This document shows, one piece after another, positions 1-63,630 of a stretch of DNA of 63,630 nt (position 1 is its first letter; each line of letters begins with the position of its first letter). The notes below the pieces were generated by a model, which saw nothing but the letters and a program-made list of their open reading frames with translations, was not told the DNA's origin and searched no databases. Where the stretch lies: NCBI GenBank assembly GCA_049515895.1, contig JBEKTQ010000017.1:1-63630 (forward strand), given 5' to 3'. The translations under genes and the position numbers were made by a program. The DNA comes from Candidatus Bathyarchaeia archaeon (GTDB taxonomy: Archaea; Thermoproteota; Bathyarchaeia; Bathyarchaeales; Bathycorpusculaceae).

Positions 1-552
1 GCGGTGACATTTACAATCGGCGCGGCTTCAAGTATAACTTGGAACTGGCAGACTCAATACTTGATATCGTTCGTTTCCAATCCTTCGGGCACAGGCACGC
101 TAAGTCCCTCAGGCACAAATGTGTGGGAAAACACGGGGTCTCTTTCAATATTTGCCTCCACAACTTATGTTGGCTACCAGTTCTCTTCATGGTCAGCAAG
201 CTCAAGCAGCATTTCGTTTGAAATTCCATCTGGTTCTTCTACAGTAGCAACGATAAATGGGCCTGGAACGATAACCGCTAACTTTGCAAGTGCACCAACT
301 CCTACCCCGACACCTGTAGCCACGCTTGCTCCAACCAACTCTCCATCACCATCTTCAAAACCATCTTCAACTCCTACGATTACACCGACCACTAAACCCT
401 CATCTTCTCCAACGCAGTCACCGTCTATTGCCAATAACAATGTCCTGTATCTCTCTGGTTTGGCTATCGCAATTGTAATAGTCGTAGTAGTCCTTGCGAT
501 AGTTCTAGCTCTCCGCAAAAGAAAACCAAAAGAAATAAACATTCAACCTTAA
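1..552 (+). CDS. 3' part of a cell-surface protein (divergent InlB-B-like beta repeat, Pro/Thr/Ser linker, C-terminal TM anchor); start lies upstream of the window
   Basis: GYQFSSW-type repeat motif, PTPTP/SPSPS linker, hydrophobic helix followed by RKRK. Confidence 0.7.
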   Translation, partial: AVTFTIGAASSITWNWQTQYLISFVSNPSGTGTLSPSGTNVWENTGSLSIFASTTYVGYQFSSWSASSSSISFEIPSGSSTVATINGPGTITANFASAPTPTPTPVATLAPTNSPSPSSKPSSTPTITPTTKPSSSPTQSPSIANNNVLYLSGLAIAIVIVVVVLAIVLALRKRKPKEINIQP

Positions 553-769
553 AATAAAACTCTTTTTTCTTTCTTTTAAGATCAATCAAAAGGCGATTTA
601 AAAATCTTTTTTGGTACCTTTGCGCGCGCTGCTAACACTTACTTATTTACTTCCTTAAAAAGAGGGCTTTTGTGCGTTGACAGAGCCTTGCAGCGTTGCA
701 GTGAAGGAGACTTTTTCAGTTAGCGGCATATTGGTCATGCTTATTCGTCGCTAAACTCAGATATTAATA

Positions 770-918
770 AACGCTAAGAAACGCAAATGAACGGGGGACA
801 ACGGGAAAGAACGGGAAACAACGAGATGGAACGGGAGAAAACGGGAAAAAACGCAACCTGCAAACGTCTCAAGCCCTAAACCAAAAAGCCACCCCAAAAC
901 ACAAGCAACAAAATTCCG
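770..918. repeat. Dispersed element copy A: 9 units with exact 10-bp period (AACG at 770, 780 ... 850) plus conserved ~65 bp tail
   Basis: Units acgggggaca/acgggaaaga/acgggaaaca etc.; tail caacctgcaaacg...aagccc...aaaattccg matches 28263-28327. Confidence 0.85.
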
Positions 919-1059
919 CCTCAAAAAGCACTTCTCAACTCTCGTTTGCTTTAACCTCTAAAATGTCAAAAATGCCATGCTTTTGAGCTAAATATGTACT
1001 AAAAGCTGATAAACCCCTTTTTTCACTACATCCCCATTTAAGGCGAGAAGGGACAAAAG

Positions 1060-2541
1060 ATAGGCTGCGGTATCTTCGGAGCAAAAAACTTTGAAAATCA
1101 AACGGTCTTTCCATATGTTTATTGGGGTCTCCGCGCCCAGAATCATCGCGGACATCAATCCCACGGCTTTCTCACGTATGACGACAAACAGTTTCATGTT
1201 TACAAAAGCTTGGATTTGGTTCCAAGGCTGAAAAACGAGGCTATACATGAATGGTTTGACCGGTTGCCTGGATCAGTCGGAATCGGAAACGTGCGCTACA
1301 CAACCTCGGGCAAATGCGATGATGCCTCAATTATAGATGGCACCCAGCCAGTAGCCGCCTGTTCAGGAAGAATAAAACTTGCTTTGTCATTTAACGGCAA
1401 CATTGTTAACACTTTGCCTCTCAAGAAAGAAATGGGCGAAAACTTTTCCGATTTCTACTTTAACTGCGACTCAGATGTGGTCTGCCATAAGTTGCTTCTC
1501 GGGCTAAAACAAGGCAAAAACTTAGAATCTGCGGTTCGATCTGTCATGGAAAGCCTCGACGGAGCATTCTCAGTTACGGGACTGACCGGCGACGGTGACT
1601 TTTTTGCCTTCAAAGACCCGCATGGAATAAAACCCTTGTGCGCTGGACACGATCCAGCAGGAGCAACCTACGCGTTCTGCTCTGAAACCGTCGGGTTAGA
1701 TATGAACAGCTTCATCAGGGATTTTGAACTAAACCCAGGCGAACTGGTCACTGCTTCAAAAGATGGCTTCAAACGCATACAAATCATTCAAAATCCCCGT
1801 CCTGCTTTTTGCGCTTTCGAATACGCTTATTTTGCTAGGCCAGATTCAAGGTTTGATGGCAAATACGTTTATGAAATCCGAGAGGACTTCGGAAGAAACA
1901 TTGTTAAAGAGTTTCCTGAAATAGTTCGGGATAGCGACATCATCATGTCAGTGCCTGAAACTGGCGATGACCCGGCAATGGGCGTCCACGAAGAGTCAGG
2001 ACTACGCTGGGAGCGTGCATCTAGGCGGCACCGCTACGTTACCGAACGTGCCTTCATACTTCTTAACACGGAACGATTCTCAACTATTGACAAGAAAATC
2101 AACATTTTAGGTTCCAAAGTAGACGGCAAACGGGTCATAGTAACAGAGGACAGCGTTGTCAGGGGAGACACGACGAAAGTCATCATAGACAAACTTCGAA
2201 GAGCAGGAGCCAAAAAAGTCTACGTTTTCGTCACGTTTCCAAGAATCATCGGCCCCTGCTTCTACGGAATCGACATGTCAACTTACGGGCAACTCATCGG
2301 TTCCAAACACAACGTCCAAGAAATCGCCAAAATTATCGGAGCAGACGGGGTATGCTACCAATCAATTGAAGCATTAGTCAATGCGACAGGTCAAAAAGAA
2401 AATGAACTCTGCATGGCCTGCATAACAGGAAAGTATCCGACGCCCTGCGCTCAAAAAATGGCTGACGCTATGAAAAAGAGGTTCCTTGAAGGCTACGAGG
2501 AAAAGTCAAGAATCTACGAAACCGAAGAAGTCCAGCCGTAA
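1060..2541 (+). CDS. purF: Amidophosphoribosyltransferase; probable ATA start upstream of the ORF-track start
   Basis: In-frame CGIFG (Cys codon at 1066) and QNHRG lie upstream of 1210; VRYTT, CAFEYAYFARPDS, EDSVVRGDT PRPP motif, C-terminal CMAC Fe-S motif. Confidence 0.93.
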   Translation: MGCGIFGAKNFENQTVFPYVYWGLRAQNHRGHQSHGFLTYDDKQFHVYKSLDLVPRLKNEAIHEWFDRLPGSVGIGNVRYTTSGKCDDASIIDGTQPVAACSGRIKLALSFNGNIVNTLPLKKEMGENFSDFYFNCDSDVVCHKLLLGLKQGKNLESAVRSVMESLDGAFSVTGLTGDGDFFAFKDPHGIKPLCAGHDPAGATYAFCSETVGLDMNSFIRDFELNPGELVTASKDGFKRIQIIQNPRPAFCAFEYAYFARPDSRFDGKYVYEIREDFGRNIVKEFPEIVRDSDIIMSVPETGDDPAMGVHEESGLRWERASRRHRYVTERAFILLNTERFSTIDKKINILGSKVDGKRVIVTEDSVVRGDTTKVIIDKLRRAGAKKVYVFVTFPRIIGPCFYGIDMSTYGQLIGSKHNVQEIAKIIGADGVCYQSIEALVNATGQKENELCMACITGKYPTPCAQKMADAMKKRFLEGYEEKSRIYETEEVQP

Positions 2542-2599
2542 GTGCAGGTAGCCTTTAGCCCTGCCTCAACCGTCTTGGCAGTAACACGGTGTAATCTTT

Positions 2600-4015
2600 A
2601 TGGAAAAAATAGGCGTACTCGTAGTTTCCTACGGCGCAAGAGAAGTTGCCATGGCTGACGCGCTGCTTCAAAGCACAAGATACCATGTGGAACTCTACAT
2701 CGCCGACAAGCAACGTAACCCCTTCAACGCGGCAAAAGCAGTAAAACATGCTATCATCCCAAGCCTTGACGTGGCGGAAATATGTAAGTTCGCCGAATCA
2801 AACAAAGACAAAATCGACTTCGTTCTGGTGGGGTCAGAAAGACCCATAATCGAAGGCGTCCGCGACCAAATTGAAAAATCAACGGGCATACCCGTCATTT
2901 GTCCAAAGCAGCAGTACGCTATAGAAGTCAGCAAAGTTGAGCAGCGCCTGCTTTTCAACGAGATAGCCCCAGAAGCGAATCCTCGGTTCAAAGTTTTCAG
3001 CCCCGGCGACTATAAAGGAACTGCGGAAGTCAAAGAGGCTGTTTACCGCTGGCTGGACGAACTTGACAACCAAGCAGTTGTTAAACCCGACAAGCCTGCC
3101 TTAGGAAAAGGCGTCGGCGTCTGGGGCGACCACTTCGCCAACCGCGAAGAGCTTTTTGACCATTTCATATCCAACTTCAAATACGGCAACGTCATAATCG
3201 AAGAAAAAATCGACGGGGAAGAATCCAGCTTCATGGCTTTCTGCGACGGTAAACACTTCATTCCCCTTCCAGACACGCGGGACTACAAACGCGCCTTCGA
3301 CGACGATCGGGGTCCAAACACAGGCGGCATGGGCTCATACAAAGATGCGGATGCCAAGCTGCCCTTCTTGACTGAGGCTGAACGGGAAGAGGAACTGGCT
3401 TTGGCGAACAAGATTTTCAACGGGTGGAAAGCCAAAATCAAAGACGACTCCGCACTCAGAGGTGTGCCGCTCTATCTTGCTTTCATGCATACAGGTCACG
3501 GAATCAAAGTTCTTGAAAACAACAGTCGACCAGGCGACCCAGAAATAATCAACCTGCTTGCGCTAATCCAAGACGATTTTGTTGACGTCTGCTTCAAGAT
3601 GATCGAAGGAAACTTGACAGGAGTCAAAATGGAAAATGCGGCATCTGTGTTGACCTATAAAGTCCCACTTGACTACGGCGGCTACGCAGATGCCTTCCCA
3701 AACCAAGCCTACAGAGCAGAGGCTAACAGTTCGGTTGACCTTTCAAAAGCCCAAGCCCTAACCAAGAAATGCGGCAACCGCATCCGCGTTTACCCCGGCT
3801 CCATGGAAATAAGGAACGGCAAAAACTACGCTCTGAAGTCCCGTGCCGTCGGCGTTTTGGGCATCAGCGAAAGCATCGAAGAAGCACGCAACATAAGCCT
3901 CGAAGGTATTCGAGCAATCAGCGGCGGCGGATTGTGGAACAGAACTGACATTGCCTCAAAGCAACATATTGCCAAAGCTGTTAGCCACATGGCGAATTTG
4001 AGGCGCCGCCCGTGA
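2600..4015 (+). CDS. purD: Phosphoribosylamine-glycine ligase
   Basis: GARE, VVKPD..GKGV, IIEEKIDGEE, DYKRAFDDDRGPNTGGMGS, ENNSRPGDPE. Confidence 0.93.
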   Translation: MEKIGVLVVSYGAREVAMADALLQSTRYHVELYIADKQRNPFNAAKAVKHAIIPSLDVAEICKFAESNKDKIDFVLVGSERPIIEGVRDQIEKSTGIPVICPKQQYAIEVSKVEQRLLFNEIAPEANPRFKVFSPGDYKGTAEVKEAVYRWLDELDNQAVVKPDKPALGKGVGVWGDHFANREELFDHFISNFKYGNVIIEEKIDGEESSFMAFCDGKHFIPLPDTRDYKRAFDDDRGPNTGGMGSYKDADAKLPFLTEAEREEELALANKIFNGWKAKIKDDSALRGVPLYLAFMHTGHGIKVLENNSRPGDPEIINLLALIQDDFVDVCFKMIEGNLTGVKMENAASVLTYKVPLDYGGYADAFPNQAYRAEANSSVDLSKAQALTKKCGNRIRVYPGSMEIRNGKNYALKSRAVGVLGISESIEEARNISLEGIRAISGGGLWNRTDIASKQHIAKAVSHMANLRRRP

Positions 4016-5091
4016 AGCGTATCTTCATTTCCGACTGCGAGGGACCAATCAGCAAGAACGATAACGCCTTCGAGTTGGCTTCAAACTTTATTCCCAACGG
4101 GGACAAGCTTTTCACGAACATAAGCAAGTACGATGACGTGTTAGCTGATGTTCTCCGCAAACCCGGCTACTCTGCGGGGAGCACTTTGAAGCTTATCTTG
4201 CCCTTCCTCAAAGCTTACGGCGTCTCAGACAAGCAGATGCAGGAGTTCTCCGCCAAGAATATAGTTCTAATCGCCAATAGCCAAATCACACTTCGCCACG
4301 TGCAAGCCATAGCCGACGCCTTCATCGTCAGCACTAGTTACGAACACTACATCAAAGCCCTGTGCAAAGCAGTGGATTTCCCGTACAAAAACACGTATTG
4401 CACACGCTTAAGCCTTGATAAATGCGGCATTACTCCAAAGGAAAAAGAGCGCCTAAGAGAGGTAGCCCAAGAAATTGCTCAAATGAACACTATTTACATT
4501 CCGCAAAGGGCAAAAACCACAGAAGATTTTTCAGATAGTGACCGGGCGGTAATTCATCGTTTAGACGAAATCTTCTGGAATGAAATCCCACGCATGTTCG
4601 TTGGCAAATTCCTCACGGACGTCGTTACTGTGGGCGGGGAACAAAAGGCTGAGGCAATCCGAGACGTAGTGAATCGTTTAGGCAAGGAATTGGCTGATGT
4701 TATGTACGTGGGCGACAGCATCACTGATATGGAAGCCTTTAAGCTGGTGCAGGCCGGCGGCGGCTTAACAGTTTCGTTCAACGGCAACAGGTACGCGGTT
4801 AGGAACGCTGAAATTGCGGTTTTGTCAGAAAGTAGTCTTGTCACAGCCGTGATTGCGGATTTGTTCTGCAGATTTGGGAAGGAAAAAACCCTCAAAACAC
4901 TTGGCGGCTGGCGTTTCGAAACGCTCAAAAACAGTGGCGTTGAACCTTCCCTGCTTAGACAGCTTTCGCAGTTGCCTGATGACTTGCCGAAAGCTAAAAT
5001 AGTAACAACACAAAACGTGGAAATGCTCATAAAAGAAAGCAGCGCGTTTAGAAATAAAGTGCGGGGAGTAGACGTTGGGAAGCTCGGGTAA
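4012..5091 (+). CDS. HAD-superfamily hydrolase, EhaR/COG4030-like
   Basis: DCEGP motif I, STSY motif II, YVGDSITD motif IV, SFNGN; GTGA overlap with purD. Confidence 0.75.
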   Translation: MKRIFISDCEGPISKNDNAFELASNFIPNGDKLFTNISKYDDVLADVLRKPGYSAGSTLKLILPFLKAYGVSDKQMQEFSAKNIVLIANSQITLRHVQAIADAFIVSTSYEHYIKALCKAVDFPYKNTYCTRLSLDKCGITPKEKERLREVAQEIAQMNTIYIPQRAKTTEDFSDSDRAVIHRLDEIFWNEIPRMFVGKFLTDVVTVGGEQKAEAIRDVVNRLGKELADVMYVGDSITDMEAFKLVQAGGGLTVSFNGNRYAVRNAEIAVLSESSLVTAVIADLFCRFGKEKTLKTLGGWRFETLKNSGVEPSLLRQLSQLPDDLPKAKIVTTQNVEMLIKESSAFRNKVRGVDVGKLG

Positions 5092-5092
5092 A

Positions 5093-6001
5093 ATGCAGAG
5101 AGTGGAAATTGAGGACACTTACGCTGAAGCTTTTACTGGACTTTTTTGCCGCGTAATTGTTACCGCTGACGATCACGAAATCCTTCATAAGGCTGCTGAG
5201 GATTCTACTGCAACGCCTTCTGTTGTTATCGGTAGGACGGAAGGAGGAGTCGAGAGTTACCTCACTCAGAAAGAAACCCCTGACCAGCGGTTAGGAGCAA
5301 TGTTGCAGTTCTGGGGTGAAATCAACCCTAAAAAGGCCTTCGAACAATCGCTCAAAAAATTTGAGACTGAGCTTTCCTACCGCATTCGCCAAGACATCTT
5401 GGTTAAGCCTTTCACCGCAGTCTATGATGCCTTGCCAAACGCCGAGGGCAAATTGGACATGATGGAGACTGTTGGACACTGCGGCGACGGTTACGAATGG
5501 ATTGAAAAACGCTGCGGCAGAGAAGTTATCATTGTCCCATTGATGGTTCCAGACTTCTCAATTGAGCGTTACTTAGGCTACTGCCGAGGGGTTATGGGCG
5601 GCAACTTTTGGGTACTATGCAAAACCAAAAAAGCCCTAAAGTCGGCAGGAAAGAAAGCCTTAGCCGCCATCCACAATGTTCCCGGCGTCGTTACACCCTT
5701 TGACGTTTGCTCAGCAGGTTCTAAACCTGAAACCCATTTTCCCAAGATTGGCCCCACCACAAACCACCTTTATTGTCCATCCCTTAAGCAGAAGTTAGGC
5801 AAGGAATCTCGTGTACCAGAGGGGGTCAGCTACATAGCCGAAATAGTCTTTGACGGGGTTTCTTTAGAAGCCGTTCGAGAGGCGACCAAGTTGGGAATCG
5901 AAGCAGTTCTGGGCATTGACGGAGTGGTCAAGGTTTCTGCAGGGAACTATGGAGGCAAACTGGGTGACTACAAAATAAATTTGCGGGAGTTGTTTCCATG
6001 A
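5093..6001 (+). CDS. ftr: Formylmethanofuran:H4MPT formyltransferase family protein (Ftr paralog, EhaS-like)
   Basis: IEDTYAEAF, ETPD, GDGYE, GVMGGNF, SAGSK, EIVFDG, SAGNYGGKLG; ATG at 5093. Confidence 0.88.
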   Translation: MQRVEIEDTYAEAFTGLFCRVIVTADDHEILHKAAEDSTATPSVVIGRTEGGVESYLTQKETPDQRLGAMLQFWGEINPKKAFEQSLKKFETELSYRIRQDILVKPFTAVYDALPNAEGKLDMMETVGHCGDGYEWIEKRCGREVIIVPLMVPDFSIERYLGYCRGVMGGNFWVLCKTKKALKSAGKKALAAIHNVPGVVTPFDVCSAGSKPETHFPKIGPTTNHLYCPSLKQKLGKESRVPEGVSYIAEIVFDGVSLEAVREATKLGIEAVLGIDGVVKVSAGNYGGKLGDYKINLRELFP

Positions 6002-6915
6002 CCAAATTTGATGTTGTCGGCTTCGGAGCGCTAAACGTTGACACCCTTCTTAAAGTGGAGAAGCTAGCGAGAGCAGAGGAAGAAAGCTTCGTCGAAGATT
6101 ACACTGAATCCTGCGGCGGCTCAGCGGCAAACACTATTGTTGGGTTAGCTAGGCTCGGCTGCAAAGTTGGCTTCATAGGAAAAGTAGCGGGTGACCGCGA
6201 AGGCAAACTGCAAATTGACTGTTTCAACAATGAACGCGTTGATACGACAGGCATAATTCAGGCAAAGCAGGGAAAAAGCGGTTCAGTTTTGGGTTTCGTG
6301 GACAAGAAAGGTGCAAGAGCGCTATATATCAACCCAGGCGTCAATGACGCAATAGAGCCCCGAGAAATAAATTATGGGTATGTGTCCGAAACGAAGTTTC
6401 TGCATTACTCATCCTTTGTTGGAGAAAAATCCTTTCGAGCGCAAAAGAAGCTCTTAGGTGCCCTGCGCAGCGATGTCAAAATTAGCTTTGACCCAGGTTC
6501 AGTGTATGCACAGAAGGGTTTCGCAGCGATAGAACCAATAATTCGAAGTTCTTATGCCTTCATGCCTAACGCAATTGAGCTTGAACTTTTGACCGGAGAA
6601 GCCGATACCCGCAGAGGCGCAGATTTGATGATTGATGCAGGCGTTAAAATTGTCGCAGTAAAGCTTGGCGACAAAGGCTGCTACGTTACAGACGGACAAG
6701 AACAGCTGAGAATTGAGCCTTTCAAAGTTAAAGTCGTCGACACAACTGGCGCAGGGGACGCTTTCTGCGCGGGTTTCCTCTACGGGCTAATCCATGAGAA
6801 AAGCCTCTTCGAATGTGGACGCTTCGCCAATTTTGTTGCTTCGAGGTGCGTCACTGCGATGGGTGCCCGCGCGGGCTTGCCTTATGCTAAAGATCTACTG
6901 GCATTTTTTGGTTAG
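5998..6915 (+). CDS. PfkB/ribokinase-family carbohydrate or nucleoside kinase (EhaT-like)
   Basis: GGSAAN, GLARLG, FDPG, VVDTTGAGDAF; ATGA overlap with ftr. Confidence 0.9.
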   Translation: MTKFDVVGFGALNVDTLLKVEKLARAEEESFVEDYTESCGGSAANTIVGLARLGCKVGFIGKVAGDREGKLQIDCFNNERVDTTGIIQAKQGKSGSVLGFVDKKGARALYINPGVNDAIEPREINYGYVSETKFLHYSSFVGEKSFRAQKKLLGALRSDVKISFDPGSVYAQKGFAAIEPIIRSSYAFMPNAIELELLTGEADTRRGADLMIDAGVKIVAVKLGDKGCYVTDGQEQLRIEPFKVKVVDTTGAGDAFCAGFLYGLIHEKSLFECGRFANFVASRCVTAMGARAGLPYAKDLLAFFG

Positions 6916-7716
6916 ATTGTCGATTATGCTTTGGAAGATTAGTTTTCCGTCGCCATATTGAAGCATCTGCTGTTTGCGCGTCCAATCGGGTTGCTGCCAC
7001 CAATACATCGCCCTCTCTGGGTGAGGCATAAGCCCAAAAATGTTCCCTTCCCTGTTGCATAAGCCAGCAATGTCATAGAAAGAGCCGTTTGGGTTAGCTG
7101 GGTACTCACCGTCGGCAACTTTACCATCTTTGTCACAATAGCGGAAAACAACCATGTCCTTATCGACTAGTCCTGCCAGCAATTCTTCCTCTTTTTCTTT
7201 TGGAAACAATAGCCTGCCTTCTCCATGTGCAATTGGCATCCTCAACACTTTGCCAGAAGCGATTTTGTTTGTAAAGGCACATTTTCCACGGTTTTCATGT
7301 TTGAGATAAATCCACTGGCACTTGAAGCCTGCTGGCTCATTGTTCGTCAGGGTGGCCTCGGGGTAGGGACTCACTCCTTTGAATCCTGGTAGTAAACCGT
7401 ACTCGACCATTATTTGAAAGCCGTTGCATATGCCCAGAATTGGTCTGCCTTCGTCGATGAATGTTTCCATTTCTTTGCCTAACTTGGCGCTAAGATGCCT
7501 CGCGAAAATGACGCCTGATCGCACATAATCGCCAAACGAAAAGCCGCCTGGAAAAACCAGTACCTGATAATCAAGCAGGTTACGTAGTTTCGCCAGTTCG
7601 TTTACGTGCAAATTGTCGGCTTGGATGCCTAACTCTTGGAAGGCCCGCTGGGTTTCAGCGTCGCAGTTAGTTCCGCCAACACGCATAACACAGACTTTGA
7701 TTTCTTCCTGCTTCAT
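6895..7716 (-). CDS. purQ: FGAM synthase glutaminase subunit
   Basis: GTNCD, PGGFSFGD, GICNGFQ, IAHGEG, NPNGS, GLMPHPER. Confidence 0.97.
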   Translation of the reverse strand: MKQEEIKVCVMRVGGTNCDAETQRAFQELGIQADNLHVNELAKLRNLLDYQVLVFPGGFSFGDYVRSGVIFARHLSAKLGKEMETFIDEGRPILGICNGFQIMVEYGLLPGFKGVSPYPEATLTNNEPAGFKCQWIYLKHENRGKCAFTNKIASGKVLRMPIAHGEGRLLFPKEKEEELLAGLVDKDMVVFRYCDKDGKVADGEYPANPNGSFYDIAGLCNREGNIFGLMPHPERAMYWWQQPDWTRKQQMLQYGDGKLIFQSIIDNLTKKCQ

Positions 7717-10098
7717 TTAAAATTCTCCGCTCAACGTTTTCTTCCAGCTTCGGCGCAGCTCTGCAAGTGAAGCGTCAACGACAACTTTCATGTTTAGCCC
7801 GTTGACGACCAGTCGCTCGTCTTTGGTTACTTTGCCGATTTGGGCGCAAATTTTGTCTTTCATTTGTGCCTCAAAGTCTTCTCTGTCCTGCTCTGACACT
7901 TCGAGCAAGAAGCGGCTGTTGGACTCGGAAAACAATACAAAATCGTTACGCTCCAGGTCTCTGCCAGGAACTTTGCTTAAATCCAGCTGCAAACCGTAGC
8001 CGCCAGCAAAAGCCATTTCCGCCGCCGCCACCGCCAACCCGCCTTCGGAAAGGTCATGACATGACCTGATTAAACCCGAGTCTATGGACTTAGTTACTGC
8101 TCTAAATGTACGCTTGGCTTTGGCACCCTTAACTTTGGGAACGCTCGCGCCCAGGCAACCTTTGAGCTTGTAGTATTCCGAGCCTCCAAGCTCGTTGAAG
8201 GTTTCGCCTGTAATGTAAAGCAGGTTGCCTGGCGCTTTCAAATCCATTGAAGTGACAAATTGGAGATTTGGAACAACGCCTATCGCCGTAATAAGCAGCG
8301 TCGGCGTAACTGGACCCATCGGGGATTCGTTGTAAAGGCTGTCTTTACCTGAGATGAACGGTGTCTTAAACGCCACGGCAAAGTCAAAGCACGCTTCACA
8401 AGCTCGAACCAACGAGCCTAAACGCTCTGACTTCTCAGGGTTACCCCACGTAAAATTGTCAAGCAATGCAATTCTTCTTCCCCCCACCGCAACGTTGTTT
8501 CTCACTGCTTCGTCAATGGCTGAAGCTGCCATCCAATACGGGTCGATTTTGCCGTAATTCGGGTTCATGCCGCATGAAATCGCTAAGCCTTTCCAAGAAT
8601 TGTCAAGCGGTTTAAGGACGGTTGCGTCATTTGGACCAGCGTAGGCTCCTTGCAGAGGTTTAAGCGTTGTGTTGCCTTTGACTTCGTGGTCATAAGTGCG
8701 TATAATGCTTTCTTTGCTGGCGATGTTTGGTGCAGCAAGCAGCTGAAGCAGCGCTTCAGTCAGGTTTTCAGGAGCTGGAAACCGAGGTTCCGTGAAGGTT
8801 TGAGTTTCTATAGTTGCTGTTTTCATGCTTTTGCAAGGATTAAACAGGAAAGCCATGTCCATGTCAGCAACTGTCTCGCCGTTGAAATGGAGTTCTAGAC
8901 GGCGTTCAGCCGTGAGCCTGCCTATCGCCGTTGCCTCAACATCCTCTTTCGCAAAAACCGTCTTAACCCGCTCCAGGTTTTCAGGCGGAACAGTTATCAG
9001 CATTCTCTCTTGTGATTCTGAAATGTAAATTTCCCAGGGCGCTAAACCGCGATGTTTCAGCGGCACCTTGTCAAGGTCGATAGTTACTCCGCAGTTGAAT
9101 CTTTCTGCTGTCTCGCCTACGGCTGATGATAATCCGCCTCCGCCAAGGTCAGTTGTCGCCGACGCAAGTTGCAAGTCGCGGATTTCTATTAACGCCCGTT
9201 TCACTTTCTCTTCTTCAATGGGGTCGGCGATTTGCACTGCTGGACGGGAGATTTCCTCTGATTTCTCGGTCAATTCCGCGGAGGCGAAGGTAACGCCGTG
9301 GATCCCGTCGCGTCCCGTTTTTCCACCGGCCAAAACCACAATGTGTTCGGGCTTGGCGTTTTTTGTAAATTTTGCAAGAGGTAAGAGTCCTATGCATCCG
9401 CAATATACGATGACGTTGCCAGTGTAGCTTTCGTCAAAGTAAATGGCTCCGTTGACGGTGGGGATTCCCATGTTGTTTCCGTAGGCGCTTATGCCCGCCG
9501 TGACGCCCATGTAAACGTATTTTGGGTGCTTCACGCCAGCGGGAAGCTTGCTGTAATCGTAGTCGAGTGGTCCGAAGCCTAAAACGTCCGTGCAAGCAAT
9601 CGGGTCTGCCCAAACGCCTAGGATGTCTCTAATTACGCCGCCGACACCGGTGGCTGCTCCGCCGAAGGGTTCCACAGCGGATGGGTGGTTATGCGTTTCA
9701 ACTTTTGCCGCTATGCCGTAGCCTTGGTCGAAGCGGACGATGCCCGCGTTGTCTTCGAAGACGCTGAAGCACCATGGCGCCTTGATTTGTTTGGTGGCTT
9801 TTGCGATGTAGGTTTTGAAAAGGCTGTCAATTTCTTTTCCATCAAGAAGGATTTTTCCTTTGAAGGTCTTATGGTAGCAATGTTCTGACCATGTTTGACT
9901 GATTGTTTGCAGCTCCACGTCGGTAGGATTTCTTCCTTCGCATTTGAAGTACATTTGGATGCTCTTCATTTCTTCAAGGCTTAAGCCCAACGCTAATTCG
10001 TTGCTGGCTTCAGCAAGTTGCTGGTCGCTGGCATTGGCTAAAGCTGCTTCATAGAGAGCATAGTTCGTTTTGCGCGGCTGGTAAATGTCCGAGTTCAT
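7717..10098 (-). CDS. purL: FGAM synthase subunit PurL
   Basis: WSEHCYHK, ETHNHPS, GAATGVGG, SESQERM, SGKDSLYN. Confidence 0.97.
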   Translation of the reverse strand: MNSDIYQPRKTNYALYEAALANASDQQLAEASNELALGLSLEEMKSIQMYFKCEGRNPTDVELQTISQTWSEHCYHKTFKGKILLDGKEIDSLFKTYIAKATKQIKAPWCFSVFEDNAGIVRFDQGYGIAAKVETHNHPSAVEPFGGAATGVGGVIRDILGVWADPIACTDVLGFGPLDYDYSKLPAGVKHPKYVYMGVTAGISAYGNNMGIPTVNGAIYFDESYTGNVIVYCGCIGLLPLAKFTKNAKPEHIVVLAGGKTGRDGIHGVTFASAELTEKSEEISRPAVQIADPIEEEKVKRALIEIRDLQLASATTDLGGGGLSSAVGETAERFNCGVTIDLDKVPLKHRGLAPWEIYISESQERMLITVPPENLERVKTVFAKEDVEATAIGRLTAERRLELHFNGETVADMDMAFLFNPCKSMKTATIETQTFTEPRFPAPENLTEALLQLLAAPNIASKESIIRTYDHEVKGNTTLKPLQGAYAGPNDATVLKPLDNSWKGLAISCGMNPNYGKIDPYWMAASAIDEAVRNNVAVGGRRIALLDNFTWGNPEKSERLGSLVRACEACFDFAVAFKTPFISGKDSLYNESPMGPVTPTLLITAIGVVPNLQFVTSMDLKAPGNLLYITGETFNELGGSEYYKLKGCLGASVPKVKGAKAKRTFRAVTKSIDSGLIRSCHDLSEGGLAVAAAEMAFAGGYGLQLDLSKVPGRDLERNDFVLFSESNSRFLLEVSEQDREDFEAQMKDKICAQIGKVTKDERLVVNGLNMKVVVDASLAELRRSWKKTLSGEF

Positions 10099-10346
10099 TG
10101 CCGCTCCTCAAGAGTTACAGTGTAGTTGTCTTTGGTTGGGTTTGCGAGAAGGCGTTTGCTCATCTCTTCCGTTTTCGTCTTTGCTTCTTTAATTGTTGCT
10201 GCGTCAAGTGTGACGGTGTAGACTTTGCTTACGTCTACAGCTTCTACTTTGTAGCCGAGTTCGTTTAGCAGACGAGCTGTTGTTTCTCCTTCAGGGTTGC
10301 TATGGCCTGGTTTGAGGCTAACTTCGATTTTGGCTCGGTATTTCAT
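10095..10346 (-). CDS. purS: FGAM synthase subunit PurS
   Basis: LKPG..NPEG and LLANP motifs, 83 aa, overlaps the purL start. Confidence 0.92.
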   Translation of the reverse strand: MKYRAKIEVSLKPGHSNPEGETTARLLNELGYKVEAVDVSKVYTVTLDAATIKEAKTKTEEMSKRLLANPTKDNYTVTLEERQ

Positions 10347-10405
10347 AAATCCTTTAAATTATGCATAGGGGATTTAAACGCTTTCGTCATGAAAAAAGCA
10401 AAGTT

Positions 10406-11485
10406 TTACGTCAAAACCAGCCTTTTGTTTTTGTACTTTATTTCGACGGTTTGCTTATCAGTTATTTTGCCTATTATTTCGGGCTTTGCGCCCTCGTTCT
10501 CCAGAGTGCTCATTGCTTTGTCGGCTTCCGTTTTGTCAATGATTATGCCGAAGCCCCATCCCATGTTAAACGTTTTGAACATTTCCTCGTCAGAAATGCT
10601 GTAGTCTAGTTCGGCGGCGGTTTTTTGGATTAATCCGAATATGGGTTGTGGTCTGAAGTTGGTAAATTCAAATCCTATTCCATTGGAAAAATTAGCCAGG
10701 TTGTTGAATTTCATGTAGGCGTCACCTGTGATGTGGATTGCTGCTTTGACTTTGACTTTTTTGGCTAACTTGAGAATCGGCTTAACATAGATTTTTGTCG
10801 GCTCAAGCGTTTCAAGCACGATTTCCCTGTCCAAGCCGTCTGGGACATCACTCGGCTGATATTTTCCTCCCCACTGCTTAAACAGGATTTTTCTTACCAT
10901 TGTTAAGCCGTTGCTGTGCAATCCGCTACTTGGTAAGCCGATTATTGGGTCTTCCGGTTTGATATTTTCGCCCGTTATAATTTCTTGCTTCTCAACAGTG
11001 CCAACCGAGGCCACTACCATGTCAAAGCCTGCGTTGTCCACAACACCTTTTATTATTTCTGCAACGTCGCCTGTTTCACCGCCTGTAACTGGGCATTCCG
11101 CTTCAGAGGCGCCTTGAATAATTCCTTTGAGCCACTCTCTTACAAGGCGAGGTTCACTGGCTTGCGCATGAATGTTGTCGGCTATTGCGAGTGGTCTAGC
11201 TCCTGAACGAATTATATCGTTGACGGCCATCGCTACCGCGTCAATCCCTATTGTGTCATATTTCCCTGCCAGTTGAGCCAGAAGAACTTTTGTGCCCACA
11301 CCTTCGATAACGAGGTCCAAGAAGGTGTTTTCTCCAACTGGAAAAATATTGCCGTAGGGTAAACGCATCACGTTGCCAAAGTGGCTATGCTTGTAGGTTT
11401 CTTGCAGGTCTTTTAGGACTTTTTTTGATTCGACGCGTTGTTGCCGGTTTACGCCTGCGTCGGTGTAAGTGTAATTTTTAGGCAA
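10406..11485 (-). CDS. purM: AIR synthetase (phosphoribosylformylglycinamidine cyclo-ligase)
   Basis: YTDAGVN, EGVGTK, GGETG, SSGLHSNG, HITG, TFNMGWG. Confidence 0.96.
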   Translation of the reverse strand: MPKNYTYTDAGVNRQQRVESKKVLKDLQETYKHSHFGNVMRLPYGNIFPVGENTFLDLVIEGVGTKVLLAQLAGKYDTIGIDAVAMAVNDIIRSGARPLAIADNIHAQASEPRLVREWLKGIIQGASEAECPVTGGETGDVAEIIKGVVDNAGFDMVVASVGTVEKQEIITGENIKPEDPIIGLPSSGLHSNGLTMVRKILFKQWGGKYQPSDVPDGLDREIVLETLEPTKIYVKPILKLAKKVKVKAAIHITGDAYMKFNNLANFSNGIGFEFTNFRPQPIFGLIQKTAAELDYSISDEEMFKTFNMGWGFGIIIDKTEADKAMSTLENEGAKPEIIGKITDKQTVEIKYKNKRLVLT

Positions 11486-11552
11486 GCTGTTGTTCCTCGG
11501 GTATTCTTTCTGTTTTGTCAGAAATAACGCTTATGCTTATCTCGTAGCACAA

Positions 11553-11921
11553 TCATGTTTTGCTGGTTTTTTGGCCTATCAATTCGAGAGGTTCTTGAGG
11601 TTTAACAGGCTTCAGGAGATAGGCGTCTGGGTGAGCGCTTTTGTTATCCATTGTTGGAAAACCTGTAATTACGATTTTAACCATTTTGCCTCTTGGGTCA
11701 GCTAGTTTATGCAAAAGGTCCATTCCATTCATATCTGGAAGACAAATATCAATCAGGGCAACGTCATAAGCTTTGCAGTATGCTTTTTGAATTGCATCTT
11801 CCCCAGTTTGGGCAGTGTTAGTTTGACACCCGTTTTTCTGCAAGATGCGCGAAAATGTCCGGGTTATGTTTTCGTCGTCATCGATAATTAAGATGTTAAT
11901 GTTTGCTTTATCCAAATTCAT
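11553..11921 (-). CDS. Single-domain response regulator receiver
   Basis: ILIIDDD, LIDICLPDMNG (phospho-Asp), ITG, LLKP. Confidence 0.88.
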   Translation of the reverse strand: MNLDKANINILIIDDDENITRTFSRILQKNGCQTNTAQTGEDAIQKAYCKAYDVALIDICLPDMNGMDLLHKLADPRGKMVKIVITGFPTMDNKSAHPDAYLLKPVKPQEPLELIGQKTSKT

Positions 11922-12066
11922 TTTCCATCCCAAAAAATGAACTGCCCATAATGGTTTTTTACTTCCGCATTCAGTTTAAGAACTATTATTACTGAAATGG
12001 AATACTCAAATAAAAAGTAATATATTGTCCCGAACCCAACAAAAGCAAGCCTGAGGTAAAAGGCGT

Positions 12067-12108
12067 TTGCGGTCGTAGTCTAGCTTGGTTAGGACATCAG
12101 GTTCCCAA
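12067..12108 (+). repeat. att site: orphaned 5' half of tRNA-Gly
   Basis: ttgcggtcgtagtctagcttggttaggacatcaggttcccaa, repeated at 16093 with one C/T difference. Confidence 0.95.
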
Positions 12109-12109
12109 G

Positions 12110-12964
12110 ATGGACAATGGTAAAGACTTCGATTGGGAATCTTATAAGCAATGGTTAAAGTCCAAGTACAGTAAGCATTATGTCGATAACGTCTTTGCTT
12201 ATACAAGAAAGTATCTTGATTGCTTTTATGATGTATCAAAGATTACCGTTATGCCGAATACAAACAAAGATAACGTAATTGACGCACTTATCGCATTTTC
12301 TAAGTATATGGGTTGCTATGAGCAGTTTAAGCAAAAGCTAACAAACTATGACATCAAGAGGCATAAACAAAACTGCATTGAATCATTTTTGCGAATATTT
12401 GCAGCAAGTGATAGTGACATACTGGATTGGTACAGCAAGGCTATAACTGCACTAAGACCGAATGAACGGTTATTTCTCAAATTTACAAAGCTAATCGGAG
12501 CTAGAAAGGAAGAATGCATAAACAGCTTCAACCTTATTATCCAGCTGCAAAAAGAAAACAAGCTGTCAGAATACTACAATAAAGAACTAAGTTGCTTAAT
12601 GCACTTCAAGTATGGCAACCTGTTCTTGCGTATTAAGAAAAACCTCTTCATCAGTTTCGTACCTGAAACCTTAATCAATGAAATAGCAAGCAGTACATCA
12701 ATAACGTATCCAGCAATAAGGAAAAGGTTGAACCATAACCATTTGACAGTTCGTATATCAGAACTTAGGGATTATTATGGCACATATCTTTTACAGCATG
12801 GTATTCTAGAACAAGAGGTTAATCTATTGCAAGGTCGAATTCCTGTTAGCGTTTTCTGTAAACACTATTGGAGTCCTAAGCTGGGTGAATTGAGAAACAG
12901 GGTGTTTAAGGCAATTGAACACATGGAAGTTCAGCAACAGCAACCGATAACAACAACGCAATAA
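12110..12964 (+). CDS. int: Tyrosine integrase, catalytic C-terminal fragment Int(C), SSV1-like
   Basis: GAR (catalytic Arg), ELRDY, LLQGR, KHY (catalytic Tyr); starts directly after att. Confidence 0.9.
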   Translation: MDNGKDFDWESYKQWLKSKYSKHYVDNVFAYTRKYLDCFYDVSKITVMPNTNKDNVIDALIAFSKYMGCYEQFKQKLTNYDIKRHKQNCIESFLRIFAASDSDILDWYSKAITALRPNERLFLKFTKLIGARKEECINSFNLIIQLQKENKLSEYYNKELSCLMHFKYGNLFLRIKKNLFISFVPETLINEIASSTSITYPAIRKRLNHNHLTVRISELRDYYGTYLLQHGILEQEVNLLQGRIPVSVFCKHYWSPKLGELRNRVFKAIEHMEVQQQQPITTTQ

Positions 12965-13851
12965 CCTTTTCTTTCTATCTTTTTTGAACAACCACTTATT
13001 ACAGTCCTTAATCGTTGACACTCTTCATTATTCCATTTTTGGTAGAAATGTTAAGGCTTAGAAATGTTAGACTAAAACTAATAGGGAATTTCACTACTTA
13101 ACTAAGTTTTTGAATGCCAAAAATGTTTACTAAAATTTCGTTGGTAGTTACTACATCTAGTTAACGGAAGCATTTTGAAGTTCTTTGCTTAACCTCCATG
13201 TGACAAAACCGATTGCAGCGACAACGAAACTTAGGATTGTAAAAGTGTCTAACGAATCCATGGTATAAGATGGGATAGACCAGTAGACAGATAGTCTGGA
13301 TGAATAAGTTGAACAAGTACACCGTAACCCCATGCTAACAAACCGAACAAGAAAAGAAATTCTCCAGCAACCTTTAAAACAATCTGCTTTAGATGCGCAG
13401 GCATGAGGCATAGTTCCTATGTTTCTTGAAGTCAAGTTCTGAATGCCCTTAATAAGAATTTACCTGTAATTTCTTGTTTTAATTAACCCTGTTGTATCGT
13501 TACGACTTTTCACCAATTTAGTTTTATAGAAACGTTAAGAGAATAGAAATGTTAGGTTAAAAGCTAAAGGGGATTTCCCTATTCTGCTAAGTTTCCATTT
13601 ATACGTTTTAGCTTCGATTTACTCTTAGCCCTATTTGCTACTGTCAGAAAGGGGTACATGGTTGCACCTTTTTTAGAGTCTCATTCTAGAATTTAGGTTA
13701 GAATTAGACAGGGTATTTTAAAACGTCATTCTAAATTTAGGCTTTCATTAGATCAAAAAGTAAGATTCAAAAATTAGCTTTTTTCGTGCCTAGGTACACT
13801 AATAAAAAAAAATAACAGAAACTTTAACGCTTTTTCTGGGTAATTTAATAA

Positions 13852-14556
13852 CTAAGGCATTTTCACTTTTTCATAATCATATATGAAAAGTGGTGTTTCA
13901 ATTAGAAATGGATCTATGGAGCTTACATCGCTAACATAGATAGGCTGCATAGATTTACCTCTGAATTTGTCATAGATTTGCTCAAAACCTCTAGGAGCAT
14001 ATTTTGGTGTAAATAATTTAAAATGAGATAGCCAATCTGCTGCTGGGTAATGAATAACATTAAGCAAAAAAGCACCAGCTAAAGCATCTCTTACAACCCT
14101 CAAATTTGCTTTTGAAAGATTATCTCCGAAATCGTGCTTAATATCGTTATAAGAATCCCACCATTCAGGTTTAGCCTCTTTGAAAGGTATAATCTTCATC
14201 CTCTTTGGGAGACACTTGAAAGTAACTTCCTCAGATGATATACCATATATTTCGTTAAAGGCACGTACTCCACTTGTTAGTGTTCCCAATTTGTCATCTG
14301 CTCTTCTCAAAATTTCTTTGCAAGATTCTTTTTCCGAAAACAGATGGTATCTTGCCATTTCTTTAAATGCAGAATCCACATGAGCGCCAATAGCTAAAAG
14401 TAGATTAGCTAATCTGAAAGAGTAAGTTTTTTCATTTCCTTCTAAGTAGGGAACATAATCTAAGAAATCTTCAAATTGTCGTTCCAAATCTTTGTAGTAT
14501 TCCCAAAAACCACCATTCTCAAAAGTAGGTTCGAATCCCTTTTCTGACTTTGCCAT
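13852..14556 (-). CDS. Hypothetical cargo protein (all-alpha; YNDIKH motif resembles HEPN-like domains)
   Basis: 234-aa ORF with ATG start; WWDSYNDIKHD. Confidence 0.6.
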   Translation of the reverse strand: MAKSEKGFEPTFENGGFWEYYKDLERQFEDFLDYVPYLEGNEKTYSFRLANLLLAIGAHVDSAFKEMARYHLFSEKESCKEILRRADDKLGTLTSGVRAFNEIYGISSEEVTFKCLPKRMKIIPFKEAKPEWWDSYNDIKHDFGDNLSKANLRVVRDALAGAFLLNVIHYPAADWLSHFKLFTPKYAPRGFEQIYDKFRGKSMQPIYVSDVSSIDPFLIETPLFIYDYEKVKMP

Positions 14557-14597
14557 GTTATAGCCTATTTCTACGCTTTTCAGATTTAAGACTTATC

Positions 14598-14816
14598 TCA
14601 GTACCTTTGTCTTTTTCTAGCGTGATACGATGAATGGTGACTTCTACTCATTTGGTCAAGATTACTTCTTCTAAAGTTGCCCTTGTTTTCATCTCTATGG
14701 TGAATAACGCTATTCCCTAAATTACCGTACATATTCCTTGCAACATCTCTATGCACTAATCTATTGCTGTCGTTCCACCTTGGGTAACCATTCCTATCTT
14801 TGTGAAACCCACCCAT
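14598..14816 (-). CDS. Minimal HNH endonuclease-domain protein
   Basis: GYP..VHR..A, IHHRDENKGNFRRSNL, HHSSYH. Confidence 0.8.
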   Translation of the reverse strand: MGGFHKDRNGYPRWNDSNRLVHRDVARNMYGNLGNSVIHHRDENKGNFRRSNLDQMSRSHHSSYHARKRQRY

Positions 14817-14968
14817 ATTTTACTTCACCACGATTATGTTATATTAGGTCAAACAGTGGTTTAAATCCGACTCTCCCATCCAATTTTTTACTTTTACTAC
14901 ACCCTCTAGTATTCTGAGATGTCGTTAAGGACCTTGGTTTTTAAAGCCTATAAACGTCAAAGAAGGTT

Positions 14969-15136
14969 ATGGAAAAAGTTGATTTAACTAGACCTTGTGA
15001 CGCTTGTGGAAAGTTCATAGGCGGTTTCTTTGTGTATTGTCCTAAATGTCAAATTTACTTCTGCTATATTTGTTGGTTTGAGCTAATGTGTCTCCACAAA
15101 CTTTTTTGTCTTATGTGTGGCGGTAAACTTAGCTGA
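14969..15136 (+). CDS. 55-aa Cys-rich zinc-finger protein (four CxxC); absent from the ORF track
   Basis: Manual translation MEKVDLTRPCDACGKFIGGFFVYCPKCQIYFCYICWFELMCLHKLFCLMCGGKLS; TATA-like ctataaa upstream. Confidence 0.7.
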   Translation: MEKVDLTRPCDACGKFIGGFFVYCPKCQIYFCYICWFELMCLHKLFCLMCGGKLS

Positions 15137-15743
15137 CTTACTATACTTCTTTTAGCTTTTTTGCCTGTTAAGCTATGCAGATTTAAGACTTTTGAACATG
15201 GCAAGATAGCATTCGTTCTATTCCTTCTGGTTGATAGCATTGCATAAGGGTGTTAGGGCTTCAAGCGTTACAAGTGCAATTGAGTTAAGTTGGCGCAGTG
15301 AAGGTCGGTAACTTTTTATTGCATTGCCTTTGCCGATTCTCTCACGAAAGGGAATTGTTTCTATACTCTGCTCAATTGGGTTTTTTGGGTTCCGTACATG
15401 AACCCCTCCCTTCACATTCGCTTCAAATTTAATAATATCTTTAACGGTTATCAGCTCTTCGTTAACTCCTCAAGCATGTTGCCCTGCACGTTAAACCCTT
15501 TGTGGGGCGATTTTGTTTTATTCATTTTCTGTCACTCCATTTCTAACGTATTGCAGTCGCCACTTATAAAGTTGCATTAAAAGTGCCTATTTTAGCGTTT
15601 CAGATAATAAATTAGTAAGTAAAATATACAGTAATGTGTGAATATAGGTAGGGAGATAAAACTAGGAAATTAAGATAGATGCACACCATCAACAAAACAC
15701 ATAAATAGTATTAACTACTATTAAATACTAACAGTGGTTTGAG

Positions 15744-15890
15744 ATGGAAAAAAAGAAGCTCAATAAAACACTAAAAATAAGTTCTGAAGTACATAGCAGA
15801 CTGATGAATTTTGCTAAGAAGTCAGAGACATTAGACGATGCAATATCTAGACTATTAGACATAGCAGAAGACAAGAAGGGAAAAGCATGA
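15744..15890 (+). CDS. 48-aa ribbon-helix-helix (CopG-like) DNA-binding protein; absent from the ORF track
   Basis: MEKKKLNKTLKISSEVHSRLMNFAKKSETLDDAISRLLDIAEDKKGKA; ATGA overlap with Int(N). Confidence 0.7.
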   Translation: MEKKKLNKTLKISSEVHSRLMNFAKKSETLDDAISRLLDIAEDKKGKA

Positions 15891-16174
15891 AAGCTGTTTG
15901 TCCAGTTTGTGGTGTCATTGGGTCTGTACAGCAAAGAGGTAAGTCAGTAAGGATAGGGCATTACGTTGGTTACAAGGATGGTACGTCAATCATTCAATGG
16001 CATTCTGTTGGTAAAGATTTCATGGTAAAGAATGGTAAAGAATCAATGGTAAAGAATAAGGCTGAGAATGGCATAATTACTGAAAAGGACTATTGCGGTT
16101 GTAGTCTAGCTTGGTTAGGACATCAGGTTCCCAACCTGACAACCCGGGTTCAAATCCCGGTGACCGCATCTTAA
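15887..16174 (+). CDS. Integrase N-terminal fragment Int(N) with CPVC motif, reading through att/tRNA
   Basis: Its frame through the att (…SLAWLGHQVP) is the same frame that continues into Int(C) at the left att. Confidence 0.8.
   Translation: MKAVCPVCGVIGSVQQRGKSVRIGHYVGYKDGTSIIQWHSVGKDFMVKNGKESMVKNKAENGIITEKDYCGCSLAWLGHQVPNLTTRVQIPVTAS
16095..16168 (+). tRNA. tRNA-Gly (anticodon CCC), intronless
   Basis: Acceptor gcggttg/tgaccgc, anticodon arm tcagg-ttCCCaa-cctga, T arm ccggg-ttcaaat-cccgg. Confidence 0.95.
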
Positions 16175-16187
16175 CCGCACTATAATT

Positions 16188-16214
16188 CGGGTTCGAATCC
16201 CTTCACCACCGCCA
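16188..16214 (+). repeat. Degenerate tRNA 3'-end fragment
   Basis: cgggttcgaatccc...accgcca directly downstream of tRNA-Gly. Confidence 0.55.
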
Positions 16215-16339
16215 ATAAAAAAGCGCGCACGTTTTTCAGGCAGGTAAAATCGAAGGCGCTCTCAGTATTATTGAGGTTAATTCGCATCAAGTGAGCGCGA
16301 CAATGCAGTACGAATATTTGGAAAAATTCATTAAATCCT

Positions 16340-17086
16340 TTGCACAACTTTGACCTGAAGGCGCCATCGTTGAGAATTGGCATTTTGGGCGGAACAGGAA
16401 ACATGGGCAGAGGCCTTGCGATTCGTTGGGCATTGAAGCATGATGTTCTCATGGGATCACGATCCTCAGATCGAGCTTCCGAGATCGCTAAGGAACAGGA
16501 AAATATTGCTCGCGGATTCTATCAAGCAGAAATGAAAGGAAGCATAAAAGGGAAATACAATACTGATGCTGCCAGAAACTCCGAAATAATTGTAATGGCT
16601 CTCCCACCAGCTGCCGTAATTAAAGCGACTATAGCGCTCAGGACATGCTTACAACCGAATCAGATTCTCATATCGACCGTTGTCTCAATGAAGAAAAGCA
16701 AAGGCCTTTTTATCCACACCCCGATTCCAAACGAGAATACGAAAAGATACCAAGGAAAGTCTGCAGCCGAAGTAATCCAAAGAATAGTCAAGACTACGCC
16801 GGTCGTTTCAGCCTTCCAGACCGTACCAGCGACCTACTTGAACAAAGTCGACTCGGTTATGAACATTGATGTCTTGATCGCTGGCAACGACGCCCACGCG
16901 CTTACCTTAACCTCCAAACTGATAGAGGATATACCCAACTTGCGCCCTCTTAGAGTAGGTCCTCTGGTAAACTCGAAGTTGATCGAGTCACTGACACCGC
17001 TACTTCTAAACGCGGCAATTCTCAATAAACTTCAGGAACCATCCATCCGAATAGTTCCATGGATGCCAAAATCCTTCGAAGAATAA
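16340..17086 (+). CDS. npdG: NADPH-dependent F420 reductase (probable start TTG 16370)
   Basis: GILGGTGNMGRGLA, GSRS, SAAE, VVSAFQTVPA, VGPL..S..IESLTPLL. Confidence 0.88.
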   Translation: MHNFDLKAPSLRIGILGGTGNMGRGLAIRWALKHDVLMGSRSSDRASEIAKEQENIARGFYQAEMKGSIKGKYNTDAARNSEIIVMALPPAAVIKATIALRTCLQPNQILISTVVSMKKSKGLFIHTPIPNENTKRYQGKSAAEVIQRIVKTTPVVSAFQTVPATYLNKVDSVMNIDVLIAGNDAHALTLTSKLIEDIPNLRPLRVGPLVNSKLIESLTPLLLNAAILNKLQEPSIRIVPWMPKSFEE

Positions 17087-17156
17087 GCTCCCTCGCGAAA
17101 GCACATATGATACTAGCGATTTCGCTCTCCGAGAGTTATTGCTTCTTTAGTGTACC

Positions 17157-17492
17157 TTATGCTTTTATCATGATTAGCATCATTTTGAATTTTCTGATCG
17201 CTTTGAGTGCGTGTGGTTTGTTGGCAGGCAGAATTATCATTTCTCCTTCTTTTACATGATAGATTTTTTCAGATAATGCAACTTTCACCTCGCCATCGAG
17301 AACGCTTACCAAAGCGTCGTATGGCGCAACATGTTCGCTAAGTCCCTGTCCTTCATCAAAAGCAAAGAAGGTCACGGTTCCAGCTTTTTTGTCAATCAAT
17401 GTGCGGCTTACAATTGAGCCTTCTTGATATTCCACCAAACTGATCATTTTGAGAATTTGGGCATTTTCAACAACTTTTTTGCTTTGCTCCAT
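17157..17492 (-). CDS. Cupin domain protein
   Basis: FAFDEGQGLSEH..P, LDGE, PANKPHAL. Confidence 0.9.
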   Translation of the reverse strand: MEQSKKVVENAQILKMISLVEYQEGSIVSRTLIDKKAGTVTFFAFDEGQGLSEHVAPYDALVSVLDGEVKVALSEKIYHVKEGEMIILPANKPHALKAIRKFKMMLIMIKA

Positions 17493-17878
17493 AAACGATT
17501 CATCTCGACTATACTTAAAAAGCCATTAAATCGCTGCACAAATTTAGAGTTAGTGGTAGTGCACATTTGGTTTTCCTACCATCAAGGAAGGATGGAACGT
17601 GAGAAACCGCGTGAAGAGTTTGAATGAAAAGCAAAACGTCATAGCCATAAGCGCGCCGCGCCAATTACTGTAGAAAAGAACACAATTTTGGGGGTTTATA
17701 TCCCATAACTGAATCTTATGGTTTGAACCCGTTGCGGTTCAAATCCCATAGAGACTTAGACCCTTTAGGATGCAGAAACCAATCGACACTACTTTTAAGA
17801 AAAAGGATTGGTGTTAAACCTGCATGGGCAACAGGCCAAAAAAACGCATGATGGCAAATATCAACGGCGATCGCGAAA

Positions 17879-18124
17879 TTAGGGTTTGTAAATAACGAAA
17901 TATTTTCTTTCTCTATCCTCTTTAATTGCTAAGCTATTGCTTTTAGCGAATTCTTCAAGTCTTGATGTTTCAAAGTCACATTTTATCTCAAGCTGGTAAT
18001 GATTAGGCTTTACCTGCAACACCGCGATGTAAGAAGCGTCTACCAAGTTACAAGCAATCAATTCTTTTAAGAGCGCCATCGCTTGCGTTCTATCCAAGTG
18101 TACGTCCCCCAAACAAGTTAGCAA
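17879..18124 (-). CDS. Small hypothetical protein
   Basis: 81-aa ORF with globular composition, divergent from the wHTH gene. Confidence 0.55.
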   Translation of the reverse strand: MLTCLGDVHLDRTQAMALLKELIACNLVDASYIAVLQVKPNHYQLEIKCDFETSRLEEFAKSNSLAIKEDRERKYFVIYKP

Positions 18125-18165
18125 TTAATAACTTATTAAATTTCTTGCAAAGTCAATCAAACTAA

Positions 18166-18270
18166 CCAGTCAAGTTTGGAGACTACTTTGCGAAAATAAG
18201 TTAGCAAAACTAGTCAAGTTTAGAGACCATTTGGCGAAGTAAGATTAACTAAATCAATTAAGTTCGAAGG
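18166..18270. repeat. Degenerate 44-bp-period tandem repeat (about 2.5 units) in a divergent promoter region
   Basis: agtcaagttt at 18168 and 18212, aattaagttc at 18256; gagac..ttt.gcgaa..taag shared. Confidence 0.65.
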
Positions 18271-18477
18271 GCTTGTTTCATTCTTCCTTGTAAGGCATAT
18301 CGCTTTCGCGGATCTTTACTGCAGTCTCCAATTCGGTTTTTGGCATCCGTTGTTATTAACTTTCACACATGATACTCTAATAGAAACTATTTGGTCACCA
18401 AGGATCTGAAGTTCATAAATCATTTATAACGAAAAGATTAATAAGTCGTAAGAGTCAATAAACATGTGTGTCATGCG

Positions 18478-18756
18478 ATGAGTCGTAGCAGGCTTGAAAT
18501 TTATTTAGAAATTTTGGGTATCTTAAATCAAACAAGCCCAACAAAGCTAACGCACATCATGTGCAAAGTTAATATTAATTGTGCCATCCTAAAAGAATAC
18601 ATGAACTTCATGTTAAAACAAGGCTTGATTGAAGAGCGTACCGCTGGTAAGCGTCTATTTTATGCGATTACACAAAAAGGCATTGATGTTCTTGAGAATT
18701 TCCAAGAGCTTAAACAAATTCTACCAGTCATTGAATTAACTCAGAACCGAGATTGA
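18478..18756 (+). CDS. Winged-helix transcription regulator (HTH_45-type)
   Basis: RSRLEIYLEIL, THIM.K.N, YAITQKG. Confidence 0.85.
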   Translation: MSRSRLEIYLEILGILNQTSPTKLTHIMCKVNINCAILKEYMNFMLKQGLIEERTAGKRLFYAITQKGIDVLENFQELKQILPVIELTQNRD

Positions 18757-18770
18757 GTTAACTCCGTTTA

Positions 18771-18794
18771 GGGTTAAATCCGGTGACCGCGCCA
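18771..18794 (+). repeat. Eroded copy of the tRNA-Gly 3' end (possible old att scar)
   Basis: gggttaaatccggtgaccgcgcca vs tRNA gggttcaaatcccggtgaccgca. Confidence 0.7.
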
Positions 18795-18881
18795 AAAACT
18801 TCTACGGCAGATAAGCAAAAGAGAAAAAAGACAGGTTGATTCTAATATTCATGGTGGTCAATCTTTTTTTCAGCCTACCTG

Positions 18882-19127
18882 ATGCTTCCAGTCCCATCTT
18901 ACGCCCAGCAATACGTAAGATGCCCAAACTGCGGGTCACAGGTGACAGCGAACTCAAACTACTGCAACTTCTGCGGCACGCTCCTTCACCAGCCAGTTGT
19001 GCTAAAAATCTGCCCTCGATGCAACAATAGAATTCCTGCTTTAGCTAAGTTCTGTCCTGAATGCGGAAAAAGACAACCGGGCGAAAGAAACCAGCGAAAA
19101 CCTACGGAGCAGGCGGCAAGCCGCTGA
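18882..19127 (+). CDS. Double zinc-ribbon protein
   Basis: CPNCG, CNFCG, CPRC, FCPECG. Confidence 0.75.
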   Translation: MLPVPSYAQQYVRCPNCGSQVTANSNYCNFCGTLLHQPVVLKICPRCNNRIPALAKFCPECGKRQPGERNQRKPTEQAASR

Positions 19128-19594
19128 TGGCTTTTGCCCTTAAGCCTTCTAGCCAAATTTGGTGTTGCTGTTCCACTCTTTTCGGCCTTATGACGTTTCC
19201 CAGTCGGTTAAGCCATCCTCGTTGCGTCTCCTCCATTAAGACGTGACAGCCTTGCTCCGTTTTTTGGATGAGCCACGCATGGTAAGCGTCAAGTCCATTG
19301 CCATGGGCATCCCAAGCAAGCCGTTCATAAGGAACAAACTCGAGCACCGTCGAAACTATCGTTACGCCGAAGGTTTCCAGCGGAACCGTGTTCCTAAAAC
19401 AAGGTCGGGAGGCGATCCGCTTAGAAAACGAATGTCGGATGAGTTAGGGTACCATGTTGGCTAAAGCTCGCTCGGATCAGCCAAGCCCACACCACTTCGG
19501 GGTCAGCAGGCATCGAAAGCTGGTTCTTGGCGTGAACAGGGCTTTTGGAAGGTTCGTAGTTGCCGGGCCACATAATTTGGTCTGGTTTAGACAT
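19102..19594 (-). pseudogene. SRPBCC/polyketide-cyclase-like gene disrupted by frameshifts and a stop
   Basis: Pieces MSKPDQIMWPGNYEPSKSPVHAKNQLSMPADPEVVWAWLIRA / PTWYPNSS…GTRFRWK / FGVTIVSTVLEFVPYERLAW lie in different frames. Confidence 0.75.
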
Positions 19595-19772
19595 GATTCA
19601 AAAACCTCAGATACACTTAGTTGTTCGTAAGCTAAAAACTTCACTAAAACCTCCAACCTATTAGGTCTGTCGAGTAAAACGCTTTTGGTGGCTGCTATTT
19701 CTAATTCTGGACACCATTCTTGCATTAGGTGTATTAGGCGGATTAATCTTCATTGATTCAGGCGATTTTGAC

Positions 19773-20675
19773 ATGTCAATGGATGCAGAAGAATTCAAAG
19801 TGCCAAGTGGCCAGAAAGTCAGCTTGAAGGATTACGATTCAGGCTGGCTTCCGAAATGGGCTAAGAAACAAGAAGAAAAAGAGGGCAAAAAAGCTGTAAA
19901 GCAACAGGCGCTGGCTATTCTTGAAAGCAACCGGGAGAAACTGGTAAAGATGCAAGACCTGTTTTGGGCAAACAGCACTTATGCAATGCTCATCGTTCTC
20001 CAAGGCATGGATGCAGCTGGGAAAGACGGCACCATTCGGCATGTAATGTCTGGGGTTAACCCCCAAGGTTGCCAAGTTACAGGCTTCAAAGCGCCCTGTG
20101 AAGACGAGCTGATGCATGATTTTCTTTGGCGGAACTCGAAGGCTCTTCCAGAAAAGGGGATAATAGGCATTTTCAACCGATCATACTATGAGGATGTGCT
20201 CATTGTCAAGGTTCGACCAGAAGTCCTGCAAAAGGAGAAGTTGCCGGCGGGGTTGGAGGGAAAACAGTTCTGGAATCAACGGTACGAGGACATAAACATG
20301 TTTGAACGCCACCTGGTTCGAAACGGTACGGTTGTGTTGAAATTCTTCCTGAACCTTTCGAAGAATCAACAGAAACAGCGGCTTCTCAAACGACTTGAAG
20401 ACCCTGACAAGAATTGGAAGTTTTCACAAACAGATCTTTCTGAGCGTTCTAAATGGGCTGATTACATGGAGGCATACGAAGAAATGCTTAATATGACAAA
20501 CACTGAGTGGGCGCCGTGGTACGTTATTCCTGCGGATAGGAAATGGGTTACTCACGCGTCAGTTTCTGAGATTATTGTTTCCCAAATCAAGAAGCTTGAC
20601 TTAAAATATCCCGTTTTAAGCAAGGACCAACTTGCGTCTTTGGAAAAAGCGAAGGCTGAGTTAGAGAAAGAGTAA
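19773..20675 (+). CDS. ppk2: Polyphosphate kinase 2 (class III-like)
   Basis: LQGMDAAGKDG, FKAP, FNRSYYEDVL, KNWKFS, PWYVIPAD. Confidence 0.95.
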   Translation: MSMDAEEFKVPSGQKVSLKDYDSGWLPKWAKKQEEKEGKKAVKQQALAILESNREKLVKMQDLFWANSTYAMLIVLQGMDAAGKDGTIRHVMSGVNPQGCQVTGFKAPCEDELMHDFLWRNSKALPEKGIIGIFNRSYYEDVLIVKVRPEVLQKEKLPAGLEGKQFWNQRYEDINMFERHLVRNGTVVLKFFLNLSKNQQKQRLLKRLEDPDKNWKFSQTDLSERSKWADYMEAYEEMLNMTNTEWAPWYVIPADRKWVTHASVSEIIVSQIKKLDLKYPVLSKDQLASLEKAKAELEKE

Positions 20676-20690
20676 ACGACGTGCGGTGGT

Positions 20691-22271
20691 CTACGGGTTG
20701 GGCGTGACTATGCAGTGGACGGTCAGTTGTTTTTTGAAGGCTTCATAGAACGCCTGCCTGTTTTGGATTACGCTCCATTCTTCGAAACTGCAGTCTGAGT
20801 CTGAATAGAAAGACAGCAAAACTTGATCCTTACTGACTTTAACAAATTCAGCCTTCTTAACCAGTCCAGTGTGGCTTCGGTCAAGCTTTTCAGCGAACCT
20901 AAGAAAAGTTGACAGAATTGAGATACACTGCTTAGTTTTTTCATCCAGCCCCGAAGCTTTCATAGCTTTTTTGGAAGGCAACTTTTTCCTGTGGAAACGC
21001 GCAATGTTGCCCATTATTTGGATTTCTTTTGAGTCGAAACCGAGGAGTTCAGCGTTGCAGATGATGTATTGGGAGTGAAGCTGATGGTTGTTGAATGAGA
21101 GGAAATCGCCTACGTCGTGCAGTATGGCAGCGTACTTTAAGAGTTCTTTTTCGTTCTCTCCCATGTCATGTAACCCAATTTGTTTTGCGCTTTCGAAAAG
21201 CTGTATCGCCAAGGCTGCCACGGCTTCTGAATGTTTCTCGTCAAAGTTACAGGATCTTCCCAAATGCAAGGCACTCCTGTTCCTCATCGGAGTCTTTTGG
21301 AGTTCTCGGAAGCCTTCATACTTCGACAGATAATCCACGAGTAATCCATCCCGCAGTTCTCTGTGACTAACGTTGATTTCTTCCAAGCCTAACTCTTCCA
21401 TAATCGCCTCCATTATAGCCGCTCCTGCAATTATGATATCGGCTCGATCAGGGTTAATGGCGGGCATTTTTCTCCTTTCCTCAAGCGGTAGGAAGCAGAG
21501 GAGGGGCGCCAACTTTTTCAGGTTTTTCCTTGATAACACCAACCCATTGCCATTGACATTCTTCTTGATTAGTTTGTTTGCGATTTCCGCCAGGTTAATG
21601 ATTGTGCCTGATGACCCATATGCCCGCCTGACTCCATACTCTTGGACTTTTGCTTTAGCTACTCGAACTTTGCTGCAGGCGTACTGTTTAATCTGCTTGT
21701 AAGTGCTGTTTGTCACGGGTCCAGCCCATCCTTCGCCTATGAACCGAGCCGTCAGCCTGATTGCGCCTAACCTTAGGCTGTTCACGTAGAAGCATTGATA
21801 TTGGTTTCCGATGCAAATTTCGGTGCTGCCGCCCCCTAAATCTATGAAAATGGCTTTTTCCTCGCCGATATCGATCCCGCTTGACACTCCTAGGCAGATC
21901 AGCCGGGCTTCTTCTTCCCCTGAAATCACTCTTACTTCAAGTCCCGTTTCATCAAAGAGTTTTTGGAGAAATTCGTTTTGGTTTTGCGCTTCCCGAATTG
22001 CTGAGGTTCCAACTGCGATTATTTCACTGGCACCGTAGGTTTTAGCAAGTTCAACGAATTTTCTGCAGACAAAGATGGTGCGTTCCATCGCGTCGGGTTT
22101 GAGCAAGTTGTCTTTGAATTCTTCTTCGCCTAAACGGACAACTTCTTTTTCTTGGCTGATGGTTGTGTAAGAGAAATTTGGGTTTATTCTTACGACTAAG
22201 AGGCGCGCTGCGTTTGTACCAATATCCACGAAACCGACTATTTTCTCAGCAGTTTTCAAGGTTTCTTCCAT
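20691..22271 (-). CDS. ppx: Exopolyphosphatase Ppx/GppA with C-terminal HD domain
   Basis: DIGTN, TSAIREA, ISGEEEA, DLGGGSTE, LRDGL, LHDVG. Confidence 0.95.
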   Translation of the reverse strand: MEETLKTAEKIVGFVDIGTNAARLLVVRINPNFSYTTISQEKEVVRLGEEEFKDNLLKPDAMERTIFVCRKFVELAKTYGASEIIAVGTSAIREAQNQNEFLQKLFDETGLEVRVISGEEEARLICLGVSSGIDIGEEKAIFIDLGGGSTEICIGNQYQCFYVNSLRLGAIRLTARFIGEGWAGPVTNSTYKQIKQYACSKVRVAKAKVQEYGVRRAYGSSGTIINLAEIANKLIKKNVNGNGLVLSRKNLKKLAPLLCFLPLEERRKMPAINPDRADIIIAGAAIMEAIMEELGLEEINVSHRELRDGLLVDYLSKYEGFRELQKTPMRNRSALHLGRSCNFDEKHSEAVAALAIQLFESAKQIGLHDMGENEKELLKYAAILHDVGDFLSFNNHQLHSQYIICNAELLGFDSKEIQIMGNIARFHRKKLPSKKAMKASGLDEKTKQCISILSTFLRFAEKLDRSHTGLVKKAEFVKVSKDQVLLSFYSDSDCSFEEWSVIQNRQAFYEAFKKQLTVHCIVTPNP

Positions 22272-24580
22272 ATGAGCACCAATTTCTTTGCGAAAAGCCT
22301 TTCAAACAAATCTTTCTTCTTATTAAAAGCCTGCTCCTCCAGCGTCGATTTCGTTTCCGATTGGCATTCGGCGATTATCTTTTTGGTGCCAACTTTGAAG
22401 TTTAATGATTTTACGTTTGATTGGTGAGTGTAATCTAAGCTGTCTGCCACGCGTAAAAGACTGGATAGAACCTTTATCACTTTTATGGTTTCACCATCTA
22501 AAGCCCGCAGGTTGTAGTGTTTTTGTTTGGGCAAGCCTTTGCGATGATAACGTGCCACGCTTGCCACTATCCGTCTTTCTCGGGATGAAAAGGGCAATTG
22601 CGTATTGTTGAGTATGAGTGTGGCTGTTTCTTTATGGTGCCCACGTCTGCCTTCCAATAAACCTGCATCATGCATTATCGCGGCGCATTCAAGCCAGCAT
22701 CTTTCCTTTTCGCCTAAATTGTGCAACTTGACTAGTCCGTCAAAAAAGTCTAAAGTAAGATCGGTAACCTGCCTGCAATGTTTCAAGTCCTGCCCGTACC
22801 CTTTAGCAAAGTCTTTGGAAGCGTCGACTTTCACTTTGCAGTTTTCAAGTGCATTCTTTTCTTTTGCGTTGTCTTCCTTGATTATCGCGTCAAGAGAGAC
22901 GCCTTGCAGTAGCATCTGGGCGAAACTTTCAGGCAACGATTTTTTCCTAAGCGCGCCCGCGGCGGCTTCAACGTCATAATCCAGCCGGATCATCTCAACC
23001 TTGAAAGGATTAAACGTCAAAATTGCGTAAGCTGCCTGAGGGTTTGCGTCGCTTGGTCTTCCTACGCTTCCAGGGTTGATAAAGGAGACTCCGTCTACAT
23101 TTCGCCAAAGTTGTTCATGAGAGTGCCCCACGATTATCACGTCCGCTCCAGCGGTTCCAGCGAGATTTTTTAGCCGTTCAACTATTGTGTCATGGGTAAT
23201 GTGTTCATCAATAGATTCGGGACTTCCATGAGTTACGAGCAGTTTTACGCCTGCAATTTGGAGCCTGAGTTCCCGCGGTAAAGAGCAAAGGTAACTTTGA
23301 CATGTTTTGGCTAGCTCTTTCTGGGTAAACTTGTAAGCAACCTTTTTTTCGCCTCTGACGTCGGCCTTCCCTTCGATAACTTCCAAATCGTAGTTTCCCA
23401 AAACGCTCACGACGTTTTTTTCGCTTAATAGCTCTACGACCTCGTTTGGGAACGCCCCGAATCCTATTGCGTCGCCTGCATTGAGGAAAACGTCTGCACC
23501 CCGGTCTTCAGCGTCTCGAATAACAGCTTCCAAAGCCTGAAGATTAGCATGGACATCTGATAACACCGCGACTTTAACATCGGGGTTTGCTAGGATTTGG
23601 TTTGTTTTTTCCTTGCTCATGGTTAATCCAGCCTTGGTTGTCTCCTTGAGTTGTTCGAAAAAGTTTTGCTTTAGGTTGTCTTCCCAAAGTTGAACAAATC
23701 TTCTGTAATGATCTTTTCTCTGGTCTTTTATGTATGCTAAAAAGTTCTCTAGCGCTTGTTCAAACTTTGTACTGTCTAATTTCTTGTTGCTTTTTTCTTT
23801 GCTTTCCTCGATGAATTTGGGCAGATAGTTGATCCAAACCTCAAGGTCATGCTTTTCACCCAGTATATCTTGATAGGCTTTTATTGTTTCGATTTCGTTT
23901 TTAAGCTTGTTTTTATATAATGGCGCGAAAAATTCCATGGTGTAGCGAAGCTTCTTAGCGTGTATCCTCATTTCATGATGCTTTTCGTTTGCGTCTTCCA
24001 CGTGGACGTATTTTTCCAGCGATAGGAAATCGTCTAGTCTGAAGCATATATGCCACTGGGCTTTTTTAAGCACTTGATTAGGATCAAAACGCACGTTTGA
24101 CTTTCCCTCGATGGCATTTTTACAAAACGCGCCCATGTCTTCCAAAACGTCTGATGCTTTCAGTTTGTTAATTCCGTAGGTGACCAAGGGTTGAATCCCG
24201 TCTCTTTTGCCAACACGGTCACAAAGCAGTTTGTTAACGCATTTTTTTTCCGCCGAATTAACGTTTTTCAAGTATTTTTTCACAAAGTCTATTTGGACGT
24301 CAAGGTCCCTTGCCTCTCCGAGTAGCCGAGTAACTTTTTTAATTTCCTTTGTCCATCTTTTGTATTTCTTGCTGGAAAAGCAGGGTTGGAACAAGGGTAA
24401 AGCTGCTCTAATCTTACGTGAGGTAACGCGAGTTTTGTGGACGCATTCAATGTCCTCGTTTTCTATTACGCCGTCAATACTTTCTTCAAACCCGTCAAGC
24501 AAATCAACAATTGCTTCGCAACCGAATTCGCAGTAGCTTGTTTCAGCGCCGCATGTTTGACTGTTAACTGGGGCGTTCAT
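22256..24580 (-). CDS. CHAD + YfcE-like metallophosphoesterase + Ppx-type HD domain fusion
   Basis: HKTRVTSRKIR and HEMRIHAKKLRY (CHAD); SDVHAN, GD, GNYD, HGSP, GHSH, NPGSVG (MPP); MHDAG, ARYHRK (HD). Confidence 0.9.
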   Translation of the reverse strand: MNAPVNSQTCGAETSYCEFGCEAIVDLLDGFEESIDGVIENEDIECVHKTRVTSRKIRAALPLFQPCFSSKKYKRWTKEIKKVTRLLGEARDLDVQIDFVKKYLKNVNSAEKKCVNKLLCDRVGKRDGIQPLVTYGINKLKASDVLEDMGAFCKNAIEGKSNVRFDPNQVLKKAQWHICFRLDDFLSLEKYVHVEDANEKHHEMRIHAKKLRYTMEFFAPLYKNKLKNEIETIKAYQDILGEKHDLEVWINYLPKFIEESKEKSNKKLDSTKFEQALENFLAYIKDQRKDHYRRFVQLWEDNLKQNFFEQLKETTKAGLTMSKEKTNQILANPDVKVAVLSDVHANLQALEAVIRDAEDRGADVFLNAGDAIGFGAFPNEVVELLSEKNVVSVLGNYDLEVIEGKADVRGEKKVAYKFTQKELAKTCQSYLCSLPRELRLQIAGVKLLVTHGSPESIDEHITHDTIVERLKNLAGTAGADVIIVGHSHEQLWRNVDGVSFINPGSVGRPSDANPQAAYAILTFNPFKVEMIRLDYDVEAAAGALRKKSLPESFAQMLLQGVSLDAIIKEDNAKEKNALENCKVKVDASKDFAKGYGQDLKHCRQVTDLTLDFFDGLVKLHNLGEKERCWLECAAIMHDAGLLEGRRGHHKETATLILNNTQLPFSSRERRIVASVARYHRKGLPKQKHYNLRALDGETIKVIKVLSSLLRVADSLDYTHQSNVKSLNFKVGTKKIIAECQSETKSTLEEQAFNKKKDLFERLFAKKLVLIWKKP

Positions 24581-26678
24581 TCCAGATGCCTCTATTCTTT
24601 ATCAGCCAAGCTTGAGAGTCGAGGACTTCCTCTCCGTCTTTAGGTTTTACTCTTTCGTAGGTTCCGTCGTTCAGCAGTCTTCGAGCTTTGACGTTGTCGC
24701 GTAGGTGAATTTTAAGCATGTTCTCAAAGAGAGCCCGGCGGATATATGGGTCGGGCACTGGTAAGAGGACCTCGATTCTTTCGTTGAGGTTTCTAAACAT
24801 CATGTCGGAACTGCCGATGAGAACCTCATCTTCCGTTTCCCCTTTGAAGTAATAGATTCGTGCATGCTCAAGGAAACGCCCAACGATTGAAATCACTGAA
24901 ATGTTGTCGCTTATTCCTTGTATTCCAGGTTTTAAGCAGCATAAGCCCCGCACATTTAGGTCAACTTTGATCCCGGCCATTGACGCCTTGTATAGGGCTT
25001 GAATAATTTCTGTTTCCTCGAGATTATTTAGTTTAAAAGCTAAGTAGCCTTTTCCAGTTTTCTGGTGAAAGCTGATTTCTTTTTCTATTCGCTTAAGAAT
25101 TTCTTTTTTGAGAGTTTTTGGTGCCACAAGTAGATGTTGGAACTCTATTTCTTGAAGCCCATTTATGATAATGTTGAAGAGTTCGGCAAGTTCCTCTCCT
25201 ACTTCAGGATTCGAAGTCAAGTAACCGATGTCGGCGTAGATTTTTGCTGTCACGGAGTTATAGTTACCCGACCCAATATGTGAGTACCTTACGATTTTGC
25301 CGTCTTCTTTTTTAACAATTAAGCAGAGTTTTGCATGAACCTTAAAGTTAGGAAAATTGTAGACTGTGTTAATTCCACCTTGCCTGAGTTTTGAAACAAG
25401 GAGGATATTGTTTTCCTCGTCAAATTTAGCTTTAAGTTCTATAATCGCTGTTACTTTTTTGCCTTTTTCCGCGGCCTCAATCAATGCGTCAACGACCGGC
25501 GAGTTGTGATCCATTCTGTACATCGTTATGCAGATTTCCAAAACATTACTATCTCGCGCAGCTTCTTTTAGCAGATTGACGATTACGTCAAAGCTGTCGT
25601 ATGGGTGATACAAAACGAAGTCTTGTTTATCGAGCGTCGCAAACATGTCCTGTCCTGGACTAAGTAGAGGCGAGATGCTTGGGCTGAAAGTTCTGTCTTT
25701 GAGGTCAGGGCGATTTATCTTCAGCGTTTGCCAAAGATCCACAAGTCCAAGTGGCCCGTCAAACTCATACGTTAAATAATCTGGCAAACCCAAACCTTGT
25801 GATATCTCTTCTTTGATTACAGCAGGCACCTTCCTTTCAAATTCTAGCCTACTTGGGAACCCAGCTTTTCTTGTCGTCAGGCTCTTCTTGACGGAATAAA
25901 GAAAGTCTGAGGATTCACTCATTAAGATCGCTATTTCTCCATTCCGCGTGAGCCTGAACTGGTACGCGGTAAGGTTTTTTTCGTTCGGAAAAATGAGATC
26001 TAAATTATTTGCCACTAAATCTTCAACAAAGACAAAATTATACTCTATTTCCTGGCTGTAAACGCTTTTTGGGATTCTTATTAGCCTTCCGAACTCTTCG
26101 GTTGGGACATCAACTAAGCGGAAGGAATCTTGTTTAGCAAAGCCTGACACATATAGGGTTATGTGAAGATTCTCGATTGATGCGCTATCGAAGCCTTCCT
26201 TGGTTTTGACAAATGGCAGGATAGATTGCTTAAGGAATTCACGCAAGTTCTCCTTATCTTTTAAACCCAAATCGTTAAATTTCCAAATGAAAATTTTTTG
26301 CTTCGCAAGAGCAGGGAGAAGGTCGTTTCTCCAGCAAGCTGCATGCTCTTTTATTAAAGGTATTATTTCTTTTCTTGTAGCTTCAATCTGTTCAAAGGCG
26401 GACATTCCGTCCATTGATTTTTCGCTCGATCCGGCGTTGTTTTTCTTAATAAGTCTGGGGATCCGTGTCATGAAGAACTCGTCGAGGTTACTGCCGCATA
26501 TGGCCATGAACTTAACTCTTTCAAGGAGGGGATGCCTCAGGTCCTGTGCTTCCTCAAGGACACGCTTGTTAAATCTTATCCAGCTGAGTTCCCTGTTAAA
26601 GAAATAGCTGGGGTTATCCAGTAACTTCTTCTGACTTGGTGTATCTTTTGGGTCTGGGTCAGGGTTCAGAGTTGACAA
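24564..26678 (-). CDS. ppk1: Polyphosphate kinase 1
   Basis: NRELSW, NLDEFF, HPYDSF, ELKAKFDEENN, KVHAK, GNYN, RFLEHAR. Confidence 0.96.
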   Translation of the reverse strand: MSTLNPDPDPKDTPSQKKLLDNPSYFFNRELSWIRFNKRVLEEAQDLRHPLLERVKFMAICGSNLDEFFMTRIPRLIKKNNAGSSEKSMDGMSAFEQIEATRKEIIPLIKEHAACWRNDLLPALAKQKIFIWKFNDLGLKDKENLREFLKQSILPFVKTKEGFDSASIENLHITLYVSGFAKQDSFRLVDVPTEEFGRLIRIPKSVYSQEIEYNFVFVEDLVANNLDLIFPNEKNLTAYQFRLTRNGEIAILMSESSDFLYSVKKSLTTRKAGFPSRLEFERKVPAVIKEEISQGLGLPDYLTYEFDGPLGLVDLWQTLKINRPDLKDRTFSPSISPLLSPGQDMFATLDKQDFVLYHPYDSFDVIVNLLKEAARDSNVLEICITMYRMDHNSPVVDALIEAAEKGKKVTAIIELKAKFDEENNILLVSKLRQGGINTVYNFPNFKVHAKLCLIVKKEDGKIVRYSHIGSGNYNSVTAKIYADIGYLTSNPEVGEELAELFNIIINGLQEIEFQHLLVAPKTLKKEILKRIEKEISFHQKTGKGYLAFKLNNLEETEIIQALYKASMAGIKVDLNVRGLCCLKPGIQGISDNISVISIVGRFLEHARIYYFKGETEDEVLIGSSDMMFRNLNERIEVLLPVPDPYIRRALFENMLKIHLRDNVKARRLLNDGTYERVKPKDGEEVLDSQAWLIKNRGIWNERPS

Positions 26679-27023
26679 AGTCCTTCACCTAAGAAATTTT
26701 TCGGCAGTTACTGTTTGGCTGGACATACAATAAAAACTATTACAATTGTGCTTAATCAAGTAATCTTAATAAACTATTCTTTGTGTTCAATGAGTTTTTG
26801 TTGTTCAGCGGTCTTGCTTCCTTGGTATATAGCTGGCTTCTACGCATTTTGCTCTGTGATGGATGAATATTTCATTCTCGAAAAGTGGGGTTTTCTTGTT
26901 CATGTCTTTTCCTCCGAGCTGTTTCTGTATGTTTTAGGGCGGTTGAGGTCAATAAGGACTCTCTAAATAGACTCTATAGTTTATATAGGAAGGGTTAAAT
27001 TCCGCGTCGAATTACTAAAACAC

Positions 27024-27482
27024 ATGAATTCTTTAACTCTTAAAGAAAAAGGCTTCGCAGAATTCGTTTCTTTGAAAGGACTACCGTTTTCCAGCCTTCC
27101 CTTCAATAAAGGCAGCGTTATAATTCTAGCTGACAGCACTCTAACTGGAAAACCCACCTCAGACATACTTTACATTGGTAAATCCAAGAAACCGACAAAA
27201 CGAATCTTGGGCGGCTACTTGTCAGGTTTTGGCGGAAAAACAACCAGAAAAATTAGCTCAAAGTTGCTTGATGATGGGTATATTGAAAAGGTCGTGGTGA
27301 GTTGGATGCTGAGTGATAACCCGAAGGTAGCACAGCAAGACCTGCTGGAAAGCTTTAAGAAGGAACATGGTGGATATCCCGCTTGGAATATTCCAAACAA
27401 AAGCCCGCAGAAAGCTCAGCCACCTAAGAAAAAAGTTGCAAAAACAAAGCCAGCCGCAAAACCCGCAAAAGTTGCCCCTTAA
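27024..27482 (+). CDS. Hypothetical protein, degenerate GIY-YIG-like fold with Lys/Pro/Ala-rich tail
   Basis: ILYIGKS...KR, YPAWN; tail KKKVAKTKPAAKPAK. Confidence 0.55.
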   Translation: MNSLTLKEKGFAEFVSLKGLPFSSLPFNKGSVIILADSTLTGKPTSDILYIGKSKKPTKRILGGYLSGFGGKTTRKISSKLLDDGYIEKVVVSWMLSDNPKVAQQDLLESFKKEHGGYPAWNIPNKSPQKAQPPKKKVAKTKPAAKPAKVAP

Positions 27483-27497
27483 ACCATTGAATCTTCA

Positions 27498-28040
27498 CTA
27501 GTTTCCGTTCTTGCCTTTGCTTCTTGAGTAATGCTGGATCAATTCAACTGTGGACCATGGCAGGCAGTCTTCTTTTTTGAAACCTAAAAGCGCCGCATAC
27601 TTGTAGATTGCTGCAGTGTTTTCAGCTTCTATCTCCATGAATTCAGGAATGAAATCGTAGATGCCAAAGTAGCGGTCGATGTCAAAGCGTGCGTGATTTA
27701 GCGTGTAGCTGATTCTGTGTTTCTCCATACTTTCAGTAACGGATAGCCCCAGGTTTTCCAATATTTTTTTTACCGCCTCCAGATTTGAGACCTCTACAGA
27801 GTATTCTTCAGCAGTTTTAGTTGTTTGGGTAAAGCGAACTTTTTTGTACGTTAATTCAATCTTGTCTTCTTCTTTTCTTAAACGCAAAACATCTTTTGAC
27901 TTAACAATTCTCCCGTCTTTGAAGTCAAAGAACAACGTTTGTATGTCGCCGTCGAAAACCTTTTTCGCACCCTTTTCGATGAGTGTTTGCTCAATCTTTT
28001 TTCTATTGATCTCCAGAATCTTGACTTCTGTTTCTTTCAT
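27498..28040 (-). CDS. cyaB: CYTH / class IV adenylate cyclase-like triphosphate tunnel metalloenzyme
   Basis: ETEVK (ExExK), LRLR, LTYK, EKHR, FMEIE. Confidence 0.88.
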   Translation of the reverse strand: MKETEVKILEINRKKIEQTLIEKGAKKVFDGDIQTLFFDFKDGRIVKSKDVLRLRKEEDKIELTYKKVRFTQTTKTAEEYSVEVSNLEAVKKILENLGLSVTESMEKHRISYTLNHARFDIDRYFGIYDFIPEFMEIEAENTAAIYKYAALLGFKKEDCLPWSTVELIQHYSRSKGKNGN

Positions 28041-28188
28041 AAAACCCAAATGAACCGCAGGATGTTATAAACATGTTTACTGCTTGAAAAAACGCGTTTT
28101 TGAAGAGCCCAACACTGCTTTTGCCTTTTTTATTCGTCCTTTTGAACTTTCCCCTTTGCTCACGCTAAATGAGATTTAGTGTAGGCTT

Positions 28189-28327
28189 GACTTTTTTCGA
28201 CTTTTATTGACTTATTTTGACTTTTTTAGACTTATTTGGACTTTTACAGACTTTTTTAGACTCAACCTGCAAACGCAGCAAGCCCCAAATCAAAAAAGCA
28301 ACCCAAACCACAAAGAAAAAAATTGCG
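28189..28327. repeat. Dispersed element copy B: 8 units with exact 10-bp period (GACT at 28189 ... 28259) plus conserved ~65 bp tail
   Basis: gacttttttc/gacttttatt/gacttatttt units; tail homologous to 854-918. Confidence 0.85.
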
Positions 28328-28432
28328 ACGCGCCAAACACGAAAAATGCCTCATGCCGTTGCGGAAGGGTTATTACTTTTAGAGTAAGTTATCGTAAGGC
28401 GAAGTAAGTTATTGTAAGATGGAGAGAGCAAA

Positions 28433-29194
28433 GTGCCACTTGCGTTTGTTATCGGAACAGCCGGCTCAGGCAAATCCCTTTTTACTGCAGCGTTTAGTGA
28501 ATGGTTGAAGATGTCAAAGCAGGACGTTGCCGTCGTCAACTTGGACCCTGGAGCCCTTAAGCTTCCTTACTCGCCTGATGTTGACGTCCGCAACTACGTT
28601 GACGTCGGCGACTTAATGGAGAAATACGCCTTAGGACCCAACGGTGCCTTGATTATGGCGGCTGATCTGATCGCTGACGAAATCGAAAACCTGAACCGCG
28701 ACATCGAGGAAGCACACGCCGACATCGTCCTGGTAGATACGCCCGGTCAGATGGAGTTGTTCGCTTTCAGGGCAAGTGGACCATACATTGTTGACGAGTT
28801 AACCAAGGAGCCTAAAGCCCTAATCTACCTGTTTGACGCCGTATTCTCAAATAACCCGATGAACTACGTTTCAAACATGTTTCTCTCCGCCGCCGTTTAC
28901 AACCGATTCTTCCACCCGCAACTGCATGTTCTCTCAAAAACCGATTTGCTTCCGAAGAAGGACGTACAAGCGATCGCTTCTTGGTCAGCTAACCCCCGAG
29001 CGCTCGAAGACGCGATCGAAGAGAAACTGGAGGGCACAAAACGCCTCTTCAGCCGCAACATGATGCAGGCAATTAACAGGCTGGGCTTGACTTTTCTGCT
29101 TATGCCCGTTTCCTCAAAAACCAACGAAGGCATGACCAACATCAACACTACGCTTGAGCGGATCCTTAACGAAGGCGAAAAATACACCACTTAA
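28433..29194 (+). CDS. GPN-loop GTPase
   Basis: GTAGSGKS, NLDPG, LGPNGA, DTPGQME, SKTD. Confidence 0.95.
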   Translation: MPLAFVIGTAGSGKSLFTAAFSEWLKMSKQDVAVVNLDPGALKLPYSPDVDVRNYVDVGDLMEKYALGPNGALIMAADLIADEIENLNRDIEEAHADIVLVDTPGQMELFAFRASGPYIVDELTKEPKALIYLFDAVFSNNPMNYVSNMFLSAAVYNRFFHPQLHVLSKTDLLPKKDVQAIASWSANPRALEDAIEEKLEGTKRLFSRNMMQAINRLGLTFLLMPVSSKTNEGMTNINTTLERILNEGEKYTT

Positions 29195-29196
29195 AC

Positions 29197-29823
29197 TCAC
29201 GCGGGAAGCAGCGTCCAACTTGCAGCGAACGCTCCCCGCTTAGCACGCAACTCTGAATCGGCGCCAGCAACGATTACGACGTCGTTGTTCTCTGGAGCCA
29301 ACTGCTCAAGAATCTGCGCTGCTGCTTTTGGGTAATCTTTCTCTATGCAGTCGCTGACGGATTGAATCCGCAAGTGGCCATCCTTGAAAACAGTGACTAA
29401 AGCTTTGCGGGCACCAGCGATTATGGCGGCGTCCCTCTGGTCGATTCCTGACTTCACCTTGTCTCCGCTGGCTTTAACTAAGAAAGCAAAATTAAACTCA
29501 GATTGGCTTAATTCAGACTTGGGAATTTCAACACGTTTAGGAAAAAAGTGTTCAAACTGACGCCAAGTCTCTCGGCCCTTTTCTGTTAGATTGCAGCCGC
29601 CTTTGCTCGTTTCAAGCAATTCGGCGCTTCTGAGTCTGCTTATTATCGTACGCACCGCTCCGTCGCCAACCATAAGTTTCTTTGCAAGCGTGTTTCTGCC
29701 CAGAGGCTTCTGCGACAATAGCTCCAACGCATAGAAAACATGGAAAACGGTGAAGCTTGTTGATGGTCCTGGAGCTTTTTTCCCCGCAATTTCCTGTATG
29801 AATTTTTTCAGTGATACAGCCAT
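29197..29823 (-). CDS. wHTH + DUF4443-like putative transcription regulator
   Basis: GRNTLAKKLMVGDGAVRTII helix-turn-helix, GIDQRDAAI. Confidence 0.75.
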   Translation of the reverse strand: MAVSLKKFIQEIAGKKAPGPSTSFTVFHVFYALELLSQKPLGRNTLAKKLMVGDGAVRTIISRLRSAELLETSKGGCNLTEKGRETWRQFEHFFPKRVEIPKSELSQSEFNFAFLVKASGDKVKSGIDQRDAAIIAGARKALVTVFKDGHLRIQSVSDCIEKDYPKAAAQILEQLAPENNDVVIVAGADSELRAKRGAFAASWTLLPA

Positions 29824-29876
29824 TTTTCGCACTACTCTAACAATGGTTTCCTAGGTTTTTATAATTTGTCAAAGGC

Positions 29877-30263
29877 TTAGACCGGTCGGCTCCGGTAAGC
29901 AACAGCAGAGACCTCAACCAAGGCGCCCCCCTTCAAGTCGCAACCTACAGTGGCGCGAGCAGGAAATTCCCCGTCAAAGAACTTCGCGTATTCGGCGTTA
30001 AATTGGTCAAATAATGTCATGGAAGAAAGATAAGCCGTTATTGAGACAACCTCTTTCATTGTGTAATCTGCCGCTTCCAAAATGGCTTTTACATTCTCCA
30101 TGACCTGTTTTGTCTGTGACGCGATGTCCACGGCAACCATCTTGCCTTCCTTTGGGTCAATCGGCAGTTGCCCAGATATAAAGAACAACTTGCCCGCTTT
30201 TACTCCTTGACTGTAGGGACCTACAGGTTTTGGAGCTTTCGGGCTGAACGCTATTTTTTTCAT
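29877..30263 (-). CDS. ridA: RidA/YjgF/UK114 family deaminase
   Basis: APKPVGPYSQ, ISGQLP, FPARA, LVEV. Confidence 0.92.
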   Translation of the reverse strand: MKKIAFSPKAPKPVGPYSQGVKAGKLFFISGQLPIDPKEGKMVAVDIASQTKQVMENVKAILEAADYTMKEVVSITAYLSSMTLFDQFNAEYAKFFDGEFPARATVGCDLKGGALVEVSAVAYRSRPV

Positions 30264-30452
30264 CTTATCCCTATTCTTGTTGTGCTCCATTGGGGTTAAA
30301 ATTGTTTTTTGCCTAGAAGCAAGCCCTAGATTTCGTTTATTAGATGCTTATCTTGTAGAAAGATTTTTAAGAAAAACGGCAGGTATCTTATGTTCCTACC
30401 ACATACCAGAGGTACCTACCGCTTTTCAGACACTTTCAAGGAAGTGTAACCC

Positions 30453-31436
30453 ATGAAAACAGAAGAAATCTTACAGAATCCACAAGCACAAGGCATATCA
30501 CCCACATACTTAGCCGAAGCCGAACAAGCAATCAACAAAACAGTGGAACAAACCTTAGCAAACGGAAAATGGCTTGAAAAACGCTACCGCTCAAACCAAC
30601 TAAGCAGACTCAGACGACTCGCAAAACACACAGACATATTCGACGGAAACAAAGTTCACGCCTACATACAAGCCATAAAACTCAAAAACAAAACAGACGC
30701 AACAGACAACTTCAAACTCGGATTAGAAAACACCTACGCACACTTCGCAGAAGTCAACAACATAGCATTTAAAGTCGTCAACCTACAAAAGAAATCACCA
30801 ATACCAATCATACCATCAACAGACGACGTAAACCTAATTCTATATTCACTACCGCTAAAATGGTATGTACCACTCGCAATAATGGCAAAAACAGGAGCAG
30901 AAGCACGAGAACTACAACTCACCAAGCAAAACCAAATCAACCAACAAACAGGACAAATCAGCATAATAGGCACCAAAAAACACGACAACGGACTATACAC
31001 ACTTGAACCCGACTTAGCTAAAGCACTAAGAAACTACTTAGCAACACACACAGAAGAATACCCATTTCCAGACCCAAGAAACTTAGGCGACGCATGGCGA
31101 CGAGCAAGAAACCAAAAAGCAGAAGAACTAAACAAACCAGACCTCAAAAAAGTACCCATGAAAAACCTACGCAACTACGCAGGCGCAGTATTCTACCTAA
31201 CAATGGGCAAAGACCCAATCGCAACAAAAAACTTCATGCGACACAAACGATTAGAACAAACAATGGACTACCTACGAGGAATACCAGAATTCATGGCGAC
31301 ATCAAAGAAAATAGGAAAAATCGTAAGCACAGCCGAAGAAGTATTAGACCTAATACTACAAGGCTTCAAAGAAGAAGCCATAATCCAACAAGGAACACCA
31401 CAAGAAAAACACATACTATCAAAAGTAAACGTATGA
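30453..31436 (+). CDS. int: Tyrosine recombinase/integrase
   Basis: KTGAEARE (box I, atypical), GTKK, KNLRNY, FMRHKRLEQTMDY (His...Tyr). Confidence 0.85.
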   Translation: MKTEEILQNPQAQGISPTYLAEAEQAINKTVEQTLANGKWLEKRYRSNQLSRLRRLAKHTDIFDGNKVHAYIQAIKLKNKTDATDNFKLGLENTYAHFAEVNNIAFKVVNLQKKSPIPIIPSTDDVNLILYSLPLKWYVPLAIMAKTGAEARELQLTKQNQINQQTGQISIIGTKKHDNGLYTLEPDLAKALRNYLATHTEEYPFPDPRNLGDAWRRARNQKAEELNKPDLKKVPMKNLRNYAGAVFYLTMGKDPIATKNFMRHKRLEQTMDYLRGIPEFMATSKKIGKIVSTAEEVLDLILQGFKEEAIIQQGTPQEKHILSKVNV

Positions 31437-31590
31437 TAACCACAGTAAGGAATCCCTATGATACTACCAACATACGTAACAAGTCCAGACTACAACCTAA
31501 CCAAAGATGAGGTAACAACACTCATCAGAATAATGCAAGCCAATCCACTCAAAGCTGTCTTTATCAACCAAATTTTGCGGTTCGCTCTGC

Positions 31591-31660
31591 TCGCTACGCT
31601 CGCAACCGCTCCCACGACAACAAACACAATTAGAAAAACAAAGAAAGCACCAAGAGAAAA
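31591..31660. repeat. Cassette-boundary repeat R1
   Basis: cgctacgctcgcaaccgctcccacgacaacaaacacaattagaaaaacaaagaaagcaccaagagaaaa. Confidence 0.88.
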
Positions 31661-31762
31661 CAAACGAAACCCCAACAAAAACAGACAAGCCCAAGTTTTT
31701 TAAGCGCGCACGCTAAGGAACGCAAAGAGGCTTGATATATAGGATAATGGGAAAGCCTCGAT

Positions 31763-32149
31763 TTACTTGAAAAAAAGTGGGTAAATGAACCTTAGTGCTA
31801 AGTAAGTGGTGAGAACCCAGATAGAGACAATCAAGCATGCGATAACCCATTTAGTTCTCGTTCTAATATGTTCAACTTTTGCTTTCAGTCGATATTCTTC
31901 CATCACATTCTTCGGTATCAACTTAATAACAAACGAAATGCCAGCAGGCACAATTATCAAATCATCTATTAATCCTATTACGGGTATGAAGTCTGGAATA
32001 AGATCAATTGGGCTTATTGCATATCCTATAGTCAAGCCTCCAAGCACCTTTGCATACCAAGGAACTCTTCGGTCTTTTATCGCTAGGCAGACCGCATAAA
32101 CTTCCATCTTTAACCGTTTTGCTTTTTCTTTCCAAGACTCTTTTGGCAT
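31763..32149 (-). CDS. YkvA/DUF1232 family membrane protein (cargo)
   Basis: PWYAK, YAISPIDLIPDFIPVIGLIDD. Confidence 0.92.
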   Translation of the reverse strand: MPKESWKEKAKRLKMEVYAVCLAIKDRRVPWYAKVLGGLTIGYAISPIDLIPDFIPVIGLIDDLIIVPAGISFVIKLIPKNVMEEYRLKAKVEHIRTRTKWVIACLIVSIWVLTTYLALRFIYPLFFK

Positions 32150-32284
32150 TTCACATGGTTCTATGACAGGCACCAATTTAAGACAATCGTTTCAGGGATT
32201 ACCATCATATGAAATTCTTTCTTATGTTGGGTCACTTAACTTAACAGTATCCCCCTTGACAAACCTTTTTAAGCGTCGTTCTCG

Positions 32285-32354
32285 TCGGCTTCGCTCCGAA
32301 CCGCTCCAACGACAACAAAACAATTAGAAAAACAAAAAGAGCACCAAGAGAAAA
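32285..32354. repeat. Cassette-boundary repeat R2
   Basis: cttcgctccgaaccgctccaacgacaacaaaacaattagaaaaacaaaaagagcaccaagagaaaa. Confidence 0.88.
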
Positions 32355-32462
32355 ACCTAAACAAGCTAAAACAAACACAAAGGTAATCGAAAATACAATG
32401 ACTTAATTGATATTCAATTCCCAAACCCCAAAAAGTAACAATTTTCACAATAACGAATTTTT

Positions 32463-33251
32463 CTATATAAACTCGTTTTTTGATACTCCAACAAAGATTA
32501 CGCTTAATATTGCCAAAATAATCAAAGGCATACCTATTATCATTCCAGAGTACCAAGCCCCCGCGAATATTCCAAACTCCAAAAACGAAAAGAATCCCGC
32601 TACTAATAGAAGGCTTATGCCGACAATGGACAACGCAAAGTGGTTTCGCTTAATCGAGAATATTCCTCCTGCAAGCCCTAAACCAAAAGCGATAAAATTC
32701 CATATTCCAACAAAAAGAGCAAAAACCAAGTAAGTCAAGTTTTGTTGGAAATAATATAAGTTAGTATAACTTGCTGCCTGTGCTATTGCTAAGAATGCAG
32801 TAAAGATGGTAAAGCTTGCAGTAATTATTGTTAAGATTCCCCCTGCTATAGGAAAACCAGTCTTATGCAGCGTTTTTGCTTCGGGGGTAGTGTAGGATTT
32901 AGTTGGCTCCTCACTAACGCGGGCATTTTCAAATAAATCCTGTTTCTCTTGATCAAGGGACTTGTTCCATAGAGAAAAGATCGCATAAATCACGGAACCT
33001 GCCATAATCATAAATCCAATCACGATGAACATTTCTGACAGGGGATTGTACAAACTGATTTTTTGTGATTGATACCCATTTAGAGACGCTTGATCCGACG
33101 CTATTTGGGCATCCGTTAATCCGTTCCCCTGAAGTTGAAACTGTAAACCCGCAATTTCTGAATTAATGATTAAATTGATCGCAAGACCACCAATCAGAAA
33201 AACTGCACCTATAGCAAAAATTGGAGCGAAATCTTTCCAATTCATAGCCAT
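32463..33251 (-). CDS. Multi-pass membrane protein (cargo)
   Basis: About 6 hydrophobic helices; own TATA-like box upstream on the minus strand. Confidence 0.8.
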   Translation of the reverse strand: MAMNWKDFAPIFAIGAVFLIGGLAINLIINSEIAGLQFQLQGNGLTDAQIASDQASLNGYQSQKISLYNPLSEMFIVIGFMIMAGSVIYAIFSLWNKSLDQEKQDLFENARVSEEPTKSYTTPEAKTLHKTGFPIAGGILTIITASFTIFTAFLAIAQAASYTNLYYFQQNLTYLVFALFVGIWNFIAFGLGLAGGIFSIKRNHFALSIVGISLLLVAGFFSFLEFGIFAGAWYSGMIIGMPLIILAILSVIFVGVSKNEFI

Positions 33252-33316
33252 AGCGCTCTATTTGTAAGCGTCAATATAAAAAATCGACGGTGTTTAACAA
33301 TTTTCAGCACGCGCTT

Positions 33317-33367
33317 TCGTCGCTTCGTTCCGAACCGCTCCACGACAACAAAAACAATTAGAAAAAC
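33317..33367. repeat. Cassette-boundary repeat R3 (shorter)
   Basis: cgtcgcttcgttccgaaccgctccacgacaacaaaaacaattagaaaaac. Confidence 0.85.
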
Positions 33368-33529
33368 GTGGGCTACCCAAAAAAGGAGTCGTAAAGCGTC
33401 GGTAAAAGCTATAATGAACTTAGCAAAACAATTTCACTTTCACTTCTCTCCTCTGCTCCAATTGTATCATTATTCGCGTGTTTTAAATAGCCCTTGCGAA
33501 AATAACGCTGAATTGGGGAGATAATCAGC

Positions 33530-33946
33530 ATGTCCTTCAACCATGAATTTAAAACCCCTTCTGTAGATGTGTCAAGAATTTTTGGGTTTCAGATAACTGC
33601 GTTTCCACCAGTCAAGCCAAAATTTACAAGTTTAGAACGGAGCTTTAATGCGATTGACCTCAAATTTTATGAAGATGGACAAGGAGGATATTACTTGGAA
33701 AGAATATCCTCACCTCTTGAAGCAAAGGTGATTTTATCTCCTAACCTCTGGGATGAAGGAACGAAAAATTGTGAACTCACCTTTACTTATACTGACTTGG
33801 ACTTAAAATATAATCAAAGAAAAGAAGTAGTAGAATTTGGAGAAGATATTTCTTCCCTAATAAATTGGAAGCACAAGATTGTTTGGTTCACCGATGATGG
33901 TGATGTTACCGTTTGGAAAAACAGCGATGAAAAAAGAACAAAATAA
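33530..33946 (+). CDS. Hypothetical cargo protein
   Basis: 138-aa ATG ORF with ggggag upstream; composition not skewed. Confidence 0.6.
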   Translation: MSFNHEFKTPSVDVSRIFGFQITAFPPVKPKFTSLERSFNAIDLKFYEDGQGGYYLERISSPLEAKVILSPNLWDEGTKNCELTFTYTDLDLKYNQRKEVVEFGEDISSLINWKHKIVWFTDDGDVTVWKNSDEKRTK

Positions 33947-34105
33947 CTCTATTCACAAGACGAGAATCAATTTCGCAAAGCAAAACAACATCAACCAAAT
34001 AACACTCTGCAAAGACTGCGTAACTCAAACCCATATCAACCTCAAAAGAAAAATACCAGTATCTTACACAGAGGACTGTTAAAGTCTTTAGAATAGTGAT
34101 GTTGG

Positions 34106-34489
34106 ATGAATCTAATTGAGATTGCAACTCTTGTGGCTGCGGTTGGTTCTGTGATTGCTGCCGTCACAGGTATTATAGCTCTTTACAAAACATCTAGAGA
34201 GGAAAAAAATCATTTTGAACTTCTAAGGGGAACCAATCCTCCAGAACCTCCAAATGCCAAATTGGGACTAGTGATTTCTCACCCGACAAAACCCATAGAC
34301 GAGTGCAGAGTATTCTATAACAAAACTGCCCTCAATATTGCACAAAGCAATCCAATTAGACAACATACGTACATACATGTTGGCGGTATGGCAGTATATC
34401 GCCTACCTGAAAATGTTGACGACAATGGAAAAATCACGGTAAAAGATGGAAAAACGACACTTCTAAAAATCAAGCTTGGAAAAATTTAG
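34106..34489 (+). CDS. Hypothetical protein with N-terminal TM helix
   Basis: 127-aa ORF with hydrophobic N-terminus. Confidence 0.65.
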   Translation: MNLIEIATLVAAVGSVIAAVTGIIALYKTSREEKNHFELLRGTNPPEPPNAKLGLVISHPTKPIDECRVFYNKTALNIAQSNPIRQHTYIHVGGMAVYRLPENVDDNGKITVKDGKTTLLKIKLGKI

Positions 34490-34652
34490 ATACTCCAGAT
34501 TTTTTACATATCAGATGAAATTTCACATTAACCACGAATCCAAATAGAGACTTTACAGACCCCCAGTTCTAAAACGCCAAAGATGTTAAAAGCTGCACAA
34601 AAGACCAACCAGCTAAAGAAAATATCAAAAAACCAAATATGGGGAACATAAT

Positions 34653-35138
34653 ATGCCTCAAAAACGAAAATTCACAGACCAACAATTCTTAGAACTATAC
34701 GACAAAAACTTAAGCTTAGGGCAAATAGCAGAGATTCTGAAGGTATCAAAAGCCTCCGTCTGGAGAAGAATGGTCAGGCTCAAAAAAATGCCTAAAAAAC
34801 CACAAGGCAAATCAAACCTTGAATTAAGCCTCGAAAAACTAAGAGCTAACGACAAAAAACAAAACCAAAAGCCAGAGAGGTTAGCAGCAAAAAAAGCCTA
34901 TGGCAAAGAATACCAGAAAGAATACTATAAAAGACCTGAAGTGAAAACCAGAAGACAAGCCCAAAGGAAAGTCACAGAGCACTCAGCAAAAAGAAAAGAA
35001 TATAAAAAAAACTACAATAGAGACTATTATAAACGACCAGAAGTCCAAGCCAAACGGAAAGCCCGTCAGCAAACACCAGAGAATAAGCAAAAGAGAAAAG
35101 CAGCCTACTTGAAAAAACGTGAAACTGCACCCGTTTAA
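34653..35138 (+). CDS. HTH DNA-binding protein with basic repeated tail
   Basis: SLGQIAEILKVSKASVWRR helix-turn-helix; YYKRPEV occurs twice. Confidence 0.75.
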   Translation: MPQKRKFTDQQFLELYDKNLSLGQIAEILKVSKASVWRRMVRLKKMPKKPQGKSNLELSLEKLRANDKKQNQKPERLAAKKAYGKEYQKEYYKRPEVKTRRQAQRKVTEHSAKRKEYKKNYNRDYYKRPEVQAKRKARQQTPENKQKRKAAYLKKRETAPV

Positions 35139-35546
35139 AACTAATAAACAATAAGCCGATACGCAAAGCCGTTTACGCAAAACCGACAAACGCACAGCCA
35201 ACAAAACAAAGGGGAAGAACAACCCAAAACGACCAAAAAACCCGAGAGACCAGTTACCAAATGACCAGCACACCGCCAATATAGAGCACGCTTAAAGGTG
35301 CTCTCAATCAACATAACGGCGAATGACAGTTCGTCGCAGACATAAACCCCATGATTTTTGCCAAGAGAGCAAATGGCGAAAATCAAAAATCATGGCGTAT
35401 TTTGGAATTCTGGTATGCCGTAACTCGGCAATCCTTCAAATTCCAAAAGGTTTATTGTCTGCTCCTCAAAATGCTCCCCACAGTATCCCAAGCCGTTCGC
35501 AATTCCTAAACCTTGCTCACTTCGGCTTGAGAAAAATCCGTTTTCC

Positions 35547-36104
35547 ATGAAAACAGACCGCCCTGATGGGCTTTTTTCTCAATCCTCTCTTGGAATAGTG
35601 CTCGCAGAAAAGGGGATGAGCAAAGAGCGTGAGCTACAAATGCACGTAAATAGATTAAAAACCGTAAGCGAGTACAAATTCCCACAAAAGTTTTTTTCAA
35701 AGAACGTCAAAGCAACGTATTGGATAAGCATCCTATACGAGCACCTTAGAGAACGAGGAACACAAAAATCGTTCGAAAACCCAAATTGGCACGCAACTCA
35801 CCAGAACTTCAACTACTACATTCCCGAAGAAAGCACGTTCCCAAGCAGAATCAGACGACAAATTCCCGATACTTCAGGACTCCAAAAATGGAGAAACCGC
35901 CAAATCATCAACGACAAAGTAGCACCGTACAAACGGTACCCACTCATAGACGACTACTGCCCCTACTGCACAGGCGAAACAGGCGCAACGCCGACAGGAA
36001 CAGCTTGGTACATCAAACTACCTGAGAAACGAGATGACCCATGCGCCAACTGCCCAATCTACAACGAACTACAAGAAGAACGGGAACGGTTAGCCCAAAA
36101 CTAA
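35547..36104 (+). CDS. Hypothetical element protein with C-terminal zinc finger
   Basis: CPYC...CANC; A/C-skewed codon use. Confidence 0.65.
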   Translation: MKTDRPDGLFSQSSLGIVLAEKGMSKERELQMHVNRLKTVSEYKFPQKFFSKNVKATYWISILYEHLRERGTQKSFENPNWHATHQNFNYYIPEESTFPSRIRRQIPDTSGLQKWRNRQIINDKVAPYKRYPLIDDYCPYCTGETGATPTGTAWYIKLPEKRDDPCANCPIYNELQEERERLAQN

Positions 36105-36209
36105 CCGACCTTTTTTATGAGAGGCAACTGCGAAAAAAATAGAGGAATTTCCCAAGGGTTGAGGAAATTCCCTCAAAACAAAAAATTAAATGGAGTGTGA
36201 AAAGAAAAA

Positions 36210-36419
36210 ATGACTCAAGAAGTAGAATCTGAGTTTAGAGGAAACGTACAAGTGTACGGTAGCAACCCATCCGAAAATATCGGGAACGCAAAACTGTTCA
36301 AGGTGAAACAAGAACAAGGAAAGAACCAGCCATGCCTAAAGGGATACGTAGCAATAGACCCAGCTAAACTCGTTAAGAAAGCAGACGGAAAACTGTACGC
36401 AAATATCAACTTCTGGTAA
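36210..36419 (+). CDS. Small beta-rich protein, possibly ssDNA-binding
   Basis: 69 aa, ggagtg upstream; LFKV...KNQPCLKG pattern. Confidence 0.55.
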   Translation: MTQEVESEFRGNVQVYGSNPSENIGNAKLFKVKQEQGKNQPCLKGYVAIDPAKLVKKADGKLYANINFW

Positions 36420-36904
36420 GTGGTAGCCCTATGAGAGCCTACCACTACCAGCCAACGAGCGGGAGCAAATCACTACCACGCAAAGGAGTAACAAAACGGG
36501 AAAACCCGAAACAGAACACAGAACACAAAACAAAACAAAAAAACAATAGGGGTACCCTTAACAAGACATCCAGAAATCAGCCTCAAACGATGAATTCCAG
36601 AAGCAAGCGTAACGCAGTCACCCACCAAAAAAGTGAAGCGACAGCGCACCCCTCAGACATAACCAAGAATAGTCAATACCCCCGTAAAATCCACCAGCCA
36701 AACCAAACAGAGGGAGACAGCAGGCTCGCCCGCAGTAAGAGGGCAAAAGACTGTAAGTTGAAGCCGCGTCCCCTCCAAAAACCTCCAATTTTAGTAAAAA
36801 TAAAATCTCAGCCGAAGTGCTCCCCTCTGGTCGAGGGAGCACAGGCGAGAACGCAGTAAGAAAGGCAAAACTAAAAGGAAGTAAAAAATGATGGAGTTGA
36901 AAAA

Positions 36905-37135
36905 ATGGATAAAGAATTAAGAGAAATAGACTATCGGGTACACCCTTCAAGTATAGAGCAGAACTACAAGTCAAAAGCAGAAACAATATGCAACGACTGT
37001 AACTCCGCTCAACTCAAAGAGGTATGCCCGATACTCAAGGCAAGCCAAAGGCGAGCCAAATATCCAGAAAACCTGTCCAACAGAAACGGAGAAGATATGA
37101 AGAATACCTTAAAAGGAAGTATAGCAAATGAATAA
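36905..37135 (+). CDS. Small Cys-containing hypothetical protein
   Basis: CNDC...CP; ggagttga upstream. Confidence 0.5.
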   Translation: MDKELREIDYRVHPSSIEQNYKSKAETICNDCNSAQLKEVCPILKASQRRAKYPENLSNRNGEDMKNTLKGSIANE

Positions 37136-37223
37136 AGAAGAACAAAAGATACTACAAATCTATAATGCCTTCTATGGCAGGTATCTTATGTTCCTATAAC
37201 AACTTGAATGGAAAAAGATTCCT

Positions 37224-38402
37224 ATGAGAATAAACGGAAAATACTTATTCACTTCAGAGTCTGTGGGCGAAGGCCACCCAGACAAAGTGTCAGACCAAAT
37301 ATCCGACAGCGTACTAGACGCAATTTTCACCAATGATCCCAAAGCAAGAGTTGACTGCGAAACCCTGGTTATGCAGGGCACAGTTATTATCACAGGTCAA
37401 ATCACCACTTGCACCTACGTTGACATCCCAAAAATTGTCCGCCAAACCCTCAAAGAAATCGGGTTTGACAACGCTAAAGACGGCTTAGACTGGGAAACCT
37501 GCGGCATTCTGGTGTCGTTAACGGCGCAATCACCCGACATTGCCATGGGCGTAAACGAATCGAAAGGTCACGAGCAAGGCGCTGGCGACCAAGGCATGGT
37601 TTTCGGCTACGCAACAAACGAGACAAAGGAGCTTATGCCTTTGCCCATTATGCTGGCGCATAAACTCGTTAAGCGATTGGCGGAATGTAGAAAAATGAAG
37701 CTTATTCCGTGTCTGCGTCCAGACTGCAAGTCTCAAGTTACAGTGGAATATGCGAATGGCAAGCCGAAATGCGTAAAAACCGTGGTGATCGCCGCACAAA
37801 ACAACGGCACTCTTGACGATGCAAATCTCAAGAAGGAAATTATTGAAAAGGTTATCAAAAACGTTATTCCCGCTAATATGCTGGCTGAAGATGTAAGCTA
37901 TGTCATCAACGGAACAGGAAGATTCGTTATTGGCGGAACCTTGGCTGATTCAGGATTAACAGGAAGGAAAATCATCGTTGACACGTACGGCGGGGTTGGG
38001 AGCCATGGAGGGGGATGCTTCAGCGGCAAAGACCCGTCAAAGGTTGACCGTTCAGGCTGCTACATGGCAAGGTACATAGCAAAAAACATTGTTGCCGCTG
38101 GGTTGGCTGACCAATGTGAAATCCAGATTTCCTATGCCATCGGCGTAGCCCAACCAATCTCTGTGCTGGTAAACACTTATGAAACTGGCAAGCTGCCTGA
38201 CTCAAACATTCTCGAGTTGGTGCAGAAGAACTTCGATATGAGACCCAAAGCCATCATCGACCAACTGAACCTGCTAAGACCCATCTACAAGAAGACCGCG
38301 GTCTTCGGGCACTTCGGAAGAGAAGAAGCTGACTTCACATGGGAAAAAACGGATAAAGTCGATGTCCTCAAAAAGGAACTGGAAAACGTCAAAAAACCGT
38401 AA
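37224..38402 (+). CDS. metK: S-adenosylmethionine synthetase, bacterial/eukaryal type
   Basis: [49 protein letters not shown]. Confidence 0.97.
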
Positions 38403-38433
38403 ACCAGAAACCTCATCTTCCTTTACTGAAAAC

Positions 38434-39237
38434 TCATTTTTCAAAGACGGATTTTCCGCCGTGCTCTTCAACCAAACTGGCAAGGTGACACATTGCTTTC
38501 TCCAGCATTTCCATGGGTTTTTCTTCCTCTTTCGCCGCGACAGTTAAGTGGATTTCAATGTGCGGCTTGTTTTCGGCGCCCATAGGGTGCGACTTAATGT
38601 AAACTCCTTTGTTGGCAACCATCACTTTATCAATCAGCGGCGCCAACTGCGACTCCATGATATTATCCAAGAACATGCTTCTTTCACAAAAGACTCTGTC
38701 GCCCACGGCTTCTTTGAGCAGCGGCGCAATGGTCTGGATAAAAATTGCTTCCATCTCTGAAGGCACACCAGGCAGCGCAAACAAAACCGTTCCGTTTAAA
38801 TCCACACAGACGCCCGGGGCAGTTCCGACTGGGTTGTTTATTGGCTTGGCGCTTTCTGGCAGAGTAGCCATTTTGACTCTAGCCGGCGTCATTTCGTCTT
38901 GAGGCAGGTTTCTTTTTTTGGCGTATTCGACGTATCTTGCTTTTACCATCGCCAGCGCTTTTTCGTTGATTTCCAATTTGCGGTCAAACGCCTTCGCTAC
39001 CCCTTCTAAAGTTTTGTCGTCAAAAGTGGGACCTAACCCTCCGGAAGTCACGATAAACTGCGGTTTTCGCGCTACAGCTTCCTTGACGGCTTTGGCTATT
39101 TCGTCGACAATGTCTTGGATAACCGTTATACGCTTAACGTTTACTCCAGTGTTTGTTGCTTGTTTTCCCATCCAGTAAGCGTTTGTGTTAACTGTTTTGC
39201 CGATTAGCAGCTCGTTGCCAATGCAAATTATTTCCAA
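38434..39237 (-). CDS. CinA-like / MoCF-biosynthesis-domain protein
   Basis: IGNELLIG..VNTN, SGGLGPTFDDKT, GTAPG, LPGVPSEM. Confidence 0.9.
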   Translation of the reverse strand: MEIICIGNELLIGKTVNTNAYWMGKQATNTGVNVKRITVIQDIVDEIAKAVKEAVARKPQFIVTSGGLGPTFDDKTLEGVAKAFDRKLEINEKALAMVKARYVEYAKKRNLPQDEMTPARVKMATLPESAKPINNPVGTAPGVCVDLNGTVLFALPGVPSEMEAIFIQTIAPLLKEAVGDRVFCERSMFLDNIMESQLAPLIDKVMVANKGVYIKSHPMGAENKPHIEIHLTVAAKEEEKPMEMLEKAMCHLASLVEEHGGKSVFEK

Positions 39238-39408
39238 ATTAACGGTCGTCAGTTTTCGCCTTCCTTATTGTCAATAAAAATACAGCTATTTTCTCTTATA
39301 CTGTTTGCTTGATTGCCCCACAAATATATAGGTCTAGTGTCCTTCGGAGCCTTTCAAGAAAAATAGTCAAAGCTAAAGAAAAGGTCGGGTGCCTTTTTCA
39401 AATCGAGT

Positions 39409-39612
39409 TTATTTCTTGCTAAGCCACCATTTCAGGTATTCTTTTCTGCGGTTCTGTCTTTCTTCTTCCTCTGTTTCTTCTGCTGGCCTGTTCTTGTCTC
39501 GCAAATCATTTAGTTCCTGCTGTGTGACTGATAAACCGCAGCTTTTACAGATATAGTGCTTAGTGCCTATCTCGTAATGCATTTCTCCGCCACATTCAGG
39601 ACAATAGACCAT
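39409..39612 (-). CDS. Small zinc-ribbon protein
   Basis: CPECGG...CKSCG, C-terminal YLKWWL. Confidence 0.75.
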   Translation of the reverse strand: MVYCPECGGEMHYEIGTKHYICKSCGLSVTQQELNDLRDKNRPAEETEEEERQNRRKEYLKWWLSKK

Positions 39613-39826
39613 TTTACCTTTCTCTTCGCGAATTTTATAGGTTAATCGCCGTAGCAGAGATATTAGTCTTCGCCTTGAATTTCCTTTTTCCGCAGGTTTC
39701 TCTTCCTAAAAAAGCATCCATCTATTCTTTTCAAGTAAATGCCTTTTTCAAAAAAATATATCTTAAATTTTCAAAAAGCTTTTTAATAAAGAAACAAATG
39801 CAAGGGGTAATACATCAACTTGAGGA

Positions 39827-40405
39827 ATGAAAATGAGCGACGAACACTTTAAACTGGCTAACCCTGCCCCACTGGGGCTGCTGGGTTTCGGCTTAACCAC
39901 CGTTCTGCTTAATCTTGTAAATGCCGGCGCCTTTCCTTTGGATACAATGATTTTAGCCATGGGCATTGCATACGGGGGAGTCGCACAAATTATCGTCGGC
40001 GCCATGGAATTCCGCAAAGGTAACACTTTCGGCACCGTCGCGTTCACGTCCTACGGCTTGTTCTGGTGGAGTTTTGTCATGCTTCTGATTCTGCCAAAAT
40101 TCATCGGGTTTGCCGCTCCATCCCCAGCTTCATTGTCCGCGTACTTCATAATGTGGGGAATCTTCACCTTCGCAATGTTCTTTGGCACACTGAAAGCTAA
40201 CCGTGCACTGCAACTCGTGTTCATGAGCTTAACTGTTCTGTTCTTTCTGCTGGCTGCTGCTCAATTCGCCGGAAGCGCTACGTTCACAAAGATCACAGGC
40301 GTCGAAGGCGTCATATGTGGTTTTAGCGCCATATACCTTGCGGTTGCAGAAATCCTAAACGAATCGTATAAAAAAACTATGCTGCCGATTTATCCGACAA
40401 GCTAA
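39827..40405 (+). CDS. satP: Acetate uptake transporter (SatP/YaaH/GPR1-FUN34 family)
   Basis: [28 protein letters not shown]. Confidence 0.95.
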
Positions 40406-40503
40406 AATCCGTCCAAGTTTTTCCATTTTTCATTGTGAAAATGAGAAAAGGTTTATATTCTCTAGGGAGGAGCGTTTCGAAACAAACCTGAGGTTGAGTT
40501 GGA

Positions 40504-42462
40504 ATGTCGGAAACTAGTCTGCCTTTTTATGAGAAATATTATCCTAGCAGCGCAAAGATTTCTTCTGGAGAAAAACGAAAACAAGACTGGGAAAAATCAA
40601 TTAAGGATCCCCAAGAATATTGGCGAGAGAAAGCTAAAGCCATCGACTGGTTTAAGCCGTTCAGTAAAGTTCTTGATGATTCTAACCCGCCTTTCTACAA
40701 GTGGTTCCCTGATGGAGAACTGAACATTTCTTACAACACGCTGGATAGGCATGTAAACAGCCATCGAAAGAACAAGCTTGCCTACATTTGGGAAGGTGAA
40801 ATGGGTGAAGTAAAAACTTACACTTACTATCAACTGTACCGCGAAGTAAACAAGCTTGCAAAAACATTCAAAAACCTCGGAGTTGAAAAAGGCGACCGAA
40901 TTGCAGTTTACCTTCCAGTTATTCCGGAGCTGCCGATAACCTTATTGGCAGCCGCTAGGATCGGTGCAATTCACACAGTGGTTTTTTCCGGCTTCAGCGC
41001 AGAAGCCTTGGCTGATAGAGTTAACAACTGCGGTGCAAAAATCTTGGTTACCGTAGATGGATCTTTCAGGAGGGGAAAGGTGGTCGCTATCAAGGACACT
41101 GGAGACAGGGCACTAACAAACATGCCAAGCGTTGAAAAGGTTATAGTTGTTAAACGAACGGGCCAGCCTGTTCAGATGATGGAAGACAGAGACGTTTGGT
41201 ATAGTGAGGCTCTTACAAGTGCAGGCGCGAATGCCTATGTGAAGCCGGAAAGCATGAAATCGACTGATCCATTATTCATCCTTTACACTTCTGGAACTAC
41301 AGGCAAGCCGAAAGGGGTCCAACACGCTATAGGTGGATACCTTGTTTGGGCTTACTGGACGTCCAAGTGGGCTTTCGACCCAACTGACGAAGACATCTTT
41401 TGGTGTGTTGCAGACATCGGCTGGATCACTGGTCACACATACAACGTTTACGCACCCTTAAGTTTGGGGGTTACCGCGTTACTTTTTGAAGGCACACCTG
41501 ATTATCCCGCGCAAGACCGATGGTGGGACATAATTGAAAGACATGGAGTAACCATCCTTTACGCCACGCCAACTGCGATTCGGATGTTCATGAAATTCGG
41601 AGAACAATGGATAACAAAACATGACCTCACCTCCCTGCGGCTATTGGGTTCAGTGGGTGAACCTATAAACCCTGAAGCTTGGAAATGGTACTACCGCGTG
41701 GTAGGCAAAGAAAAACTCCCCATAATTGACACATATTGGCAAACAGAAACCGGTGGCTCCATGATAGCAGCAGCTTCTGGTATAGAACTCACGCCGCTCA
41801 AGCCAGGTTCAGCGACATTCCCAATGCCATCTGTCAACGCTGACATCTACGATGAAAAAGGACAACCCGTCCAAGCAGGCACCAAAGGCTTTCTCGTGAT
41901 CAAATCATCGTGGCCTGGAATGCTGCAGACGCTGTGGAAAGACCCAGAAAGATTCAAACAAACATATTTCGGCAGGTGGCCAGGAATATACTACACCGGC
42001 GACTTTGCAATCCGAGACCCTGAAGGATACTTCTGGCTCCTAGGCAGAGCTGACGAAGTCCTAAAAGTTGCAGGACACCGCATCGGCACCGTAGAACTTG
42101 AAAGCGCATTAGTTTCGCACCCAGCCGTTTCAGAAGCAGCCGTAATGGGAAAAGAGGACGCCGTCAAAGGCGAAGTTCCCGTCGCGTTCGTAACTTTGCG
42201 AAGCGGTTTCACACCATCGGAGGAACTTGTCGCAGAGCTGATTAAGCATATCAGAACCACAATCGGTCCGATAGCAACCCCCGAAGCAATCATCATTGTG
42301 AACAAGCTTCCAAAGACACGCAGCGGCAAAATAATGCGCAGACTGCTCAAAGCTGTATTAGTTGGGGCGCCGCTGGGTGATGTGTCAACGCTTGAAGACG
42401 AAGCCTCAATTGAAGACATAAAAGCAACTTATAGTGAACTGCGAAAGCAGCTTACTAAATAA
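40504..42462 (+). CDS. acs: AMP-forming acetyl-CoA synthetase
   Basis: LYTSGTTGKPKG, VGEPINP, DTYWQTETG, LPKTRSGKIMRR. Confidence 0.97.
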   Translation: MSETSLPFYEKYYPSSAKISSGEKRKQDWEKSIKDPQEYWREKAKAIDWFKPFSKVLDDSNPPFYKWFPDGELNISYNTLDRHVNSHRKNKLAYIWEGEMGEVKTYTYYQLYREVNKLAKTFKNLGVEKGDRIAVYLPVIPELPITLLAAARIGAIHTVVFSGFSAEALADRVNNCGAKILVTVDGSFRRGKVVAIKDTGDRALTNMPSVEKVIVVKRTGQPVQMMEDRDVWYSEALTSAGANAYVKPESMKSTDPLFILYTSGTTGKPKGVQHAIGGYLVWAYWTSKWAFDPTDEDIFWCVADIGWITGHTYNVYAPLSLGVTALLFEGTPDYPAQDRWWDIIERHGVTILYATPTAIRMFMKFGEQWITKHDLTSLRLLGSVGEPINPEAWKWYYRVVGKEKLPIIDTYWQTETGGSMIAAASGIELTPLKPGSATFPMPSVNADIYDEKGQPVQAGTKGFLVIKSSWPGMLQTLWKDPERFKQTYFGRWPGIYYTGDFAIRDPEGYFWLLGRADEVLKVAGHRIGTVELESALVSHPAVSEAAVMGKEDAVKGEVPVAFVTLRSGFTPSEELVAELIKHIRTTIGPIATPEAIIIVNKLPKTRSGKIMRRLLKAVLVGAPLGDVSTLEDEASIEDIKATYSELRKQLTK

Positions 42463-42559
42463 TTTTCCTTCCCTTTTCGTCTCAAAAAAATCCTAAACGT
42501 TTTCTTTGCTTTTACTGAGCACAAATGTAGGGCTAGGCAACGGCAAGTGCTTTTGTCGC

Positions 42560-45343
42560 TTATTGTTTGTCCGGTTCGTCAGCAGGCGTGGGCTTGTCCG
42601 TATCGGTTTCTTCAGAACCCTTAGGTTGCACGTTACATCGGTTATCTAAATCTTCGTTTTTGAGACTCAATGTTCCTCTGACGGTTCCATCACTTAAGTA
42701 TTCAAAGCTGAAACCCATTTTTCTCATTAGGTTTAACGCACGAGAATTATCAGGCAACACAATTGCATAGACATCTTCAAGATTCTTCTCCTTGGCTATG
42801 TCAAGTACATAATCCACAAGTTTCGTGCCTAATCCTAAACCTTGGAATCGGTCACTTACGATGAATGCGATTTCGCCGCTTTTCCCATCCGATTCTATGC
42901 TTACGCGAGCAACCCCGAGAATTCTTCTGTGCAGGCTTTTCACCATCTCGGCGACGATGGCTATTTCCCTGTCATAATCTATGTTGCAGTAACGTACTCG
43001 AACTTCGTGCGGCGTATCCCTAAGTATTTGGAAGAATCGGTTGCGTATGGATTCCTCCGAGAACCCACGGAACATTTCTTCCCACAGCGGTTCGTCTTCA
43101 GGTTTTATGGGTCTCAACAGTACTTCTTGCCCATTTTTGAGAGACCATATCATCTCGTACTTTTTCGGGTACGGGCTGATCACCATGTGCTCATGCGGCT
43201 CAAATTTCTTGCAAACGTCATCTTTGTTGATGGCTATGCGTGCGTCGATGATGCTGGCTTCTTTCTCACTTACGAGCAGCGGGTTAATGCTGATTTCTTT
43301 TATTTGTGGAAAATCCACGAGCAGTTTAGAAAAGAGAAGTAAGGTCTCAATGACTTTCTTGATGTCAACTGGAGGCGTGTTGTGATATCCTTTTAGAAGC
43401 TTGTAAACCTTAGTTTCCTCCATCATGCGGCGTATAAGCGTGATGTTTAACGGGGGAAGCCCGATTGCGTAATCCTTGAAGAGGTCGAAGCCAGCTCCCG
43501 CCATCCCGAACAAGATTACAGGTCCGAAAACAGGGTCGGTTTTTCCCCTTATTATTACTTCATACCCTTTTTCCTCAACCATGTGTTGAACGGTAACGCC
43601 GGTTATCTGCGCGTTAGGATTATATGAAATTGCCCTCTGAATTAAACTCTGGTAGGCTTCCCGAACCTCTCCTGGTGAATTCACGTTCAAGACTACGCCG
43701 CCTGCAGCTCTCTTGTTGACGATTTGAGGCGAAAGAATCTTCAAGACCACCGGGAAACCCAATTCCTGCGCCGACGAAACTGCTTCATCAACGTTGCGTG
43801 CAACAATGCTTTTTAGGATTGGAAAATTATAACATTTGAGTATGCTTTTCGCTTCTTCTTCAGTTAATATTTCTCGATTTTCAAAAGCTGCACTTCTGAT
43901 TATAGCCATAACGGGACGTTTAGGCGGTGATGCATCAACTGGTAACTCTTCAGGAGTTTCATAAAGAAGCTCGAGGTTGCGCTGATAATTATACATGTAC
44001 ATGTATGTTTTGATTGCTTGCTCAGGAGTCGAGTAAGTAGGTATGTTATTGGCGCTAAAGATTTTGTTTGCATGAAGCACCCCCTCAACACCCATGAAAG
44101 ACGTTAGGATGGTTTTGTTCTTAAACGGTCTACTGTTGACTAGGTCGACTATGCATTTTGCTATTTCCAATGGTTCCGACCCCGCTTGCTGGGTAAAAAC
44201 AATCAGTATCCCATCGACCGTGTCATCATCAAGACACGCTTCCACCGCAGCCTTATAATAGTCAGCTTTGGCGTCGCCCACAACATCGATAGGGTTACCT
44301 TTGCTCCAAAAAGGAGGCAACACGCCGTCAAGTACATCCATTGTCTTGTTGCTTAGTTGAGCCAGTTTTCCACCTTGAGCAATCAAAGCGTCAGTAGCCA
44401 TTACCCCAGCGCCTCCAGCATTGGTTATTATAGCGAGCCTGGCGCCTTTCGGCAATGGTTGGGTCCCTAAAACCTGGGCAGCGTTAAACAAGTCATTTAT
44501 TTCTTCAACTCTAACAATGCCAGCGCGTTTAAAGGCAGCATCATAAATGTCGTCGTCGCCTGAAACCGAGCCAGTGTGAGATGCAGTTGCTTTAGCGCTT
44601 TCAGCATATTTGCCAGCTTTAACAACTATTATCGGTTTAGTTCTTGAAAAGTGCCTGGCAGCGCTCATGAATTTTCGCGCGTCCGTTATTCCTTCCACGT
44701 ACATTATTATACTCTTGGTTTTCGGGTCAGAGCCAAAATAATCGATCAAATCTCCGAAGTCGACATCAACCATAGAGCCAACGGAGACAAAGTTGCTTAA
44801 GCCGATGTTTTCATGGATTGCCCAATCGAGAATCGCTGAACCTAACGCACCACTTTGAGAGATGAAAGCAATATTACCTGGCTTAGGCATCTTATCCAAA
44901 AAAGAAGCGTTCAGATTTATCCTTGGGCGGATTACACCGATGCAGTTGGGGCCAATAACTCGGATATCATATTTCTTCGCGACGTCAGCAATCGCTTTTT
45001 CCAAAGCTTTCCCTTCAGGGCCTGTTTCCTTGAAGCCTGCGGAAACGATGATGACCCCTTTCACGTTTGCCTTTCCGCATTGTTCCATAATTTCCTGAAC
45101 GGTCTGGGCCGGTGTGGCAATTATGGCTAAATCCACGGGCTCAGAAATTTTGTCGACAGACTTGTAAGTTTTGACGCCGAAAATCTCGGGTTTACGAATG
45201 TTTACGAAATAATATTTGCCTACGTACCCTAATTGGGCAAAATTTTTTACTATTAAATAGCCGACTGACCCTTCAACGTCGCTTGCGCCTATGATTGCGA
45301 CGCTTTGCGGGTTGAAAATCTTGTCCAGATTTCTAGTGACCAT
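42560..45343 (-). CDS. pat: ACD alpha/beta + GNAT fusion (Pat/Pka-like protein lysine acetyltransferase)
   Basis: IGPNCIG, SQSGALG, ASHTGS, TNAGGAG, NPIDV, ATP-grasp domain, C-terminal QGLGLG acetyl-CoA motif. Confidence 0.88.
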   Translation of the reverse strand: MVTRNLDKIFNPQSVAIIGASDVEGSVGYLIVKNFAQLGYVGKYYFVNIRKPEIFGVKTYKSVDKISEPVDLAIIATPAQTVQEIMEQCGKANVKGVIIVSAGFKETGPEGKALEKAIADVAKKYDIRVIGPNCIGVIRPRINLNASFLDKMPKPGNIAFISQSGALGSAILDWAIHENIGLSNFVSVGSMVDVDFGDLIDYFGSDPKTKSIIMYVEGITDARKFMSAARHFSRTKPIIVVKAGKYAESAKATASHTGSVSGDDDIYDAAFKRAGIVRVEEINDLFNAAQVLGTQPLPKGARLAIITNAGGAGVMATDALIAQGGKLAQLSNKTMDVLDGVLPPFWSKGNPIDVVGDAKADYYKAAVEACLDDDTVDGILIVFTQQAGSEPLEIAKCIVDLVNSRPFKNKTILTSFMGVEGVLHANKIFSANNIPTYSTPEQAIKTYMYMYNYQRNLELLYETPEELPVDASPPKRPVMAIIRSAAFENREILTEEEAKSILKCYNFPILKSIVARNVDEAVSSAQELGFPVVLKILSPQIVNKRAAGGVVLNVNSPGEVREAYQSLIQRAISYNPNAQITGVTVQHMVEEKGYEVIIRGKTDPVFGPVILFGMAGAGFDLFKDYAIGLPPLNITLIRRMMEETKVYKLLKGYHNTPPVDIKKVIETLLLFSKLLVDFPQIKEISINPLLVSEKEASIIDARIAINKDDVCKKFEPHEHMVISPYPKKYEMIWSLKNGQEVLLRPIKPEDEPLWEEMFRGFSEESIRNRFFQILRDTPHEVRVRYCNIDYDREIAIVAEMVKSLHRRILGVARVSIESDGKSGEIAFIVSDRFQGLGLGTKLVDYVLDIAKEKNLEDVYAIVLPDNSRALNLMRKMGFSFEYLSDGTVRGTLSLKNEDLDNRCNVQPKGSEETDTDKPTPADEPDKQ

Positions 45344-45522
45344 TCCTTTTTGAGCCTCGGTATTTTGCGGGAAGTGCGTTATGATAAACTACGCTCTCGT
45401 ATTATTTTATTATTATGAATCTTGCGTTTCGAAAACTGAAAATAACAAGGCTGCTGTGAATGAGATCTTTTTCAGAAAACTAAAGCTGCAATAAGAAGCT
45501 TGCAAAAAAATAAAAGAAAATT

Positions 45523-46503
45523 TTAGATGGGGTAAGCTCCGCAAACTTTACAGAACTGAATCTTTGTTTTAACGTAGCTCTTGCATTTTGGACATTGAAT
45601 GCCGCCGTTGTCTGGGAAGACATCTTTTGGTTTGCCGAACTTCTTTCTGAAGTGCTCGTAGTAGAGTAGTTGCTCTTTGTCTTGGATTTCGACGTCGTCT
45701 GCCGCTTTGATGGCTGCCTTTTTGTCTGCGAATTCTTTGTCGGTGATCATGTCGTTGAAGTACGTTCTGAGAGTTTCTGTTCCTGTTCCCTGCTCAAGAG
45801 GTGCTTTGGGTCTCCAGATAACGTCTTTAGGTATCACGTCCTCGTAGGCCATGCGTAATATCCATTTGCTGAATTTTACGCCGTTGTGCATATTGATCTT
45901 GAATTTGATAGGCAGCTTCATTGCCCAATCCATGAACTCGGGGTCACGGTACGGTGCTTTGATTTGCATTCCAAGAGATTCTGCCATTGGGAACGAGGAG
46001 AAACCCATTTCTGCCCACATTTCCTTCTGCTTTACTGCGAATTCAGCTTCAGATAAGTGGAATTGCCATGGGTACCCGAAGAGTTCGTCAAGCGCGTCTC
46101 CTGTGAATACGGATTTGATTCCTTTTGGTTTGAACAGGGTTAAGCCAATGTAAACTGGCAGGCTGTTTCTGATTTCCATAGGGTCAAATTTTTTGAGTGC
46201 TTCGACGACTTTGGGGTAGTATTTCATAACGTCTTCTTTGCCAAACTGGTAAGTCTCCTGTTTTAGATGTAAGAGCTCTACCATCCGCTTAACGTACTCG
46301 GTGTCTTTGGGGTTTCCATGTTTAAAAGCCAATGTAAGGCAAGGAATGTCAGGTTTGTATTTTACTGCTTCATAAGCGATAATCTGGGTGTCGGTTCCAG
46401 CTGAAAACAAGAAGCCGTCAGCCATGTTGTTCTTGACACATTTGTTTACTAGAGTTCTGACTTTTGGCAAGAGCTTGGTATATTCTGAAGGATCTAGCGT
46501 CAT
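45523..46503 (-). CDS. Asparagine-synthase-like (PP-loop) protein lacking the glutaminase domain, with C-terminal Zn ribbon
   Basis: FSAGTDT, TGDALDELFGY, KWILR, WRPKAP; CPKC...CKVCG. Confidence 0.8.
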   Translation of the reverse strand: MTLDPSEYTKLLPKVRTLVNKCVKNNMADGFLFSAGTDTQIIAYEAVKYKPDIPCLTLAFKHGNPKDTEYVKRMVELLHLKQETYQFGKEDVMKYYPKVVEALKKFDPMEIRNSLPVYIGLTLFKPKGIKSVFTGDALDELFGYPWQFHLSEAEFAVKQKEMWAEMGFSSFPMAESLGMQIKAPYRDPEFMDWAMKLPIKFKINMHNGVKFSKWILRMAYEDVIPKDVIWRPKAPLEQGTGTETLRTYFNDMITDKEFADKKAAIKAADDVEIQDKEQLLYYEHFRKKFGKPKDVFPDNGGIQCPKCKSYVKTKIQFCKVCGAYPI

Positions 46504-46726
46504 TTCTTTCCCTCGCAATACCTTGTTTGTCATTCAACAAGTATTTAAGTTTACCTTCTGCATACAAAAGGCAAGAAATAGTAAACATCTGTGCTAAAAG
46601 TGAGCAAAATACTGAACAGACGGCGTCCAAAGTTGAACAAAAAACCGTGTGTAACAAAGCATCACATTTAAAAGTTAAAAAACTGTCAGTCATAACCACA
46701 ACCACCAAAGCACCAGACGATAAATA

Positions 46727-47479
46727 TTGAAAGTCAGTCTACTTCACATGGAAATACGTGAAACTTTCGAAGAAAACATAAGCGCAGCCGAAGCCTTTAT
46801 TGAAAAAGCCTCAAAGCAAAAACCAGCAATAATCGCACTGCCAGAATACTTTGCTGTCCCCGGCTGCATGGCAGACTTCACCGACGCACAAAAAATCTCT
46901 CGTGAAACCTGCGATGAAACCCTGAATTTCCTTCAAAGAGAATCAAAACAGATCGGCGACATCTACCTGCTTGGGGGCTCAGTTCTCGAAGAGGACGGCG
47001 GAAAATACTACAACACAAGCACCCTGTGGAAGAACGGCTCTCTCTTAGCTAAATACAAAAAAATAAACCCCATACGCGCCGAAATCAACGCTGGCGTTGC
47101 CAGAGGCAACCAACCTGTCGTAGTTAACACGGAAATCGGCCAAATTGGGCTACTGGTTTGCGCTGACTCGTTTGACCCTGACCTTGTGAAGCGCATAGCA
47201 GCCTTGGGCGCGGAAATCGTTTCTCTTCCAGTTGCAGCAATGGGGACTCATCCAGTGGTAAAGGGTCACCCGCTAACAGAAGAGATTGCGCGTACCTATG
47301 GCTTGTTCCTGCTCAAAGTGGGAAACGTGTGTTCAAGCATGAGAGGTGGAAGAAGCGCAATTATCGGTCCATGGGGAATACTTGGAGAAGTAACTGATGC
47401 ACCCAAAGACTCGATATTAACCCGAGACCTCGATATGCAGCGGCTAAAAGAATATCGAAGCAAACTCAGTAAAGTTTAG
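46727..47479 (+). CDS. Nitrilase / carbon-nitrogen hydrolase
   Basis: E-K-C triad: LPEY, YKK, LVCAD; GRSAIIGPWG. Confidence 0.92.
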   Translation: MKVSLLHMEIRETFEENISAAEAFIEKASKQKPAIIALPEYFAVPGCMADFTDAQKISRETCDETLNFLQRESKQIGDIYLLGGSVLEEDGGKYYNTSTLWKNGSLLAKYKKINPIRAEINAGVARGNQPVVVNTEIGQIGLLVCADSFDPDLVKRIAALGAEIVSLPVAAMGTHPVVKGHPLTEEIARTYGLFLLKVGNVCSSMRGGRSAIIGPWGILGEVTDAPKDSILTRDLDMQRLKEYRSKLSKV

Positions 47480-48350
47480 CCCAGCCGTCTACTATTCGGG
47501 TCATTTCCTTGAAATCGTATTTTTCAAGCCAATTCCTAAAGTCGGTATTTTGAACAGCAAACCTGCAAACTTGCCTCGCATTCTCCGAGTCATGCACTAA
47601 CAACAGCACCGCATCTACCTTGTGCCTGGAAACGTAGGCCACCGTCTTCAGGAGCGGTTCAAGTTTTTCGTCAGTTGGCATTTCAGCGCTTAACTCCACC
47701 ACAACAGGTTTTTTCAAAGACGCAGCAAAATCCCTCGCCAACATGATAGCCCAGTAGTTAGTCAAATAATCTCTTGACGAAAGCGGCACATGAAAATAGT
47801 CAACCAAGTCTCCTATCGCGGCAAGGTCCAAGCCATACCGTTCTTTAGCAAGTACCGGGTCAGGGTAAATTTCCACTGCAAAAGTCCCCTTAACCCGTTC
47901 TTTGGCTTCCTGCAAAAACTCGGTCACCGTTTGCGCCCTCCACTGCGTCCAGTTCAAACCGCTTTGCTTCCATAATTCAACGCATCGTGGACAAACGCAG
48001 TATTCTTGGTCGGGAAAATGGTAAAGGTTCAATGTTACGCCCAAAATGGTTTCTTTGCTTAGACTTTCAATGTAGTCTAAAGCTTCTGCTCGGTAAACTG
48101 GGTGGGTTGGGCAGACAAAATCAAAAGCCAAGTTCGCACGCCTGTTCTTACGCAATGCAGGACCAGTGTTTGACATCGCTACTGAGTTTGGGTCTTCTCT
48201 TATTGCTTTAGCGTCACAAAATACAGTAACGTCGTTCTGCATGTCCTTCGCGGCTGGAAAAACTTGTCCGTCCGCCCATTTTGAGTAGTAAACGTGAAGG
48301 TCGTAGCCCTCGACTTTCTCGGGTTTGTACGTTACTAAGCCTATCTGCAT
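47466..48350 (-). CDS. Hypothetical Cys-containing TIM-barrel-like protein (GH-like/DUF4015-like), paralog 1
   Basis: VCPTHP, HFP..YCVCPRC, WTQWRAQTVTEF, YGLD; similar to 49756-50655. Confidence 0.7.
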   Translation of the reverse strand: MQIGLVTYKPEKVEGYDLHVYYSKWADGQVFPAAKDMQNDVTVFCDAKAIREDPNSVAMSNTGPALRKNRRANLAFDFVCPTHPVYRAEALDYIESLSKETILGVTLNLYHFPDQEYCVCPRCVELWKQSGLNWTQWRAQTVTEFLQEAKERVKGTFAVEIYPDPVLAKERYGLDLAAIGDLVDYFHVPLSSRDYLTNYWAIMLARDFAASLKKPVVVELSAEMPTDEKLEPLLKTVAYVSRHKVDAVLLLVHDSENARQVCRFAVQNTDFRNWLEKYDFKEMTRIVDGWAKLY

Positions 48351-48399
48351 ATTTCCCTATTTGATGCGCGCAAACAATATATTCTTGGCGCTAATTTAA

Positions 48400-48621
48400 G
48401 TGGTGATTCGTATGGGCAAGCCGATGAAACCACTTATTCTCATTGATATTGCTAAATGCACATCCTGCGCCGGGCTCATCTGCGTCGGTGTTTGCCCGCA
48501 AGGCGTATTCGAAGAGGGCGAAAACAGGAAACCGCTAGTTGTTGATGTAGTCGAGTGTACACGATGTGGCGTATGCGTAAACCTGTGTCCAGCAAAAGCC
48601 ATTACTATAAGCAAACCCTAA
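48400..48621 (+). CDS. 4Fe-4S dicluster ferredoxin
   Basis: CTSCAGLICVGVCP and CTRCGVCVNLCP. Confidence 0.92.
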   Translation: MVIRMGKPMKPLILIDIAKCTSCAGLICVGVCPQGVFEEGENRKPLVVDVVECTRCGVCVNLCPAKAITISKP

Positions 48622-48646
48622 CAGGTGGTTAAGGCGGCAGGCTTGC

Positions 48647-49690
48647 GTGGAACAGCTTAACCTTGCAGACAGCACTAAACTTGTCATCAAAGAAAACGTA
48701 CTAGCCGTAATTTGTGATAATCCTTTAATGGTTATAAGCTCAGCAATCTATAATGGCGGGAACAGACAAGCTCACGCTGTCCTCAATGTAGGGGTGCCGG
48801 AAGGGTACAATGACCGTTCCTTGCACCTTGACCCGCTGGAACTCATCACTTCTTCCGCGTTAAAGCTTGGGTTAACCAAAGATTACGTCGCCATGATTAC
48901 AGCCGCAAAAATCAAGAATTACGGATTAGTTCAAAGGAAAACGGCTGATTTTTCAGTAAGTGTCGCGGCGACAGCAGGTTGCTCACACGGCGAGTCCTCA
49001 GGCGAAGAAATGAACGTTCAAGAAATCTCCGTTGGTACCATAAACATCATTGTCTTAATCGACGCTAACCCGACGCAAAGCTGCATGGTTGCTTCAGTTA
49101 TCACTGCCACGGAAGCTAAATCAGCGGTGCTTAGAGATTTTGACGTTCGCAGTCTTTACACGGGTGATTCTGCTACGGGGTCAATAACTGACAGCGTTGC
49201 GGTGGCGTCACCCTCGCGGGGCAGAGTTATCGGGTATGGGGGTCCAGCGTCCAAGCTTGGCAAAACAGTCGGGTACTGCACAAGAAAAGCCGTTACTGAA
49301 GCTCTTATCAAGCAGGAGCCAATTTGGGTTTGTCGAACAGTATTAGATAGGCTGAAAGAGAGGCATCTTCCGCTGGAGAAGCTTGCGGATGAAGTATCCA
49401 AAGTCGAAGGCTTAAAAGTCGACGGGAAGGGTTTGGCTAGAATTTTAGAGAACAATCCATTTGCCCTTGCTTATTTGTTGGCGGCATCGAAGATGGATGA
49501 TGATGTAAAAAAGAACCTATTGCCAGCCGAGCTTGGGGACGCGGAGACGTTAAGCAAATGCTTCGCTAATCTTGCTAACACCATAGAGGGCTGCTCTGAG
49601 TTGCCGAGCTATGAGCAGGTTGATTTGCCTCCTTTCCTAAGACAAGCCTTAATCAAAATTGTGAAGAAAACTCTTTCTGCGGCTAACTGA
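48647..49690 (+). CDS. cbiZ: Adenosylcobinamide amidohydrolase with C-terminal extension
   Basis: SSAIYNGG, MITAA, ATAG, GTINIIV, TATEAKS, ATGSITDS, GGPASKLG. Confidence 0.88.
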   Translation: MEQLNLADSTKLVIKENVLAVICDNPLMVISSAIYNGGNRQAHAVLNVGVPEGYNDRSLHLDPLELITSSALKLGLTKDYVAMITAAKIKNYGLVQRKTADFSVSVAATAGCSHGESSGEEMNVQEISVGTINIIVLIDANPTQSCMVASVITATEAKSAVLRDFDVRSLYTGDSATGSITDSVAVASPSRGRVIGYGGPASKLGKTVGYCTRKAVTEALIKQEPIWVCRTVLDRLKERHLPLEKLADEVSKVEGLKVDGKGLARILENNPFALAYLLAASKMDDDVKKNLLPAELGDAETLSKCFANLANTIEGCSELPSYEQVDLPPFLRQALIKIVKKTLSAAN

Positions 49691-49755
49691 AAAAGACTTA
49701 AATAACTTGCAATTTTATTCGGTAGGTAAAACAACATTTACGATGGTGCATCAAA

Positions 49756-50655
49756 GTGAAATTTGGCGTATTTCTTTATCAACCTGAGCCTGTTGAAGGC
49801 GTCGACTATAACTTTTATCGTTTGAAATCAGAGTCAGGAAACGTTGGAAAACCAAACCCCCAGATGTACACTAACATCGCAGTCTTCGGCGACAACGCCC
49901 TTGCCGCAAAACGCCCCGAGTGGATTTCAATGAGCAAGGACGGTCCAGCTTTCCGGACAAACAAAAAATACAACTTGCGCTGGGACGTGCTCTGCATGAC
50001 CAACCCTGAAGTCCGCGAATACAACCTTAAAATTATTGCCGAATCAGCCAAAGCAACGCCAGGCATAAGCATCAGTAGCCAACATTTCGCTGAACGCGAC
50101 TTCTGTGTGTGCCCACGATGCGTTGAACAATGGCGCCAAAGCGGGTTAAGCTGGGTTGAGTGGCGGGCAAAAAGCGTGACCGAATTCCTGAGCGAAGTCC
50201 GGGAGATAGTCAAGAACAAACCGCTTTTCGTTAACTGCCTTCCTGACCCACTGCTAGGCAAGATGCGGTTCGGTTACGACTTCGAAGCCATGGCGCAGTA
50301 CGCTGACTATTTCGTCATCCCAATGTTCAGCAAGGCTTACCCGACGCCTTGGTACTGGGAAACCATCGCAAGAGGTTACAAGAGTTTTCTCAAAAAACCA
50401 GTCTTCGTGAACTTCTACGTACGGGGGCCAAACGAAACTTGGGAAACGGTCGCACCACACAGGCAAATCATGACTGTTGCCACGCGGGCTGCAAGAACAG
50501 GCGTCGACGGAATCATATTCCTCGCAGAAAAAGCCCAATGGATTCAGGAGTTCCAAAAGAAAGCCGTCGCTGACAAGGAATGGCGAAAAGAACTTGAAGG
50601 CTACGGCGGGGACGAAGTGCTCGAACTCTTCAATCGCTGGGAAAAAATAGTCTAA
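49756..50655 (+). CDS. Hypothetical Cys-containing TIM-barrel-like protein, paralog 2
   Basis: LCMTNP, HF..FCVCPRC, WVEWRAKSVTEF, FGYD. Confidence 0.7.
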   Translation: MKFGVFLYQPEPVEGVDYNFYRLKSESGNVGKPNPQMYTNIAVFGDNALAAKRPEWISMSKDGPAFRTNKKYNLRWDVLCMTNPEVREYNLKIIAESAKATPGISISSQHFAERDFCVCPRCVEQWRQSGLSWVEWRAKSVTEFLSEVREIVKNKPLFVNCLPDPLLGKMRFGYDFEAMAQYADYFVIPMFSKAYPTPWYWETIARGYKSFLKKPVFVNFYVRGPNETWETVAPHRQIMTVATRAARTGVDGIIFLAEKAQWIQEFQKKAVADKEWRKELEGYGGDEVLELFNRWEKIV

Positions 50656-51113
50656 ACTTCCCTACTCTTCTCGTTTGTTCAATTAAGAGTAGAAGAAGAT
50701 CGCTTTTTTTCAAGGTTTCTTCTTCCACTAATTAAGACGATTATTTCTTCAACACTTGACGGTCATTGGGCAATTCAGGCACAGAATAACAACAACACGC
50801 TACATTTTTTGGTTGTTGTTGTTCTACTTTGAATAAAAAAGGACTCACTATCAATGTGTCTTTAGATTGCAGCTATTGGTTAAGGATTTATTGACAAAAA
50901 ACAAACAGAAGTCCACGAAGAAACCGCCTAACTTTTAGTGGGTATCGGCTATTTGCGATGAAAAACAAGGCAAAAAGCAAAGGCAGACTGGCAAAATTGG
51001 TTTCATGCCCCGCAAACTCCTTTAGTTTGCTTGCTTTGCATTTCTGCGACTTATCTAGAAAACTATATAATTCCTCACAACGTACAAGCAGTCACCTAAA
51101 GAGCGTATCGAGT

Positions 51114-52499
51114 TTGAAAATTACTCTGGTTAATCCCCCTTACCCGCCGCATGTACACTCGCACCCGCCATTTATCCCGCTGGGTCTAGCTTACCTGGGC
51201 GCGGTATCTGAACAGCAGGGGCACGAAGTCAATATTCTCGACTGCCAAGCTGAACGGTTAACGAACGATCTTTTCAGACAGAGAATCAGCCAGCTAAACC
51301 CCGACGTCATCGGTGTAACAGCCACCACTCTTCTCTACAAATCAGCTATGCAGCTCATCAACATAGCCAAGCAAGCCCAACCCCAAGCCGTCACTATGCT
51401 TGGGGGAAGCCACGGAACCTTCTGGGACGAAAACGCCCTCAAAGAGTACCCAAACCTCGATGTGGTCGTGCGTAGGGAAGGCGAAATAACCTTCATCGAA
51501 CTGCTCAACAAGCTCCAAAGTGCAAGCAGCCTCGCAGATGTGTTGGGAGTAACTTTTCGATCAAAAGACGGAACAATAGTACGCACAGAGGATAGGCCGT
51601 TCATGCAGGACCTGGACTTACTGCCTTTCCCAGCGCATCATCTGCTCCCGCTTGACTCACTTAAACGAATGGGCAAAGTCCTATTCCCGCTTATCACAAG
51701 CCGCGGCTGCGTCTACTGGTGCGACTTCTGCAGCACAGTACGCATGTTCGGCAGGGGGTACCGATGGCGAAGCCCCAAAAATGTCGTCGACGAAATGCAG
51801 TTAGTCCATGACAAGTACGGAGTCGACCAAGTCACCTTTTACGACGACGCCTTCACAGTTAACCGAGAACGGGTGTTCAAAATCTGTGAGGAACTCCACG
51901 CCAGAAAACTGGATATGACTTGGGACTGCGGCACACGAGTAGACATGGTTGACCGTGAAATGCTCAAAACCATGCATGACGCAGGCTGCATAGCTGTTTG
52001 GCTCGGTGTGGAATCAGGTTCAGAAGCTATCTTAGGCAAAATGAACAAGAAAATCAAGCTTGACCAGACACGTTTAGCCTACAAAACAGCGCAGGACGTA
52101 GGGTTAATGACGATTGCCAATGTAGTCTTGGGCTTCCCAGGCGAGACAGAGCAGACGGCGCGGGAAACCATCCGCTTCGTAAAAGAATTAAACCCCGATG
52201 ACGTCGGCTTCTACGTAGCCACACCGTACCCTGGGACACCAATGTACGAGCAAGTCAGGAAAAACGGCTGGCTCCGGGTCACAGACTTCGACAAGTACGA
52301 CACTGCAGGACCAACATTCGAAACCCCTTGGCTAAGCATGGAGAAACTCGCGGAAATCCGCTACAAAGCCTACCAACAATTTTATCTGCGCCCAGGATAC
52401 GTATTTCACATGATGCGCAAAGGCGGAACATATGGCGTTTCAGCGGTCAAAACTTCAGGCGCTTATCTGCTCAGGGCTTTGCACATCAGGTTGTCTTGA
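51114..52499 (+). CDS. Cobalamin-binding radical SAM protein (class B methyltransferase-like)
   Basis: LVNPP, PLGLAYL, GGSH, EGE, SRGCVYWCDFC, GVESGS, TPYPGT; start set at TTG 51114. Confidence 0.92.
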   Translation: MKITLVNPPYPPHVHSHPPFIPLGLAYLGAVSEQQGHEVNILDCQAERLTNDLFRQRISQLNPDVIGVTATTLLYKSAMQLINIAKQAQPQAVTMLGGSHGTFWDENALKEYPNLDVVVRREGEITFIELLNKLQSASSLADVLGVTFRSKDGTIVRTEDRPFMQDLDLLPFPAHHLLPLDSLKRMGKVLFPLITSRGCVYWCDFCSTVRMFGRGYRWRSPKNVVDEMQLVHDKYGVDQVTFYDDAFTVNRERVFKICEELHARKLDMTWDCGTRVDMVDREMLKTMHDAGCIAVWLGVESGSEAILGKMNKKIKLDQTRLAYKTAQDVGLMTIANVVLGFPGETEQTARETIRFVKELNPDDVGFYVATPYPGTPMYEQVRKNGWLRVTDFDKYDTAGPTFETPWLSMEKLAEIRYKAYQQFYLRPGYVFHMMRKGGTYGVSAVKTSGAYLLRALHIRLS

Positions 52500-52874
52500 C
52501 TTTCTAATAAAAGCAATAACCGCAAAAACCAGCACAATTGCGCCAAGGGAAACAGTTATCGAATTAAAGTTTATTCCTATGGGCGAAAGACCCAAAAACA
52601 AACCCGCCAACCCATCTAAACCAAAACTCAAAGCCACCGACAGAACCGCCTGCTCTACTGGATCAATCTTGTTTTTGCCCGTAAAAAGGATGTTCACTAA
52701 ACAATAGCCTGGCAGAAAAACGACAAAAACAAAACCGAAAACATAACGCAAAACAGCAAACAAAGAGTCCCCGGGAATAAGATAAGTTACGGCTAACGTT
52801 AAAACTGTAAATGCGATAATAATTTCAAGCCATTCGAGAGCTTTCAGATTTTCGCGCTTCAAAAACTTTAACAA
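52455..52874 (-). CDS. DUF1616-like membrane protein
   Basis: R..FG..FV.FLPGY, E...LSVALS. Confidence 0.75.
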   Translation of the reverse strand: MLKFLKRENLKALEWLEIIIAFTVLTLAVTYLIPGDSLFAVLRYVFGFVFVVFLPGYCLVNILFTGKNKIDPVEQAVLSVALSFGLDGLAGLFLGLSPIGINFNSITVSLGAIVLVFAVIAFIRKSRQPDVQSPEQISA

Positions 52875-52897
52875 TAAAAAATAAAGGAAGGGGTTTT

Positions 52898-53809
52898 CTA
52901 CATAAACATCTTGTAGATCGGATGAGTCTCGTCTACTGGTCTAGTCCCAAGGTCGCCTGCGGCTGAAGCGATGTAAGTGTCTGTTACGGCAACGGCGGGA
53001 AATATCCATTCGGCTTGCTCAGCGGGTCCAATCATAAGCCAATTTGCGCCTGCGGTCTGCATTATCGAGTTGGTTGATGTCCTACATCCAGGCCTGAATT
53101 CTTTGGCAACGTTAGCTTTTACCCAACCCATGGTTGTGACAACGTTTCCGCTGCCTAACCCTACTGGGTGACCATACTTTTCTTTCATGATAGGTATGGT
53201 TCTTACTGAAGTGCCCATATCTGGAGCGAACGCTGGAATAGCAGTGTCAATGAGCGGTTTTGTGATTCCACCCTTCTCTGCTAACGCTAAAGCTTCCTGG
53301 ATAACGGCCATCTTCCCTTCTAGAGTGTTGTCTTTAGGGTTGTCAGCGAGCACAATTGACATTTTGACGCCGCTCTCTTTCAAATTCGCCAATTCAGCAT
53401 CAGTGACACCTTTGTACACTGAGTTGTAGAGGCATCTGTCTGAAAGTCCCATTTTCTTAGCAATGGTTGCCGCTGTCATACGTGTCTTTGGACTCATAGC
53501 ATCAAGCATAAGAGGCGCGTCACTGTGCTTAGCAACAAAGTCAATGTACTTCTCAAATGCCAAATCAGTAGTTCCAACAATGTCTAAAGCGAACTGCACT
53601 CCTGTAATGTCACTTTGAGTTTGCATCGTGTTGATTATGTCTTCGGCAGCTTTAGCATCAAAAATGCCTTTGTTTGCGTCTTGAACCATTTTCTGGCCAA
53701 GCCAAAAGATGGAACCAATCAGAAAAGTCGGTAGTTCTCCCGGTTGGCCGCCTACTTTAGCTCTTCCAACAGTGTATATTTTTTGTTCCGTGTTGAATTT
53801 AAAGGACAT
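52898..53809 (-). CDS. mtrH: MtrH-family H4MPT methyltransferase (MtrH/MtxH-like)
   Basis: FNTEQK, VGGQPGELPTFLIGSIF, YNS, LIDTA, YGHPVG.G.GN. Confidence 0.88.
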   Translation of the reverse strand: MSFKFNTEQKIYTVGRAKVGGQPGELPTFLIGSIFWLGQKMVQDANKGIFDAKAAEDIINTMQTQSDITGVQFALDIVGTTDLAFEKYIDFVAKHSDAPLMLDAMSPKTRMTAATIAKKMGLSDRCLYNSVYKGVTDAELANLKESGVKMSIVLADNPKDNTLEGKMAVIQEALALAEKGGITKPLIDTAIPAFAPDMGTSVRTIPIMKEKYGHPVGLGSGNVVTTMGWVKANVAKEFRPGCRTSTNSIMQTAGANWLMIGPAEQAEWIFPAVAVTDTYIASAAGDLGTRPVDETHPIYKMFM

Positions 53810-53828
53810 TTTTCCTCATCTGATGGAC

Positions 53829-54257
53829 TTATTTTTTGCCTATTGCTTTCTTTGCGAGTTCAGGAGCCTCTTCCTTGTTTTTGCCAAAGAGTGCACCCAT
53901 AGCATCAGCGTCTTCTTTTTTGACTGCAGCTCCGCCCATAATTATGGCGATTTTTCCTTTGAGGCCAGCTGCCTTTAATGCTTCATCCAGTTTTGGAAGA
54001 TTATTCTTTGCTGGCACTGTGTTCACTGAAATAGCAATCAAGTTTGCGTTGTTCTCTCTTGCTTTGTCAACGAAAACTTGCGGGGCAACGCTTTTTCCGA
54101 CGTCTATTGTTTTAAATCCAGCGCGTTTTAGTGATCTTCTGACTGCTTCTTTCGCAGTGTCGTGCATGTCCGGTTCAATATTGCCTATAACGACTATGCC
54201 GATCGGATTCTCTGGTTCTGGAGGCTCTTTCTCCATCATAGATTTAAGCCACGACAT
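53829..54257 (-). CDS. Stand-alone corrinoid (B12-binding) protein
   Basis: DMHDTAK (DxHxxG variant), IDVG, IAIS, MGGAAV. Confidence 0.85.
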   Translation of the reverse strand: MSWLKSMMEKEPPEPENPIGIVVIGNIEPDMHDTAKEAVRRSLKRAGFKTIDVGKSVAPQVFVDKARENNANLIAISVNTVPAKNNLPKLDEALKAAGLKGKIAIIMGGAAVKKEDADAMGALFGKNKEEAPELAKKAIGKK

Positions 54258-54377
54258 TTAAACACCTTTTTTCCTTTTTTGTTACTCTGGGCTTTTTATA
54301 CTCGAGTTTCATATTTAAGCTTTGACCAATAATTTCATGAAACATAAAAGAATGCTACGGAAAAGAGAAGGGCGCAA

Positions 54378-56687
54378 ATGTTCAAGGCAAACAAAAAATA
54401 CTTGCTACTGCTGTTGATTTTCGGTTTCTCTTTCATTTACCGCATCGTCCTAATGTTTTGGCAAAGTTTTCCGCCGGGAGCCGACATAGGTTTACACGCC
54501 AGCGTCATCAACTCAATAACGGGGTCAGGTAACACTAATTTCCTCTATGACTACTACCAGATGGGCGGAGGTCAATCCTTAACCTTTCCAGGGTACCATA
54601 TTTTCACTTCAGCCATAATGCTCATGACTGGCTTGACGGATTATGTGGCGCAGGCCCTAATTGTTGCATTGTTTTCTTCGCTTATTGTTTTAGCTTCTTT
54701 CTTGATAACAAGAACAGTTTGGCATGAATCAGCAGCTTTTATTGTGGCCTTTTTAGTCGCAGTTTCACGTTTCGATATCGAAATGCTCATGTGGGCAGGT
54801 TATCCCAACGTCATAACGCTGCTTTTAATCCCTATTACGTTCTATTTGTTTCTTCGTAGGGAAAGGTTTTCGCTGGCGCCTTTTCTTGTATCAAGTTCTA
54901 TTTTAGTAGGATCAATATTTTTGACTCACTCTTTAAGCGCTGCCGTTTTCATAGGAATAACTGTTTCCACAGTGTTTTTTGCGTTAATTGCTCCTAAAAC
55001 ATTCGGAACAAGAAGAAAAAATGTTCTTAGTTGGGTACTCCCGCTGCTCGGAGGAGCACTTCTCGTTTCGCCGTTTCTCGCGAGTGCAGTTCCTGCCTAC
55101 TTGAGCGCCAACTCGTCATTTTCAGCCGTTAACGAGATTAATAGAGCGATAATCGCGACAAGAGTTCTTCCAATGGATGAAGTTTTAGCTCTCTTCGCCT
55201 GTCTCCTGCCTCTCCTTCTGTTATCCAAAAAATATAAACGCCGATTCATTTCACTTCCAACTTTCCTTCTGATTATGTGGCTTTTCGTTCCGTTAGTGCT
55301 AACACAAGGTTATTTGTTTGGGCTTATAGTCGATTATAATCGTTTTCTTTATTTCTTGGTCCTGCCGGCTATCATACTCTTTGCCGTGATGATTGATCAT
55401 GGTTCAGCATATTTTGCTCATTTAACAGTAACATACAACACTCTGACCAACCAAGTGACGAAAACGACGCGAGCTGCAAACAAGTGGGCAACACGAATCT
55501 CTGCTGGCGTGACCCGCAATAGAGTTTACTCCCTCTTCGCATTAGGTTTCATACTTATCTTTCTGGTGACCCTCCCCATATTTCTTACTCCTTGGCAAGG
55601 CGTAACGATTCAAAGCTTCTATCAAACGATGGATAAACCTGGCTACCAAGCAATTCAATGGGCTAAACAAAACACTCAGCCCGGTTCAATCTTTGTTTCT
55701 GATGCTCTTTACGGATGGTGGCTTGGCGGTTTTGCAGAGCGGCCAACGTTGAGCGCAGTTCAACCGCAATATTTGACGGTTGACAGCGAGTTAGCGCCAG
55801 CAACTTTTGCCTCTAATCTACTTGACACAGATTACCTAATTGATAATGGCTACATTCAAATTCGAGAAGACGGCGGATACGTTGGGAGGCATAACCCCGA
55901 ATTTTTAGCGGACCTTAGCTGGACACCTTTCCCCTTTCCATTCTTCCAGTTTAACAATAGTGAAACTACTTTGCTGTCACAAAATGCTGGATCTATGCAG
56001 TCCACAGACGTAACGCAGATGCCAGTAGTCAACATGCAACTAATGGGCGCCCAAAGTAATCGCCCATCAATTGTCGTTGACAAAGCAAATGGCGACTTCA
56101 GTTATTCGGAAATCTTAACGGTTTCTCAAGGCGTCGCCTTCGCAAATATGACCATAACCATCAAAAGCGTTAATCAGAACGTTTCTTTAGACTGGATCAA
56201 TTTCATAATGAATGCCCAAGGCCAATTTCAGCAACCTTCCAAAAACTCAGTTGCAACGTTGGATGCTGGCCTAAAGGAGGTCGGTCAACTTGTTTTCCCG
56301 AATAATCCACCACTAGTCACTGCATTTAACTCTCAGAATCCCTGCATCATACAGCTTTCTTACAATTTGCAAGGCAAATCCTCAGCAGAAATACAAATCC
56401 TAGTTGGCATCTACCAAGTTACGGAAAATGAGATAGCGAACCCGGCAAGCCTCAACACAACTTTAATGAGCAACGTTCAAAACTCCCAAAAACCAGCCGC
56501 CGGTTTACCCATTGCTACGTTTGACTATAAAGAGGAGTTGCAGGCAAATTCGGTTTCTTATGTCGCAAACCGCGATTTTGGGGCGAACGCGAAATTTGCT
56601 GATGACCCCGAATTTAGCCTCGTATTTATTAACAATGAAGTTGCCATCTTTAAAGTCAGGGCGAACATCAATCAGACTGGAGGATAA
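54378..56687 (+). CDS. Polytopic membrane protein, GT-C glycosyltransferase-like
   Basis: GADIGLH, FPGYH, GYPN, THSLS, RFLYF; about 13 TM plus extracellular domain. Confidence 0.65.
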   Translation: MFKANKKYLLLLLIFGFSFIYRIVLMFWQSFPPGADIGLHASVINSITGSGNTNFLYDYYQMGGGQSLTFPGYHIFTSAIMLMTGLTDYVAQALIVALFSSLIVLASFLITRTVWHESAAFIVAFLVAVSRFDIEMLMWAGYPNVITLLLIPITFYLFLRRERFSLAPFLVSSSILVGSIFLTHSLSAAVFIGITVSTVFFALIAPKTFGTRRKNVLSWVLPLLGGALLVSPFLASAVPAYLSANSSFSAVNEINRAIIATRVLPMDEVLALFACLLPLLLLSKKYKRRFISLPTFLLIMWLFVPLVLTQGYLFGLIVDYNRFLYFLVLPAIILFAVMIDHGSAYFAHLTVTYNTLTNQVTKTTRAANKWATRISAGVTRNRVYSLFALGFILIFLVTLPIFLTPWQGVTIQSFYQTMDKPGYQAIQWAKQNTQPGSIFVSDALYGWWLGGFAERPTLSAVQPQYLTVDSELAPATFASNLLDTDYLIDNGYIQIREDGGYVGRHNPEFLADLSWTPFPFPFFQFNNSETTLLSQNAGSMQSTDVTQMPVVNMQLMGAQSNRPSIVVDKANGDFSYSEILTVSQGVAFANMTITIKSVNQNVSLDWINFIMNAQGQFQQPSKNSVATLDAGLKEVGQLVFPNNPPLVTAFNSQNPCIIQLSYNLQGKSSAEIQILVGIYQVTENEIANPASLNTTLMSNVQNSQKPAAGLPIATFDYKEELQANSVSYVANRDFGANAKFADDPEFSLVFINNEVAIFKVRANINQTGG

Positions 56688-56695
56688 CTGGCTTT

Positions 56696-59056
56696 TTGTT
56701 GGGTAAGTTGGCAAAGGAGAGACAGCTTGAAGTTGCCTTTATAACGATTTTTTCTGTGCTTGTTTTACTCATCTTCTACACTGTTGTATCGATGAATGGT
56801 GTTGTGCTCGGAAATGACCCTGCCGTTCACTTGGTGAAAGCACAAATATTCTTGAATACAGGTAAAATACCCCTAGAAAACTTGGGCTGGACGCCTCCGC
56901 TTTACGAGCTTTTGCTTGCCATGATTATTTCTTTTAGCGGTGCAACAGGCATCGGACAGATGATTTTTTTGGTGAAAGCTCTCGCGGCAGTGGTTGATTG
57001 GCTTCTCTTCATGGCTGTTTACTTAATGGCTAGCAAGTTTTTTGGGAAGAAGGTTGGGGCTGTAAGTGCTGTTTTGTTGTTGATGTGCTTTCCTGTGTTT
57101 GAGGCTAACCAGTTCGGCGGTTACACCACGGTGCTCGGTATAACCTTTATTCTTTTTACGCTCCTTTACCTAACTAAAGCCACTGCGCAGTTCGGTTACC
57201 TTGTAGTTACTTTTCTTGCGGCTTTTGCTCTTGTTTTGTCCCATCAGCTCGCTGCTTTCCTCGCGGCTTTTATGTTGCCTCCGATCCTGATTTACATGGT
57301 GATAAAGTCCAGAGGCGCTTCGCTTAAGGTTGTGTTAGCCTTGATTGTTGGGGCTGGAATAGCCTTTCTCTATTACTTTAAAGCAATGTTTGGCTACATT
57401 GGGCTTGTCATCGAATACGTGTTTTTTGCAGTGAAAACATATGCTTTCCAGATTCCCTCTGTTAGCTTCCAGGCGTTCATGGTCAACTTTGGATTTATTT
57501 TCTTCCTCGCCCTGAGCGGCATCGTTGTTTCATGCTTTTGGCTGAGGAAAGAGAAGAGACTTTTTTCTTATGCTATATTGATGCTCAGCTTCTTCATCCC
57601 TCTTTTCTTCGCTGAATCTTACCTGTTTGGTTTCTTCATGCCTTTCCAGTGGTTTGTCTACTACTTGACGCCTGCAATGGCTATTTTCGCAGCAGTCTCC
57701 GTGGTTTTCATATGGGACAAGTTTTCAGTGTTCTATTCGAAGAGAGCAAAGCTCATTTCTCTGCAACCCACAGCTGTTGAAGCCAAGCTTACGAAAGGTC
57801 TTAGGCGTCGCATTTTCAATCCTATCCGCAAGAGTTGGCTCCGGATCCTCACTGTCTTCCTTGTTGTGTTGGTATGCGCAGTTCTCGTTTTTCGTTCTGA
57901 TCAGGTGTACGGAAAGATAATTGAGGCGAGCGTTTTCTATTCGACCACCGACCAAAAAGCGCTAGAGGCGGGTGAGTGGCTCAGCCAAAACTACCCGGGT
58001 AACGCAACGGTTGTCGACACAGAAGTGCCCGGCTACTGGTTGGCGGTTTTCTCAGGAAAAAACGTTACAGCCCAAACTTCAGCCACTGTCGAAACAAATG
58101 ACATCGCTTGGCAGGTTCTAACCCTGTCATATGCAATTCAGGACCCGCAGAACCTTTTTCAAGCCTATGAAGCCTATGGGGAGACTTTCCAGGAAAGCTA
58201 CGTTTCCATGAACGGCATCTGGTATCGAGTCATCCATTCATCCACTTCCGGAGACTTCATCTCTTTCACCCAAAACGGGAAGAACTACGATTTTCCATTC
58301 ACGAACCTAACACGCGACGTCTACTTTAACGAACACACTTTCCCTAGGCAGATTCAATTCACGTTCACGAACCAGTACGTAGCGTTGACGGAGACACTGC
58401 TCGTTCAAAATGACTCCTACCCAACCCATGTTTCTTGGTCCGTCACGGCGTTGGGGGGCGACATCTCGAATGTAACCCTCTACTTAACCAACTATTTTGA
58501 CCTCAACTTCGACAAAACGCAGATTCCGAATCTGGCGGATTGGGCTAACCCGTGGAACATAACTTCAAATCAGGCTAACGGGAAAATGTGGACAGTCGTT
58601 AACTTGCCAAACACAACTAATGACAACTACGTCGGCTTCTATGACGACAAAGACCAAGTTGGATGCGCCTTCAACTTCACTGACTATCCAAACTGGGGAA
58701 ACATCGGTGCTTTAGGCAACGGTGTAATAGACGCCGTAAGATTCCAGTATCAATTCGACCAGATCAAAGTGAACCAGAATGTTTCAAGGCAGTATCAGGT
58801 TCTATGCTTATCAAAGGACAACTTCACAGCGCTGCAGCCAAGCAACCTCGAAAACCTTTTGAGCTACAAGACCAGCCAATTCAAGATTCAAACACGTTCC
58901 TTCCAAGACTACATCGCGCTGGAAAACATACAATTCATCGTCTACGACAAAAACCGGCTAGACCCAAACATCACCCGATGCAGGTTCCTGCAGCAAGTTT
59001 ACTCTAACGACCGATACGTGATCTTCAGAATTCTGACCAACTATGATGGAAATTAG
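56696..59056 (+). CDS. Polytopic membrane protein, GT-C-like, paralog of the upstream gene
   Basis: GNDPAVH, TPPLYE, GGY, SHQL; same architecture. Confidence 0.65.
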   Translation: MLGKLAKERQLEVAFITIFSVLVLLIFYTVVSMNGVVLGNDPAVHLVKAQIFLNTGKIPLENLGWTPPLYELLLAMIISFSGATGIGQMIFLVKALAAVVDWLLFMAVYLMASKFFGKKVGAVSAVLLLMCFPVFEANQFGGYTTVLGITFILFTLLYLTKATAQFGYLVVTFLAAFALVLSHQLAAFLAAFMLPPILIYMVIKSRGASLKVVLALIVGAGIAFLYYFKAMFGYIGLVIEYVFFAVKTYAFQIPSVSFQAFMVNFGFIFFLALSGIVVSCFWLRKEKRLFSYAILMLSFFIPLFFAESYLFGFFMPFQWFVYYLTPAMAIFAAVSVVFIWDKFSVFYSKRAKLISLQPTAVEAKLTKGLRRRIFNPIRKSWLRILTVFLVVLVCAVLVFRSDQVYGKIIEASVFYSTTDQKALEAGEWLSQNYPGNATVVDTEVPGYWLAVFSGKNVTAQTSATVETNDIAWQVLTLSYAIQDPQNLFQAYEAYGETFQESYVSMNGIWYRVIHSSTSGDFISFTQNGKNYDFPFTNLTRDVYFNEHTFPRQIQFTFTNQYVALTETLLVQNDSYPTHVSWSVTALGGDISNVTLYLTNYFDLNFDKTQIPNLADWANPWNITSNQANGKMWTVVNLPNTTNDNYVGFYDDKDQVGCAFNFTDYPNWGNIGALGNGVIDAVRFQYQFDQIKVNQNVSRQYQVLCLSKDNFTALQPSNLENLLSYKTSQFKIQTRSFQDYIALENIQFIVYDKNRLDPNITRCRFLQQVYSNDRYVIFRILTNYDGN

Positions 59057-59233
59057 TAGTCAAATGTAGTAAAATAGCTACTAAATCAAAAGAGAAATGA
59101 AAAATGGGTTCTGGATTTTGTGATTTTTCAGTTGTCAATTTAAATAGAAGGCGACGGGAATTTTTAATTTAAAAAAACTTAAATATAAAAAATCACTTAA
59201 GACTAATGCTCGTTTCACAGCCAAGTTGAAGTG

Positions 59234-59308
59234 GCCCGTGTAGCTCAGCCCGGTCTAGAGCGGGGGTCCTGTAAACCCTTGACGGGGGTTCAAATCCCCC
59301 CACGCTTA
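59234..59308 (+). pseudogene. Degenerate tRNA-like gene (Thr-UGU-like loop with C33; broken acceptor stem)
   Basis: D arm gctc/gagc, anticodon arm ggggt-cctgtaa-accct, T arm ggggg-ttcaaat-ccccc; acceptor gcccgtg/cacgctt has only 4 Watson-Crick pairs. Confidence 0.65.
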
Positions 59309-59691
59309 TCTTTTACTAAAGGGCAGGATAAATTCTCCTCCAGATGGTCGATTCCCGTCGGACCCGAACCTTGTGTAGTATGGTTCTCTGTGGGAATTTG
59401 GCCCCAAATGAGGTTTGCAGCTTGGCTTTAGAGGTCGAGAAACCATTCTGTTTTCCTTTAAGGTGATTAGCATAATGCTCTACCTTAAGAGGGTATACAA
59501 CAGGTTTTAGACGGCGGAGAAGGGCATCATCTCAACGGACGTTTATAAGCACTTGTGCAATGATTTGTAAGAAGAAGAATTTGCCTGCGTCATTTTTCTG
59601 TCAGCTAAGACGGTTTAGAACTCAAAATAAGCCCGGTTAGCGAACGCCAAGACCCGAGGCCTCCCCCCAAAATTAAACAAAACTGTGTAAT

Positions 59692-60771
59692 TTATTGCTT
59701 TTTCAGGTAGTTGGGGTCTTCGCGTAGAAGTTTTGGAATGTAGTTGCAGGCTGGGTCTGATTCGAATAGGTCGCCAGTGTAGTATTCGGCTCTTGTTCTG
59801 CATCCGCCGCAGATTTCTCGGTATTCGCAAATTCCGCATCTGCCTTTAATGTTGCTTTTGTCTCGCAGTTTAAGGTGCAGTTCGCTGTGCTGTAGGTCAT
59901 CCCAAACCTTGGTCAATTTCTTGTCTTTGACGTTGCCTAAGCGATAGCCTTCGTGGAACCCGCAGCTTCGGTAGTCGCCGTTTTCGGTTATGCCCACGTA
60001 GTTGCCGCCGATAGTGCATCTGCCAAGATAGCCTTCGTGGTACCAGTCCCAGAAGTCAACTGGGTTTTTTTGGCGGACGATTCTGGCGTAGAAAGGCGAG
60101 TAAACGTTGACTTTAACTTTGCCGTATAATTTACGTTGAATATCATAGATTTCGTTGAAAGCTTCCTCGTATTGTTCGGGTGTGGGCGCCAAATCGGGCA
60201 TGTTACTTCCCGCTCTGCCAACGGGAACTAAATTGTGATAGACTACCATGCGGGCTTTGTATTCTTCCGCGAGCGCGGCTGGGTGCGCCATGTGTTTAAT
60301 GTTATATTTAGTCATGGTTACGACTAAGCAGTCAAGCAACCCAACCTCAGACAGTTTTTTCATCGCATGTAATGCTTTGTCATAGCTGCCTTTGCGCCGA
60401 ATAATTTCGTTTGATTCCTTGTTCCCGTCAATGCTGATTGCTGTGTGAACATTGTACTTTCTGAGCTTGTCAAATCGTTCTTCGTCAAAGGCGAAACCGC
60501 TTGTTATTAGGCTAACTTTCATGTCGTATTTTTCTTCAGCGTAAGCAATAACATCAAAAACGTCTTTTCGAACCAAGGGTTCTCCGCCGCTGATGCCAAA
60601 CCACGGAGACCCAAAATCGTGAATTTCGTCAACCATTTTTTTGGCGCCTTGGGTGTCTAGTTCCGTGTCAGCAGCATAGTCTTTGGTATAGCTACAGTAC
60701 ATGCAATTGCCGACACAGTTCCTAGTACACCGCCAAACGACCATGAATAACGGTGACTTATTTGAAGCCAT
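59692..60771 (-). CDS. Radical SAM/SPASM protein (NirJ/Ahb/PqqE-like)
   Basis: CVGNCMYC, SGGEPL, SIDG, SPASM C..G, CGICEYREICGGCR, DPAC. Confidence 0.9.
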   Translation of the reverse strand: MASNKSPLFMVVWRCTRNCVGNCMYCSYTKDYAADTELDTQGAKKMVDEIHDFGSPWFGISGGEPLVRKDVFDVIAYAEEKYDMKVSLITSGFAFDEERFDKLRKYNVHTAISIDGNKESNEIIRRKGSYDKALHAMKKLSEVGLLDCLVVTMTKYNIKHMAHPAALAEEYKARMVVYHNLVPVGRAGSNMPDLAPTPEQYEEAFNEIYDIQRKLYGKVKVNVYSPFYARIVRQKNPVDFWDWYHEGYLGRCTIGGNYVGITENGDYRSCGFHEGYRLGNVKDKKLTKVWDDLQHSELHLKLRDKSNIKGRCGICEYREICGGCRTRAEYYTGDLFESDPACNYIPKLLREDPNYLKKQ

Positions 60772-60923
60772 CAAATCCCCTAACAGTGAAAGTAAATTCG
60801 GCAATGTGATATAAAACTTACTCCTAGAATGAAGTGTTTGTTTTTAATGAAAATATTGCAGAAAGTAGTTGTTGCCGTGGCTTTGTTATGGTCTTATTCT
60901 CAATTATTGTGCATGTGCCGTTC

Positions 60924-61391
60924 CTAATGCCTGGTTTTTTCATTTTTGCCACGATGCGTTCGCCTGGTTTGAAGAAATCCTTCGATAGTGAAAACGCCTA
61001 GGGCAAATGCGGTTATGAGAATAATCAGTAGGAAGAAAACTCTGAACTCGTAAGTTTCAACTGGGTAATGAATAACCAAAATTACTGCTTCAACGACAAG
61101 AATGGCTAGGAAGACGATTGAGTAGCGCCACATTTTGGGCAATAAATGATTGCCGACCCATACGTACCCAGAAATATGTGCTTTATTCTTTGTTATGTAC
61201 TCTCCGTACTCGTTTTTTTGAAGGTAGCCAAGATCTTCGAGCTTTTGTAAGTGTCTGTATGCCACGCTTGGGCTGCTGAGGTTGGCGGCTTTCATTACTT
61301 CTCTGGGCCCAACGGGTTTGCTTATCTTCAAAACGTGTAAGTACACGTCTAAAGTTATGCCTTCCAACTCCTCGTTGCCCGTCTTAGTCAT
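60924..61391 (-). CDS. Membrane-anchored wHTH regulator
   Basis: VGPREV...LSSPSVAYRHLQKL plus two C-terminal TM helices. Confidence 0.8.
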   Translation of the reverse strand: MTKTGNEELEGITLDVYLHVLKISKPVGPREVMKAANLSSPSVAYRHLQKLEDLGYLQKNEYGEYITKNKAHISGYVWVGNHLLPKMWRYSIVFLAILVVEAVILVIHYPVETYEFRVFFLLIILITAFALGVFTIEGFLQTRRTHRGKNEKTRH

Positions 61392-61656
61392 GGTTAAGCC
61401 TCTAAGTAAAACCAAGGTAAAAGTTTATCCGTATTAGGTTTATTCGGGACAAAGCCATTCTCGGAACTTTTCTCGCTAAGATGTATTTCCACGAAAAAGC
61501 AAATCTCAGAACGATTATTCACATAAACTCTGTTTTCAAATGCGGGAACATTTTTTGTCATAAAAATATCAAGCCTTAACCATACTTTGGGAAAGTCTTA
61601 TTAAACTAACCAGCGCTAAATTGAACTCAGAAATCAAAAGGAGAAGAAAGTGAATA

Positions 61657-63042
61657 ATGTCTAAAACTAAAGAATATTCATGGATGACAAAAAACAAATT
61701 AATGACCTACACATTTTTCGCGTTGCTCATACTCACTATCATAACGGCTGCTCTTTGGTCGCAAGAGACAACCCCATCAAAATGGAACCTCGGTCTAACA
61801 TTAGCCATTAACGCAATAATCTCAGTTGGTATCGCTGTTGGTCTTGACGCCTTTCTAAACAAAGTTGCAGTTGACAGTCCACTTAACTTGATGTCTGCTG
61901 CTGTTTTCGGCTTAATCGTCACCGACTGCTACGTGCTTGGTGTCCCTAGTATGACTACACTTGAGCTGTTTCCCTTGGAGGCGCCTCAGTGTTTCGTCTT
62001 TGTTGCTGCAATGTCTGCAATAGGCTTGATTGTTTTCAAGAAACTTATCGGTCTCTCTGGCAGAAAATACGTTAATCCTGCTGCAGCTGCAAAAATCGTT
62101 GTCATGGTTCCCTTCATTAACGCGTTGCTACTAGCAATTGATCACATGAAAAGCGGTTTACTTAAAGTTCCATCGCTCGCAGGTCCAATAGGGTTGACGA
62201 ACGTAGTAAACGGCAATGGAGGCGGTACGGGATATCCAGGATTCGGCGCATATATGTACAGCTGCTTCGCTAATTCTAACCTCAAGATCCCTACAACAAC
62301 TATAAACAACTTACTTCAAACAATGTTTCTGGACAAGTTCCACGGCTGGCCCGGCGGAGCATCAACAATTGCAGTTATCATCGTTGGTATAGGCTTCTTC
62401 GTTGTCGCGCGCAGATATGTTAAATGGAGAATTACAATTAGCTACTTTGTTGCTGTCGCTGTGCTTTCGGTGATTTTCTCTGCTGTTTATGGTGACTCAG
62501 GTAGTTCAGGTTACCTTGTGCGGTTTCTGTTCCTGATGTTCATCGGGAGTTCAGTGTTCTTAGCATTCTTTATGGCGACAGATCCTGCAACGACGCCACT
62601 GACCTACGTGGGACAGATAATTTTCGGAGTCGGAACGGCAATATTAACAGTGCTTATGGTCACTTACTTGGCGTTCTTCGGAGCCTCTTTCGTAGCGCTA
62701 GTTATAATGAACTTAACTGTGCCTGCACTCGACAAAGTCGGCAGACTAAAACCATCGACAGAATCTAAAGAACCCAAACTGCCTAAAGCCCAAGCATTCG
62801 CACCTGAAAAAGTCAAAGAGTACCAGTGCATGAGGTGCGGTGCATGCATGCGAGTTTGCTGCCACAGATTAAGCCCAATACTGATTAAGCAAGCATTTGA
62901 CAAGATGAATTTCGACGCAATGAGCAAGCTAAACGCGGATTATTGCACAGGTTGCGGCCACTGCAGTTACGTTTGCCCCTCAAGAATAGATTTAAAAGGC
63001 GCAGTCCTCCGATCAAAAGTAATGCTAAGACAGCAAGAATAA
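61657..63042 (+). CDS. RnfD/NqrB-family membrane protein fused to a C-terminal 2x[4Fe-4S] domain
   Basis: GRKYVNPAA, FFMATDPATTP (RnfD); CMRCGACMRVC and CTGCGHCSYVCP. Confidence 0.85.
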   Translation: MSKTKEYSWMTKNKLMTYTFFALLILTIITAALWSQETTPSKWNLGLTLAINAIISVGIAVGLDAFLNKVAVDSPLNLMSAAVFGLIVTDCYVLGVPSMTTLELFPLEAPQCFVFVAAMSAIGLIVFKKLIGLSGRKYVNPAAAAKIVVMVPFINALLLAIDHMKSGLLKVPSLAGPIGLTNVVNGNGGGTGYPGFGAYMYSCFANSNLKIPTTTINNLLQTMFLDKFHGWPGGASTIAVIIVGIGFFVVARRYVKWRITISYFVAVAVLSVIFSAVYGDSGSSGYLVRFLFLMFIGSSVFLAFFMATDPATTPLTYVGQIIFGVGTAILTVLMVTYLAFFGASFVALVIMNLTVPALDKVGRLKPSTESKEPKLPKAQAFAPEKVKEYQCMRCGACMRVCCHRLSPILIKQAFDKMNFDAMSKLNADYCTGCGHCSYVCPSRIDLKGAVLRSKVMLRQQE

Positions 63043-63444
63043 ACCCCATTTCCTTAACTTTTTTATTTTGTCTTCTTTGTCCCCAAAAAACATGCGCATG
63101 AAGAAACGCAGTTTCACGAATTGCCCTGCGCAATTCGAAGATGTATTTTGGCCTACTTGTTTTTGCTTTATTTCTAGGTTAAAATTTGCTGTTTTTGCAT
63201 TGCTGTATTCTCTCTTCACAATGGTTTAATGCGGATGATTTGGAACATAAAAAGCTAAAGAAGCTTCATAATCCTCAACCTCGCTTTTTATTAGCTTGAG
63301 GAAGAAAATGACCTTGTCAAGACCAGGCCTCTATCTTCATTTCTTAAGTTTAGATACTTCCGACTTTGGGATTCTTGCATGCCAAGCTTGCAAGCATTAA
63401 GCTTATTAACATGCCACCATGTAAATAGTTCCAAGGGATAAAAA

Positions 63445-63630
63445 TTGGAAACACCAAAATTTAAACTGGCTGACATATTCTACGCCATACTAATACCGCT
63501 CATTCTGGTATTCCTGATATTCTTGCTCGCAATCTACGTCAATCCGGGCGGATCTTACCACTGGATCGGCGGCTCCAGTGTTATTGCCATCATTTTCACA
63601 CAGGGCTTTGCGCAGATGATCATTCTCGGC
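63445..63630 (+). CDS. Membrane protein, 5' part only (runs off the window)
   Basis: TTG-started open frame METPKFKLADIFYAILIPLILVFLIFLLAIY... Confidence 0.6.
   Translation, partial: METPKFKLADIFYAILIPLILVFLIFLLAIYVNPGGSYHWIGGSSVIAIIFTQGFAQMIILG

Follow-up and report, generated by a model that had tools for sequence, protein, structure and literature searches.

Which enzyme formylates GAR in a peat archaeon that encodes the surrounding purine steps and in which neither PurN nor PurT is found? The question arises from a gene cluster in the window (the whole stretch of DNA analysed, 63,630 nucleotides), which belongs to a genome of 53 contigs with a completeness of 100% and a contamination of 4.87%. 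The cluster encodes steps 1, 2, 4 and 5 of the pathway and a trio of further genes, for a HAD protein, a paralog of the formyltransferase Ftr (Ftr2) and a PfkB kinase. The favoured answer, held with some reserve and without any biochemistry, is that the three proteins jointly conduct step 3 (GAR to FGAR).

The purine locus and its third step

The features of the locus are:

1060..2541, plus strand: purF, amidophosphoribosyltransferase, step 1 (TIGR01134, 293 bits)
2600..4015, plus strand: purD, GAR synthetase, step 2 (PF01071, PF02844, PF02843)
4012..5091, plus strand: HAD protein, EhaR-like (HAD matches in Pfam and NCBIfam)
5093..6001, plus strand: Ftr2, paralog of Ftr (PF01913, PF02741, NF002554)
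5998..6915, plus strand: PfkB, ribokinase-like (PF00294)
6895..7716, minus strand: purQ, FGAM synthase glutaminase subunit, step 4 (NF002252, 315.6 bits, above cut-off)
7717..10098, minus strand: purL, FGAM synthase, step 4 (TIGR01736, 697.9 bits, above cut-off)
10095..10346, minus strand: purS, FGAM synthase subunit (TIGR00302, 69.4 bits, above cut-off)
10406..11485, minus strand: purM, AIR synthetase, step 5 (TIGR00878, 264.4 bits, above cut-off)

The plus-strand order is purF-purD-HAD-Ftr2-PfkB, with purQLSM convergent on the minus strand. The trio is translationally coupled to purD within the pur cluster, which counts for a role in step 3: the GTG start of the HAD gene overlaps the purD TGA (GTGA), the Ftr2 ATG is placed 1 bp past the HAD TAA, and Ftr2 and PfkB meet in an ATGA overlap. 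The gene content, coordinates and junctions given by an earlier reading made from the sequence alone (the sequence-only reading) are thereby confirmed. The purF frame is open from 1042 and starts at a non-canonical ATA, followed by G-C-G-I-F-G (the Gly and the catalytic Cys); ATA-GGC-TGC lines up with ATG-GGC-TGC of relatives. PurD is of a divergent type (TIGR00877, 238.8 bits vs an NCBIfam cut-off of 288). PurL is canonical and its expected substrate is therefore phosphorylated FGAR.

The absence of step 3, claimed for the cluster, extends to the genome: profile searches detected neither purN nor purT, with no match to PF00551 (PurN). The top match to the PurT models TIGR01142/NF006766 reached only 49 bits, in a CarB-sized ORF of 1091 aa. 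PurH1 and FTHFS were not found in this 100%-complete genome. Canonical Ftr, Mch and FwdA are present, and formyl-MFR and formyl-H4MPT should therefore be available. The genome also contains two purP-like genes in tandem.

The papers cited here by PMC number were accessible only in part, and what is taken from them is limited to those parts. According to PMC3261824, no GAR formyltransferase has been identified in Archaeoglobi, Methanobacteriales or M. kandleri; PMC9012536 says the same of ANME-1 and mentions Ftr2 paralogs, uncharacterised, among overlapping taxa. The lack of an identified step-3 enzyme in several archaea, named in the sequence-only reading, is thus borne out in these texts, as is the trio ehaR/S/T of Methanothermobacter, in which EhaS is Ftr-like and EhaT ribokinase-like (PMC3087415). 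As far as these sources go, the taxa devoid of PurN/PurT (PMC3261824, PMC9012536) overlap those with Ftr2/EhaS (PMC9012536, PMC3087415), which counts for a role in step 3. Literature searches found no paper linking the trio to this step. A gap of the purine pathway, known since 2011 and still open in several groups of archaea, is probably filled by the trio.

Conservation and distribution in Bathyarchaeia

The sample comprised 201 genomes of one class, the Bathyarchaeia; other phyla are known here from the literature only. Relatives within the class are not independent, and the comparison rests on a handful of independent switches (families f7, f8, f10, f52, f58 and the PurN families).

The unit purF-purD-HAD-Ftr2-PfkB is kept in 80/80 related loci of other species, as far as the contigs reach (HAD identity 57-80%). 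purD and Ftr2 are each present in 79 of the 80 and PfkB in 77, with losses only at contig ends, and the same order occurs in families f7, f9, f11, f57 and f58. The purQLSM flank inverts or moves among the 80 loci; since the unit persists while the flanks rearrange, the arrangement is more than chance. The tblastn map of these loci, for which only pur and trio genes served as queries and hydrogenase genes did not, places the trio between pur genes. The pur linkage seen at the single locus is therefore conserved.

The HAD gene is present in 117/201 genomes. Ftr2-type scores accompany it in 110 of the 117 and occur in none of the 84 HAD-less genomes; of the remaining seven, four carry the PurN-like variant described below and three are cut by contig ends. 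PurT is found in 9/201 genomes, every one HAD-less, and no PfkB match at E <= 1e-5 was detected in two of these (G002, G117). A PurT or PurN(-like) gene occurs in 63 of the 66 HAD-less genomes with purD (purD is absent from 18 further HAD-less genomes), and no PurN/PurT-like match is found in 111 of the 116 genomes with both HAD and purD. Within these 201 genomes the trio and PurT/PurN are nearly mutually exclusive, and the free co-occurrence that would have refuted the sequence-only reading is not met. Two observations count against a clean division. G316, G341 and G319 possess purD and none of the three systems was found in them, and G356 has the Ftr2 operon plus a PurN-like gene beside a FolD-like gene on another contig.

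The variant operon is purF-purD-PurN-like-HAD-PfkB-FolD in two genomes (G310, G314) and is rearranged in G069; in G037 the PurN-like gene adjoins purD. Here a folate-type formyltransferase replaces Ftr2. A fusion protein (P0303) joins an N-terminal PurN-like domain, 53% identical to the G069 PurN-like protein, to an EhaR-type HAD. Both the swap and the fusion add support to the sequence-only reading. The catalytic N-x-H and D residues are kept in all PurN and PurN-like proteins compared. Four canonical PurN keep the loop SGxG(S/T)N, which we take to bind the 5'-phosphate of GAR in E. coli PurN, and so do five PurN-like proteins that are HAD-less; the four HAD-associated ones read S(S/T)GRD there. 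Whichever formyl donor is used, HAD and PfkB are retained, and they therefore point to handling of the 5'-phosphate of the acceptor, a mechanism that is only inferred. In the PurN-like variant PfkB has diverged strongly (34-37% identity, on a long branch), which counts against the step-3 proposal.

The three proteins of the trio

The HAD protein fulfils the motif test of its superfamily, with motif I at D8, II at S107/T108/S109, III at K212 and IV at G234-D235 plus D239. Across 56 sequences there is no variation at D8, E10, G11, P12, K212, G234, D235 and D239 and hardly any at S107, T108 and S109; motif I reads D-x-E-G-P, with Glu instead of Asp at +2. The AF2 model (pLDDT 96.6) has a Rossmann-like fold with a cap and SerB-type enzymes nearest. 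In the fold ranking 1y8a is first, followed by phosphoserine phosphatases and ThrH, an enzyme with phosphotransferase activity. The HAD protein is proposed to act on the GAR 5'-phosphate, as a phosphatase or as a phosphotransferase, both activity and substrate being inferred. The label EhaR-like is backed by JGI annotation, in which many close homologues are named 'energy-converting hydrogenase A subunit R'. The family is not purely linked to purines, because one locus without pur genes encodes a fusion of an EhaR-type HAD with an ATP-grasp domain, and others occur in bacteria (on Atlas leads only).

Ftr2 meets the family test in both lobes (PF01913, 150.7 bits; PF02741, 179.9 bits) and exceeds the NF002554 cut-off (334.6 vs 297 bits), and it stays under the equivalog cut-off of TIGR03119 (232 vs 292.6 bits). 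It matches PDB 1m5h with E 2.9e-54. Its E250, kept in 28 Ftr2 and 15 Ftr1 sequences, aligns with the Glu of ...yEIV... in that structure; in FhcD, Glu252 is the catalytic oxyanion-stabilising glutamate (PMC6926001). Profile searches detected neither a PurN (PF00551) nor a PurT (ATP-grasp) domain in Ftr2. It shares 34-38% of its residues with the canonical Ftr of the same genomes and is set apart by an insert of 9 residues and by 13 group-specific positions; Ftr profile scores are bimodal (>= 376 vs <= 260 bits). The suspected separation from catabolic Ftr thus holds, and with it every refuter of the sequence-only reading that could be tested has failed to refute. The paralog status argues for a putative acceptor other than that of canonical Ftr, an activity that remains inferred. 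Ftr2 is linked to pur genes and present where PurN/PurT are not found; it would join the GAR transformylases by function only.

PfkB scores 182.3 bits against PF00294. Its best NCBIfam match is ribokinase TIGR02152, for which the equivalog test is not met (166.5 bits vs a cut-off of 299.65). The family test is met: in alignments with ribokinases 3ry7 and 1vm7 the ribose-binding N-x-D motif and the anion-hole/catalytic DTTGAGD motif match up, with GGSAAN where ribokinases have GGKGAN. The proposed role, again by inference, is to rephosphorylate the formylated riboside at its 5' position.

Proposed route, alternatives and known systems

Arrangement, conservation, mutual exclusion with PurT/PurN and the swap with PurN-like plus FolD are demonstrated by the analysis. 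That Ftr2 acts on GAR as a formyltransferase is inferred from comparative genomics and is considered likely. Ftr passes a formyl group between N5-formyl-H4MPT and methanofuran, at the primary amine of the latter; by analogy, the glycinamide amine would be the acceptor in the Ftr2 reaction and N5-formyl-H4MPT the donor. This putative donor rests on the analogy and has an even chance; formyl-methanofuran would be less likely. HAD would remove or hold the phosphate of GAR, formylation would take place on the riboside, the ribokinase-like PfkB would restore the phosphate with ATP, and the FGAR produced would be used by the canonical PurLQS.

The inferred phosphate-off/phosphate-on cycle is tentative and falls somewhat short of an even chance. 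Its support is only indirect, from the retention of HAD and PfkB and the lost loop of the PurN-like variant. The R48 and R99 gained and conserved in Ftr2 could equally bind phosphate, which would count against the cycle. In the variant operon the formyltransferase gene precedes HAD, and this mismatch between the order of the genes and that of the proposed reactions also counts against it. Nor is the detour thermodynamically required, because PurL would pull the reaction. In the accessible part of Brown et al., N10-formyl-H4MPT is not believed to donate formyl and labelling data for Methanobacteriales are inconsistent, and both count against the proposal (PMC3261824).

Alternatively, Ftr2 may formylate phosphorylated GAR directly, with HAD and PfkB as accessory proteins and not as pathway steps. 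For example, a formyltransferase without a phosphate site of its own could rely on HAD as the subunit that recognises the ribose-5-phosphate end of GAR; any riboside leaking out after ester hydrolysis at the HAD site could be salvaged by PfkB. The formyltransferase fused to or adjoining HAD, the missing SGxG(S/T)N loop and the gained arginines all fit, and the riboside detour would be energetically needless, the analogous transfer from formyl-H4MPT to furfurylamine costing only +4.4 kJ/mol (PMC6926001). On the other hand, the invariance of every catalytic HAD motif, down to the Asp nucleophile and the Lys, suggests true phosphoryl transfer, and PfkB is present in every complete operon of both variants, a high conservation for a salvage enzyme. 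This explanation is judged unlikely, though it has to be kept.

Joint action of the trio in step 3 has also to be weighed against a role outside purine synthesis (Eha subunits, C1-cofactor or sugar metabolism), in which the trio is a mere neighbour of purD and step 3 is left to a PurP paralog or another enzyme. In Methanothermobacter the homologous genes are transcribed together with eha and have been interpreted as encoding hydrogenase subunits (PMC3087415), the present genome has its tandem purP-like pair, and ATP-grasp/HAD fusions occur outside pur contexts. Against this, no hydrogenase family was found by profile matches among the genes scanned in 1-14.6 kb of the window, the trio is nearly exclusive with PurT/PurN, and PurN-like plus FolD stand in for Ftr2 inside the same pur operon. 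PurP copies do not follow the trio (two in PurT genomes G002 and G246, one in trio genome G029, none in G069), and Methanobacteriales have a single PurP (PMC3261824). Such a role is improbable. Least probable of all is formylation first, with free glycine as the acceptor for Ftr2 or the PurN-like enzyme and the divergent PurD then ligating N-formylglycine to phosphoribosylamine, which gives FGAR directly: PurD of most trio genomes does score under the 288 cut-off (~240-274 bits, vs mostly 300-500 in PurT/PurN genomes), but HAD and PfkB are left unexplained and PurD type is not strictly tied to the trio (G309 PurD has 397 bits and adjoins HAD; HAD-less f54 genomes G304, G329 and G337 have low-scoring PurD).

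The cycle proposed for the trio resembles riboflavin synthesis, where a HAD phosphatase acts on ARPP and riboflavin kinase acts later: HAD strips a 5'-phosphate, the free alcohol is processed and a kinase re-adds phosphate. We know of no dephosphorylate-rephosphorylate detour in purine synthesis, and here it is only inferred. EhaR/S/T of the Methanothermobacter eha operon look like the present trio, with orthology resting on names and on the accessible part of PMC3087415; unlike ehaRST, the trio lies inside a pur operon without hydrogenase context over the scanned stretch, where the linkage to eha membrane and [NiFe] subunit genes expected of Eha subunits is lacking. AF1437 of Archaeoglobus fulgidus (PDB 1y8a), a structural-genomics protein without known function, shares family and fold with HAD (E 1.3e-31, TM 0.83/0.94) at only 25% identity; its lineage is reported to lack PurN and PurT (PMC3261824).

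Ftr (PDB 1ftr, 1m5h, 2fhj) has in common with Ftr2 the two-lobe family PF01913 + PF02741, the catalytic Glu and, in the proposal, formyl transfer to or from a primary amine (PMC6926001). The canonical Ftr is encoded elsewhere in most trio genomes, this one included, whereas Ftr2 sits in the pur operon and not with C1-pathway genes, and follows purD and HAD rather than methanogenesis. PurN and PurT are unrelated to Ftr2 in sequence and fold. The likeness is in the proposed net reaction, the place in the pathway and in the operon, and a distribution that nearly excludes the trio. Their donors are 10-formyl-THF or formate plus ATP, whereas formyl-H4MPT is proposed for Ftr2, which, unlike PurN/PurT, always has two extra proteins, HAD and PfkB, beside it.

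Gene arrangement and the gap at step 3

The first 11.5 kb of the window are occupied by two convergent operons. On the plus strand, purF and purD are followed by a trio of genes encoding an EhaR-like HAD-superfamily protein (HAD), a paralog (Ftr2) of the canonical formylmethanofuran:H4MPT formyltransferase (Ftr) and a ribokinase-like kinase (PfkB), and purQLSM converge on them from the minus strand. The sequence-only reading had described this gene content and a tight coupling of the trio to purD, and both are confirmed: purD and the HAD gene overlap by GTGA, one base separates the HAD stop codon from the ATG of Ftr2, and Ftr2 and PfkB overlap by ATGA. The 3' ends of purQ and PfkB overlap by 21 bases.

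Genes of the two convergent operons
1060-2541, + strand: purF
2600-4015, + strand: purD
4012-5091, + strand: HAD-superfamily protein, 359 aa
5093-6001, + strand: Ftr2, 302 aa, formylmethanofuran:H4MPT formyltransferase family
5998-6915, + strand: PfkB kinase, 305 aa
11485 down to 6895, - strand: purM, purS, purL, purQ

The purF frame opens at 1042 and contains no ATG, GTG or TTG 5' of the catalytic cysteine. The codons ATA-GGC-TGC at 1060 align with the ATG-GGC-TGC of relatives, and the frame then reads Gly-Cys-Gly-Ile-Phe-Gly. Eight related loci were probed and six gave a match, with ATA in the two closest (L007 and L009), ATG in three and ACG in L082. Judged from this alignment, the ATA looks like a conserved non-canonical start codon.

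A response-regulator gene (11553-11933, - strand) lies between the pur cluster and an ORF (12110-12964, + strand) that matches the archaeal phage integrase domain PF16795 (E 3e-07). The GC content at 12000-15000 is 0.353, compared with about 0.46-0.49 around it, and this low-GC stretch may be an integrated element.

The conversion of GAR to FGAR (step 3) is usually carried out by PurN or PurT. The search of the whole genome (3.18 Mb, 53 contigs, completeness 100%, contamination 4.87%) finds neither, and the gap inferred from the window is real: a PF00551 search for PurN gave no match, and the best PurT match reaches only 49 bits, within a 1091-aa frame of CarB size. The PurH1 formyltransferase domain was not found in this genome, nor was any formate-THF ligase above the cut-off. 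The canonical Ftr is encoded on another contig, and Mch and FwdA are also encoded. Together with the lack of PurH1 and formate-THF ligase, these enzymes mark the organism as one that uses H4MPT/methanofuran and lacks a folate-type pool of formyl groups. The PurL, PurQ, PurS and PurM of the window are canonical and, consequently, FGAR must somehow be produced.

Mch has two matches in the genome (C3:65849-66808 and C24:73-849; 351 and 248 bits). The second, at a contig end, could be a paralog or reflect the contamination. The genome also contains a tandem pair of PurP genes (formate-dependent AICAR formyltransferase-like; C8:20807-22446, - strand). Because two genomes with PurT (G002 and G246) contain the same pair, the duplication has no relation to the absent step 3, and a PurP paralog is rejected as the missing enzyme since PurP copy number does not follow the trio.

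Conservation and distribution of the trio

A scan of species-representative genomes yielded 80 related loci, all Bathyarchaeia-type records, with HAD identities of 57-80%. In a tblastn map the unit purF-purD-HAD-Ftr2-PfkB is kept at 80/80 loci, to the extent of the contigs: purD and Ftr2 are each present at 79/80 and PfkB at 77/80, and the five absent genes, at four loci, each coincide with a contig end. The purQLSM genes are convergent to this unit at 52 loci, inverted at 2 and not found within 10 kb at 12, which indicates that the conserved entity is the five-gene unit rather than the wider neighbourhood. The same gene order is found in the more distant families f7, f9, f11, f57 and f58. Close homologues of HAD and Ftr2 carry Bathyarchaeia names, and the JGI product name for the HAD homologues is 'energy-converting hydrogenase A subunit R'. 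The sole break of the trio among the 80 loci is an insertion of ~1.9 kb between HAD and Ftr2 (L071:11080-12998).

In a sample of the phylum, HAD occurs in 40/301 genomes, comprising 40/44 members of the class and 0/257 others; PurN and PurT were not scored in these 257. Three of the four class members without HAD encode a strong PurT (254-472 bits) and the fourth lacks purD. A second sample covers 201 genomes of the class. All genome comparisons are confined to this class, and statements on other phyla rest on names and papers.

Step-3 genes and trio markers in the class sample
HAD: 117/201 genomes
purD: 182/201 genomes
PurT: 9/201 genomes (one PurK match removed)
PurN or PurN-like: 61/201 genomes at E <= 1e-10, 20 of them above the curated cut-off

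The nine PurT genomes all lack HAD (9/9). The match removed, in G429, is PurK (443 bits) and is not a case of co-occurrence. Among the 66 genomes with purD and without HAD, 63 contain PurT (9) or a PurN or PurN-like gene (54), and three (G316, G341 and G319; 98, 94 and 90% complete) contain neither. Another 18 genomes without HAD also lack purD and are probably purine auxotrophs. Conversely, HAD and purD occur together in 116 genomes, and 111 of these have no PurN- or PurT-like match. The five exceptions have a PurN-like gene: four carry the variant operon described below, and G356 has the Ftr2 operon plus a PurN-like gene adjoining a FolD-like gene on a different contig. In this class, the trio and PurN/PurT exclude each other almost completely. 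The sampled genomes are kin and contain few independent switches, so the pattern is strong but is no statistical proof.

Ftr2 follows HAD closely. Scores against a profile built from 28 Ftr2 sequences are bimodal, with Ftr2-type proteins at >= 376 bits and canonical Ftr at <= 260 bits. Ftr2-type matches occur in 110/117 genomes with HAD and in 0/84 without it; of the remaining seven, four carry the variant operon and three are truncated by a contig end (G109, G376 and G392). In two PurT genomes, G002 and G117, the PfkB of the window has no match at E <= 1e-5, and in G246 its matches are only partial and weak.

Co-variation of a divergent PurD with the module does not hold as a rule, given a high-scoring PurD beside HAD in G309 and low-scoring ones in HAD-less genomes of family f54. 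In G309 (f57; L103, G309:C1:94000-112000) the trio adjoins a PurD of 397 bits, compared with about 240-274 bits in almost every other trio genome, so the link between PurD type and trio is not strict.

Operons with a PurN-like gene in place of Ftr2

In two genomes of different families (G310 of f58 and G314 of f8) the operon reads purF-purD-PurN-like-HAD-PfkB-FolD. In a third (G069, f8), purF-purD-PurN-like lies at one site and HAD and a FolD-overlapping PfkB lie about 12 kb off. The variant-operon genomes contain canonical Ftr only, with no Ftr2. FolD is the enzyme that makes 10-formyl-THF. Hence, where Ftr2 is absent, a folate-type formyltransferase and FolD occupy the operon, and HAD and PfkB remain. 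The PurN-like protein retains the catalytic N-x-H and D residues. It shares 53% identity with the N-terminal domain of a 599-aa metagenomic protein (P0303), in which this PurN-like domain is fused to an EhaR-type HAD domain.

The variant-operon copies form their own clades in the HAD and PfkB trees (support 100/97 and 100/100). G310 clusters with f8, apart from G344 and G352, two members of its own family that have the Ftr2 operon. This grouping indicates a replacement at the level of the operon, probably by transfer. Whichever way the swap arose, the two operons are functional alternatives, and this is the best available evidence for Ftr2 as the formyl-transfer enzyme of step 3. HAD and PfkB are kept with either formyltransferase and are absent with PurT or ordinary PurN, which suggests that their role lies with the acceptor rather than with the donor.

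The N-terminal loop of the PurN-like proteins differs with the presence of HAD. It reads S(S/T)GRD in four HAD-associated proteins and SGxG(S/T)N in four canonical PurN and five HAD-less PurN-like proteins (f54, f55 and f62). In E. coli PurN, the loop at the SGxG(S/T)N position presumably binds the GAR 5'-phosphate.

In families f55 and f54, the only step-3 candidate is a sub-cut-off PurN-like protein (86-103 bits), about 270-315 aa in size and extended at the C-terminus by a long segment (G365:C65:1707-2261, G308:C21:10143-10721, G304:C119:5002-5592 and about 30 more). These proteins retain the SGxG(S/T)N loop, occur without HAD and are a divergent PurN subfamily worth naming.

Proposed role and comparison with known systems

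Operon conservation, complementarity with PurT/PurN and the PurN-like swap, all within one class, support the proposal that GAR formylation, the missing step, is the work of the trio, which is well supported by comparative genomics. Ftr2 is probably the step-3 formyltransferase, in the absence of activity, mutant or transcript evidence; no RNA run is listed for the source, only 13 DNA runs, mostly peat metagenomes.

By sequence, Ftr2 genuinely belongs to the Ftr family and retains the catalytic glutamate. It is a paralog separate from canonical Ftr, as had been supposed: the two share 34-38% identity and differ by a 9-residue insert (Ftr2 residues 76-84, absent from canonical Ftr) and 13 group-specific positions. 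Two conserved arginines gained in Ftr2 might bind phosphate, and the insert and the C-terminal tail of HAD could be partner-contact elements. A predicted Ftr2-HAD complex scored 0.01 and 0.00, where the mark is 0.32, without controls, and speaks neither for nor against binding.

HAD contains all four HAD motifs, motif I being D-x-E-G-P instead of D-x-D. Over 56 diverse sequences D8, E10, G11, P12, K212, G234, D235 and D239 are invariant and S107, T108 and S109 nearly so, and residues 343-359 form the conserved C-terminal tail (S343, R347, R351, G352, L358). The best fold match of its AlphaFold model (pLDDT 96.6) is AF1437 of Archaeoglobus fulgidus (1y8a; TM 0.83/0.94), followed by phosphoserine phosphatases and ThrH and, lower in the list, 5'-nucleotidase. 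PfkB is ribokinase-like, yet under the ribokinase cut-off; it retains N-x-D and DTTGAGD, and GGSAAN replaces the ribokinase GGKGAN.

In proteins of 899-964 aa, an EhaR-type HAD with D-W-E-G-P is joined to a divergent ATP-grasp domain whose resemblance to PurT/PurK is weak. Two of them, P0312 and P0329, fail as PurT-HAD Rosetta stones, the PurT match being about 33 bits over about 30 residues. The one such locus seen (L102:10001-12895, + strand) adjoins genes for an R-M methylase, a UvrD-like helicase, a SIR2-like protein and AcnX, and pur genes are absent there. The HAD family is thus wider than the step-3 function. A 'longer' HAD match, P0407, is HAD with a low-complexity tail, probably read-through, and not informative.

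The HAD motifs and fold, the PfkB motifs and the altered PurN-like loop fit a phosphate-off/phosphate-on mechanism, which is inferred and is plausible, if tentative. The EhaR-type HAD would remove or hold the 5'-phosphate of GAR, Ftr2 would formylate the riboside with N5-formyl-H4MPT as donor, and the dedicated PfkB would restore the phosphate on the formylated product. Under a close rival, HAD assists the formyltransferase as a partner that recognises the phosphate, and PfkB is a salvage enzyme for leaked ribosides. Against the detour, the gene order of the variant operon differs from the proposed reaction order, the variant PfkB is very divergent and the Ftr2 arginines might themselves bind phosphate. 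The detour is also energetically unneeded, since the analogous transfer from formyl-H4MPT to a furfurylamine is given as only +4.4 kJ/mol in PMC6926001 and PurL would pull the reaction.

The gap at step 3 in otherwise complete purine pathways has been noted since at least 2011. In the accessible part of Brown et al. (PMC3261824), purN/purT were not found in two Archaeoglobi, M. kandleri and four species with Methanobacteriales names, although M. thermautotrophicus is a purine prototroph. Chadwick et al. (PMC9012536) later extend the gap to ANME-1, report that ANME-1, Archaeoglobales and Methanobacteriales have neither PurN nor PurT, and list uncharacterised Ftr2 paralogs in ANME-1, ANME-2a/b, Archaeoglobales, M. 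kandleri and M. marburgensis. In ANME-2a/b, Ftr2 is reported to co-occur with PurN. According to Kaster et al. (PMC3087415), the original annotations of EhaS and EhaT in Methanothermobacter were formyltransferase and ribokinase, and their genes are co-transcribed with eha. Full-text searches, with supplements not covered, found no paper linking the gap to the uncharacterised Ftr2/EhaS paralog.

The broadest reading is less likely than not: H4MPT-using archaea would run step 3 through a HAD-Ftr2-PfkB shunt, in Bathyarchaeia and, by the literature, in Methanobacteriales, Methanopyrus, Archaeoglobi and ANME-1, and EhaR/S/T would be a purine module, not hydrogenase subunits. Their place in the eha operon would then reflect the role of Eha in making up for C1 units drawn off by biosynthesis.

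If true, the missing GAR formyltransferase gets a name, Ftr2 represents a third class of GAR transformylase, not homologous to the other two, and three 'hydrogenase subunits' are reassigned. It would be the first anabolic formyl transfer from H4MPT, with H4MPT-bound formyl groups feeding biosynthesis directly, previously thought unlikely. Hundreds of genes that are at present annotated as catabolic Ftr, EhaR or ribokinase would receive a corrected name, and metabolic models of rumen and gut methanogens would gain a real gene for step 3, which may also be a lineage-specific target. With the folate-type variant (PurN-like, HAD, PfkB and FolD), the idea is open to a direct test in E. coli. Detours of dephosphorylation and rephosphorylation are known from riboflavin synthesis, where the phosphate is likewise removed and then restored, as proposed here for the trio.

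Follow-up and report, generated by a model that had tools for sequence, protein, structure and literature searches.

Single-gene cargo between repeats behind a Bathyarchaeial integrase: a gene-swapping hot spot, not a true integron

The small mobile elements of Bathyarchaeia, an abundant and uncultured group, have hardly been described: our literature searches returned no paper on elements of the present kind in this group, and the available text of a survey of Bathyarchaeia viruses contains neither 'rolling' nor 'HUH'. In a 63,630-nucleotide stretch of DNA from a peat Bathyarchaeon (the window), a tyrosine integrase gene is followed by three directly oriented copies of a non-coding repeat, R, with exactly one open reading frame between successive copies (R1-R2 and R2-R3; Table 1). 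Integrons, with IntI, attI and attC arrays, are reported also in Archaea, as far as the available text of PMC9668308 goes. As in integrons, a tyrosine recombinase gene precedes direct non-coding repeats that part single foreign genes, the repeats of one array differ in ancestry, and related elements differ in their cargo. Is this locus, as the original prediction proposed, a distinct site-specific system for gene capture, or do its repeats serve the element in another way?

Table 1. Features of the integrated element, in window coordinates.
Feature	Position	Strand	Basis or remark
attL	30379..30399	none	left copy of a perfect 21-bp direct repeat (read directly)
Divergent Xer-like tyrosine integrase, 327 aa	30453..31436	+	profile similarity
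R1	31557-31662	+	covariance model 87.5 bits, E 5e-26
Possible truncated R fragment	31690..31712	+	GC-rich box behind a T-run, like the start of R's GC-rich part; backbone/cargo boundary
Cargo 1: DUF1232 (YkvA-family) membrane protein, 137 aa	31763..32176	-	Pfam DUF1232 4.3e-14; phrog_14750 4.1e-20
R2	32252-32361	+	covariance model 77.6 bits, E 5.8e-23
Cargo 2: 262-aa protein	32463..33251	-	six hydrophobic segments
R3	33295-33395	+	covariance model 65.9 bits, E 2.7e-19; right third diverged (alignment)
Two more cargo ORFs: 138 aa; 127 aa (single TM segment)	33530-33946, 34106-34489	+	no R behind
Backbone HTH protein, 161 aa	34653..35138	+	Pfam HTH_11 1.1e-5; tblastn to L051 46%
Remaining A/C-skewed backbone: small ORFs, rep-like gene absent	35139..37176	+	function unassigned
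attR	37177..37197	none	right copy of the 21-bp repeat; adjoins metK (37224) on the upstream side

The repeats lie in an integrated element of 6.8 kb. Contigs of run X1, from the same metagenome, connect 30378 with 37213/37214 and skip the element; these joints are the empty site in related populations. Together with the 21-bp att repeats they bear out the proposal of a small archaeal integrative element, whose relatives belong to Candidatus Bathyarchaeota/Bathyarchaeia. Behind the cargo, homology to the G049 element picks up again at the start codon of the HTH protein (blastn, 34650-34895). Family searches with the small backbone ORFs gave no match, nor did tblastn of three rep-like proteins against the window. 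Across the element family the A/C strand skew is extreme, among the strongest likely to be met in a cellular genome, and it stays on one DNA strand regardless of the coding strand, the G/T-rich strand being the rep-sense one. In the window element, AT skew is +0.53 in the integrase gene, +0.46 in R2 and +0.44 in the backbone (34653-37170), against -0.03 in the ykvA gene (GC 0.38) and +0.10 in the 6-TM gene, so that the predicted difference between minus-strand cargo of normal composition and backbone-skewed repeats holds. The ORFs after R3 are also of normal composition (0.10 and 0.18); the cargo is compositionally foreign to the backbone. Neither these two ORFs nor the 6-TM gene has a family match in Pfam, NCBIfam or PHROG, and the G099 element has, in its cargo slot, a homologue that is 43% identical to residues 127-261 of the 6-TM protein.

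The integrase is recognizable as a Xer-like tyrosine recombinase by profile only. It has no match in Pfam, reaches NCBIfam XerA at 7.3e-8, far under the model cut-off, and a PHROG integrase at 1.8e-6, while the profile of its family finds XerA structures in the PDB (4a8e, 1.7e-22; 5hxy, 2.4e-18) with IntI4 behind them (2.2e-14). The catalytic residues K175, R240, H264 and Y273 stand in order and are invariant in 12 homologues. Arg I of the TGxRxxE box, by contrast with these, is at its canonical position in four of the 12 and missing from the box in seven; in the window it is R152, two positions off. We sought an IntI signature in the integrase and, as predicted, found none: the NCBIfam integron integrase model TIGR02249, with its cut-off at 265 bits, reaches 17, over residues 57-200 only.

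Full R units, placed with a sequence-only covariance model, are ~105 nt long, and the 50-70 bp first reported therefore fall short. The repeat search, the ORFs and the covariance model otherwise agree on the predicted three copies with one cargo gene (YkvA, then 6-TM) per interval. The repeat search returned a three-copy direct family (31593-31638, 32288-32333 and 33322-33367), with a further 38-nt extension common to copies 1 and 2 (92%). A 25-nt core, searched at <=3 mismatches, gave two matches against 0.00 expected (100 shuffles), copy 2 being missed solely because of a 1-nt indel. Each unit consists of an AT-rich left box, four to six GCTNC pentamers terminating in GAACCGCTCC, an A-rich tract and a conserved GAGCACCAAGAGAAAAAC box. 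On the minus strand, the left box reads TTGATAA in R1, in G075 and in C6, one of two further copies in the window's genome; the motif is altered in R2, R3, the other further copy (C7), G013 and G047. We presume a likeness between this motif and the nick sites of Rep_1/microvirus-type origins. The pentamers resemble iterons, and truncated R halves stop directly past them.

Mini-hairpin motifs had suggested a site that folds as single-stranded DNA. The heptamers GCGTAGC, GCGAAGC and ACGAAGC are indeed present on the minus strand of the R copies, but the fold is no better than that of shuffled sequences (z about -0.88 to +1.29 for both strands of three copies, 200 shuffles) and the alifold consensus reaches -0.49 kcal/mol. 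A search for inverted repeats, inverted core sites or terminal inverted arms at R found none. The absence of an attC palindrome was predicted correctly: GTTRRRY occurs in 0/3 copies including flanks, and the R2 and the R3 flanks each hold one unpaired RYYYAAC. We rejected an integron on the missing IntI signature, attC boxes and significant fold, and on the many cargo boundaries that carry no R. Unlike in integrons, moreover, cargo lies in both orientations with AT-rich boxes of its own upstream, and R also occurs singly, as a backbone module in the int-rep interval. The locus is a gene-swapping hot spot, not a true integron.

To see how R recurs, we ran its covariance model against 120 genomes of the genus, counting same-strand copies within 5 kb as an array. 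R matched in 21 genomes, and arrays were present in five (G000, which is the window's, G072, G049, G104 and G130) and in the metagenome contig L162; the expectation that the same repeat, beside homologous integrases, flanks different and variable cargo was thereby confirmed. In all six arrays a homologous integrase lies upstream, R beginning 15-1070 nt 3' of int on the same strand, and the inter-R cargo is different in every array: DUF1232 and 6-TM proteins; a BglII endonuclease with DUF4145; a beta-helix secreted protein; a multi-TM protein; a PT-rich secreted protein; and an Eco57I/MmeI-type R-M enzyme. Cargo number and orientation vary among the arrays, with mixed orientations in G072 and G049. 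Of 16 R-bearing loci from relatives, 13 have R 3' of int on the same strand, as do the window and L162; in ten of these 13 it is single-copy, between int and the rep-like gene. The order int, R, rep(-) is kept in 9/9 loci possessing all three, and R is present in elements without Rep (the window's and G049). R went undetected in 11 of 27 related loci. A sister in the window's own genome (C35), the only Rep-bearing element there, carries 4.8 kb of cargo and yielded no R even with search filters off. About half of the cargo boundaries are also without R: cargo abuts the int stop directly in G075, G072, L162 and G104:C4, and the cargo/backbone boundary of the window is bare. The repeat-gene alternation of the original prediction is incomplete, R bracketing two genes but two further cargo genes following R3 without one; the covariance model found no R in the window beyond R1, R2 and R3, and none after 34489.

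Turnover is fast, as L162 and the G099 element show: their nucleotide identity is 92% up to the end of int and 98% beginning with the rep-proximal R, and from the int stop codon to that R they are wholly different. The array copies themselves have separate ancestry. None of the 15 finds its best-scoring relative within the array it belongs to, and recent local duplication is thereby excluded; the nearest relative of R1 is C7, and that of R2 and R3 is C6. In G072, window R1 has the counterpart of its left half in copy 1 and that of its right half in copy 3, with the switch at the conserved ..GCA|ACCGCTCC.. block. This split is equally compatible with a fixed crossover point and with an exchange inside the most conserved block.

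The product of the rep-like gene is zinc-finger rich with HUH-like motifs, and its family retains SPHxHxLGF and YQLxH (12 sequences). Atlas leads for the family are Rep_1, the IS91 zinc domain and G2P, with the Zn_Tnp_IS91 lead weak; Pfam Rep_1 matches one of the 12 members at E 0.0073, under the cut-off, and the PDB gave no match by sequence or by fold. Against BFVD there are four matches at E<=1e-3, with TM-scores of 0.24-0.27 (0.2-0.27 over the BFVD matches at large), and among the best 50 rows all five named ones are microvirus replication proteins. The family Rep is probably an HUH-type rolling-circle initiator, a weak assignment that we use as a lead, and the rolling-circle reading of the element family, to which the strand-bound skew also contributes, is likewise a lead and the weaker part of our case. 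The family joins a divergent integrase, a probable rolling-circle Rep, strong strand asymmetry and a single cargo slot.

Our best reading is modular shuffling by recombination at R. The usual layout of the family is integrase (+), ~105-nt non-coding R (+) and convergent rep-like gene (-). R most likely acts in cis as part of the backbone and forms the origin and/or terminator region of a rolling-circle replicon. Between int and rep lies the family's cargo slot, where foreign genes whose composition is ordinary build up, many for defence, membrane or secreted proteins; restriction enzymes, TIR and OLD-like ATPase genes, a HicA toxin and membrane proteins are exchanged there. Where several R stand in a row, each probably came with cargo of its own out of another element or cassette, by recombination inside R or next to it; general (homologous) recombination among the R of related elements is the most likely route. 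The window element, which has no Rep, is one of this family of small integrative elements in a Bathyarchaeial genus. To this explanation as a whole (the element family, R as backbone module, shuffling) we give about an even chance: the anatomy, its recurrence, the differing cargo and the separate ancestry of array copies are shown, and from them we infer the recombination route and the native role of R. Against it, R copies of ~75-93% identity over 50-110 nt are short and diverged for homologous recombination. The weak Rep assignment, R types that do not track Rep types, the related loci without R and the lack of any recombination product among the contigs of four runs also weigh against it.

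The nearest parallel is the PeSL, the promoter-terminator cassettes that shuffle single genes in T4-type phages (PMC2839356; also PMC4122927; here and below as far as the available texts describe them). Both PeSL and R are short conserved non-coding modules around single non-essential genes in a hyperplastic region, both leave close relatives differing by insertion, deletion or replacement between modules, as L162 and G099 differ by replacement, and both show chimeric modules at exchange points. They differ in that PeSL act in lytic phages and in many regions, whereas R belongs to an integrative archaeal element and one slot between int and rep; and PeSL combine promoter and terminator and recombine to mini-circles, whereas R is likened to them by layout and sequence, and the contigs show no circle joints for it.

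Other explanations part from modular shuffling over what R does. One holds that R has nothing to do with cargo gain and is a selfish repeat of the MITE type, a tandem duplication of local origin or a similarity by chance. It would suit the two copies away from any integrase (C6 and C7), but is largely refuted and highly improbable: the genome holds just five copies in 3.18 Mb (next nhmmer match at E 8.1), contrary to a genome-wide MITE, they have no terminal inverted repeats, chance predicts 0.00 core matches, and the int-rep position is conserved across elements, while no array copy is nearest to its neighbour. C7, moreover, closes a 2.4-kb insertion, an element remnant, that is missing in 11 relatives. 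A different possibility, to which we incline less, is that R is a true recombination site, at which the Xer-like integrase or the HUH Rep inserts and excises single genes, often for defence; the fixed point would adjoin the GAACCGCTCC block, and the sites would be double-stranded or iteron-type, with no IntI and no attC. If exchange were site-specific, cassette capture would have been invented a second time, independently of integrons and mechanistically apart from them. Were the integrase the agent, circular gene-plus-R cassettes would enter a resident R and leave hybrid R on both sides, which we think unlikely. The place of R 3' of int, on the same strand, in all six arrays, the bracketing of single window genes by direct copies, the attC-like separate ancestry of the copies (0/15), the G072 copies, which resemble attL/attR-type hybrids of a window-R1-like site at one short block, the gene-plus-R unit at C6 with no integrase nearby and the 2.4-kb insertion at C7 speak for it. 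Yet R lacks the AGGTATC-type core of the element's own att sites as well as inverted core sites, about half of the cargo boundaries are bare, most integrase-linked R (10/13) are single, Arg I is not conserved in seven of 12 family members, and the contigs of four runs, in which rare variants are lost, show neither deletions nor circle joints for R1/R2 or R2/R3. Of the predicted site-specific capture, recurrence with different cargo stands; with no integrase-R link found, R often single, boundaries without R and a cargo-bearing sister (C35) without it, dedicated capture is therefore possible rather than demonstrated.

Capture by the Rep seems quite unlikely to us. R would serve as a rolling-circle origin; if initiation or termination went astray, or the HUH Rep transferred strands at R and R-like sequences, foreign DNA would be joined and end up between origin copies. 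Elements that lack a Rep, the window's among them, would depend on replication in trans. IS91/ISCR elements and Helitrons provide precedent, in that an HUH-type enzyme captures genes beside an origin- or terminator-like end; the weak Zn_Tnp_IS91 lead points the same way, although the present elements integrate through a tyrosine recombinase with att duplication, and an ori/ter pair of ends was not identified. In the available text of PMC13107129, the pleolipovirus SNJ2 and the Rep-Arvir family exemplify integrative archaeal replicons with the origin downstream of rep, similarly combining a tyrosine integrase and a rolling-circle initiator with a conserved non-coding element just 3' of rep, where R lies in all nine complete loci. 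Rep-Arvir is, however, Rep_trans-like with a MarR domain, rather than zinc-finger rich with HUH-like motifs, R has no significant hairpin, and that description contains no repeated origin copies around cargo. The skew independent of coding strand with a G/T-rich rep-sense strand, the iteron-like pentamers, past which truncated halves end, the minus-strand TTGATAA of R1, C6 and G075, and the retention of R by the Rep-less window and G049 elements would all suit an origin. On the other side, the identity of the Rep is itself a lead, TTGATAA is altered in five copies, the genome's only Rep-bearing element has no detectable R, and R subtypes do not follow Rep subtypes, so that a Rep-specific origin is not favoured. 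Functional origins in direct repeat are also expected to be unstable, yet four runs, all from separate studies, and contig L163 carry the window array in identical form.

Whichever recombination is at work, the repeated R is a PCR-testable handle on accessory-gene swapping by archaeal elements. A GC-rich box between R1 and cargo 1 (Table 1) is possibly a truncated R fragment, a link suggested by its resemblance to R, and similar boxes stand at cargo boundaries in G075, G072, G130 and C6.

The element is a hot spot for cargo genes, built around a repeated cis-module, R, a conserved non-coding unit of about 105 nt. A repeat search of the window placed a direct family at 31593, 32288 and 33322, which bears out the three repeats of the original prediction, and copies 1 and 2 have a 38-nt extension in common (92% shared). 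In a three-way alignment R1, R2 and R3 form one continuous conserved block; by chance its 25-nt core would be expected 0.00 times (100 shuffles). A covariance model that uses sequence only and draws on eight copies recovers all three at E values of 5e-26 to 2.7e-19, all on the same strand. Exactly one gene lies between successive copies, again as first proposed, and both genes are read from the minus strand. The one between R1 and R2, at 31763-32176, encodes a member of the DUF1232/YkvA family (Pfam, 4.3e-14), and the one between R2 and R3, at 32463-33251, a protein of 262 amino acids with six hydrophobic segments. The described contrast in composition also held, with AT skews of +0.53 in the integrase, +0.46 in R2 and +0.44 in the backbone against -0.03 in ykvA and +0.10 in the six-TM gene. 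GC content rises from the cargo (0.35-0.39) through the backbone (0.41-0.43) to the host flanks (0.47-0.49).

These features lie within an insertion of 6.8 kb that separates a RidA-like gene from metK and is bounded by a perfect 21-bp direct repeat. Contigs of related populations (one peat metagenome run) join position 30378 straight to 37213/37214, and thus an empty site exists. The array is unchanged in fragments from two other studies and in L163, a metagenome contig of 14 kb with 99.986% identity. Contigs of four runs mapped onto the window contained no deletion between R copies and no circle joint; an apparent joint from 31576 to 32288 and loose ends at R belong to other R copies (on contigs C6 and C7 of the same genome and in a G075-like organism) and were rejected as variants. 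No RNA run is listed as carrying the element. A related element in G130, a genome of the same genus, occupies the same chromosomal neighbourhood (metK, RidA) and splits the RidA-like gene.

The integrase has no Pfam match; it matches NCBIfam XerA weakly and a PHROG integrase, and a profile of 12 homologues retrieves archaeal XerA structures (1.7e-22). In the alignment of these 12, K175, R240, H264 and Y273 are invariant and Arg I is not conserved. The first catalytic arginine is out of its box in 7 of the 12, and the window's protein has a two-residue shift; family elements have clean att duplications despite this irregularity. Named records of relatives bear the titles Candidatus Bathyarchaeota or Bathyarchaeia. 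L167, a record whose integrase C-terminus is 70% identical, is titled Limnocylindrales bacterium and covers the same range as a G067 contig filed in the window's archaeal genus; its title or its binning may be wrong.

Coordinates of features in the window and in related loci (R1-R3 as delimited by the covariance model)
Feature	Sequence	Position	Strand
Tandem 10-bp units	window	28187-28266	
GPN-loop GTPase gene	window	28433-29194	
Direct repeat, left	window	30379-30399	
Skewed backbone, left	window	30400-31750	
Integrase	window	30453-31436	+
R1	window	31557-31662	+
R2	window	32252-32361	+
R3	window	33295-33395	+
SAM/SAH riboswitch aptamer match	window	33454-33505	-
Skewed backbone, right	window	34500-37200	
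Direct repeat, right	window	37177-37197	
Skewed backbone	L026 (G013:C20, reverse complement)	7000-12000	
C7 insertion	L064	~39533-41945	
C35 element	L169	566-8059	
Rep-like gene of C35 element	L169	6013-7083	-
Split RidA-like gene	L110 (G130:C15)	7344-7610, 14765-14980	
Defence-type cargo	L112 (G104:C4)	7676-10920	
Defence-type cargo	L060 (G075:C9)	13106-14056	
Defence-type cargo	L162	4490-8336	
Defence-type cargo	L108 (G072:C1)	8026-9496	

Of 120 genomes of the genus, 26 encode a homologue of the integrase (E ≤ 1e-15). A strict R pattern (at most 3 mismatches) had no match in 40 relatives; the profile model was needed, and it matches 21 of the 120. Same-strand copies cluster within 5 kb in five genomes: three in the window's genome and in G072, two and a weak third in G049, and two each in G104 and G130. 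The metagenome contig L162 holds a sixth array. A homologous integrase lies 15-1070 nt upstream of the start of each of the six, and no two arrays have the same genes between their copies: a BglII-family endonuclease and DUF4145 in G072, a beta-helix secreted protein in G104, a multi-TM protein in G130, a PT-rich secreted protein in G049 and a 938-aa Eco57I/MmeI-type restriction-modification enzyme in L162. The repeat therefore brackets varied genes in variable number and order, the pattern that the original prediction proposed to check. The elements of G072, G099 and L162 sit at one chromosomal site; their integrase regions are 92-96% identical, and they are wholly unlike from the integrase stop codon until the R nearest rep, or the rep module itself, is reached. 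Between L162 and G099, 98% identity returns 16 nt before the rep-proximal R.

A pattern scan of metagenomes returned 19 stretches, most of them short GC-rich chance matches, with L162 as the sole new array; L163, also among them, is the window's own locus. The full-length model match in L155 (E 9.9e-28) is presumably this organism's C6 copy, and L159 and L160 have the score and model span of the G074 copy. L145 and L146 (E 3.5e-9) match model positions 23-87 on a contig with neither integrase nor rep. Public genome contigs yielded five loci, four of them already known, and a weak match in G075:C47 (E 0.0067) was dropped, being absent from a later search. In relatives, the slot between integrase and rep carries defence-type genes, including a CAP12/Pycsar-type TIR domain, an AAA_15/OLD-like ATPase, a HicA toxin and DUF3800, besides the Eco57I/MmeI-type and BglII enzymes and DUF4145.

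The ancestry of the copies indicates how the arrays arose. None of the 15 array copies scores best with another member of its own array. The nearest relative of R1 is the C7 copy, that of both R2 and R3 is the C6 copy, and the G104 copies most resemble those of G013. This excludes local duplication, and each copy must have come from elsewhere. In G072, copy 1 is the left half and copy 3 the right half of a site resembling R1 of the window, switching between CTCGCA and ACCGCTCC; a truncated copy in G049 stops at the same place, which puts recombination within or beside the best-conserved block of R. If capture were site-specific, a single fixed junction nucleotide adjoining GAACCGCTCC would fit.

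R is not a MITE, since a profile search across all 3.18 Mb of the genome recovers only five copies (next match, E 8.1). Two lie outside the window. The C7 copy stands at the right end of a 2.4-kb insertion that is missing at the orthologous site in 11 relatives. Two secreted proteins rich in Pro and Thr (GC skew -0.75) are encoded in this insertion, and a tRNA-like T-arm fragment lies near 39940; the remnant looks like a decayed member of the same family. On C6, R comes after a gene for a small membrane protein, and close homologues of that gene (74-83% nucleotide identity) occur elsewhere without R. Contig C35 bears a second element, composed of an integrase fragment, 4.8 kb of cargo, a rep-like gene and a second integrase-like ORF; the cargo includes a 460-aa protein, DNA-methyltransferase-like by eye. 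This element contains no detectable R, even with filters off.

The array is not an integron, as the original prediction held, and fails each defining feature tested. The integrase scores 17 bits against the IntI model (cut-off 265), and at R we found no GTTRRRY box and, by repeat search, no inverted repeat. Likeness to attC was assessed through motifs and folding; the proposed single-stranded folding site found no support, as R folds no better than shuffles. Rfam has nothing on R and two sub-threshold matches outside it; the SAM/SAH aptamer match between R3 and a 138-aa ORF (24.4 bits, gathering score 40, E 0.039) is probably chance. Cargo frequently adjoins the integrase stop codon or the backbone without R (HicA in G075, DUF3800 in L162, two ORFs after R3 in the window), and in G104:C4 a TIR protein and an OLD-like ATPase flank a single R. 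Among 13 integrase-linked loci of relatives that were fetched and bear R, 10 have a single copy, and R is undetectable in 11 of 27 related loci. R and the elements' own att sites have no common core; a likeness limited to a TATC-type tetramer or hexamer was discarded as evidence. Together, the R-less boundaries, the single-copy R, the R-less loci (C35 included) and the missing att core weaken the notion that the array works like an integron.

The position of R links it to the backbone. Of 16 fetched loci of relatives that bear R, 13 have R-like sequence downstream of the integrase and on its strand, as do the window and L162, and a large opposite-strand gene comes next in most loci; the order integrase, R, rep (minus) holds in 9 of 9 loci having all three. 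Single rep-like sequences have no curated family in Pfam or PHROGs, and a profile against PDB sequences gave nothing relevant. The protein retains zinc clusters and SPHxHxLGF and YQLxH motifs, a protein atlas leads to Rep_1, IS91 zinc domain and G2P clusters, and Pfam Rep_1 touches 1 of 12 members (E 0.0073). Its AlphaFold model (pLDDT 68.6) has no Foldseek match in the PDB at E ≤ 0.001 and four in BFVD at E ≤ 1e-3; all five named BFVD rows among the best 50 are microvirus replication proteins. IMG/VR viral contigs held no rep-like relative with the patterns used and no match to the R pattern. The protein is probably an HUH-type rolling-circle initiator, which we offer as a lead. The backbone is A/C-rich on one DNA strand throughout, regardless of coding strand, indicating a mutational cause (single-strand exposure). 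AT skew reaches +0.6 and GC skew -0.4; the integrase uses A/C-rich codons and the rep-like protein G/T-rich ones. Such a skew, the most conspicuous property of the family, would result if the other strand were repeatedly left single-stranded, which fits the rolling-circle reading. The window's element has no rep-like gene; the C35 element of the same genome has one.

The closest published behaviour is that of PeSL cassettes in T4-type phages. In hyperplastic regions of these phages, individual genes stand between conserved promoter-terminator modules, and recombination between the modules deletes, inserts or replaces genes, yielding mini-circles with chimeric modules (PMC2839356). By this analogy our best model, on which we are evenly poised, is PeSL-type shuffling, with R as the conserved cis-module of the integrase-rep interval. 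Natively R would probably serve as origin and/or terminator of the replicon, judging from its position and from SNJ2 (PMC13107129), and it may supply portable homology through which elements, co-resident or successive, exchange DNA. On these data, dedicated mechanisms are inseparable from such homologous exchange because the switch points fall in the sole block common to all R types. Insertion at R by the integrase, next to which every array begins and whose att sites are unlike R, seems unlikely; capture by Rep at an origin, matching the conserved gene order, is quite improbable.

Canonical integrons have been reported in Archaea (PMC9668308), and Rep-Arvir integrative replicons (PMC13107129) and Bathyarchaeia viruses (PMC10848311) are known; a literature search of partial coverage found no description of this element family or of R. 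That the arrays constitute a new, integron-independent capture system is a tentative and somewhat doubtful proposition. Unrelated to the R arrays, eight head-to-tail 10-bp units resembling TTGACTTTTT lie upstream of the GPN-loop GTPase gene.
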